Translations under genes and position numbers: made by a program
Source of the DNA: a virus
Virus record (IMG/VR): IMGVR_UViG_3300045988_008988
Location: 1 to 18,305 of that record
Direction: 5' to 3' (one strand)
Length of the DNA: 18,305 nt
Shown: positions 1-18,305 of the stretch, piece by piece
Layout: the number at the start of each line of letters is the position of its first letter
Position numbering within the stretch: position 1 is the stretch's first letter
Notes under the pieces: model-generated
Database searches by the model: none
What the model was told of the DNA's origin: nothing
Seen by the model: the letters and a program-made list of their open reading frames with translations, nothing else

Positions 1-99
1 ATCATGTGGCTTTGGTCAATGATATGATCATTGAGGAGTATGGTGATTGTGATTTGTTTCCGGCTGGTGATTTTATCGAAGCGTTCGAGGAAAGCGTGA
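1..99. repeat. Left inverted terminal repeat (ITR), 99 bp
   Basis: Bases 1-99 are the exact reverse complement of 18207-18305, checked base by base. The first mismatch is position 100 versus 18206. Typical of terminal-protein-capped linear genomes. Confidence 0.95.
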
Positions 100-100
100 A

Positions 101-140
101 AGATAAAGTAAAAAGCCCCTAGGCCGATACCTAGGGGCTT
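101..140 (-). terminator. Intrinsic terminator closing the minus-strand operon, possibly bidirectional
   Basis: Perfect 11-bp stem (113-123 AAGCCCCTAGG with 130-140 CCTAGGGGCTT) and a 6-nt loop. On the minus strand the stem runs into UUUUUACUUUAUCU. It lies 11 nt after the endolysin stop and directly after the short plus-strand ORF leaving the left ITR. Confidence 0.75.
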
Positions 141-151
141 GCTTATGTTGT

Positions 152-1036
152 TTACTGTCTGTCCGTCACTGTGATTTGCAGACTGTCAAGTTTGGCTTTT
201 ACGGCGTCTCGCACGGTTTTGGCGATTGTGTCAGGGTTGGCACCCATTGCTTCAGATAGTGCTTTGACTGCTGCTGTGAGTGCTGTTACTTGTGCGGTCA
301 GGGCTGGTAGCATGGTGTCGTGAATTCGTATTACGTCGCTAGTGGCGTCGCTTACGATGTCGCGCGCGTATCTCCCGTTGGGGAGCTTGTGCATCCACTG
401 GCCTGCGTTCATGCCAGTGTCGTGCATGGTGTAAATGTCTTGGATTGCCGGTGATAGGCAGTCGCGTACACATGCTCCGTTTGGTAGCTTGTGTGTCCAG
501 ATTTTCATGATGTCTTCGTCGGTCAATGCCATTTCGTCGTCTCCTTCTAGAATTTGATTTGCTTTGTTGATGACATAATTTACGTCGAGTCCGTTTGGTG
601 CTAGGTCGGGACAGCCGTAATGGTCGGTGCCCGGCACTTCGCGGTGTAGCCATATGTTGCCGTTGAGTTCATCGTGCCATAGGTGCGTCCAACCGTATCG
701 CCGTGCTATGTCGGCGCAGAGTCGAGCGGAAGCGTTCATGCATGTTTGCGTACAAGGTATTCCGTTCATACCCCCTTCGTGTTCTATGCTGATTGTCGAA
801 TTGTTCGACGTGAAATTGGCGTCGCTGTAGCTGCCGTCGTTTTCGCTCACGTATTGATGGATTGCACCGTCCGCGCCGATACCATAGTGCGCACTTGCCT
901 GCGAGTTGGCGTTTAAAAATACGCTATCCGTTCCGGCGAGATGGCCGACCATGATATGCAGCGTTATGTGTGTTACGGCGTATCCATTGCGTCCATTGTA
1001 ATGGTTTGGCGAGCCTATCCATGTAATACCGTCCAT
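152..1036 (-). CDS. Endolysin: N-acetylmuramoyl-L-alanine amidase (Amidase_2/PGRP type) with a non-canonical C-terminal repeat domain
   Basis: 294 aa. The N-terminal ~165 aa carry Amidase_2/T7-lysozyme-type motifs (HITLHIMVG, HYGIGADG, ISIEHEGG, LHREV..HYGCPD). It is adjacent to the holin and is the last gene before the terminator. TAA stop. Confidence 0.9.
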   Translation of the reverse strand: MDGITWIGSPNHYNGRNGYAVTHITLHIMVGHLAGTDSVFLNANSQASAHYGIGADGAIHQYVSENDGSYSDANFTSNNSTISIEHEGGMNGIPCTQTCMNASARLCADIARRYGWTHLWHDELNGNIWLHREVPGTDHYGCPDLAPNGLDVNYVINKANQILEGDDEMALTDEDIMKIWTHKLPNGACVRDCLSPAIQDIYTMHDTGMNAGQWMHKLPNGRYARDIVSDATSDVIRIHDTMLPALTAQVTALTAAVKALSEAMGANPDTIAKTVRDAVKAKLDSLQITVTDRQ

Positions 1037-1038
1037 TA

Positions 1039-1401
1039 TTATTCTTTCTTGTGCTTGTCATTTGTGGATTGAGCGAAAATCTGCATGAATGGCGCGTTTT
1101 TTAATTCGGGATTGATTTCGGTGATGTTTTCGAGGATTGATGTGAGTTCGATGAGGCATATCCCACTGACCGTGCAGATGAATACGGACACTGGCAGTCC
1201 CAGATCGATATGTCGGTTCACTTCGTCGATAAACCATGCCACTAGCGTGAGTAGGAAATATGCGAACTTGTGCCCTAGTCCCTCCCGCATTTTTCTTGAG
1301 CTGAGATTGTCTTGCATGATGGCTTTTGTCACGCCCGTAACGTAGTCGGTGGTGATGAAGAATGTGACTGCAATGGTACACCATATATCTGCTTGCGTCA
1401 T
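1039..1401 (-). CDS. Holin (Phage_holin_4_1-like)
   Basis: Small protein with three hydrophobic segments (WCTIAVTFFITTDYVTGV, FAYFLLTLVAWFI, VSVFICTVSGICLIELTSIL), immediately upstream of the endolysin. I prefer ATG 1401 because its upstream context AAGAAAG..AATAATA-ATG matches the endolysin start. The ORF track begins at GTG 1413. Confidence 0.8.
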   Translation of the reverse strand: MTQADIWCTIAVTFFITTDYVTGVTKAIMQDNLSSRKMREGLGHKFAYFLLTLVAWFIDEVNRHIDLGLPVSVFICTVSGICLIELTSILENITEINPELKNAPFMQIFAQSTNDKHKKE

Positions 1402-1409
1402 TATTATTC

Positions 1410-2507
1410 TCACTTTCTTATGCCTGATTGCTGTAATAAACCGCCAAGGATCATGCTGAATTCCGCCTTGATTTGCGGGGTTTCGAACCGTAATCTACCG
1501 ACGCGATAGGCATTCAATATTTTCTGTGTCATGTCGTCCGAACGTTTGAGCATTATGCAATCATTATCGACCAGTCGATAGTCAAATGTAAAATCCCTTG
1601 TGATTTTAGGCTGTTTTTTTGTGATGATATACAAGACTTCGTCGGCATCACTCAGTTGCTGATAAACGTTGAAAATACCGTATTCACTGGTTCTTAATGT
1701 GAACGCATAACCGGCGTTATTAAAATCACTAATGAGAGCATTAGCGTTATCCCTAAAATCGTTGTCGATCGCATAATTCGCATAATTCTCGTCATATCTA
1801 CGTAAAAACTGTCCGAATTTAGATGTGGCAACCTTGGCACTGAAACCACCGTAGTCAGCTAATTCCACCATAATAAAACCGTCACAATATCGCTGATATT
1901 GCGTGCGATTATCCAACTGCGGCTTAAGGTTGATATTAAATGCTGAAAAATACGGATTAGCTAAGGTCACGGCGTTGCTGCACATGATAACGCGAACTCG
2001 GTCATTCCACCTATCGACGGTATTGTAAAATTCCTCAAGCGCTGTGACCTCTCCGCCGAGATAGCGCATATTATCGGGAAATATTTCATCGAAAATTATA
2101 GTCCGTACTTTGGGGTAGGCAACCGATTTCACCTGTCCGGCTTGCGATAGAGCGATAAAATAGCCCATGATGTGCCATGTCGGGCGTTTCTTGCCATGTT
2201 TATCGGTGGTGGCGTCCCGGTCGTCCAGCCAGTGACATTCGGCCTGATTGCCGGACACTCTAAACTCTAGTTCCGGGTATTGTTCTGTGATATCCGCGAA
2301 CCACGTGCCTTTATTCTTCTGTTCCTCAGCGGTGCGGCGCAGATAGATGAATTGCCATCGTTTTTTAATCCAGTCGCCGATGACCAATTTCTTAGCTCCA
2401 TAAGTCTTGCCGAGGCCGCGCGCTCCGATTACGAACATCCAAGGCGCGTGATATGATAGCACACGCCCGTAATCGTAATAATCACCCTCGCTTAACATCC
2501 TCTCCAT
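1410..2507 (-). CDS. DNA packaging (encapsidation) ATPase, phi29 gp16 type
   Basis: Walker A GARGLGKTYGAKK and Walker B TIIFDEIF. The N-terminus VLSYHAPWMFVIGARGLGKTY parallels phi29 gp16 MLSYDRILNFVIGARGIGKSY as I recall it. The start is uncertain: the ORF is open from TTG 2537, with ATGs at 2516, 2507 and 2498. I chose 2507 because it lies 7 nt after a TGGTATAAT box. Confidence 0.88.
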   Translation of the reverse strand: MERMLSEGDYYDYGRVLSYHAPWMFVIGARGLGKTYGAKKLVIGDWIKKRWQFIYLRRTAEEQKNKGTWFADITEQYPELEFRVSGNQAECHWLDDRDATTDKHGKKRPTWHIMGYFIALSQAGQVKSVAYPKVRTIIFDEIFPDNMRYLGGEVTALEEFYNTVDRWNDRVRVIMCSNAVTLANPYFSAFNINLKPQLDNRTQYQRYCDGFIMVELADYGGFSAKVATSKFGQFLRRYDENYANYAIDNDFRDNANALISDFNNAGYAFTLRTSEYGIFNVYQQLSDADEVLYIITKKQPKITRDFTFDYRLVDNDCIMLKRSDDMTQKILNAYRVGRLRFETPQIKAEFSMILGGLLQQSGIRK

Positions 2508-2514
2508 AATATCC

Positions 2515-2523
2515 ATTATACCA
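2515..2523 (-). promoter_or_regulatory. Extended -10 promoter box TGGTATAAT(GG)
   Basis: Exact TGnTATAAT on the coding strand between the wall hydrolase and ATPase genes, directly after a palindromic hairpin. No good -35. Confidence 0.5.
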
Positions 2524-2535
2524 TACAATAGCAAC

Positions 2536-2557
2536 AACCGGTAGATATCTACCGGTT
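2536..2557 (-). terminator. Perfect 22-nt palindrome or hairpin after the wall-hydrolase gene
   Basis: AACCGGTAGATATCTACCGGTT is fully self-complementary. It is followed on the minus strand by the U-rich GUUGCUAUUGUAU and lies 11 nt after the TAG stop at 2568. Confidence 0.5.
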
Positions 2558-2567
2558 TACCGTTGTA

Positions 2568-3851
2568 CTAGTTGGTGACGTACCGGCGTATTTCCCACCT
2601 GCTCGCCATATTCATCTCACCCGACGCGGTGAACAGATTCGGCCCGTTTCCCGGCCCACCGTGGGATAATGTCTCATCCTTGCTGTCCGCCGTAAACATT
2701 TCCACATGGTCCCATGCCTGCGTATAGGCACCCCAGTCCAGCAACAGCAAGTCGGCGGCGTGAGCCTTGGCGATGGCATCCGACACCGATGTGTCGGAGC
2801 TGCCGCAGACGCGGGTGCCCTTGCTTGCCATCTGGCCTGTCCATGTGCCCACGTCAATACCTAGCACGTCCTGATAGGCACGCCAACACACGCTGGAACA
2901 ATCGCCGTACCCGCTTGACTCGGGGTCTAATCGCCCCGCGCCCTGCGAATAAGCGTATTTGCCGATGCGTGATCGCAGCCATTCCACGACACGTGCCGCG
3001 TCCTCGCTGCTACTGCCGGAACTGGAACCGCCGCCAGTCTGGCCGCCGCCCGGCTTGGTTGATTCGGAAGTCTTGTATACCCATGTCTGTGCGACGCTTT
3101 TTACAAAAATGGCGGTACTGTCCCCGCTATGGTAAATCAAGTTGTCGCCCTGCAATTGTATCCACGCGGTACTCGCGGGTTTCCCGTCGATGCCGGGCCG
3201 GTCGCCTCCCGGCGTGTCGGACGGTTCGGAGGTTTGGCCAAAATCAGGCGGCGCGGACGTGCCATCCCACGATTTCAGTAGATCATACGTGGTCGTATAC
3301 CGATTACGGTACTGGCCTAGCACGCCATCCGCCAAAATCGTGGTGTAAATCAATTCCAGCGTGGCGGTTGCCGAGCATGATGCAAGCACGCGCTGCGCCT
3401 GCGCCGGACTCTGGTGGTAGGCGCAGGCCCACATGATACGCTCTTTTACGTTCCCTGACGGGAAACCATACCCGTCCATAATGGACTGGTAACTATTCCA
3501 ATCCGCCTCCCATTGCGCCTCCTGAAACGCATGGTTTTCGTCGCGTTGCGCCCACGTTTTCCACGCATTACCCTCGGCGGTGGATAGGTAGCGTGCCGTC
3601 CAGTTGATGTCATTCGCCTGCACCTGCTGCGCCAGTGTGGGAGCCGCCGAGGCGAACGTGTTCCACCCGTCCGGGTCGGCGGTGCGCCCTCGTTCCAAGA
3701 GATTGCGGGCGCGAGTGCCGTACCACTGCATCATGCCCACAGTGATGGCGTCAACGTAGTTGCACGCGCTCCAATCGCAATTGCTTTCCACCGTGCCGAT
3801 AACATACATCGCGTATAGTGTTGTATTATCCATGATAATAGTATACCCCAC
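2568..3851 (-). CDS. Tail-associated peptidoglycan hydrolase (phi29 gp13 position): lysozyme/transglycosylase-like N-domain plus NlpC/P60 cysteine peptidase C-domain
   Basis: 427 aa. The N-terminus has IGTVESNCDW (a Glu-Ser catalytic-type motif) in a Trp-rich ~190-aa domain. A Gly/Ser linker (GGGQTGGGSSSGSSS) follows. The C-terminus has GYGDCSSVCWRAY ... DHVEMF ... SHGG, an NlpC/P60-like Cys/His arrangement. It sits between the fibre genes and the ATPase, as gp13 does in phi29. The start may be ATG 3833 rather than GTG 3851. TAG stop. Confidence 0.8.
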   Translation of the reverse strand: MGYTIIMDNTTLYAMYVIGTVESNCDWSACNYVDAITVGMMQWYGTRARNLLERGRTADPDGWNTFASAAPTLAQQVQANDINWTARYLSTAEGNAWKTWAQRDENHAFQEAQWEADWNSYQSIMDGYGFPSGNVKERIMWACAYHQSPAQAQRVLASCSATATLELIYTTILADGVLGQYRNRYTTTYDLLKSWDGTSAPPDFGQTSEPSDTPGGDRPGIDGKPASTAWIQLQGDNLIYHSGDSTAIFVKSVAQTWVYKTSESTKPGGGQTGGGSSSGSSSEDAARVVEWLRSRIGKYAYSQGAGRLDPESSGYGDCSSVCWRAYQDVLGIDVGTWTGQMASKGTRVCGSSDTSVSDAIAKAHAADLLLLDWGAYTQAWDHVEMFTADSKDETLSHGGPGNGPNLFTASGEMNMASRWEIRRYVTN

Positions 3852-3895
3852 GGCGCGGAACCGTGTGATATATGTTATGGGCTATGCCTCACGCC

Positions 3896-3973
3896 CTAAT
3901 GTAATGGTGCGCCGTCCATATCCCAATACCGGCCTTGAGTCTGTCTAATCCAATCATCAAAAGTAATAGCCAT
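3896..3973 (-). CDS. Possible leaderless 25-codon small ORF in the hydrolase leader
   Basis: ATG 3973 lies exactly 6 nt after the TGCTATAAT box, with no SD. It would encode MAITFDDWIRQTQGRYWDMDGAPLH. The only support is this geometry, which the portal and ATPase starts share. Confidence 0.2.
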   Translation of the reverse strand: MAITFDDWIRQTQGRYWDMDGAPLH

Positions 3974-3998
3974 GCCGCCATTATAGCAGCATGGCTAT
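3966..3998 (-). terminator. Hairpin after the fibre gene with an extended -10 box in its loop
   Basis: Perfect 10-bp stem (3966-3975 ATAGCCATGC with 3989-3998 GCATGGCTAT) and a 13-nt loop. On the minus strand it is followed by UACUUUUGAUGAUU. The loop contains TGCTATAAT (3980-3988). Confidence 0.55.
3980..3988 (-). promoter_or_regulatory. Extended -10 promoter box TGCTATAAT(GG)
   Basis: Exact TGnTATAAT on the coding strand within the 163-nt gap between the fibre and hydrolase genes. Confidence 0.45.
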
Positions 3999-4014
3999 CG
4001 CTTAAAATAGTCCG

Positions 4015-5949
4015 TCAGCTCTCATAAAGATAGCCGTCAGTAGGGCGTACTCTGATTTTCCACACGCTCTTGAAATTGCGTGCAAGACGGACGAACAGGC
4101 GATACTTATCGGTATCCGGTAATGAGACGCCCTTATTTTTGCCCGTAGTCACATCACCCGACTGCCCATTGGAGTACGCCCAAATGATTCGCGCATGGTC
4201 GCGGTCAAGTACAAAGCTTGCATGAACTCCCACCGACTTATCATTTGGTACGGACGGGGATACTGCGGGGGTACTATCGAATGCCACCGTTGTCACATTG
4301 TCTTGATAAAAACCGCCGAACGTGGCGCCATTACGTCGGACGCCGGCGATAATGCCAACCTGTCCAGCCGTTGCCACGTCATTGAACTGACCGATAGGGG
4401 TTGACTCCTTCACTGCGATCACCGCAATGTTTTTCGTCTCACCATTTTCGCCAATCTGAACTCGGGACTCGAAACCCTCAAGGTCGATACTGACCGGCAG
4501 CGTCACCGTACCGCATTCAACCAATTCCACCAACATCTGAGAATCTGCGTCACCGAGCTGGAAAAGGCCGTCCGGAGCGAGATACGAGCTTTTCGCTCTA
4601 ACCGCTTCCGATATTTCCTGTGATACCGTGCCGCCTTGTGGGGCATAGTTCGGGCGCATGAAAACGTTCTGTCCAGTACTGAACGGCGTAAAGTTGCGCT
4701 CCAACTGCCCACTAGCGTAATCCGGCCAATTGGAGGTAATGCCATCAACTCCAAGCGCGGTGACTCGCTCATATGCCACGGGGTCATTAATAAGCCACGG
4801 ATTAATCTTGACGCCAGCCGTGTGCGCGGCGCTGACCATCGAAGAGGTGAGTTTATTTTCACGCGGATTGCCGCAGAAAATACCGGCATTCTTCATATCG
4901 GTCCAAGAGTGCGGCATGGCGTCTACATCCCATGTCCATGAGACGTATTTTACGCCCCCTCGCACGGCGCGGACGCACTGCTCCCAGCTGAACGAAGTCA
5001 ATTCGTGGATTGCGGTGGCACTATACTTTCGCAGTAGTTTCAGCATTGCGTCCGTAGTTTCGTTGGTCAATGACTTGATTTCAAAATCGACGGGACTATC
5101 CCCCACGGCCTGTAGCACCTGTTCCATGCTCACCGGCTTGCCGGTGTTGCCACCATGCACTTTAGCTTTAACCTCGCGACTCATAAAGTCCTTGTAGGTG
5201 ATGGAGGATACGTTAGCGGCCGTTCCCGTCATGGTGCGGGCAGTGGAAGTGTCATGAAGAATGACCGGCACGCCGTCCGACGTGAGTTGCACGTCGATTT
5301 CAGGGATATACCCATGCCGCACTGCCCACATAATCCCCTCCATGGTGTTTTCGGGAAAACGGTACGACCCGCGGTGCGCATGGATAATAAAGTGAGAGTC
5401 AAGCTTACTGTCCACACGAGCGTCCGCAAGCTCGTCCACCTTGGCGGCGGTGTTGTCCAGTTTGGTTTTTTGCGCCGTGGCGTCAGTGGTTGATCCTGCT
5501 CCAAGTGCGGTGAGAATTGTCTTATTGTTGTCGGCCTTACCTATGGCGGTCATTGCGTCCGCTCCCGCCTTATCCCATTTGGTCTTCGAGGCGGTGGCGT
5601 TCGCCTTGTTGTCGGCTCCCAACGCGGCGAGAATCGCCGTGTTGGAATCGGCTTTATTTGCCGCTGCTGTTGCGGCGGCGGTTGCGGCAGCGGCGGCAGA
5701 GATTGATTTATCCCACTTGGTCTTTGCGGCGGTGGCGGAGTCGACCGTGTTGTCTCCAAGCAGCGCTTTGACTACTTCCTCATCGTGCGCTTCGCGCGAC
5801 TCGACACCTTCGATGCGGTTAAGGTGCTTTTCGAGCGTATCATCAATGGTGTGCATGGAGCCGTTGTAGCCGTCCCTTAAATCGGCCGGGTCATTGTCGC
5901 CATACAGATTAAGCCCGTAATTGTCGGTTTTGCTGTATACGGTAGCCAT
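4015..5949 (-). CDS. Tail fibre or appendage protein with a glycerophosphodiester phosphodiesterase (GDPD) domain
   Basis: 644 aa. It has an N-terminal fibre anchor motif (NYGLNLYGDNDPADLRDGYNGSMHTIDDTL) and three Ala-rich repeats carrying KTKWDK/KTKLD. A classic GDPD signature follows (IIHAHRGSYRFPENTMEGIMWAV..GYIPEIDVQLTSDGVPVILHD). The ~215-aa C-terminal domain is of unknown fold. AAGGA SD 7 nt before the ATG. Confidence 0.85.
   Translation of the reverse strand: MATVYSKTDNYGLNLYGDNDPADLRDGYNGSMHTIDDTLEKHLNRIEGVESREAHDEEVVKALLGDNTVDSATAAKTKWDKSISAAAAATAAATAAANKADSNTAILAALGADNKANATASKTKWDKAGADAMTAIGKADNNKTILTALGAGSTTDATAQKTKLDNTAAKVDELADARVDSKLDSHFIIHAHRGSYRFPENTMEGIMWAVRHGYIPEIDVQLTSDGVPVILHDTSTARTMTGTAANVSSITYKDFMSREVKAKVHGGNTGKPVSMEQVLQAVGDSPVDFEIKSLTNETTDAMLKLLRKYSATAIHELTSFSWEQCVRAVRGGVKYVSWTWDVDAMPHSWTDMKNAGIFCGNPRENKLTSSMVSAAHTAGVKINPWLINDPVAYERVTALGVDGITSNWPDYASGQLERNFTPFSTGQNVFMRPNYAPQGGTVSQEISEAVRAKSSYLAPDGLFQLGDADSQMLVELVECGTVTLPVSIDLEGFESRVQIGENGETKNIAVIAVKESTPIGQFNDVATAGQVGIIAGVRRNGATFGGFYQDNVTTVAFDSTPAVSPSVPNDKSVGVHASFVLDRDHARIIWAYSNGQSGDVTTGKNKGVSLPDTDKYRLFVRLARNFKSVWKIRVRPTDGYLYES
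5440..5766 (-). repeat. Three imperfect tandem repeats of ~35-45 codons inside the fibre gene
   Basis: Protein units ..LLGDNTVDSATAAKTKWDK.., ..LGADNKANATASKTKWDK.. and ..LGAGSTTDATAQKTKLD... They are visible at the DNA level as recurring tatcccayttggtctt..ggcggtggcg blocks near 5455, 5575 and 5710. Confidence 0.7.
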
Positions 5950-5952
5950 TGT

Positions 5953-6144
5953 CTAGTCCTTTTTTTCTCGAATTTGAGTATTGAGCTGGTTTAGAATCTG
6001 ATCTATCATGCGCATGGCTCTGTTGAACCCGTCGCGCATGTCCATCGGTGTCGCGTCATTGTAAAGCGGTAGTCCAAAATGTCCCGTCACACCGTATGCG
6101 GCTGAGTCCACTGGCGTGGTCTGCTGTCCGTCTGGCATGTCCAT
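5953..6144 (-). CDS. Short protein (63 aa) consisting mainly of a tail-fibre N-terminal anchor motif
   Basis: Contains HFGLPLYNDATPMDMRDGFNRAMRMIDQIL, paralogous to the N-termini of the two flanking ORFs. ATG 6144 overlaps the upstream TGA (TGATG) and follows a GGGAGAG SD. TAG stop. Confidence 0.6.
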   Translation of the reverse strand: MDMPDGQQTTPVDSAAYGVTGHFGLPLYNDATPMDMRDGFNRAMRMIDQILNQLNTQIREKKD

Positions 6145-6497
6145 CACTCTCCCGAAGCAGTGGTGGAAACGAACGGCAAGCCCTCCGCAGTGACCTTCGT
6201 ATCGTTAAGGTTTCTGACGGTATACTGTCCGCCACCGGTGGCCGGCACGCGGTTAAGGAAGTGATTAAGCGCGGTACCGAGCGCATTGGCGTTAGCTGCG
6301 CTCAATCCGAGAGCGGTGGCGAACGCGCTCAATCCCTCCGGCAGTGCCTCCGGTGTCGGGATGGCGTCAATCCTGTCCGACTGAGTTTTCAATGTCGTGT
6401 CGAGAATGTCCATCGAACGATTGTACGAACCTTCAAGATTCGGCACGTCAGTCGCGCTATATTTCTCCAAATTGTAATTCGGCGTTTTCTGCGTCAT
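6144..6497 (-). CDS. Short tail-fibre-like protein (117 aa) with the N-terminal anchor motif
   Basis: NYNLEKYSATDVPNLEGSYNRSMDILDTTL at the N-terminus. Strong AAGGAGA SD before ATG 6497. Confidence 0.7.
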   Translation of the reverse strand: MTQKTPNYNLEKYSATDVPNLEGSYNRSMDILDTTLKTQSDRIDAIPTPEALPEGLSAFATALGLSAANANALGTALNHFLNRVPATGGGQYTVRNLNDTKVTAEGLPFVSTTASGE

Positions 6498-6514
6498 TTG
6501 TCTTTCTCCTTATA

Positions 6515-7105
6515 TTACTGAGCGGTTTTCATAAAATGGTTGACCACGACGCCATTGGCGAGATTTTCCACCGTTAGCGGGTTGACGGGTTCGCCGTCAT
6601 CCACGTGCGCGTCGCGTGGCGTGATGCGCGGCTCGTTGTTGTGGAAAATGGTCTTGTTGCCGAGTACGGCGAACTCAAGGCATGAGTGCGCTGAGGCCAT
6701 CGGCACAGACAATTGCGCCATTTGGTTGACGCGTGCGCCGAAAACGGCCAATTCGCGGTACATATTACGCATTGCGTCAACGCTATTAACGTATCGTCCT
6801 TGCGTTACGTCATAAATATCATTGGTGATCTCGAGCTTGCCGAGCTTGCTTATAATATCCTCAAGCTGCACGTCAACCGACGCAAGATGCTCGTTGATTT
6901 CGGAGATTTCCACATCTGTCTTGTCGTATTCAGACTTCACCCATTCTTTCACCTTATCTACATATGTCTGCAAAGCGTCAAGATTATGGCGCAAGCATTC
7001 AATTAACTGTAATGTGGTCAATCCGTCACGATAGGTGAACGGAACAGATGTAGGCACCCCGTCGAACAGGCGTTGCCGTGGAACCAGTGCATTAATGTCA
7101 CTCAT
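6515..7105 (-). CDS. Hypothetical structural protein, tail or neck associated by position
   Basis: 196 aa counted from ATG 7105 (GGGAG SD 5 nt upstream; the ORF track starts at 7117). It has a central heptad-like helical stretch (LDALQTYVDKVKEWVKSEYDKTDVEISEINEHLASVDVQLEDIISKL). It lies between the lower collar and the fibres. No recognisable motif. Confidence 0.6.
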   Translation of the reverse strand: MSDINALVPRQRLFDGVPTSVPFTYRDGLTTLQLIECLRHNLDALQTYVDKVKEWVKSEYDKTDVEISEINEHLASVDVQLEDIISKLGKLEITNDIYDVTQGRYVNSVDAMRNMYRELAVFGARVNQMAQLSVPMASAHSCLEFAVLGNKTIFHNNEPRITPRDAHVDDGEPVNPLTVENLANGVVVNHFMKTAQ

Positions 7106-7107
7106 GA

Positions 7108-7902
7108 TTACTCCCATTCTTCGTAGTTATGGCAGTTACCGAATATTGTATCATACGATCCCCATACCTGCATGAAACACGGCTCTAGGCTGCGCACGAT
7201 TTCCATGTCCACGTTGATAATCGCCTGACGGTACTCTTGAATCAGGCTCATGGCGCTCTGGCTGCGCCCTGTCACGTGGCTCTTGCCCTTGGCGTTGCTT
7301 GAATCATGCTGGTAGTCGGTCGCGCTTTGCGCCGTGGTGTGGCTGGTCGAATCCTGCGAACTGGACGCGGTGCCGGAGCTGTCCGCTTGCGACTCGTTCG
7401 CGTGCGAGGCGTAGCGTGCGAAGTCGCCCACAACGCCGGTTTGCGGCACGTCACTGTCAAAACTCTTCGACGTGGTGGTGCTGGAATTATCCGACTTGCT
7501 ATTGCTGGAGCTGGTCGAATCCTGCATACTGGACGCTTTGCCCGACGACTGGGATTCGCTGCCGCTCTCGCTATCCGTCGTCATGTCCATGGAATCCAAC
7601 GGGTTGTATTCGATGTCCAACGTCTGATAGCGTTCATTGAAATAGGGCATGATTTCCGCCATGGTCATTCCCAGATAGAAAACGAATTGCTGGGCGGTTT
7701 CCTGTCCGATTTCCCGAAGCGCGTAATGGCGGATGATTTTCTCGTTCAACTCGGCGCGATGGTCTTCATCGTAAATCGGATAATAGTTGGCGCTGAGATG
7801 CAGCTTGTCGTCGGTATCATATCCGAATGCAATGAGATTGCCGAGGGTTTCGGTGTACTCGCCGGGCGTCGCCATCGCATAGGCGCTAAAATCCTGTGTC
7901 AC
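7108..7902 (-). CDS. Lower collar protein (phi29 gp11 type) with a Ser/Thr-rich insertion
   Basis: The N-terminal YPIYDEDHRAELNEKIIRHYALREIGQETAQQFVFYLGMTMAEIMPYFNERY matches the conserved lower-collar signature of small podoviruses as I recall it. GTG start with a GGAGG SD, overlapping the portal stop (GTGA). Directly downstream of the portal. Confidence 0.75.
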   Translation of the reverse strand: MTQDFSAYAMATPGEYTETLGNLIAFGYDTDDKLHLSANYYPIYDEDHRAELNEKIIRHYALREIGQETAQQFVFYLGMTMAEIMPYFNERYQTLDIEYNPLDSMDMTTDSESGSESQSSGKASSMQDSTSSSNSKSDNSSTTTSKSFDSDVPQTGVVGDFARYASHANESQADSSGTASSSQDSTSHTTAQSATDYQHDSSNAKGKSHVTGRSQSAMSLIQEYRQAIINVDMEIVRSLEPCFMQVWGSYDTIFGNCHNYEEWE

Positions 7903-8849
7903 AATACGCCTCCAATACCAGCGTCGTATGATGCGGGCATGTCGATATCCGCAGTGCCGCTTGCGCTAGAGTCAAGCGCGTTGGGCACTCCGGCACTTTG
8001 CACGTCCGCGTACTCTACCCACACGTTTAGTTGCGGCCACAGTCGGTTGATCTCCGTTGCCGCCGCCTGCCGCGCCTTAAGGAAACTCAATCGAAACACG
8101 TCCGTTTTCTCGTTGGCCTGCGCCACCTCGTCGGATATCAGTCTTTCCTTTTTTTCCGTGCCGGACGATTGAATGCCAAGATATCCCAGCACCTCGTTAG
8201 TGACCTGCGCCTTCTGCTGAATGAACTTGTCCAGCAGGTAAGGCGTAGTGTTGGGCCACGGTTGGAACATCGAACCGGGGTCAAGTGAATCATATCCGAT
8301 GATATAATCCTGACCGTCCTGACGCTGCTGGAGCATGTTCTGCACGGTGAGTTTTGTGCGCGGGTCGGCTGTGATGATGGTTGGCAGTTTCAGGCTCTCC
8401 AAATTCACATCATACGCTTTGTCGATATCTGCAAGGCGTCGCGCGTACTGCCATAATGTCGGCTTGAATCCGACGCGCATTCGATTGTCCCAAATTGGAA
8501 TGCATTCCGAGCCTGCTTTGAGTTGCCTATAGTGGTAGTTGACGCCTACCGGCTCGAACATAGTGGGATTATTGTACACATTCAGCCGACCTTGATAGCC
8601 CGCCTGAGTCACAAGGAACCTGCCGATACGCTTATCCTCGAAAAACAACGCGCACCCGTATTCGCACAGACATATTTCCAGCCAACGCTCATCCACAGTG
8701 GGCGGTAATCCGCGCCAGCTGAAACGGTTCAATGCGAGTTCCGTCAGTAAATGAAGATACATGTCATCAAGCGTGGCAGCGCGTGTTTTCGCGTAATTGC
8801 CGCGTGGATGCAACGCGCCGCCGACTCGATTCTTTTTAGACCTACTCAT
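7899..8849 (-). CDS. Portal (upper collar/connector) protein, phi29 gp10 type
   Basis: 316 aa (phi29 gp10 is about 309). GIQSSGTEKKERLISDEVAQANEKTD..FLKARQAAATEINRLW parallels the recalled gp10 segment [40 protein letters not shown]. The basic N-terminus MSRSKKNR resembles gp10 MARKRSN. Confidence 0.9.
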   Translation of the reverse strand: MSRSKKNRVGGALHPRGNYAKTRAATLDDMYLHLLTELALNRFSWRGLPPTVDERWLEICLCEYGCALFFEDKRIGRFLVTQAGYQGRLNVYNNPTMFEPVGVNYHYRQLKAGSECIPIWDNRMRVGFKPTLWQYARRLADIDKAYDVNLESLKLPTIITADPRTKLTVQNMLQQRQDGQDYIIGYDSLDPGSMFQPWPNTTPYLLDKFIQQKAQVTNEVLGYLGIQSSGTEKKERLISDEVAQANEKTDVFRLSFLKARQAAATEINRLWPQLNVWVEYADVQSAGVPNALDSSASGTADIDMPASYDAGIGGVL

Positions 8850-8855
8850 ATTGCC

Positions 8856-8864
8856 ATTATATCA
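8856..8864 (-). promoter_or_regulatory. Extended -10 box TGATATAAT(GG), 6 nt upstream of the portal ATG
   Basis: Exact TGnTATAAT. Its TGA is the tail-knob stop codon. No SD lies between the box and ATG 8849. Confidence 0.45.
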
Positions 8865-11171
8865 CTCGTAGCCAATGCCAGGCAGTGGCTCATTGTCCGC
8901 CCAATCGGTCACGCCGATATCCTCCGGTCTGCTCCATACGGTAACGCCTCTCTCGAACATGCCCTTAATGGTCAGCCGTGCCTGTTCGGGCAGTGTACCT
9001 TTAATATAGCATTCCTGCATCTGCCAGTACGAGAATTTCTCCATGCATTGCAGACTTGCGGGCGGGGTGACGAACCGTTGGACAAAATACCCGAAGCGCA
9101 GCATGAATTCGCCCACCGAACGCAACGCGCTGGGGGCGCACGTGCGGAAACGAACCAACACGCCCATAATACCGTTAGCGAGGTTGAACGAGTCGCCGCC
9201 CGCCGAACCGCTCGTAGTCGGCGGGGTCATCTGCATTTGCTGGACTTGAGCGTTAATTCCAGCTATCGAGTTCTCATAGTCTCCTTCGGCAAAGCGCGTG
9301 GCCAGTCGATAGTTCTGACCAGCCATCAAAGCGCTAGACGTGCCCTGAATCTGCTGGGCACGTTGCGCGTAAGTGTTCGCCTGCGAGGTTTGCGCCGCAT
9401 TGGTTGCCACACTGTTGGCAGTGTTCGCCGCCGCCGTGTCGTTGGCGATGTCACGGCTGGCGTACAGTCCCTTGTTGGCGATGTCGTTCTGTACGATGCC
9501 GCCGATGGCGCCAGCGGCGCCGCCAATCAGTCCGGCCACGCTCCCTGACGCCAATGCGTTCCCCGCATTAGAAATCAGCCCCCACGTGGTTTGCGCGTTG
9601 TTTTGTGATACGTTCAGGTTGATCATGGCGTTAGTGTTCGCCTGTCCGATGGCCAACGACCGGTTAAGTGAGTTGGCTGCAATGGCGTTAAGCGCGTTCC
9701 GGTTCGTAATACCCAGTTGGGTCATCTCTTGCTGAGTGCGAATCGCCGTGCCGGCCTGAGATAATGCGTTGGCTGCGCTCATGGTCGCTTTTTGCTGCGC
9801 CCAACCGGCAGACTGCTCCGCATATGCGCGAGCGTATGTGCTGTTTGCCATAGCAAGCGAAGCCCCGTTGTTCACCACCATGAACTGCGGGAAGTTTGTG
9901 ATACCAAAACTCACGTTAAGCATTTCTCCGCCGTCAATCGGCAGCCCGGTGCCGTTCCCGGACGGGGAGGAAACGGCAGACGCGCCTCCCGTATTGTAGT
10001 TCACCGGGTAAAAGTTCAGGCGCGGAGACGGTGGCGCGTAGTTCCACGTTTCGCGGATAACCAAGTCATTAGACTGGATATCTTCGGGCCGATAGATGAT
10101 ATTCGAGCCATTCAGGCACGAGCATTCCACGACGCTATACGGGTAGCACTGTAGTTTTTTTAGATTATGGTACCGTTTGGGGATATTAAAGTTATTGCGA
10201 AAATTCTTGATAGAGACAATATCGTCATACCTGTTATCGCTTTTAGCCTCCCATATAAACGTATACACATGCCCCTTAACCACACCGGCCGCGTCGTTGC
10301 CAAAAAATTGCGTTACCTCTCTGCCGGCGTCAGCTATATAGTCGGCGCTAATTTTGGGGATGGCGTAAATCGCCGTAATGCCCTGAGTGACCCACGGGTA
10401 CGAACCCCCTGCCTGCATAACGCGCGTAAAATCGTCGGCGGTGTCAAAATAATAAATCCCCGCGCCATTGGATTGATTCTCGAATTGTGAGCCTTGCGCG
10501 GTTTTCAGCGACGGTTTTTCAGTACTACCGCCCGACACCACAAGATCGGTTGTAGCCACGACAATGACACCATAATCCAAGGTTGGTGAGTTAAACCCGG
10601 GCTGCGCGGGCTTGCTGGACACAAGCGCCGTATATGACTGTGAGGTAACGACGGTTTCCGCGCCGGTGTCCAGTCCCTCCGGCAGTGCAAGCGTGGTACG
10701 CCCGTAATCGTCCCATTGGCGTTCATTGGCAATGCCGATATGGCCGCGCGTCACATAGCAGCTACCAAAGCTTACGTCAAATTGGAAACTCTGCCATACG
10801 TCCAGCATAAGCGTGAGCTGTGTGGTGTGCGCGTTAATGTATTCCACGGATTCGATGAAATAATACCAAGCGCGTGGCGATCCCAGTTCGGGGTAATCGT
10901 TGACGGCGACGAGGTAATTATAGTTTGATGCTTGGTTAAATGGCATGTCGATACGAACGGGGGCGCCGAAAATATGCATGGTGGCCGGACGGCATTCCAC
11001 TCCGTCCAGTTTGTCGAACCATTCTCGCTGCGTTTCACGTGAAACAAACCGTACGATATCACGGTATGAAGCATCCCACGGCACTCGGCAGAGTTTCAAC
11101 GTCGTGTTTGGCGTCCATTCCGCCCACGAAAAATTCGACTCCACATAAGGATTCACGTCGTCAATCATCAT
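8862..11171 (-). CDS. Tail knob (distal tube) protein, phi29 gp9 type, with an enlarged internal loop
   Basis: YNYLVAVNDYPELGSPRAWYYFIESVEYINAHTTQLTLMLDVWQSFQFDVSF parallels the recalled gp9 segment [48 protein letters not shown]. The C-terminus FSYWQMQECYIKG..GVTVW parallels FNYVQTKDCFISG..GITLW. The start is probably ATG 11171 or 11168, after GGAGGACA; the ORF track starts at 11201. Confidence 0.88.
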   Translation of the reverse strand: MMIDDVNPYVESNFSWAEWTPNTTLKLCRVPWDASYRDIVRFVSRETQREWFDKLDGVECRPATMHIFGAPVRIDMPFNQASNYNYLVAVNDYPELGSPRAWYYFIESVEYINAHTTQLTLMLDVWQSFQFDVSFGSCYVTRGHIGIANERQWDDYGRTTLALPEGLDTGAETVVTSQSYTALVSSKPAQPGFNSPTLDYGVIVVATTDLVVSGGSTEKPSLKTAQGSQFENQSNGAGIYYFDTADDFTRVMQAGGSYPWVTQGITAIYAIPKISADYIADAGREVTQFFGNDAAGVVKGHVYTFIWEAKSDNRYDDIVSIKNFRNNFNIPKRYHNLKKLQCYPYSVVECSCLNGSNIIYRPEDIQSNDLVIRETWNYAPPSPRLNFYPVNYNTGGASAVSSPSGNGTGLPIDGGEMLNVSFGITNFPQFMVVNNGASLAMANSTYARAYAEQSAGWAQQKATMSAANALSQAGTAIRTQQEMTQLGITNRNALNAIAANSLNRSLAIGQANTNAMINLNVSQNNAQTTWGLISNAGNALASGSVAGLIGGAAGAIGGIVQNDIANKGLYASRDIANDTAAANTANSVATNAAQTSQANTYAQRAQQIQGTSSALMAGQNYRLATRFAEGDYENSIAGINAQVQQMQMTPPTTSGSAGGDSFNLANGIMGVLVRFRTCAPSALRSVGEFMLRFGYFVQRFVTPPASLQCMEKFSYWQMQECYIKGTLPEQARLTIKGMFERGVTVWSRPEDIGVTDWADNEPLPGIGYE

Positions 11172-11186
11172 TGTCCTCCGGTATGG

Positions 11187-11227
11187 CAAGGCCCGGAGCA
11201 ATCACGTGGATTACGCTCCGGGCCTTG
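11187..11227 (-). promoter_or_regulatory. GC-rich 13-bp hairpin just upstream of the tail-knob RBS
   Basis: CAAGGCCCGGAGC (11187-11199) pairs perfectly with GCTCCGGGCCTTG (11215-11227) around a 15-nt loop. It shares CGTGATTGCT and the downstream GCCAT..ACC-RBS layout with the hairpin at 13395-13422. Confidence 0.6.
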
Positions 11228-11240
11228 TCCTGCATCACAC

Positions 11241-11258
11241 CGTGAGAGAAGGTAGCCA
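11241..11258 (-). terminator. Short hairpin after the capsid gene (weak terminator or attenuator)
   Basis: On the minus strand, GGTAGCC-GATT-GGCTACC (7-bp stem) followed by UUCUCUC. It lies 22 nt after the capsid stop. Confidence 0.4.
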
Positions 11259-11273
11259 ATCGGCTACCCTCCC

Positions 11274-11282
11274 ATTATATCA
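11274..11282 (-). promoter_or_regulatory. Extended -10 box TGATATAAT(GG) overlapping the capsid stop codon
   Basis: The same 11-mer, TGATATAATGG, occurs at 8854-8864. Here its TGA is the capsid stop. Confidence 0.4.
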
Positions 11283-13010
11283 CGCGGTCACGGTCACACT
11301 CTTCTCCCCGGACACGCCGAACAGCGTGGCGGTGATATCAGAAGCGCCCGCCTTGACGCCAGTCACCACGCCGGACTCGGACACGGTGGCGTTCGCCGGA
11401 GTGCCGGACGTCCATGCGGCCTGTGCGGTCACGTCGGCGGTACGCCCGTCGATCATGGTCGCCACGGCGGTCGCCTGCGCCGTATGTCCTACGGTCACGT
11501 TCGGGACGGTCACGGCAATCGATGCGACGATGGAGGGGTTGAATCCGATAACACCGTCACCGACCACGGGCACGTCCAGAGCTGCGGACACGGTGCCCGG
11601 CACTTCCGGCGTCGCCGGGTTCGTGTACAAGGCGGTTGCGGTAATCGGGATGGTGGTGTTCGGTTCGTCAAGACCGACCACCAGCACGCCGGTAGGCGAG
11701 ATATACGTGTAATCGCTCTTCGGCTTAACAGTATCGCCAATGCGATACTCGACCGCATCGGAGCGGAACGTGGCGGCACCGTCATTAGTGATGGTCGTGT
11801 CGGCGGTGACCTGCACCGCGCCACCACGCGCCACATTGTTCGGAGTTTCCGCACCGCCGCCGTACATGGCGAGTTTGAGTTGGAATGTCGGCGTCTGAGC
11901 CTGCGTGCCGGCAGGGGCCACCACGTTGGCCGTGGACGCCGCGCCGGTCCAGAACATCACAGCCGGAGCAAAGCCGGACACCGAGATGATGTGCTGTACA
12001 TGCAGATAATGGTTGACCGAATTGATGTTGACGGGGTTGGTCTGCTGGGTCATCTCGTTGATGACCGGAATGTCGATCAAAAACTTGTCGGTCGTCAGAA
12101 TGGCCTGCACGCCATCCATGCCGAAACGGTCCTGCGGAATGACTATAATCCGGTCGATGGTCGGCTCGGCGTCCGTACGCTGAAATACCGTGGCGAGGCC
12201 CTGCACGTCAAGCGCCGACTTGACTTCCGGCGAACAGAACAGCACGAGTTCGTCAGGACGGGCAAAGGTCGGCATGTGACGGGCGTTGTACTTGGTGGAA
12301 ACGAATTTTAGCGTGTCGGCCCATGCGCGAATCTGGCGCAGCATGTCGCGGGCGTCGGTTTCCGAACTACCCATATTATTCAGATCATTGTCCATATGGA
12401 CACGCCAGTATCCGCCGAGTTTCGCGTACTCCACGAACTGATGGCACAATGCCTCGAAAAGGTCAACCTCGGCCGCATTATAGCAGGATGTGAGAATCTG
12501 CGAGGTGAGCGATGCCAAACCGTTTTCGGACGTGAAAGCACGCTGCAATGTCTTGTCGTCCGTAGTTGCGGGATACCAGTGAGCGAAATCCAGACGGTGG
12601 TAGAGCGAGTCCACGTCGATTTTCCACTTGCGGAAATTGTCAGCGCCGAGATATTCCGCATCAGGATCATAGACCTGCGCAAGCGGCATTCCCACGGCGA
12701 TTTCCTGCCACGTGTCGCCATACGCCTGCGATGCACGCTGAAAAACGCTAAGCGGATTGTTCCAACGCCACGTATTCACGTAGGTGCCGCCGATACGGTT
12801 CACCAATGCCGAGTAAAACTCGTTCTTCAGCTGGGTAGACGACATGAGCGTAGCCATCTGCCTATCCATATTCATCTGAGTGGCCGAGGGCATTCGCCGC
12901 TGGTACTCTGGCGACGCCTCGTTGCGAATCATATTGAGAATCTGGGCGTTGTTGAATTCGGTGAGCGGGCGAAGCTGCTGCTTCGGCGTCACCACTGGAG
13001 TAGTTGCCAT
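11280..13010 (-). CDS. Major capsid protein with a C-terminal Ig-like (Big_2) domain
   Basis: 576 aa, directly after the scaffold gene, with an AGGAAGGA SD. The C-terminal ~75 aa (VTVGHTAQATAVATMIDGRTADVTAQAAWTSGTPANATVSESGVVTGVKAGASDITATLFGVSGEKSVTVTA) is a textbook Big_2 pattern, and phi29 gp8 also carries a BIG2 domain. Position and size match the capsid gene of phi29-like phages. Confidence 0.85.
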   Translation of the reverse strand: MATTPVVTPKQQLRPLTEFNNAQILNMIRNEASPEYQRRMPSATQMNMDRQMATLMSSTQLKNEFYSALVNRIGGTYVNTWRWNNPLSVFQRASQAYGDTWQEIAVGMPLAQVYDPDAEYLGADNFRKWKIDVDSLYHRLDFAHWYPATTDDKTLQRAFTSENGLASLTSQILTSCYNAAEVDLFEALCHQFVEYAKLGGYWRVHMDNDLNNMGSSETDARDMLRQIRAWADTLKFVSTKYNARHMPTFARPDELVLFCSPEVKSALDVQGLATVFQRTDAEPTIDRIIVIPQDRFGMDGVQAILTTDKFLIDIPVINEMTQQTNPVNINSVNHYLHVQHIISVSGFAPAVMFWTGAASTANVVAPAGTQAQTPTFQLKLAMYGGGAETPNNVARGGAVQVTADTTITNDGAATFRSDAVEYRIGDTVKPKSDYTYISPTGVLVVGLDEPNTTIPITATALYTNPATPEVPGTVSAALDVPVVGDGVIGFNPSIVASIAVTVPNVTVGHTAQATAVATMIDGRTADVTAQAAWTSGTPANATVSESGVVTGVKAGASDITATLFGVSGEKSVTVTA

Positions 13011-13032
13011 GATGGTTATTCCTTCCTAATTG

Positions 13033-13374
13033 TCAGTCTTCATATAGGTCGTCGAACGTGCTGTAGGTGCCGTTGTAGTCGTCGTCGGTCATTTCAGCCG
13101 ATTCCGGCGTCGCGTCATCATCGGGGCCGTCGTGCAGCACGTGGTCTGCTGCCGCGTCGCGCATCGCCTCGATGGTTTTGGACAGTTCCGCCACGGTCGC
13201 CTCCAATGCGCTCAACCGGTCGGCCATGTCGGCGTCCTTGTCATCGCCCGCATCTTCAGGCTCACCATCGGTCTGCGTTTCCGGCTCCGGGTTCGGCGTA
13301 TTGTCGTCGGCGTTCGCGTCCGGCTCGTTGTCGGGCGTGATATCCGGCTTGTCATCATTTTCGGTGTCGTCCAT
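13033..13374 (-). CDS. Scaffolding protein (phi29 gp7 position)
   Basis: 113 aa, very acidic (Asp/Glu-rich ends) with a central helical segment (RLSALEATVAELSKTIEAMRDAAA). Immediately upstream of the capsid gene. ATG 13374 follows a GAGGTG SD; the ORF track starts at GTG 13380. Confidence 0.65.
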   Translation of the reverse strand: MDDTENDDKPDITPDNEPDANADDNTPNPEPETQTDGEPEDAGDDKDADMADRLSALEATVAELSKTIEAMRDAAADHVLHDGPDDDATPESAEMTDDDYNGTYSTFDDLYED

Positions 13375-13394
13375 AATCACCTCTTAAGGTAGAT

Positions 13395-13422
13395 GGCACG
13401 GCAGCAATCACGCTGCCGTGCC
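13395..13422 (-). promoter_or_regulatory. Perfect 11-bp hairpin 3 nt upstream of the scaffold RBS
   Basis: GGCACGGCAGC pairs with GCTGCCGTGCC around a 6-nt loop (GUGAUU on the minus strand). No U-tract follows, so it is more likely a processing, stability or translational element than a terminator. Confidence 0.6.
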
Positions 13423-13435
13423 GGAATTGCTAGGC

Positions 13436-13546
13436 TGTGCGGGTTCCCTCGCCGTCAATGGGCGTTGGCTACGCACGTCTACATCCGACCGGATCGCCTT
13501 ACCGATTGCCTACCGGTCGGGCCATTGAATCAGCTTGGGACGCACA
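13436..13546 (-). ncRNA. Candidate structured RNA (three-way junction): pRNA-like or late-operon leader
   Basis: Hand-folded nested helices on the minus strand. The closing stem is 13546-13541 with 13441-13436 (6 bp), 13540-13537 with 13448-13445 (4 bp), 13534-13531 with 13454-13451 (4 bp, one G-U) and 13528-13522 with 13461-13455 (7 bp). These close a junction holding a bulged 8+4-bp hairpin (13520-13485) and a 4-bp hairpin (13474-13462). There is no ORF here. The structure lies downstream of the TGCTATAAT box at 13561-13569. Confidence 0.4.
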
Positions 13547-13560
13547 CCCCGCTACCCGTT

Positions 13561-13569
13561 ATTATAGCA
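13561..13569 (-). promoter_or_regulatory. Extended -10 box TGCTATAAT overlapping the polymerase stop codon
   Basis: Exact TGnTATAAT at the head of the 181-nt non-coding gap before the structural genes. Candidate late promoter. Confidence 0.45.
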
Positions 13570-15022
13570 CAAAAAAACAGCCGTCATCGTTGACATGGCG
13601 AGACTTCGGCAGGAAGTCGTCGTAGGGGATAGGGGTTGCCCGATGCACGCCACTCAACCGCATCACCGTGCTGCCGTCTCCCTCTACGCCGCAATATTTG
13701 CGATTGCCGAGAATGCGAATTTTTTCATAGGTGTGGTCATTTTTCCACGCACCCAGTTTCTTGTCGTCCGTTTCGATGCCAATAGGCACGTCCAGTCCCT
13801 CCAATATCATGCCGTCCGTATCGGCGTAGAGCACACGGTCGGCGTTCGCGTTCATCGCGCGGGACAGTATTTGCCGACCGTAAGCGTTGACATAGGCGGC
13901 GGTCGGTAGCCATGCGAGTGAGTTGGCTGACTCAGGTTTGTCCACAGTAAAGTCCACGCCGCCGTCGCCGGAAGGCTTCGGATGCAGCATAGGCCGGTAA
14001 AGCGAGGCCCCGAATTTTCCCACCAGCGAGTTTAACAATAGTTTCGCCATTTGCCGACGCTCTCCGGTCGCGGTTTGTTTCACGTGAAACCATTTATCAA
14101 CGTAGCCGTAATAAAGTCCATGCGATTTACGAAACTTCCAGCCGCCGATATGATCCCACACATGGACGTCATAGTTTTCCGTCAAGGTCTGCCAATCCAC
14201 ATCGGTCACGGGCATGGTGACGACACCTAGCGTACTGTCCAGACGTTCGCCCTCATACCCCCATACTGGCAGGATATTTGTGAGCGTCGCCGTTTTTCCC
14301 GGTTTCAGTCGCGCGTCGAACGCGATAACATCGATATGCAGGGGATAATCGGCGTCATAATGATATTCCCCCTCATACCATACAGGAGTGCCTACCGGCA
14401 TGGCAAAGTCGCGCATGACACTCGGATAAAGACTATTCACATCCCAGCTGTTGCAATCCCGATATTCGCCCGGCCTGCTGTGCACTATCGCTCCATAGTA
14501 TGCGGGGCGCATCCTGTGATAATCCGCTTTGTCCAATGGCGGGAAATGGCGTTTGAATCCGGCATAATCTCCGCCGATATAGTCGGACATCGCCATAGAC
14601 GCTATGGTTGTGCCCTTAAGGTTCAGGGCGTCGCATTCCTGTGCGATGTTCCACGTGGTTTCCAAGTCATCCACGCCGCCAAATGTTTCGCGTGAGACAT
14701 TCAGCCCGTCATCGCGCGTGATGTTGCGCACGTCCAGAAAATCCACGGTGATGCCGCCCATGCGCACGCGAAAACTGTAGAAATGGCCGCGAATGTTAAA
14801 AGTGCCCCAGACTCCACTTTTTGCCGGGTTCGATTGCAATGGCAGTCGTTTCAATAGTTCTGCGGCTATGGGCTTGATGTCCTGCCATCCGTGAGCGCAC
14901 CAGACGCGCGTATGGTGGTCAAGCATGGTTAGCCGAATGACGGCATTCGCCGTCAATGGCACTATACCGTCATCTGTCAATAGTATTGCGCCGTCTGTTG
15001 CCGCCGTTCGACGCTCTCGCAT
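13562..15022 (-). CDS. Family-B DNA polymerase, protein-primed (phi29 gp2 type)
   Basis: 486 aa with DVNSLYPS (motif A), KLLLNSLVGKFG (Kx3NSxYG-type motif B), YADTDGM (YxDTDS-type motif C) and a RKY (KxY) motif. RPAYYGA..DVNSLYP parallels the recalled phi29 segment RYAYRGG..DVNSLYP. The gene follows the putative terminal protein gene, and the genome has ITRs. Confidence 0.92.
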   Translation of the reverse strand: MRERRTAATDGAILLTDDGIVPLTANAVIRLTMLDHHTRVWCAHGWQDIKPIAAELLKRLPLQSNPAKSGVWGTFNIRGHFYSFRVRMGGITVDFLDVRNITRDDGLNVSRETFGGVDDLETTWNIAQECDALNLKGTTIASMAMSDYIGGDYAGFKRHFPPLDKADYHRMRPAYYGAIVHSRPGEYRDCNSWDVNSLYPSVMRDFAMPVGTPVWYEGEYHYDADYPLHIDVIAFDARLKPGKTATLTNILPVWGYEGERLDSTLGVVTMPVTDVDWQTLTENYDVHVWDHIGGWKFRKSHGLYYGYVDKWFHVKQTATGERRQMAKLLLNSLVGKFGASLYRPMLHPKPSGDGGVDFTVDKPESANSLAWLPTAAYVNAYGRQILSRAMNANADRVLYADTDGMILEGLDVPIGIETDDKKLGAWKNDHTYEKIRILGNRKYCGVEGDGSTVMRLSGVHRATPIPYDDFLPKSRHVNDDGCFFVL

Positions 15023-15037
15023 GATTCCATCCTTTTT

Positions 15038-15982
15038 TCAGTGTCTTGCTGCGCTGATCATCCATTCGTCAAGTCGTGTCTCTACATCTCCCGCGTCCGC
15101 TTTAGTTTCCCATTTGTGCGCCTTATCATTATACCATGTTGCCTCGCGCGCGACAACACTGAAATTCGTGTTGTTTATCAGCCATCGTTTTTGTCGGTTA
15201 GACAAGGATGCGAATCTTTGGGCGACACTGGAATCGAATGCTTCGAGCTGTTGCGCGACCTTATCGAAATCCGAAACACCCTCGTTCTCGGGAATACGCC
15301 TAGTTCCCGCGCGTAATGGCGCACGTCCAATAAGTCCGGCGTATTCTAGCACTTCTCGCTCCAGTTTCCTACGGCTCCCTTCTCGCATCATCGCACGTGC
15401 ATGGCTTATTCCACGCTCTGTACCAAACACGTTCGCACGGCTTCGCACGAGTTCATCGCGTGCCGAACCGCCGACCGTGTGTGTGCCCAACACGTCGACC
15501 GGAGATTCCCCTGCGCGTTCCATTTCACGCATTTCACCCACGGTATAGCGGGCCATGCTCAGCGCCTCGAATTGTTGGGCACGCTTGATTTTCTGCCGTG
15601 CCTCAACTCGGCGGCGCTGCTGCTGCCGTAACGTTTTCCGACGTTTCGACGGAGCGGCGGCAATTTCCGCGTCGGTTATCAGCGGGCGCGCGGCCATCTC
15701 ACGATCAAGTTTCGTAACATGAACGTCTGGAACGACCTGATACGGTTCGTTATCCCGCGCCCTTAAGGCTTGCTGTTGCTCTCCGAACTCCTGCCCGATG
15801 CGTCGTGCTACCTGTTCAAGCTGTTGGGCACTGAGATTTCCTAAAAACGTTTCAGTAATTTGCTTAGGTAGACGTCCGGTGCTGTAATCTCTGACCGCTC
15901 GCTCTCGGCGCACCTGTGCCGACCTGATTGCGGCGTTGCGTTTCAGATTGTCAGCGCGTCGGCTGTTTTTGCGTTTTGCCAC
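15038..15982 (-). CDS. Putative terminal protein (phi29 gp3 position)
   Basis: A highly basic, Arg/Gln-rich protein of ~314 aa immediately upstream of the protein-primed polymerase, as gene 3 is in phi29. I recognise no diagnostic motif. I prefer GTG 15982 (GGGGGAG SD), because the longer ATG 16057 version would contain the terminator hairpin at 16006-16041. Confidence 0.5.
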   Translation of the reverse strand: MAKRKNSRRADNLKRNAAIRSAQVRRERAVRDYSTGRLPKQITETFLGNLSAQQLEQVARRIGQEFGEQQQALRARDNEPYQVVPDVHVTKLDREMAARPLITDAEIAAAPSKRRKTLRQQQRRRVEARQKIKRAQQFEALSMARYTVGEMREMERAGESPVDVLGTHTVGGSARDELVRSRANVFGTERGISHARAMMREGSRRKLEREVLEYAGLIGRAPLRAGTRRIPENEGVSDFDKVAQQLEAFDSSVAQRFASLSNRQKRWLINNTNFSVVAREATWYNDKAHKWETKADAGDVETRLDEWMISAARH

Positions 15983-16005
15983 GGTCTCCCCCTGTGAGTA
16001 TGAAA

Positions 16006-16041
16006 CACCCCTCGCCGCAAAGATGGAAACGGCGAGGGGTG
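16006..16041 (-). terminator. GC-rich hairpin (terminator or attenuator) between the SSB and terminal protein genes
   Basis: 12-bp stem (16006-16017 CACCCCTCGCCG with 16030-16041 CGGCGAGGGGTG) and a 12-nt loop. Followed on the minus strand by only a short U run (UUUCAU). Confidence 0.55.
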
Positions 16042-16049
16042 AGTTTGGC

Positions 16050-16075
16050 GGCAACATCCCTATAGGGACATTGCC
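16050..16075 (-). promoter_or_regulatory. Strand-specific 11-bp hairpin with a UAUA loop
   Basis: On the minus-strand RNA, GGCAAUGUCCC-UAUA-GGGAUGUUGCC pairs fully, with two G-U wobbles. On the plus-strand RNA those two positions would be C-A mismatches. A TGATATCAT -10-like box abuts it at 16076-16084. Confidence 0.5.
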
Positions 16076-16103
16076 ATGATATCACACGGTGCGGACAATA
16101 ATG

Positions 16104-16541
16104 TTACTTGCGCTTGTTTTCCGACACCAGTTCAAGGTCGAAGAATTTGTAGCCACGACGACTCTTCTTTTCCACCACCTTGAGAGCAAGCGGCGCAGAC
16201 CATGTGTCCGGCGTGCCGAAAATGGCGAACAGATTGCCGAATGCGTGCGCCAACGTGGGGGAGGCGGCGGCAAAGTCGCCTTCCTCTGCGTGAATGACGA
16301 CGCGGGTAGACGAATTGATTTCACCAGTCTCCTGATTGGCGACCTCGATAGCCTGCGCCAGCACGTTGGTGACATGCAACGGTTCATTAAGGTGTTCATC
16401 TACCTTATCGGCGGTCTGCATGGCGTTGTACAGCGCCATCTTTCCGTCCATGGTGGAAGTATCGAAAAAGTGGGATACGGCGTTAGTGCCGTTCGCGGAA
16501 AAGTTATTGCCGTTCGTTACGGTCAGTTCGTTGTCAGCCAT
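16104..16541 (-). CDS. Single-stranded DNA-binding protein, phi29 p5-like
   Basis: 145 aa. FFDTSTMDGKMALYNA, RVVIHAEEGDFAAASPTLAHAFGNLFAIF and LALKVVEKKSRRGYKFFDLEL parallel the recalled phi29 p5 segments FDTETLEGQIKIFNA, TTIFAADGSLYSAISKTVAEAASDLIDLV and FKVKVVQGTSSKGNVFFSLQL. The position upstream of the TP and polymerase genes matches gene 5. AAGGAAAGG SD. Confidence 0.6.
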   Translation of the reverse strand: MADNELTVTNGNNFSANGTNAVSHFFDTSTMDGKMALYNAMQTADKVDEHLNEPLHVTNVLAQAIEVANQETGEINSSTRVVIHAEEGDFAAASPTLAHAFGNLFAIFGTPDTWSAPLALKVVEKKSRRGYKFFDLELVSENKRK

Positions 16542-16572
16542 TAGTGTTGCCTTTCCTTATAGGGGTTGTTAA

Positions 16573-16884
16573 TTATTTTTCCTCGGTGATGATATCATCT
16601 TCAACAACGTTGCCATTAACCGGCCCCGGATAATCGATGATGGTATCATCTCCAAATTCACAATTAGCCCAGTAGATTGCTTCATCCATGCGCGTTGCTT
16701 GCGCATGATATTCGGCGGACATTGGTAGCATGTCCTTGTTGATTTTGCGGGCTTTTTTCATAGCCATGTCAGCTGTACGGCACGCGCCATTCACGACTAC
16801 CTCAGTGTCAACGAGTTCGCCGTTTTCACCGCGCGTGATGCCGCGCACAATACTGTAATGCTTGGCTCTCTTAATGTATGCCAT
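16573..16884 (-). CDS. Hypothetical early protein, possibly a p6-like dsDNA-binding protein
   Basis: 103 aa from ATG 16884 (AAGGCGG SD 7 nt upstream). Its size, acidic C-terminal tail (VVEDDIITEEK) and position just upstream of the SSB mirror phi29 gene 6. Sequence resemblance is only vague. Confidence 0.55.
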   Translation of the reverse strand: MAYIKRAKHYSIVRGITRGENGELVDTEVVVNGACRTADMAMKKARKINKDMLPMSAEYHAQATRMDEAIYWANCEFGDDTIIDYPGPVNGNVVEDDIITEEK

Positions 16885-16901
16885 AATCATACCGCCTTAT
16901 C

Positions 16902-17432
16902 TTATTGTTGCTGCTGTTGTGACATTCTTGCAATGTCTTCATCAGTATACCGCATGTCAGTGAGATTGTCAAAACATCGACACGCGATTTTAACAACGGT
17001 CTGGGCAAATTCATTACCATCCCAGGCCTTGCACATTTCATAACATGTCGCACCTTTGACATGACAGACGGCGCACCACGCCACCATAGCCGGAGCATAA
17101 ATAACGCCACCCAACATTTCAATATCCTGAGTTCGCGCCAACGCGCCGATGCGCGACGTGCGGGGGGAAAGTGATAAGCAAACGTTTGCCGCATGTTCGA
17201 TGCCGTCAGCGAACGCCACCTGAGCACCTTGAGGCTCATAAAAGACCTTGAGTAGCGCTATACTACGACATAATGTTTCCCAGTCCCCCTCTCCTCGATT
17301 ATATTCGCGCAAATGCAACTTACGCCGACGACCACGAATGACACGGCGCACACGATCATCATCTAGTATGCCATCATCAAACCAGTTCGTACGTTTATCG
17401 CCGTCATCACAATTCAAGTTCTTCAATTTCAT
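16902..17432 (-). CDS. Hypothetical early protein, Cys-rich with a poly-Gln C-terminus
   Basis: 176 aa with a TGGAG SD. Contains WCAVCHVKGATCYEMCKAW..ACRCF and ends in QQQQQ. No recognisable family. Confidence 0.6.
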   Translation of the reverse strand: MKLKNLNCDDGDKRTNWFDDGILDDDRVRRVIRGRRRKLHLREYNRGEGDWETLCRSIALLKVFYEPQGAQVAFADGIEHAANVCLSLSPRTSRIGALARTQDIEMLGGVIYAPAMVAWCAVCHVKGATCYEMCKAWDGNEFAQTVVKIACRCFDNLTDMRYTDEDIARMSQQQQQ

Positions 17433-17434
17433 AA

Positions 17435-17644
17435 TTAAAACTCCAGTGTATCCTCGCTAAACCCAGCACCATACAACCACATGTTTAACCACACAGCCTT
17501 ATCTGGGCACCGTTTCGGCGGATTATAAGCGCTATGCCCATGCCGCACACCAGCCCAAAAAGCGCGCAAACGCCAATACGTATCAGCGTCAGGACAGTTG
17601 CCACACGTCCACGAATGAATCCAACCACGAAAATACACAATCAA
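17435..17644 (-). CDS. Hypothetical small Trp-rich early protein
   Basis: 69 aa, starting at TTG 17644 or GTG 17638 (AGGGA SD), coupled to the upstream stop. Rich in Trp and Cys. Confidence 0.5.
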   Translation of the reverse strand: MIVYFRGWIHSWTCGNCPDADTYWRLRAFWAGVRHGHSAYNPPKRCPDKAVWLNMWLYGAGFSEDTLEF

Positions 17645-17892
17645 TCCCTATCCTTAAGCGGTTTGGCCGCGATACCCATAGCGTCCAGTACCATGGCTCG
17701 CATTTCGTTCGCCTTCGTAGGGTCATAACCACACCGCGCGACCCCCTTAGTCAAGCCGATAGGCGTATGAAACTCAACATCATATGTTAGATAAAACAAG
17801 TGTTGGTGAGTGCAGTATTCGATACGCACATCACCCCCCATATGAGGGCTGTTGAACCTTCCGACACGAATATCTCCATAAGACATTTTCAA
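17641..17892 (-). CDS. Hypothetical early protein
   Basis: 83 aa. ATG 17892 follows a GGAAGGA SD, which lies ~18 nt downstream of the TTGGTG-16-TGGTATAAT promoter. Confidence 0.6.
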   Translation of the reverse strand: MKMSYGDIRVGRFNSPHMGGDVRIEYCTHQHLFYLTYDVEFHTPIGLTKGVARCGYDPTKANEMRAMVLDAMGIAAKPLKDRD

Positions 17893-17910
17893 TCATCCTT
17901 CCCTAATCAA

Positions 17911-17938
17911 ATTATACCAAAAACGATAACAACACCAA
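17911..17938 (-). promoter_or_regulatory. Candidate early promoter: TTGGTG, 16-nt spacer, TGGTATAAT
   Basis: -35-like TTGGTG (17933-17938), a 16-nt spacer and an extended -10 TGGTATAAT (17911-17919), followed by an SD and ATG 17892. This is the most complete sigma-70-type promoter in the window. Confidence 0.6.
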
Positions 17939-17976
17939 TAATACACGCGCAAATAACAAGAACAGAAGAAAGCATA

Positions 17977-18300
17977 TCAATACACCACCTTGTAATAATA
18001 AACCACATATCCGCTTGAAACGTTATATTCAGAAGAGAGCAGGTTAACATGAGCGTAAGATATGACTCCTTCAATCTGGAGAACTCTACGCAAAGCTTCA
18101 TAAGAGTCTTTGGCATGGACTACACGATAACTACGAGTCGGCGACTCCACTTGGAGATAGTCGCGTCCATCCCAATCAACAATGATATACGTATACCCTT
18201 TCACACTCACGCTTTCCTCGAACGCTTCGATAAAATCACCAGCCGGAAACAAATCACAATCACCATACTCCTCAATGATCATATCATTGACCAAAGCCAC
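17977..18300 (-). CDS. Hypothetical first early ORF, opening inside the right ITR
   Basis: The frame is open from GTG 18300, only 5 nt from the terminus. A more realistic start is GTG 18210, after GAGGAAAGC at the inner ITR edge, giving ~77 aa. The sequence looks protein-like (KGYTYIIVDWDGRDYLQVESPTRSYRVVHAKDSYEALRRVLQIEG). No known family. Confidence 0.45.
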   Translation of the reverse strand: MALVNDMIIEEYGDCDLFPAGDFIEAFEESVSVKGYTYIIVDWDGRDYLQVESPTRSYRVVHAKDSYEALRRVLQIEGVISYAHVNLLSSEYNVSSGYVVYYYKVVY

Positions 18301-18305
18301 ATGAT
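18207..18305. repeat. Right inverted terminal repeat (ITR), 99 bp
   Basis: Exact reverse complement of bases 1-99. Confidence 0.95.

Follow-up and report, generated by a model that had tools for sequence, protein, structure and literature searches.

In SP6 and K1-5 (gp37 adaptor), in G7C (gp66/gp63.1) and in Klebsiella phages with KP32-type anchor-branch fibres, several RBPs are carried on one tail and are mounted through short conserved N-terminal modules, gp37 being essentially such an attachment module only. The anchor-only protein in these systems serves as a dock for spikes that lack a tail-binding domain. Here we describe a locus with three anchor-bearing genes in an 18,305-nt stretch of viral DNA (the window, meaning the whole stretch that was analyzed). 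This triple-anchor arrangement is a variant on the known theme of shared anchors and multiple fibres, in phage families and sequences unrelated to those above. Its smallest product, the stub s64, is of the gp37 kind, a small protein that is essentially the fibre's attachment module, whereas, unlike in the gp37-kind systems, the long fibre of the window keeps its own full anchor.

The picoviruses P68 and Andhra use a connector made of a short loop and a coiled coil to mount a trimeric fibre with an interchangeable body on a phi29-like tail. The P68 gp17 fibre comprises a connector (aa 1-45) and a shoulder (aa 46-80), while the Andhra RBP gp15 has an N-terminal loop of 36-38 aa and a coiled coil; these elements bind portal and collar directly and interlock neighbouring fibres, the portal-binding loop having 17 identical residues (PMC6795507, PMC9710869). 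Andhra fibres occupy two non-equivalent positions in a staggered C6 arrangement, and the Andhra 'RBP anchor' gp6, an alpha/beta protein of 403 aa whose C-terminal domain is lipase-like, forms six dimers (PMC6795507, PMC9710869). The loop is common to fibres with unrelated bodies. The anchors of the window showed no sequence similarity to this loop when anchor profiles were compared with the PDB, and P68 and Andhra have one fibre gene with a connector, whereas the group of the window usually has two or three anchor genes.

Homologues of the window's genes are found in cultured Bifidobacterium podophages, namely BP1 gp7 and gp6 (PQ571273), BD811P1_00007 and 00006 (OP172658) and BadAztec1 gp08, gp07 and gp06 (NC_048858). 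The gene order in these phages is that of the window, i.e. collar, a p200-like protein, one or more short anchor proteins and the fibre, and their 55-aa stub is 55-58% identical to s64 across the anchor. BadAztec1 has the same three-gene layout as the window, while BP1 and BD811P1 are without the 117-aa gene. The fibre bodies of BP1 (beta-helix, pectate-lyase-like) and BD811P1 (beta-propeller) (PMC12694917) differ from the GDPD body of the window. All of the short genes in BP1, BD811P1 and BadAztec1 were deposited as 'hypothetical protein', and they are not discussed in the published descriptions of cultured Bifidobacterium podophages that we found, including PMC12694917. No virion proteomics was found in the literature on BD811P, BP1 and BadAztec phages.

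Genome setting and the shared anchor

The window covers almost the whole genome of a phi29-like podophage, the closest cultured relatives of which infect Bifidobacterium. The connector, tail knob gp9, lower collar gp11, gp16 packaging ATPase and phi29-type capsid protein are all present (Pfam matches PF05352, E=1.8e-41; PF20934/PF16838; PF05894, E=2.8e-43; PF25622, E=4e-86), as are a protein-primed-type family B DNA polymerase (PF03175, E=1e-32) and a phi29-type SSB (PF17427, E=2e-14), and relatives are of comparable length (17-19 kb). Kinship with the cultured phages is visible at the protein level only: the capsid protein is 37-42% identical to that of the Bifidobacterium phages BadAztec, BD811P and BP1, and the nucleotide sequence of the window as a whole had no megablast match among 50,697 phage records. 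The features of the locus are as follows:

7899-8849, minus strand: connector/portal (PF05352, E=1.8e-41), forming with the lower collar the context at 7108..8849
7108-7902, minus strand: lower collar, matching the phi29 proximal tail tube connector 6qz9 (E=2e-13) and PHROG adaptor Ad4 / lower collar
6515..7117, minus strand: p200, 200 aa (or 196 aa), just downstream of the lower collar gene; candidate collar-bound adaptor
6144..6497, minus strand: s117, 117 aa; anchor at aa 5-43 (6369-6485), helical middle, highly conserved C-terminal 29 aa
5953..6147, minus strand: s64, the stub, 64 aa from GTG; anchor at aa 21-59 in 64-aa numbering (5971-6087), then ~2.5 heptads
5950..5955, minus strand: TAG-ACA junction, by which the stub and the fibre ATG (5949) share one frame; not conserved in relatives
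5755..6977, minus strand: co-inherited proximal module, comprising p200 from aa 47 to its end, s117, s64 and fibre aa 1-65
4015..5949, minus strand: tail fibre, 644 aa; anchor at aa 8-46 (5812-5928)
aa ~75-165 of the fibre, within 4015..5949, minus strand: Ala-rich stem with three KTKWDK repeats
4720-5376, minus strand: fibre GDPD domain, aa 192-410 (PF03009, E=9.7e-23, 82 bits against a cut-off of 23.6)
4018-4719, minus strand: fibre C-terminal domain, aa 411-644, with no assigned fold
3965..3999, minus strand: terminator-like hairpin of 16 pairs with a T-rich tail, 16 nt past the fibre stop

An earlier note on this DNA had described three consecutive ORFs with a common N-terminal motif, and the coordinates, BLASTP and a profile all support this for the minus strand. 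The anchor spans ~40 residues, with a loop (Y-x-L-x2-Y/F...D) followed by a helix that begins YN-x2-M-x2-ID. In BLASTP, the fibre N-terminus matched s117 at E=1e-8 (39% over 51 aa) and the 64-aa ORF at E=8e-10 (43% over 40 aa). As s117 and s64 gave no match when compared directly (E=4.2), their relation is transitive via the fibre. A search of 81 sequences (80 related loci and the window) yielded 147 anchor segments in 75 of them, and the profile iterated on these segments scored the three ORFs at E values of 4e-15 to 6e-17 (3.6e-16 for s117 and 5.8e-17 for s64).

The anchor is a very widespread N-terminal fibre module, found in 5,760 cluster representatives. Nothing meaningful was returned when the anchor and short proteins, as single sequences and as two anchor profiles, were compared with Pfam, PHROGs and the PDB; against all PDB chains, profiles A1 and A4 gave only a chance match to coronavirus HR1 (E=0.2-0.5). 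A profile search of a word-indexed protein database yielded only proteins shorter than 110 aa, which probably reflects retrieval bias. The anchor is not confined to phi29-like phages: it is also present on a contig with SPP1_Dit, i.e. of siphovirus type, and is thus not collar-specific.

The GDPD assignment of the fibre, made earlier from the letters alone, is right. The family's catalytic motifs HRG, ENT, E-x-D and HD can be read intact at fibre aa 190-245, and GDPD matches in the PDB reach E=4e-11, among them 9euf_B (E=4.7e-10), an 848-aa GP-PDE protein deposited as ORF58. The domain would be expected to hydrolyse glycerol-phosphate (teichoic-acid-type) polymers. The three anchor ORFs are tightly packed and appear co-transcribed, each with its own Shine-Dalgarno sequence as read from the letters, and the hairpin at 3965..3999 closes the transcription unit that contains all three. 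It is the sole strong (16-pair) hairpin on the coding strand, the other match in the cassette being a 5-pair stem within the fibre gene.

Conservation of the short genes and of the stub-fibre junction

Two or three consecutive anchor-bearing genes are the norm of this phage group. Among the 75 sequences with anchor matches (74 loci and the window), 60 have two, six have three and nine, some of them truncated, have one; as these nine get by with one such gene, the short proteins are not needed in every genome. Both short ORFs recur at fixed length in many metagenomic phage contigs of ~18 kb. Two anchor types can be told apart, type II bearing the signature D-L/M-R-D-G-Y/F-N; the s117 anchor fits neither type cleanly.

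s117 (deposited at NCBI as hypothetical protein DAS37079.1) has 271 relatives at E<=1e-3, and the best 120 of these 271 are 116-118 aa long and 83-92% identical, with the length fixed in at least 120 cluster representatives. Its dN/dS is 0.12 at a dS of 0.76. The last 29 residues, with 89.6% mean pairwise identity (n=26 cluster representatives), are the most conserved region. The earlier view that only the third ORF has a body thus holds for s64, in which nothing was found beyond the anchor and about 20 aa of coiled-coil-like heptads, but not for s117, which is constrained throughout. An AF2 monomer of s117, at low confidence (pLDDT 58), has no regular structure in aa 1-26, followed by helices at 27-45, 53-62 and 67-82 and short C-terminal strands. 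By eye, the s117 C-terminus is like the GLTAxELDSMYKDANGIVRVG motif of short proteins of ~138 aa in type I genomes; homology was not supported, as the HMM of this motif does not score s117 and gives the intermediate-looking protein P0107 only E=0.95.

For s64, the GTG gives 64 aa, the ATG at 6144 gives 63 aa (the form deposited as hypothetical protein DAS37078.1) and the ATG at 6138 gives 61 aa. The TGATG overlap reported at 6144 is present; the ATG at this position is AAG in relative L005, whereas that at 6138 is kept in all five close genomes and is likely the start. The dN/dS of s64 is 0.10, and its 90% cluster contains 84 members of 60-63 aa on ~18-kb contigs. The orthologues of s64, i.e. 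BP1 gp7, BD811P1_00007 and the stubs of loci L028 and L056, occur in phages with a capsid protein only 37-41% identical. The s64 anchor is 55-61% identical to those of orthologous stubs, as compared to 48% for its own fibre, and the stub anchors group together as orthologues (55-82% identity), apart from the fibre anchors (88-97%). A stub of 55-64 aa is the constant companion of the type II anchor, regardless of the distal fibre body; locus L016, with a GDPD body alike (84%), has a type I anchor and no stub.

These data bear on the proposal that the short ORFs are remnants, i.e. non-functional N-termini left by fibre genes displaced in cassette exchange, which we regard as very improbable. The locus is a mosaic with breakpoints just past the anchor, and the short anchor proteins of relatives carry many in-frame internal deletions, down to 51-53 aa, as such decay might leave. 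However, dN/dS values of about 0.1 at substantial dS indicate strong purifying selection on both short ORFs, their lengths are invariant across hundreds of contigs, orthologues are deep, conservation within s117 is highest at the C-terminus and the same triple layout is found in the distant phage BadAztec1.

Occasional decoding of the TAG at 5953-5955, which would yield a ~710-aa fibre with two tandem anchors, is likewise hardly credible. The sequence at the junction (GAC TAG ACA ATG) confirms that the stub is in frame with the fibre ATG, and the in-frame 3-nt spacer is also found in L015, L021 and L024. Yet in these three of the four close relatives the stub ends in TAA, in L005 the stop is TAG but the spacer is 5 nt and out of frame, and out-of-frame overlaps of the two genes are found in L028, L056, BP1, BD811P1 and BadAztec1, so that read-through is not conserved. 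Furthermore, an AAGGA Shine-Dalgarno of its own lies 7 nt upstream of the fibre, many anchor genes of the clade use TAG as an ordinary stop and no tRNA gene is found within the window. A protein with two tandem anchors, P0241, was considered as a natural fusion resembling a read-through product and was rejected; it arises from an exact 141-nt duplication, and the gene next to it carries an internal duplication too, so that misassembly is the probable cause. P0241 comes from a phage of 37% GC, in which the protein encoded just before it looked p200-like at the N-terminus but had no significant match to the HMM of the p200 N-terminus. By sequence comparison, then, s117 and the stub are real genes found across the phage group, neither gene debris nor a read-through device.

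p200 and the exchanged block

The regional identity profile of p200 shows a constant stretch of 46 residues at the N-terminus (6980-7117) and a variable C-terminal part; the median identity of aa 1-48 is 89% across all 80 loci. The type of the p200 C-terminus equals the anchor type in 75 of 75 loci (68 of type I and 7 of type II, none discordant), although these loci are not phylogenetically independent. The same correspondence holds in three cultured phage lineages: the type II C-terminus is common to BP1 gp8 and BD811P1_08 (40-41% over 157 aa) and the type I C-terminus to BadAztec1 gp09 (E=4e-33).

Comparison of the locus with related genomes, which had been suggested as a way to detect cassette exchange, revealed a recombination mosaic. 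In blastn against L016, homology ends at 5754 and restarts at 6978, while against L026 and L004 a divergent block covers 3850-6977, with the left breakpoint again at 6978. The breakpoints lie at p200 codon ~46 and fibre codon ~65 and, judging from these alignments, genomes that are otherwise similar swap the module at 5755..6977 as a single unit. The fibre is itself mosaic. Its N-terminus is 90% identical to that of BP1 gp6, aa 1-113 are 79% identical to the same protein, and over aa 99-643 it shares 84% identity with the fibre of L016, whose anchor is of the other type. The association between p200 and the anchors could reflect mere physical linkage of adjacent genes that are inherited as a block.

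No match to p200 was found in Pfam or the PDB. Its AF2 model, at low confidence (pLDDT 56), has an N-terminal loop (1-26) and long helices (27-58 and 64-92). A likeness seen by eye ('RDG...I-E/D..L') had raised p200 as a fourth, distant anchor copy, and this was rejected at an hhalign probability of 1.8%. As p200 has no detectable homology to the anchors or to solved structures, the argument for an adaptor role is entirely one of comparative genomics. The role proposed for it is that of Andhra gp6, an extra tail protein between tail stem and fibres that holds the fibres, although p200, with 200 aa and a mostly helical prediction, has no detectable similarity to gp6.

Proposed docking of the anchors and its meaning

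We put at about an even chance the reading in which p200 is bound to the collar and serves all three anchor-bearing proteins as a docking adaptor, the GDPD body being swapped independently. p200 would sit on the portal and collar via its invariant first 46 residues, in the manner of the loop and coiled coil of the P68 and Andhra fibres, and the anchors would dock on its variable C-terminal part rather than on the collar. The virion would thus carry mixed appendages on one adaptor, namely the long GDPD fibre, a short 117-aa fibre and the body-less stub, which may occupy or space docking positions. The p200 C-terminus, the short proteins and the fibre anchor would form a co-adapted unit, and free exchange of the distal fibre body could then change host specificity.

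A different arrangement, which we consider unlikely, would have three homotrimers compete through their anchors for the same 12 positions on portal and lower collar, p200 being an unrelated appendage; just as unlikely is its detailed form, in which stubs and short fibres dilute or alternate with GDPD fibres, e.g. 6+6 as in Andhra. Such competition finds a precedent in P68 and Andhra, where the fibre contacts portal and collar without an intermediary and its positions are non-equivalent; the stub corresponds to the 'connector plus shoulder' portion of a fibre of this kind. In addition, the genes are tightly packed, with s117 and the stub overlapping by 4 nt (GTG start) or 1 nt (ATG at 6144) and 3 nt separating stub and fibre, a spacing that suggests coupled expression. 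However, type I and type II anchors have only 18-48% of core residues alike in phages with portals and collars that are 93-98% identical, and the portal (at least 92%) and two collar alleles assort independently of anchor type. The earlier idea of the collar as the anchor site is thus not upheld, as the anchors track the p200 C-terminus instead. In P68 and Andhra, by contrast, the connector is conserved along with portal and collar; here it is the p200 N-terminus, and not the anchors, that behaves in this way. The presence of the anchor on a siphovirus-type contig also speaks against a collar site.

It is quite unlikely, to our mind, that the stub, perhaps with s117, instead co-assembles with the N-terminal helix of the fibre in a mixed coiled coil or helical bundle, where it might nucleate trimer formation, determine how many full-length chains enter each stem or keep the anchor capped before it docks, and might or might not stay in the virion. 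Stub and fibre do have an identical heptad pattern past the anchor (ID-x2-L-x3-L-x2-I, by eye), the stub gene is always directly upstream of the fibre gene, usually with an ATGA overlap, and the BadAztec1 stub anchor is nearest to that of its own fibre (55%). In P0066, a stub with a fibre-like N-terminal half suggests gene conversion between stub and fibre. On the other hand, the stubs of the window, BP1 and BD811 are mutually orthologous and share only 45-52% identity with the fibre anchors of their own genomes, which suggests that the stub has long kept a role of its own and does not simply mimic a fibre chain. Type I genomes, moreover, assemble fibres without the 55-aa stub.

The small conserved 'hypothetical proteins' of these phages are likely virion parts. 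A more far-reaching version, possible though doubtful, is that the virion contains the stub, and perhaps also s117, in stoichiometric amounts, docked at the sites on a symmetric p200 hub that the enzymatic fibre also uses, the anchor being a major fibre docking domain of Gram-positive phages. If this is true, the stub would be a genetically encoded spacer that fixes the number and arrangement of bulky GDPD fibres.

Tail-mounted proteins set the host range of these small phages, for which few cultured Bifidobacterium isolates are available (BP1, BD811P1-3 and the honeybee phages BadAztec/BadAargau). The analysis flags a very common N-terminal fibre domain that has no Pfam, PHROG or PDB entry and no structure, and it defines an exchangeable unit that would consist of a constant peptide for collar binding (p200 aa 1-46), a co-adapted docking block and a freely swapped distal body. 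Such a unit may provide a design rule for retargeting Bifidobacterium podophages and would aid the annotation of thousands of metagenomic fibres.

The three-gene fibre cassette and its genome

Searches of Pfam, PHROGs and the PDB identified in the window a phi29-type DNA polymerase and SSB, a phi29-type capsid protein bearing Ig-like domains, the gp9 tail knob, the connector, the gp16 packaging ATPase, an amidase, a holin, and a lower collar that matches the PHROG adaptor Ad4 / lower collar and phi29 entry 6qz9 (E=2e-13). Given this phi29-type gene set, the window is a near-complete, ~18-kb genome of a phi29-like podophage, with all long ORFs on the minus strand. No DNA-level match to it was found among the phage records searched, and the window is itself deposited as a metagenome-assembled record, in which the two short proteins considered here (DAS37078.1 and DAS37079.1) are each labelled 'hypothetical protein'. 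As the capsid protein shares 37-42% identity with its counterparts in the Bifidobacterium phages BadAztec/BadAargau, BD811P1-3 and BP1, and residues 1-82 of the tail fibre are 90% identical to BP1 gp6, the host is likely to be Bifidobacterium. The relevant features are:

6515-7117, minus strand: p200, a 200-aa protein encoded just downstream of the lower collar gene; a two-part mosaic with an invariant N-terminal part of ~46 aa and a C-terminal part of at least two unrelated types
6144-6497, minus strand: s117, a short protein of 117 aa
5953-6147, minus strand: the stub, a short ORF of 61-64 aa
4015-5949, minus strand: the 644-aa tail fibre, with a GDPD domain
5455-5725 (fibre residues ~75-165): three Ala-rich stem repeats of ~45 aa, each closing with KTKWDK or KTKLDN
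3965-3999, minus strand: terminator-like hairpin of 16 pairs with a T-rich tail and TATAAT in its loop, 16 nt past the fibre stop

The earlier note had described s117, the stub and the fibre as consecutive ORFs that begin with a common anchor motif, and their coordinates, order and motif (~40 residues) are all as claimed. With BLASTP, the fibre N-terminus matches s117 at E=1e-8 and the 64-aa ORF at E=8e-10, while s117 and the stub, compared directly, showed no significant similarity. The TGATG overlap that had been noted at 6144 exists in the window, but its ATG is not conserved (AAG in relative L005); as the ATG at 6138 is kept in all five close genomes, the stub product is probably 61 aa long. 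Each of the three genes is preceded, as read from the sequence, by a Shine-Dalgarno-like element at suitable spacing (AAGGAG, GGGAGAG and AAGGA). A hairpin scan of the coding strand of the cassette returned just two hits, a weak stem of 5 pairs within the fibre gene and the 16-pair hairpin at 3999-3965, and since the single strong hairpin follows the fibre gene, the three genes are probably co-transcribed. This hairpin also divides the cassette from a gene for a 427-aa tail lysin-like protein (p427). On the opposite strand, the GC-rich alanine codons of the stem repeats create a 20-pair pseudo-hairpin (5657-5700). The catalytic motifs of the GDPD domain are intact.

Conservation of the short genes in relatives

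Viral contigs were scanned with the connector, yielding 80 related loci (92-98% connector identity, mostly 17-19 kb), in all of which plus-strand ORFs were called before an anchor profile was built. Anchor matches were found in 75 sequences, namely 74 loci and the window. The anchor-bearing genes stand in tandem after the p200 gene, with two in 60 of the 75, three in 6 and one in 9, the last group including some truncated contigs. Most commonly, a long fibre (295-658 aa) follows a short protein of 88-354 aa, in most cases 137-143 aa. The short ORFs of the window are present and conserved in relatives, with the triple of 117, 61-64 and ~644 aa recurring in L005, L015, L021 and L024, and a stub of 54-56 aa with a fibre in L028 and L056. 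Among cultured Bifidobacterium podophages, BP1, a phage of B. pseudocatenulatum U19, has gp7 (55 aa) directly before gp6, and BD811P1, which infects B. dentium DA811, has 00007 (55 aa) directly before 00006. BadAztec1 carries the motif in gp08 (79 aa), gp07 (55 aa) and gp06 (449 aa), the same three-gene arrangement as in the window, though its capsid protein is only ~41% identical. All these homologous genes are labelled 'hypothetical protein'. In loci L074 and L078, which are related to each other, no anchor-bearing ORF was detected and the p200 N-terminus is just 65% identical; these may hold a third, different appendage arrangement.

Over five close genomes, dN/dS is 0.12 for s117 (dN 0.090, dS 0.757), 0.10 for the stub (dN 0.031, dS 0.293) and 0.08 for the whole fibre. 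A protein search with s117 gave 271 matches at E<=1e-3, the best 120 of which are 116-118 aa long and 83-92% identical, many coming from 17-19-kb contigs; conservation peaks in the final 29 residues. The stub falls in a 90% cluster of 84 members of 60-63 aa. Stub anchors (window, BP1, BD811P1 and L056) form one group with 55-82% identity and fibre anchors a separate group with 88-97%, while stub and fibre anchors of the same genome share 45-52%. By these comparisons, s117 and the stub are real genes, and the stub and fibre anchors are old paralogues, each maintained, rather than recent debris. That the short ORFs are remnants of swapped fibre cassettes, as had been suggested, is very improbable in view of this purifying selection, their fixed lengths and the long-maintained separate groups. 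In a 53-aa anchor protein, P0066, the first half is fibre-anchor-like (KTSNYGLNLYGDNDPADLRDGYN) and the second stub-like (SMRILDQKIHQLEILVRE), as if stub and fibre had recombined or undergone gene conversion.

It had also been proposed that amber read-through joins the stub to the fibre, and in the window the two are indeed in frame across TAG-ACA-ATG. Neither stop nor frame is kept in relatives, however. Apart from the window, L005 alone ends the stub in TAG, and its 5-nt spacer puts the fibre out of frame; L015, L021 and L024 have TAA, and in L028, L056, BP1, BD811P1 and BadAztec1 the stub and fibre overlap out of frame. Moreover, TAG routinely terminates many other anchor genes of the clade, and no tRNA gene was found in the window. 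Read-through is thus hardly credible, and we consider the in-frame TAG an accident of this one genome.

Two anchor types (I and II) occur in the clade. In type I short proteins, a spacer links the anchor to a conserved C-terminal motif, GLTAxELDSMYKDANGIVRVG. In-frame deletions have shortened the spacer, down to a total of 51-53 aa, and larger members carry globular inserts. As the spacer is deletable and the ends are kept, both ends matter and the middle can be dispensed with. BadAztec1 gp08 has the motif, with its near-identical homologue P0101 scoring E=4e-14. The C-terminus of s117 resembles it by eye only, and the HMM gives no support. The L016 short protein stops at 100 aa, with a 124-nt gap behind it; compared with homologues of 139 aa it looks frameshifted, whether through an error in sequencing or through natural inactivation.

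Spread and recombination of the anchor module

Of 1.84 billion cluster representatives searched with an anchor profile, 5,760 matched at E<=1e-3, and 2,189 of these reached E<=1e-10. In 149 of the best 150 matches the top-scoring segment starts at or within ~10 residues of the N-terminus, the sole exception being the duplicated P0241, which has a second anchor copy at residue 1. The bodies behind the anchor are very diverse in the matches inspected (collagen-like, YadA-like, SGNH-like, small beta heads). One anchor protein is encoded alongside an SPP1-type Dit protein on a contig of 30.8 kb that is not from a phi29-like phage, and another in a phi29-like contig of 37% GC. The anchor had no match in Pfam, PHROGs or the PDB. 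The module is thus common, uncharacterised and not specific to phi29-type collars.

P0241 (L086 5001-5504) owes its two anchors to an exact 141-nt tandem duplication, and the gene beside it (L086 3376-3933) is also internally duplicated; the double anchor is probably an assembly artefact. Its contig (37% GC) places the family in low-GC phi29-like phages. Two other homologues begin with MKLKLNIQRFA or MIKLNIQRFA directly ahead of a conserved STNKT, a start that resembles the Prp-protease leader found on L27 and on Firmicutes phage proteins. If this is true, the N-terminus of the anchor may have to be free and precisely placed.

Fibre residues 1-113 match BP1 gp6 at 79%, and residues 99-643 (stem repeats, GDPD and C-terminal domain) match the L016 fibre at 84%. 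L016 has a fibre N-terminus of the other anchor type and no stub, so the stub goes with anchor type II (signature D-L/M-R-D-G-Y/F-N), not with the enzymatic body. A body-specific chaperone role of the stub is argued against by the same pattern. At the DNA level, the window differs from L016 in a block at 5755-6977 and from L026 and L004 at 3850-6977. The breakpoint at 6978, common to these three relatives, falls at p200 codon ~46. The distal fibre body is exchanged independently, and recombination in the tail of this clade is extensive and modular.

Discrete alleles are also found for the lower collar (7108-7902; 93-97% vs 69-74%), the tail knob gp9 (8862-11201; ~95%, ~63%, ~56% and 83-91%) and p427 (2568-3851; ~94% vs ~38%). 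They assort independently among genomes that share >90% identity in portal, capsid and ATPase. At residues ~105-215 the lower collar has a long Ser/Thr/Asp-rich low-complexity insertion, where phi29 and P68 form the tube hairpin.

p200 as a candidate adaptor

p200 has some 1,200 homologues. Across the 80 loci, its residues 1-48 have a median identity of 89%, with 97% in residues 21-40, and beyond ~46 residues identity drops to 10-20% in most loci. When p200 C-termini and anchors were typed independently of each other, 68 loci were I/I, 7 were II/II and none was discordant. Among distant cultured phages, type II anchors accompany the type II C-termini of BP1 gp8 and BD811P1_08 (40-41% over 157 aa), and in BadAztec1 the type I C-terminus of gp09 (32% over 196 aa, E=4e-33) goes together with anchors that are type-I-like. 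Thus p200 C-terminus and anchors co-vary in these phages too. Linkage of adjoining genes, the obvious alternative to a functional reading, may account for this association.

We propose for p200 the role of an adaptor bound to the collar, on whose variable distal part the motif common to s117, the stub and the fibre docks. Each of the three proteins would form its own appendage on p200, and the stub, having no body, would fill positions or space them. We give this reading about an even chance. An AF2 model of p200 (weak, pLDDT 56) has residues 1-26 unstructured and then two long helices, an outline that matches a fibre connector and stem.

In the picoviruses P68 and Andhra, it is the fibre's portal/collar-binding loop that is conserved with portal and collar, with 17 residues identical between both (PMC6795507, PMC9710869). 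In the window's clade, by contrast, it is the p200 N-terminus, not the anchors, that stays constant with the portal (at least 92% identity in all loci). Direct competition of the three proteins for collar sites is therefore unlikely, also because the collar alleles (93-97% and 69-74%), like those of the tail knob and p427, are each independent of anchor type. A stub-fibre hetero-oligomer, or a stub acting as assembly factor, we regard as quite improbable.

One N-terminal attachment module serving several receptor-binding proteins with swapped distal bodies is a well-known theme. What the comparisons add is three real, co-located genes that share a widespread N-terminal module in a conserved arrangement. 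Conserved anchor-only mini-proteins beside a self-anchored fibre, the three-tier modular boundary and the apparent adaptor role of p200 are not described in the publications consulted on Bifidobacterium podophages, P68 and Andhra. Current views would not be overturned, and the cultured phages allow an immediate test.

Follow-up and report, generated by a model that had tools for sequence, protein, structure and literature searches.

A covarying three-way-junction RNA gene next to the DNA polymerase gene in phi29-like phages of Actinobacteria: a candidate prohead RNA

Results and discussion

The polymerase-scaffold gap of a phi29-like genome

The window analyzed here, by which we mean the whole 18,305-nt stretch of DNA in IMG/VR record IMGVR_UViG_3300045988_008988, is a complete phi29-like phage genome (18.3 kb) with 108-nt inverted terminal repeats, whose host is probably Bifidobacterium. 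Megablast of the whole genome against GenBank phages gave no match. The genome encodes homologues of the phi29 structural and motor proteins: the major capsid protein (Phi29_MCP), the gp9 knob, the gp10 connector and the gp16 ATPase. The connector gene (7899..8849, minus strand; PF05352) and the packaging ATPase gene (1410..2537, minus strand; PF05894) specify proteins with 32% identity to phi29 gp10 and 30% identity to phi29 gp16, both over nearly the full length; the ATPase alignment spans residues 6-319 of 332 (E = 2e-39). In translation the connector N-terminus, MSRSKKNRVGGALHPRGNYAKTR, is basic, as a preliminary description of this DNA had said of the portal. All identified genes lie on the minus strand. 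The protein-primed family B DNA polymerase gene (13562..15022, minus strand; PF03175, phrog_1907) is directly upstream of the RNA studied here and on the same strand, the order being SSB, an ORF in the terminal protein (TP) position, polymerase, promoter and RNA. The scaffold gene (13033-13374, minus strand) comes next, its RBS AAGAGGUG and ATG occupying 13372..13385, 9 nt past the last hairpin of the RNA. The gap had been described as free of minus-strand ORFs; it holds one, a 22-aa ORF with a GTG start, and nothing else on that strand.

The RNA gene has an extended -10 promoter, TGCTATAAT (13561..13569, minus strand), that includes the polymerase stop codon TAA (13564-13562). A simple sigma-70 scan does not detect this promoter because it has no -35 element, and it was judged instead by counting TGNTATAAT, which occurs nine times in the 18.3-kb genome against 0.56 expected (16-fold), with eight of the nine copies on the coding strand. 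Among 99 distinct relatives of the RNA locus sampled from the window's lineage (alignment A1), the promoter motif is kept in all and the 6-7 nt that follow it vary freely. BadAztec, BD811P and the metagenomic lineages carry the same motif where the polymerase gene ends, and it is kept at this spot in every lineage examined. Between this promoter and the scaffold gene, the window's lineage has no second TGnTATAAT or TGNTATAAT promoter, nor does a U tract follow the terminal hairpin, which makes a separate small RNA less than certain there. That hairpin is at best a weak terminator in the window's lineage, and one transcript probably carries the RNA together with the scaffold and capsid messages.

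Fold of the RNA

The minus-strand transcript of the gap (13381-13561) has two domains, a three-way junction of 124 nt (domain I) and a hairpin of 28 nt (domain II), joined by 6 nt of linker. Its minimum free energy (MFE) is -87.4 kcal/mol, versus -64.9 +/- 4.2 for shuffled sequences (n = 200; z = -5.34); none of the 200 does as well, and domain I folded alone has z = -3.6. The helices had been drawn by hand in the preliminary description, and all of them are recovered both by the single-sequence MFE fold and by RNAalifold on the 99 relatives. These are the four helices of the closing stem (13546-13541 with 13441-13436, 13540-13537 with 13448-13445, 13534-13531 with 13454-13451, and 13528-13522 with 13461-13455), a bulged hairpin (13520-13485), a small hairpin (13474-13462) and a perfect 11-bp hairpin (13422-13395).

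Domain I (13429..13552, minus strand), on which MFE and RNAalifold agree, is closed by the pair G13552-C13429; its 5' end is predicted at about 13552-13555. The 5' strand of its A helix (13522..13552, minus strand; GC, GGG, UGUGCG, UCCC, GCUG, UCAAUGG) pairs with the 3' strand (13429..13461, minus strand), which holds a conserved 3-nt ACC bulge. The C-E arm (13485..13520, minus strand), defined by MFE, RNAalifold and pair counts, contains, on the same strand, the C helix (13520-13514 with 13491-13485), a 5' bulge of sequence G UAGGC A (13513-13507) and the E stem-loop AUCG-GUAAGG-CGAU (13506-13493). A nearly invariant single-stranded junction, AUGUAGACGU (13475..13484, minus strand), leads from the C arm to the D arm and sits where phi29 pRNA has UUU. 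The D hairpin, GCGU-AGCCA-ACGC (13462..13474, minus strand), carries in its loop the trinucleotide GCC (13469-13467). This is complementary to GGC in the 5' bulge (13508..13510, minus strand), the proposed D-loop partner and the counterpart of the phi29 CE loop; as noted earlier from the single sequence, the two match, and both are unpaired in the MFE and RNAalifold folds. After the linker (13428-13423) comes domain II (13395..13422, minus strand), with the loop GUGAUU (13411-13406).

The outermost helix of the MFE fold, in which the promoter spacer pairs with UACCU before the RBS, was rejected. It is absent from the RNAalifold structure of the 99 relatives, its 5' strand falls within the spacer, which varies freely, and no compensating changes are seen by eye in A1.

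Conservation and covariation in the window's lineage

Comparison among relatives had been suggested as a check on the fold, and the 99 relatives bear it out. Bases are paired in 99.3% of cells, versus 27-42% when the 3' partners are slid, and eight pairs are altered on both sides. The covariation score of 0.116, versus 0.075 for shuffled alignments, is reached by none of 500 shuffles. Compensatory changes are found in the A helix (A1 columns 75/149), in five pairs of the domain II hairpin, and in the D stem, where U-A has become C-G in 20 sequences and G-C has become U-A in one around an invariant loop GCC. The mean majority frequency in domain I is 0.958, versus 0.77-0.81 at the third codon positions of the flanking genes; its conservation is level with codon positions 1 and 2 of those genes, not with position 3.

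Related RNAs in cultured phages and sister lineages

Similar RNA loci occupy the polymerase-scaffold gaps of phages BadAztec1/BadAargau2, BD811P1-3 and BP1 and of the Arthrobacter phages Anjali, Mendel, Swim and Tillums. They have the position, promoter type and two-domain plan of the window's RNA, and compensatory changes are present, but their domain I sequences are not alignable with those of the window's lineage. Judged from these features of sequence, the RNAs of the cultured Bifidobacterium and Arthrobacter phages belong to the same family as the window's. The records of these phages annotate no RNA feature, and annotated relatives show no coding sequence in the gap. The stems of domain II are unrelated among lineages A, B, D, E and F, yet all have the loop C-GUGAUU-G. 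In locus L250 the A helix has changed from UGUGCG/CGCACA to CGUGCG/CGCACG and from UCCC/GGGA to UCCU/AGGA. A search of IMG/VR yielded the isolate alone for BadAztec and nothing usable for lineage D, and results for these lineages rest on one or two sequences each. A convincing structure was not found in Curtobacterium phage Reje (z = +1.1), and a covariance model built from domain I of lineage B had no true match in the window, BadAztec1 or phi29, with filters on or off.

The lineages differ in what follows the RNA. In the BD811P lineage (lineage B), unlike the window's, a true terminator closes the RNA gene and the late genes are served by a second promoter. The domain II hairpin of BD811P2 and 79 relatives is a canonical terminator, the RNA ending in a stem plus UUUUAUUUU, and the second promoter, TGATATAAT, with a short leader of its own, precedes the scaffold gene. 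The Arthrobacter phages differ in having a ribbon-helix-helix gene between the polymerase and the RNA; a strong hairpin follows the RNA, and a further, separate element, also conserved, lies between that hairpin and the scaffold gene.

Complementarity of the bulge and the D loop

The contact proposed between the C-E bulge and the D loop gains from comparison across lineages. In the window's lineage, bulge GGC and D-loop GCC are invariant in all 99 relatives and adjacent bulge positions vary; this 3-bp pairing has by itself a chance probability of ~0.2, and its invariance leaves no covariation to test. In four loci (L153, L130, L109 and L030) it lengthens to GGCAAA/UUUGCC. Sister lineages use other complementary letters. 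Locus L255 pairs UGGCA with UGCCA, and GACUA/UAGUC, GACUG/UGGUC, CACA/UGUG and AGCU/AGCU occur in further lineages, such differing complementary letters being found in L255, L251, L256, L258 and Anjali. In Tillums 3 bp remain after changes on both sides. The pairing covaries in lineage B, where GCCA/UGGC is 97% paired and one position is G-C in 63 sequences, G-U in nine and A-U in four, with zero mismatches. A clean plan and loop pairing was not obtained from the folds of L253 and L257, and the BadAztec loops gave no clean fit, there being two competing core folds and two sequences with an identical core. The complementarity would fit an intermolecular contact or an internal pseudoknot alike.

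Comparison with phi29 pRNA

The Rfam model of phi29 pRNA, RF00044 (Phage_pRNA; gathering threshold 100 bits), covers the Bacillus phages phi29, PZA, B103, M2/Nf, SF5, GA-1 and the Goe4 group and scores phi29 itself, the positive control, at 145.4 bits. It has no match in the window at the gathering threshold, nor in 13300-13650 at E up to 10, nor in L161/L162, nor in L248-L258 at E up to 5. All of Rfam, run on the window and ten sister loci at the gathering threshold and at relaxed E-values, yields no credible family; the best hit is an S15 leader, whose 17.5 bits fall short of the cut-off of 49. With no covariance-model link to pRNA, common ancestry rests on synteny and architecture; the shared domain II loop motif supports it further among the actinophage lineages only.

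The architectural likeness is close. The order of helices matches the Rfam consensus of phi29 pRNA, as do the lengths of the junction strands, the 5' bulge, the E stem and the D loop. In both RNAs the A helix is formed from the 5' and 3' ends, a 1-nt junction precedes the C-E arm (with 7-9 bp in the C helix, 6-9 nt in the 5' bulge, and an E stem of 4 bp capped by 6-7 nt, which is 6 nt in both the window and phi29), a single-stranded junction leads to the D hairpin with its 5-nt loop, and the chain returns directly into the A helix. In both, bulge and D loop are complementary in letters that vary by lineage, and the pairing (AACC/GGUU in phi29) uses the bulge nucleotides beside the E stem and D-loop nucleotides 2-5. 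Both RNAs also consist of a ~120-nt three-way junction and a 3' hairpin domain (for phi29, PMC5066667). The phi29 domain II is joined by a 13-nt linker (PMC5066667), versus a 6-nt linker and an 11-bp hairpin here. Other differences are the high G+C content of the window's RNA, its C/D-arm junction of 8-10 nt in place of UUU, a D stem of 4 bp, and a loop-loop pairing of three G-C pairs in the window's lineage rather than four mixed pairs.

The genomic setting is similar as well. The phages encoding these RNAs have the gp10 connector and gp16 ATPase, and the RNA gene lies downstream of the polymerase gene (gene 2 in phi29), on the same strand and with its own promoter. The phi29 order, on one strand, is TP, polymerase, small ORFs, A1 promoter and pRNA. 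Unlike the phi29 pRNA gene, which is at the genome end, the RNA gene of the window is directly between the polymerase and the late genes, and its product, unlike phi29 pRNA, probably forms part of the scaffold-capsid transcript. The hosts differ too, being Actinobacteria (Bifidobacterium, Arthrobacter), and the RNA is known here from sequence alone.

Earlier proposals outside Bacillus

In reviews published as late as 2024, pRNA is treated as a feature found solely in phi29 and related Bacillus phages (PMC11476376, PMC5066667). The statement in the preliminary description that no pRNA had been defined outside that group needs correction, as earlier proposals exist, by prediction only, for Actinomyces phage Av-1 and for Cp-1, both of them, like the window, phi29-like phages outside Bacillus. 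The GenBank record of Av-1 (NC_009643) annotates a packaging RNA (misc_RNA, 16295-16402), whose folding energy is no improvement on shuffled controls (z = +0.5). Unlike the window's RNA, this feature maps to the opposite genome end, where it overlaps ORFs of the other strand. The region downstream of the Av-1 polymerase gene has no convincing counterpart of the window's RNA; a short RNA with a promoter and a strong U5 hairpin lies just ahead of the first late gene. For Cp-1, PMC6266182 cites a candidate that a covariance model of pRNA failed to recover reliably. Both proposals differ from the window's RNA in lacking comparative support of the kind found for it.

A probable prohead RNA and its alternatives

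The product of the gap is likely, in our reading, a prohead (packaging) RNA that does for phi29-like phages of Actinobacteria what pRNA does for phi29. A pRNA-like RNA had been suggested from the single sequence, and every prediction of that suggestion that computation could test has come out in its favor (the phi29-like genome, the covarying RNA, the architecture and the loop contact).

The RNA could instead be a stable small RNA with another job in trans: it could regulate transcripts of the phage or its host, act as a decoy for a host defense or assist replication as a cofactor. Its loop complementarity would then form an internal pseudoknot, and its resemblance to pRNA would be convergent. 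In favor of this, the RNA has a promoter of its own and, in the BD811P lineage, a terminator, model-based homology to pRNA is absent, and phi29 pRNA is not known to have anything like the GUGAUU loop that the lineages share. Nevertheless the gene sits beside the polymerase gene, as in phi29; helix order, junction lengths, side of the bulge and sizes of the E and D loops match pRNA element by element; and the RNA always occurs alongside genes for gp10- and gp16-type motor proteins, whose phi29 versions need pRNA (PMC5066667). We therefore consider a different role in trans doubtful.

The structure might also act in cis, as a 5' leader through which the scaffold-capsid operon is controlled, and take no part in packaging. 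In that case it would sense a factor or set the stability or translation of the mRNA, for example as an attenuator, an antiterminator or a platform for a regulatory protein. The preliminary description had named such a leader as its alternative, and in the window's lineage this is physically true: with no second promoter and no U tract the RNA is the leader of the late mRNA, its hairpin ending 9 nt before the scaffold RBS with no other TGNTATAAT on the way from the RNA promoter to the scaffold gene. The promoter, short RNA and U5 hairpin ahead of the first late gene of Av-1 could be read in the same way. The description fails for the BD811P lineage, where in 80 genomes a terminator and second promoter after the RNA keep it out of the late mRNA, and the strong hairpin and separate element that precede the Arthrobacter scaffold genes tell against it too. 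It is hard to see why a leader would require a bulge and loop that are complementary in lineage-specific letters, and no riboswitch or leader in Rfam matches (best 17.5 bits versus the cut-off of 49). A purely cis-acting leader is thus unlikely.

Hardly credible is a third idea, that the gap is plus-strand coding sequence (ORFs 13393-13593 and 13437-13625) with structure a by-product of its G+C-rich codons: a plus-strand frame is open across the whole gap in 99 of 99 relatives, but identified genes are all on the minus strand, variation is concentrated in compensatory pairs, annotated relatives have a non-coding gap, and indels of 1 and 2 nt among close relatives break the frame (about half of the sequences at A1 column 94).

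If the RNA is a prohead RNA, its life cycle may be sketched as follows. Host RNA polymerase would start at TGCTATAAT, over the stop codon of the polymerase gene, and make an RNA of ~160-175 nt. Domain I would fold as a three-way junction, with a long A helix from the paired 5' and 3' ends, an arm bearing the bulge and the E stem-loop, and the D hairpin. The bulge GGC of one molecule could pair with the D-loop GCC of the next to build an RNA ring on the connector of the empty prohead, the gp10-type connector being the presumed docking partner by analogy with phi29. The free end of the A helix would hold the gp16-type ATPase, likewise a presumed partner by analogy, which would have no connector-binding domain of its own. 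The complex would pump the terminal-protein-capped genome into the head and then leave. In the window's lineage the same transcript probably doubles as the 5' end of the scaffold-capsid mRNA, because the hairpin is at best a weak terminator, and the short RNA may come from partial termination or from processing.

In a broader proposal, which we hold with somewhat less assurance and still favor, prohead RNA would be an ancestral part of the phi29-type motor that has diverged beyond recognition in phages of gut and bee-gut Bifidobacterium and of soil Arthrobacter. Heading the scaffold-capsid transcript in the window's lineage, it would couple the supply of motor RNA to that of prohead proteins, and the natural bulge/D-loop pairs would constitute an orthogonal, G+C-rich, ring-forming set.

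Conclusions

A conserved, covarying, pRNA-shaped gene at a syntenic site in phages of Bifidobacterium and Arthrobacter makes the RNA need of other gp16-type motors directly testable, and cultured phages that carry it are available in BD811P1-3, BP1, BadAztec and Anjali. If the prohead RNA reading is true, the annotation of hundreds of gut phage genomes would be corrected, and RNA nanotechnology would gain new G+C-rich three-way junctions and kissing-loop pairs. Sequences this distant would show which features of pRNA matter. The RNA-dependent packaging motor would then extend beyond the Bacillus phages, and its RNA would predate the split between the lineages that infect Firmicutes and those that infect Actinobacteria.

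Genome context of the RNA gene

The window carries inverted terminal repeats of 108 nt (1-108 and 18198-18305, 96% complementary) and therefore spans an entire linear genome, one of the protein-primed type; the terminal repeats of phi29 are only 6 nt long. All recognisable genes lie on the minus strand: early ORFs located 5' of the ORF in the terminal-protein position, that 339-aa ORF itself (15038-16057, between the SSB-side genes and the polymerase gene), a protein-primed family B polymerase (13562-15022, PF03175), a 113-aa ORF in the scaffold position (13033-13374), the Phi29_MCP capsid gene (11280-13010), the gp9 tail knob (8862-11201), the gp10 connector (7899-8849, 32% identity to phi29 gp10, N-terminus MSRSKKNRVGGALHPRGNYAKTR), a GDPD-domain fibre (4015-5949), a gp16-type ATPase (1410-2537), and an amidase (152-1036). 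The ATPase matches phi29 gp16 over residues 6-319 of 332 (30% identity, E = 2e-39). The 339-aa ORF gave no match in Pfam or PHROG; going by position, one would expect it to encode the terminal protein. Two sites, 11032-11051 in the tail-knob gene and 14071-14090 in the polymerase gene, form a perfect 20-nt inverted repeat, GTTTCACGTGAAACAAACCG, whose core (GTTTCACGTGAAAC) is palindromic; they may be bound by a protein.

GenBank holds no phage nearly identical to the window. Among phages in culture, BadAztec and BD811P, both Bifidobacterium phages, come nearest (capsid identity ~37-42%), and one source labels a polymerase 87% identical to that of the window as Bifidobacterium breve. IMG/VR supplies ~100 distinct relatives, with polymerase identity of 87-94%.

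A conserved structured RNA between the polymerase and scaffold genes

The gap between these two genes (13381-13561, minus strand) almost certainly holds a real, conserved, structured RNA gene. The preliminary description had folded it by hand into a three-way junction followed by a separate hairpin; all of those helices, at the same coordinates, are recovered both by the minimum free energy fold and by RNAalifold on an alignment of 99 distinct relatives (A1). Folding the 181-nt gap yields -87.4 kcal/mol vs -64.9 +/- 4.2 for shuffled sequence (z = -5.3), and domain I folded by itself has z = -3.6. Covariation in A1 exceeds 500 of 500 shuffles, with 99.3% of cells paired (27-42% with slid partners) and eight pairs changed on both sides, five in the terminal hairpin, two in the D stem and one in the A helix. 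A relative at 77% identity (L250) shows U-A to C-G and C-G to U-A replacements in two further A-helix segments. Domain I is as conserved as polymerase codon positions 1 and 2 (mean majority frequency 0.958, 9% variable columns), while third codon positions show 0.77-0.81 and 61-67%. The minus strand is free of any substantial reading frame, as had been claimed, its largest ORF being only 22 aa. Open frames are present on the plus strand, yet are broken by 1-nt indels among close relatives.

Reading along the minus strand, the promoter TGCTATAAT (13569-13561), which includes the polymerase stop codon, is followed directly by a variable spacer of 6-7 nt and then by a sharp onset of conservation at AGCGGGG (~13553). 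Domain I (13552-13429) is closed by the A helix (13552-13522 with 13461-13429), which has five segments and a conserved ACC bulge. Next come a 1-nt junction (C13521), the C helix (13520-13514 with 13491-13485), a 5' bulge (13513-13507), the E stem-loop (13506-13493, AUCG-GUAAGG-CGAU), a second junction (13484-13475), and the D hairpin (13474-13462, loop AGCCA), which leads straight back into the A helix. A linker (13428-13423), the domain II hairpin (13422-13395, loop GUGAUU at 13406-13411), and the ribosome binding site and ATG of the scaffold gene (13385-13372) complete the region. GUGAUU recurs in the spacer between that binding site and the start codon (GGUGAUUAUG, 13380-13372); GUGAU is the complement of AUCAC, which lies close to the 16S rRNA 3' end.

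Transcription

The motif TGNTATAAT occurs nine times in the window (0.56 expected); eight of these copies lie on the coding strand, most of them where genes meet. It is therefore very probably the promoter type used by the phage. Judged by sequence, the copies (minus strand 2515-2523, 3980-3988, 8856-8864, 11274-11282, 12477-12485, 13561-13569, 15128-15136 and 17911-17919; plus strand 8300-8308) look like a phage promoter set lacking a -35 element. The sequence after the domain II hairpin, AUCUACCUU, has no U tract, and the RNA's own promoter is the sole copy upstream of the scaffold gene, the next one downstream (12477-12485) lying within the capsid gene. Hence the scaffold-capsid mRNA probably also begins with this RNA; a short form would come from partial termination or processing. 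The alternative first offered to a packaging RNA, a structured 5' leader of the late operon, is thus, in this lineage, compatible with the packaging reading and does not oppose it. An exact copy of the 15 nt preceding the -10 element of the RNA promoter (GGCTGTTTTTTTGTG, 13568-13582, minus) lies within the ATPase gene at 1609-1623 on the plus strand, opposite the coding strand, followed by ATGATATAC; this copy may be an antisense promoter or may be due to chance.

Sister lineages

Lineage B, the BD811P phages (80 distinct sequences, 70-90% identity), has the layout of the window: the promoter sits at the polymerase end and is followed by an RNA of ~150 nt with a hairpin at its end. In this lineage UUUUAUUUU comes after the hairpin, and the scan calls a terminator there; between it and the scaffold gene lie another TGATATAAT promoter and a short leader. 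This terminator and second promoter argue that the RNA forms a separate gene and is not merely a leader. Its helices are 96.1% paired, with 18 pairs changed on both sides (covariation 0.209 vs 0.138). BadAztec1 and BadAargau2 (lineage C) share the layout; their core does not vary, and both the A helix and the terminal hairpin show compensatory changes. Further lineages reached through polymerase homologues (L250-L258, 40-77% identity) all show the order SSB, terminal-protein-position ORF, polymerase, 170-195-nt gap, scaffold, and MCP. The promoter motif is present in each of them, and in each a long helix closes the RNA and a hairpin ends it.

Between lineages, domain I is unrelated in sequence. 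The sole common sequence motif is the domain II loop C-GUGAUU-G, found in lineages A (the window's own), B, D, E and F despite unrelated stems (in L162 at 4876-4881; also in L251, L252, L253 and L257).

The Arthrobacter phages Anjali, Mendel, Swim and Tillums have a like RNA (z = -5.2), flanked by a ribbon-helix-helix gene and the scaffold gene. In these phages the C helix 5' strand and the bulge together consist of GACGCCGGACAGC (L245 5015-5030; also L260 and L261), with a second copy after the terminator hairpin, directly before the scaffold gene (L245 5143-5158; also L260 and L261). The ribbon-helix-helix gene adjoins the RNA, and the repeat may be an operator or may base-pair with the RNA. 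GenBank records of the BadAztec, BD811P and Arthrobacter relatives annotate no RNA at this position.

Complementarity between bulge and D loop

In phi29 the bulge tetranucleotide AACC, adjoining the E stem, is paired to GGUU, which occupies D-loop positions 2-5. Lineage B has GCCA adjoining the E stem, complementary to UGGC at D-loop nucleotides 2-5; this helix is 97% paired overall, and its first position is G-C (n = 63), G-U (n = 9) or A-U (n = 4), never mismatched. In the window's lineage GGC and GCC are invariant while neighbouring unpaired positions vary, and one sub-clade (L153, L130, L109, L030) has the longer match GGCAAA/UUUGCC; L255, of the same lineage, has UGGCA/UGCCA. Matches elsewhere are GACUA/UAGUC and GACUG/UGGUC (L251 and L256, lineage D), CACA/UGUG (L258), GGCG/UGCC (L252), and AGCU/AGCU or longer (Anjali, Swim, Mendel); Tillums is an exception, with both sides changed and 3 bp remaining. 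Compared with random loops of equal length, the match probability is 0.003-0.04 for L255, B, D and L258, 0.2 for the window and 0.3 for L252. Also exceptions, folds of the L253, L257 and BadAztec cores gave no clean loop-loop assignment.

Comparison with phi29 pRNA

In the Rfam consensus, phi29 pRNA (found by its model at 145 bits) runs from the A helix through a 1-nt junction, a 9-bp C helix with a 1-nt bulge, a 9-nt 5' bulge, a 4-bp E stem and a 6-nt E loop straight into the C 3' strand, then through a UUU junction, a 6-bp D stem and a 5-nt D loop straight into the A 3' strand. The window RNA has its elements in the same order: a 1-nt junction, a C helix of 7-8 bp, a 5' bulge of 6-8 nt, a 4-bp E stem, a 6-nt E loop, a C-D junction of 8-10 nt, a 4-bp D stem, and a 5-nt D loop leading straight into the A strand. 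The lineage B C helix, 3+6 bp with a 1-nt bulge, compares with the 9 bp and 1-nt bulge of phi29. The phi29 minus strand reads genes 6, 5, 4, 3 (terminal protein), 2 (polymerase) and 1, small ORFs, the A1 promoter, and pRNA, so that in both phages the RNA gene lies downstream of the polymerase on the same strand. Past a linker, phi29 pRNA continues into a second hairpin domain, which can be dispensed with in vitro yet is conserved (PMC5066667).

By model score, the window and sister-lineage RNAs are not members of RF00044, and a covariance model built from lineage B matched neither lineage A, BadAztec nor phi29; we therefore infer homology to Bacillus pRNA from synteny and architecture. The domain II loop motif links actinophage lineages only, not Bacillus pRNA. 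Known pRNAs reportedly share only ~12% sequence similarity among themselves (PMC5066667), so the lack of model-level similarity is not out of line with their divergence. Among the E loops (L251, L253, L245 and L244), the UUGAAU of lineages D and F and of Arthrobacter phages is one base from the UUGAGU of phi29; the E hairpin CGUA-UUARGU-UACG is common to lineages E and G and BadAztec.

Reviews of 2016 (PMC5066667) and 2024 (PMC11476376) describe pRNA as unique to phi29 and related Bacillus phages, and a full-text literature search found no pRNA report for Bifidobacterium or Arthrobacter phages. The preliminary description, which knew of no pRNA outside that group, overlooked one proposed for Cp-1, not reliably found by a pRNA covariance model (PMC6266182), and one annotated in Actinomyces phage Av-1 (16295-16402). 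The latter folds no better than chance (z = +0.5 vs shuffled), and ORFs on the opposite strand overlap it. Ahead of its first late gene, Av-1 has a promoter followed by ~60 nt and then by a 14-bp hairpin with U5 (4471-4611).

We consider it probable that this RNA is the prohead, or packaging, RNA of this phage group, a reading directly testable in cultured relatives.

Follow-up and report, generated by a model that had tools for sequence, protein, structure and literature searches.

Genome organization and the polymerase gene

The window, by which we mean the whole stretch of 18,305 nt analyzed here, is IMG/VR record IMGVR_UViG_3300045988_008988, a complete linear podophage genome of 18.3 kb with 108-nt terminal inverted repeats. 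The left arm (positions 1 to 108) pairs with the right arm (positions 18,198 to 18,305) at 96% complementarity, and the outermost 98 to 99 nt are identical. Genes for a phi29-type SSB, capsid, connector, and packaging ATPase are present. PHROG matches were found for the major head protein, the upper and lower collar proteins, a tail protein, and the terminase, and the near relative L005 has Pfam matches to Phi29_MCP, Phage_connector, phi29_gp9_C, and Phi29_Phage_SSB. The genome is that of a phi29-like podophage (Salasmaviridae-like), with Badaztecvirus as the nearest genus. No near-identical DNA was found in the phage collection searched; relatives were found by protein searches, and the closest cultured ones are Bifidobacterium phages. 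The phi29 genome is likewise linear with inverted terminal repeats and has the order SSB, terminal protein (putative here), and polymerase, whereas the genes in the window all lie on one strand.

A phi29-type DNA polymerase of 486 aa is encoded at positions 13,562 to 15,022 on the minus strand, as identified by ORF translation, by Pfam, PHROG, and PDB searches, and by AF2 modeling with Foldseek. The start codon is preceded by a GGA-rich ribosome-binding site, the ORF before it ends 16 nt short of the start, and the N-terminus and length are common to more than 100 metagenomic and cultured homologs; the start codon is therefore sound. Directly upstream of the polymerase gene, a 339-aa ORF (positions 15,038 to 16,057, minus strand) is a candidate terminal protein gene by gene order: the succession of SSB, this ORF, and polymerase matches that of SSB, terminal protein, and polymerase in Curtobacterium phage Prophecy. 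Homologs of the ORF are confined to Bifidobacterium phages, where they occupy the identical position. Searches of PHROGs, Pfam, and PDB sequences gave no family match and linked the ORF to no known terminal protein.

The polymerization half of the enzyme

The polymerase matches PHROG 1907 (DNA polymerase; E value of 1e-53) and Pfam PF03175 with 114 bits (cutoff of 25.8), although the Pfam match covers only residues 133 to 341, corresponding to profile positions 171 to 390 of 468. Similarly, phmmer against the PDB found phi29 polymerase 1XHX with an E value of 5e-44 but aligned only residues 155 to 443 to phi29 residues 206 to 500. The AF2 model (pLDDT of 90) extends the match to the full length, with Foldseek TMq values of 0.83 to 0.85 to phi29 polymerase across 574 columns.

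All features of the polymerization half are encoded on the minus strand. Motif A, DVNSLYP (positions 14,423 to 14,443), contains the catalytic Asp D194 and the steric-gate Tyr Y199; it begins at residue 194, compared with 249 in phi29, as an initial annotation of this DNA had noted. TPR1 (residues about 206 to 302; positions 14,117 to 14,407) aligns nearly without gaps to phi29 residues 261 to 358, and TPR2 (residues about 342 to 364; positions 13,931 to 13,999) aligns to phi29 residues 398 to 420. Both insertions are specific to protein-primed PolBs, and their presence agrees with the full-length fold match. Between them lies motif B, KLLLNSLVGKFG (positions 14,009 to 14,044), which includes KLLLNSLVGK. 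Motif C, YADTDG (positions 13,811 to 13,828), carries D401 and D403, and the KxY motif (positions 13,694 to 13,702) reads RKY, with R441 and Y443. The thumb is shortened to residues 456 to 486 (positions 13,565 to 13,657), aligned to phi29 residues 530 to 575. Residues D194, Y199, K327, D401, D403, and Y443 are invariant in the alignment. There are two deviations: the family-B Tyr of motif B (phi29 Y390) is Val334, and the Lys of KxY is Arg. The catalytic Asp and Lys residues of the motifs are all invariant.

The polymerization half is intact and phi29-like, with palm, fingers, TPR1, TPR2, and a short thumb. The enzyme shares with phi29 polymerase (gp2; 1XHX, 2PZS, 2PY5, and 2EX3) the family B, protein-primed type, TPR1 and TPR2, motifs A and C, the KxY Tyr, and the overall fold. 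It is 89 aa shorter, with Tyr390 of motif B replaced by Val and a thumb shorter by about 15 to 30 aa. An enzyme of this kind would be expected to initiate on a terminal-protein hydroxyl and to synthesize DNA processively by strand displacement.

A smaller exonuclease fold predicted at the N-terminus

The initial annotation had proposed that positions 14,453 to 15,022, which are indeed residues 1 to 190 of the 486-aa product, encode a shortened N-terminal domain lacking a functional ExoI/ExoII/ExoIII set. This central proposal withstood profile, structure, and family-conservation tests. We delimit the pseudo-exonuclease domain at residues 1 to 139 (positions 14,606 to 15,022, minus strand), where AF2, Foldseek, and hhalign point to a smaller DnaQ/RNase H-like fold. 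It is about 50 aa shorter than its phi29 counterpart, residues 1 to 189. Modeled alone, the domain has a pLDDT of 90.9, and the order of its strands and helices is that of the phi29 exonuclease domain. Its best PDB matches in Foldseek are phi29 polymerase chains (TMq of 0.64 to 0.66, probability of 1.0, and 9 to 10% identity), and its best BFVD matches are the N-termini of pPolBs. Profile comparison by hhalign with canonical exonuclease domains gave a probability of 88.7% and an E value of 2.6e-6 over residues 63 to 148, with no profile-level match for the first 62 residues of the polymerase. Simple sequence searches, however, do not pick up an exonuclease domain. Residues 1 to 150 alone hit no Pfam family at an E value of ≤1; for the canonical polymerase of an Eggerthella phage, used as a control, the Pfam match starts at profile position 10. 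In the models, the N-terminal domain has the fold of a diverged exonuclease of the RNase H-like alpha/beta type.

Compared with phi29, the N-terminus is short of about 8 aa, the interval from ExoI to ExoII of about 10, and that from ExoII to ExoIII of about 32; this third loss takes in a 27-aa stretch that carries phi29 K143, Y148, and Y165. The initial annotation had instead placed a loss of about 58 aa between ExoII and ExoIII.

Degeneration of the catalytic set

Residue equivalence to phi29 was derived from MAFFT alignment with bridging sequences, hhalign, and the order of secondary structures in the AF2 model. The ExoI-equivalent strand and hairpin turn is RRTAATDGA (residues 4 to 12; positions 14,987 to 15,013, minus strand, as are all segments below), in which phi29 D12 aligns to R4 and E14 to T6. 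D10-G11 sits at the turn of a beta-hairpin, between AF2 strands 4 to 9 and 13 to 16, and reads N-G in P0098. The ExoII-equivalent segment, WCAHGWQD (residues 41 to 48; positions 14,879 to 14,902), has H44 for phi29 N62, Q47 for F65, and D48 for D66. The equivalent of the (S/T)Lx2h motif lies in FLDVRNITRD (residues 95 to 104; positions 14,711 to 14,740), which contains Asn100 and Arg103 and has V98 for phi29 S122 and R99 for L123. In the ExoIII-equivalent region, GGVDDLETTWNIAQECDA (residues 115 to 132; positions 14,627 to 14,680), MAFFT places D119 opposite phi29 D169, with the 27-aa deletion just upstream; in hhalign the Yx3D motif falls within a deletion.

The catalytic positions thus read R4, T6, D48, deletion, and D119. 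The ExoI (DxE), ExoII (Nx2-3F/YD), and ExoIII (Yx3D) motifs are absent or degenerate while the fold is kept, and the DEDDy set of four carboxylates plus a Tyr/His general base is not found. The profile comparisons (Pfam, HMM, and hhalign) did not recover the D/E/D/Y/D set either. Of the phi29 ssDNA-binding residues T15, N62, F65, S122, L123, K143, and Y148, none is kept, each having been either deleted or replaced, and relative to phi29 the (S/T)Lx2h and Kx2h motifs are, like the DEDDy set, degenerate or deleted. As judged from the alignment, two of the five catalytic positions, D48 and D119, may still be Asp in this protein. Asp at these two positions is confined to the window's own subclade and is lost from more distant members of the clade.

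Most anchors of the by-eye alignment in the initial annotation are wrong, although every string it quoted is in the protein (TDDG at residues 16 to 19, LDHH at 34 to 37, RVW at 39 to 41, FNIRGH at 75 to 80, and WNIAQECDAL at 124 to 133). The ExoI Glu is missing as claimed (E14 to T6), but the site is R4/T6 rather than TDDG or LDHH. RVW is the strand before ExoII (phi29 L58-Y59-F60), not phi29 residues 23 to 25, and FNIRGH corresponds to phi29 IISRMG (about residues 93 to 98), not to HNLKFD. The ExoII Asp position is held by D48 instead of His80, and the ExoIII Asp position by D119 instead of a residue within E..TWN.

Conservation in the short clade

The short polymerases, 454 to 496 aa in length and represented here by 106 sequences, form a clade that was monophyletic in 28 of 30 neighbor-joining bootstrap trees of the polymerase domain. 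The degenerate short domain is therefore a feature of a lineage, neither a chance event nor an assembly artifact. Over the 106 sequences, no acidic residue is conserved in the N-terminal domain, where only N100 and T139 are invariant. Aligned to an HMM trained on 113 canonical exonuclease domains, each short-clade member shows only gaps where the catalytic residues should lie. In contrast, D-E-D-Y-D is found in 119 longer relatives and also in the polymerases of three other actinobacterial phages, from Eggerthella, Curtobacterium, and Arthrobacter. About 18 other metagenomic relatives of 516 to 584 aa also have degenerate exonuclease motifs.

Two residues are invariant between short and canonical polymerases: Tyr82 (positions 14,777 to 14,779; 19 of 19 aligned sequences), equivalent to phi29 Tyr101, and Thr139 (positions 14,606 to 14,608; all short-clade and canonical sequences examined), equivalent to phi29 Thr189. 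In phi29, Y101 and T189 stabilize the downstream template in the tunnel between TPR2 and the exonuclease domain (PMC6351526). For one sequence pair, dN/dS is 0.083 in the N-terminal domain, compared with 0.072 in the polymerase domain. Since dN/dS is low and the equivalents of the tunnel residues are kept, the N-terminal domain is probably still functional. Many metagenomic variants are 85 to 90% identical; we considered this as a sign of hypermutation and dropped it, since it favors none of the explanations over the others.

A probable pseudo-exonuclease scaffold and alternative explanations

The explanation that we consider probable is a phi29-type polymerase with an intact polymerization half and a catalytically dead, smaller pseudo-exonuclease kept as a scaffold, replicating without proofreading. 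The exonuclease domain would have shrunk and lost catalysis while retaining its DnaQ-like fold under purifying selection, likely because the noncatalytic jobs known for the phi29 domain persist. Truniger et al. reportedly found in 1998 that the phi29 N-terminal domain is needed for binding of terminal protein and primer DNA, and the pseudo-exonuclease may help in both. Together with TPR2, it would form a narrow downstream-template tunnel for strand displacement. Replication of the 18.3-kb genome would start at its terminal-protein-capped ends and proceed by strand displacement, and as the enzyme would have no proofreading of its own, fidelity would depend on nucleotide selection alone. If the domain is a structural scaffold, replication is probably unproofread; we infer loss of exonuclease activity, a scaffold function, and a raised error rate.

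The domain could instead still be an exonuclease, at least in the window's subclade, using a noncanonical set such as D10, H44, D48, D119, and E121 to bind one or two metals. In the alignment, D48 and D119 are the counterparts of phi29 D66 and D169; D10, H44, D48, and D119 occur in every one of 83 near relatives and for the most part persist in sequences of as little as about 46% identity, and E121 is conserved in the window's own subclade. P0095 to P0097 have lost H44, D48, and D119 as a set, a pattern that might point to a residual or altered site instead of a pure scaffold. However, in DEDD enzymes the ExoI carboxylates ligate both metals, and both are gone here (R4 and T6), while the Tyr general base and the ssDNA-binding residues are replaced or deleted. 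The turn position of D10-G11 suggests a structural role. None of the five residues is conserved clade-wide, whereas the domain is: D10 becomes N, T, H, E, or Q or is absent in distant members, D48 becomes T, S, V, I, L, or P outside the near subclade, and D119 becomes P, V, A, R, Y, or H or is absent in other members. We therefore hold a noncanonical exonuclease to be unlikely.

Somewhat harder to credit is proofreading in trans by a host exonuclease or an uncharacterized small phage protein, which would leave fidelity unreduced. Trans-acting proofreading subunits do occur in cellular replicases, and several ORFs of the genome have no detectable family (positions 16,082 to 16,399, 16,573 to 16,890, 16,902 to 17,432, 6,515 to 7,117, and 13,033 to 13,380). 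Yet no separate exonuclease or ORF with an exonuclease signature was detected elsewhere in the genome by searches with PHROGs, Pfam, and PDB sequences (phmmer), and no protein-primed polymerase is known to us to have a trans proofreader. The primer end in phi29-type enzymes lies within a ring of TPR2, thumb, and palm (PMC6351526); access from outside would therefore seem unlikely. Finally, the short N-terminus might be an artifact of start calling, of a frameshift, or of pseudogene decay. Nothing was found in favor of this reading, which has practically no chance of being correct and was rejected, given the ribosome-binding site and the lack of upstream room, the length and N-terminus shared by over 100 independent homologs, both metagenomic and cultured, the dN/dS of 0.07 to 0.08 (one sequence pair), and the equally short polymerases of plaque-forming cultured Bifidobacterium phages.

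Relation to known polymerases and implications

The polymerases of Bifidobacterium phages BadAztec1/2/4, BadAargau2, BD811P1-3, and BP1 belong to the short clade, with 33 to 37% full-length identity to that of the window, an equally degenerate N-terminal domain, and a like genome architecture. They are even more reduced: at 469 aa, the BadAztec1 polymerase is without the first strand and hairpin, and T and N stand in place of D48 and D119. These proteins are annotated merely as "DNA polymerase" or "hypothetical protein." In the literature searched, we found no earlier account of exonuclease deficiency in the polymerases of phi29-like or Bifidobacterium phages.

Proofreading loss in a protein-primed replicase is less unusual than first supposed. 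Besides the approximately 18 further degenerate relatives, mavirus-like virophage pPolBs and polinton-like pPolB-S1H fusions are reported to have lost the exonuclease domain or to keep a remnant, with lower fidelity predicted (PMC11161782), the only precedent for protein-primed PolBs that we found in the literature. Those viruses are eukaryotic and of a different realm, and their pPolBs have fused terminal-protein and vOTU domains. Their exonuclease domain is mostly removed, in contrast to the small conserved fold of the short clade, and its loss goes with the gain of a helicase, whereas no helicase was found in the window genome. In the eukaryotic family B enzymes Pol alpha and Pol zeta, the exonuclease fold was retained as a structural module after catalytic loss (PMC7544198). 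Unlike the window polymerase, these cellular enzymes are RNA/DNA-primed and have accessory subunits, and neither is a genome's sole replicase. The phi29 D12A/D66A mutant is exonuclease deficient and still polymerizes, but its strand displacement is impaired (PMC6351526). By comparison with that mutant, the natural short clade has presumably compensated for the defect.

The phi29-type polymerase is the textbook self-sufficient, high-fidelity, strand-displacing replicase, and to our knowledge its exonuclease motifs are usually regarded as common to all phage protein-primed PolBs. A monophyletic, widespread clade without the catalytic residues, in which the fold has shrunk but is kept, would be a natural experiment that separates proofreading from structural roles, namely the template tunnel and the binding of terminal protein and primer. 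We tentatively offer a broader possibility, about which we are more doubtful than confident: a lineage of gut Bifidobacterium podophages that is abundant in human metagenomes replicates without any proofreading, its per-base mutation rate exceeds that of other dsDNA phages by one to two orders of magnitude, and the small domain and the motif B Tyr-to-Val change represent an evolved compact, exonuclease-free, strand-displacing design. The loss of the catalytic set in the clade itself predicts unusually high mutation rates for a group of dsDNA phages of Bifidobacterium in the human and honeybee gut, which would bear on phage-host arms races in this niche. Exonuclease-deficient phi29 variants serve in sequencing and amplification, and a natural exonuclease-free, strand-displacing enzyme of 470 to 490 aa would, on the same prediction, be an attractive scaffold.

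Polymerase half and sequence searches

All the strings quoted in the initial annotation are found in the 486-aa translation of the PolB gene (13562-15022, minus strand), and its statement that motif A (DVNSLYP) lies early is correct, the Asp being residue 194 versus 249 in phi29. The start codon can be trusted: a ribosome-binding site precedes it, only 16 nt separate it from the end of the upstream ORF, and more than 100 homologues have the same length and N-terminus. Sequence methods detect the polymerase half only. The Pfam match to PF03175 is confined to aa 133-341 (positions 171-390 in a profile of 468), phmmer pairs aa 155-443 with phi29 206-500 (E 5e-44), and residues 1-150 searched alone against Pfam matched no family. 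As a control, a canonical polymerase, with the intact catalytic set D-E-D-Y-D, matches the profile from position 10 on.

In all but the exonuclease motifs, the enzyme fits the definition of a phi29-type protein-primed PolB. Motif A is conserved at D194 and Y199, motif B at K327, N331, and G335, motif C at D401 and D403, and KxY at Y443, and TPR1 (~206-302) and TPR2 (~342-364) are both present. Two deviations accompany the exonuclease loss, a replaced motif-B Tyr and a shorter thumb. The near-universal family-B Tyr of Kx3NSxYG (phi29 Y390) is Val334 here (motif B, aa 327-338, 14009-14044) and is replaced by V, I, T, or A across the whole short clade of 454- to 496-aa PolBs to which the enzyme belongs. 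This Tyr is present in 101 of the 109 DEDYD-intact relatives with motif B found and missing in 6 of 13 other exonuclease-degenerate relatives, and the change may reflect a nucleotide-binding pocket that co-evolved with proofreading loss. In the segment aa 441-486 (13565-13702), the KxY motif reads RKY; Lys is found at the phi29 K498 position in all 8 canonical sequences but in none of the 11 aligned short-clade ones, which have Arg or some other residue there. The enzyme's thumb and C-terminal region is ~30 aa shorter than that of phi29 and ends in a clade-conserved ...F-V-L.

Fold of the N-terminal domain

AlphaFold2, run with a 14-sequence alignment, modelled both the whole protein (pLDDT 90, pTM 0.87) and residues 1-150 alone (pLDDT 90.9) with confidence. 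The predicted N-terminal domain consists of strands 4-9, 13-16, and 19-22, helix 25-31, strand 37-42, helix 46-59, strands 70-75, 81-88, and 91-97, short helices, and a long helix, 119-132. These elements follow the order seen in the phi29 exonuclease domain, except that the first hairpin is shortened and one loop region is gone. In Foldseek, the full model aligned end to end with phi29 polymerase (574 columns, TMq 0.83-0.85), and phi29 polymerase was the sole confident PDB match of the isolated domain (TMq 0.64-0.66, probability 1.0, 9-10% identity). In BFVD, the best matches of the isolated domain were N-termini of protein-primed PolBs, from BadAztec1, Sulfolobus ellipsoid virus 1, uncultured podoviruses, Streptococcus phage SOCP, and Mycoplasma phage P1. 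Profile-profile comparison aligned aa 63-148 to phi29 82-198 (probability 88.7%, E 2.6e-6), with the ExoIII Yx3D motif falling inside a deletion. The N-terminal domain is therefore a highly diverged exonuclease-domain homologue, ~50 aa smaller. Residues 1-139 do not constitute a new domain.

Catalytic positions

We aligned 11 short-clade and 8 canonical polymerases with MAFFT, including a phi29 sequence that agrees closely with 1XHX. The ExoI residues D12 and E14 of phi29 correspond to R4 and T6, the ssDNA-binding T15 to A7, the ExoII residues N62, F65, and D66 to H44, Q47, and D48, S122 and L123 of (S/T)Lx2h to V98 and R99, and D169 of ExoIII to D119; K143 (Kx2h), Y148 (ssDNA binding), and Y165 (ExoIII) are deleted. 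The canonical residue occurs at nearly every one of these positions in all 8 canonical sequences. Several of the anchors that had been aligned by eye need revision: RVW at 39-41 belongs to the strand preceding ExoII, FNIRGH does not correspond to ExoII, D48 rather than H80 occupies the ExoII Asp position, and instead of ~58 aa missing between ExoII and ExoIII, ~50 are missing, spread over three sites. In substance, a shortened N-terminal domain without a functional exonuclease motif set is supported by profile, predicted structure, and clade conservation.

An HMM made from 113 canonical exonuclease domains showed gaps at all catalytic positions in every short-clade member; it recovers D-E-D-Y-D in 119 longer relatives and in Eggerthella, Curtobacterium, and Arthrobacter phage polymerases. 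Within the N-terminal domain, N100 and T139 alone are invariant over 106 short-clade sequences (83 near, 9 intermediate, and 14 distant), and the first strand is entirely missing in the shortest members (BadAztec1, P0125, and P0129). The near group, which is the enzyme's own subclade, may, though less probably, have a residual non-canonical catalytic site. D10, D48, and D119 are fixed in this group and elsewhere are T, S, V, I, L, P, A, R, N, H, or absent; D10-G11 (N-G in the metagenomic relative P0098) is located at the hairpin turn that joins strands 4-9 and 13-16, a placement suggestive of a structural role.

Judging from sequence and predicted structure, the enzyme is quite probably a protein-primed replicase that works by strand displacement and has a small exonuclease domain, conserved yet catalytically dead; replication would hence be unproofread. 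Although its fold is DnaQ-like, the domain does not have the DEDDy catalytic set and is therefore not to be filed as an active exonuclease. No exonuclease signature was found in other ORFs of the genome, which include several small early ORFs with no functional assignment, by PHROGs, Pfam, or PDB sequence searches.

Constraint on the domain

In the comparison with the near relative L005 only (83% identical), dN/dS was 0.083 for aa 1-140 versus 0.072 for the rest. The phi29 N-terminal domain is reportedly necessary for terminal protein and primer DNA binding (Truniger et al. 1998). Y82 and T139, the sole exonuclease-domain residues invariant across short and canonical polymerases, correspond to phi29 Tyr101 and Thr189, which are described as stabilizing the downstream template in a tunnel of TPR2, palm, fingers, and exonuclease domain to which strand displacement is attributed (PMC6351526). 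A pseudo-enzyme that persists as a scaffold would be expected to show this combination, with the tunnel residues retained and those of the catalytic and ssDNA sites lost.

Evolution of the probable exonuclease loss

Neighbor-joining analysis of the polymerase domain recovered the short clade as monophyletic in 28 of 30 bootstraps, with the metagenomic polymerases P0140 (526 aa) and P0135 (543 aa) as nearest neighbors. Both are already exonuclease degenerate yet longer than the short clade, which fits inactivation first and shrinkage later; P0140 appears to have the same ExoIII-region deletion. About 18 metagenomic phi29-like polymerases of 516 to 584 aa outside the short clade, scattered among the 150 best library matches, have non-canonical catalytic residues, and exonuclease decay in phi29-like protein-primed PolBs may therefore be recurrent. 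The exonuclease-degenerate relatives are P0133, P0135, P0140, P0152, P0175, P0180, P0186, P0205, P0207, P0219, P0228, P0230, P0239, P0244, P0245, P0256, P0261, and P0263, with replacements such as YFL for DFE, DxQ for DxE, and KFY or KFF for KFD. In mavirus and polinton-like virus protein-primed PolBs, exonuclease loss coincides with helicase gain (PMC11161782), and Pol alpha and Pol zeta are known to have an inactivated exonuclease domain (PMC7544198). In literature of partial journal coverage, which included a dedicated phi29-like phage review, a PolB diversity survey, and a polymerase-swapping study, we found no published description of exonuclease loss in phi29-like or Bifidobacterium phages.

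Genome and relatives

The window, 18,305 bp long, comprises an entire linear phage genome bounded by a 108-nt inverted terminal repeat, whose arms (1-108 and 18198-18305) are 96% complementary and identical over the first 98-99 nt. Every recognizable gene is on the minus strand, and PHROG matches give a phi29-like podophage set: endolysin (152-1036), holin (1039-1413), packaging ATPase/terminase (1410-2537), tail fiber (4015-5949), lower collar (7108-7902), upper collar/connector (7899-8849), tail protein (8862-11201), major capsid protein (11280-13010), PolB, and phi29-type SSB (16104-16541). No near-identical DNA was found in the phage collection. The closest cultured relatives by protein are Bifidobacterium phages (BadAztec1/2/4, BadAargau2, BD811P1-3, and BP1; 33-37% identity), and polymerases 85-94% identical occur in a large metagenomic swarm of 17- to 19-kb contigs, one labeled as derived from a Bifidobacterium breve MAG.

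Between the SSB and PolB genes, a 339-aa ORF (15038-16057, minus strand) occupies the terminal-protein gene position of phi29-like phages. It had no match in PHROGs, Pfam, or PDB, and its homologues are in Bifidobacterium phages only (25-31% identity); the terminal protein of Curtobacterium phage Prophecy is shorter, at 262 aa. The termini read 5'-ATCATGTGG and contig L005 starts TATCATTTTG, so that ATCAT is common to both. This resembles the CATCAT repeat at adenovirus termini, which serves in jumping-back, but the assembled ends may be missing bases.

A 14-nt palindrome, GTTTCACGTGAAAC, has two exact copies and one with two mismatches (0.07 expected by chance), at 11032-11045 in the tail-protein gene and at 14077-14090 and 14685-14698 inside the polymerase gene. 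The exact copies lie within a 20-nt perfect inverted repeat (11032-11051 and 14071-14090), and the palindrome could be a protein-binding site. The 644-aa tail-fiber-like protein (4015-5949, minus strand) has weak matches at aa ~150-315 to phosphodiesterase-annotated PHROG families, a region that may be a receptor-degrading enzymatic domain.
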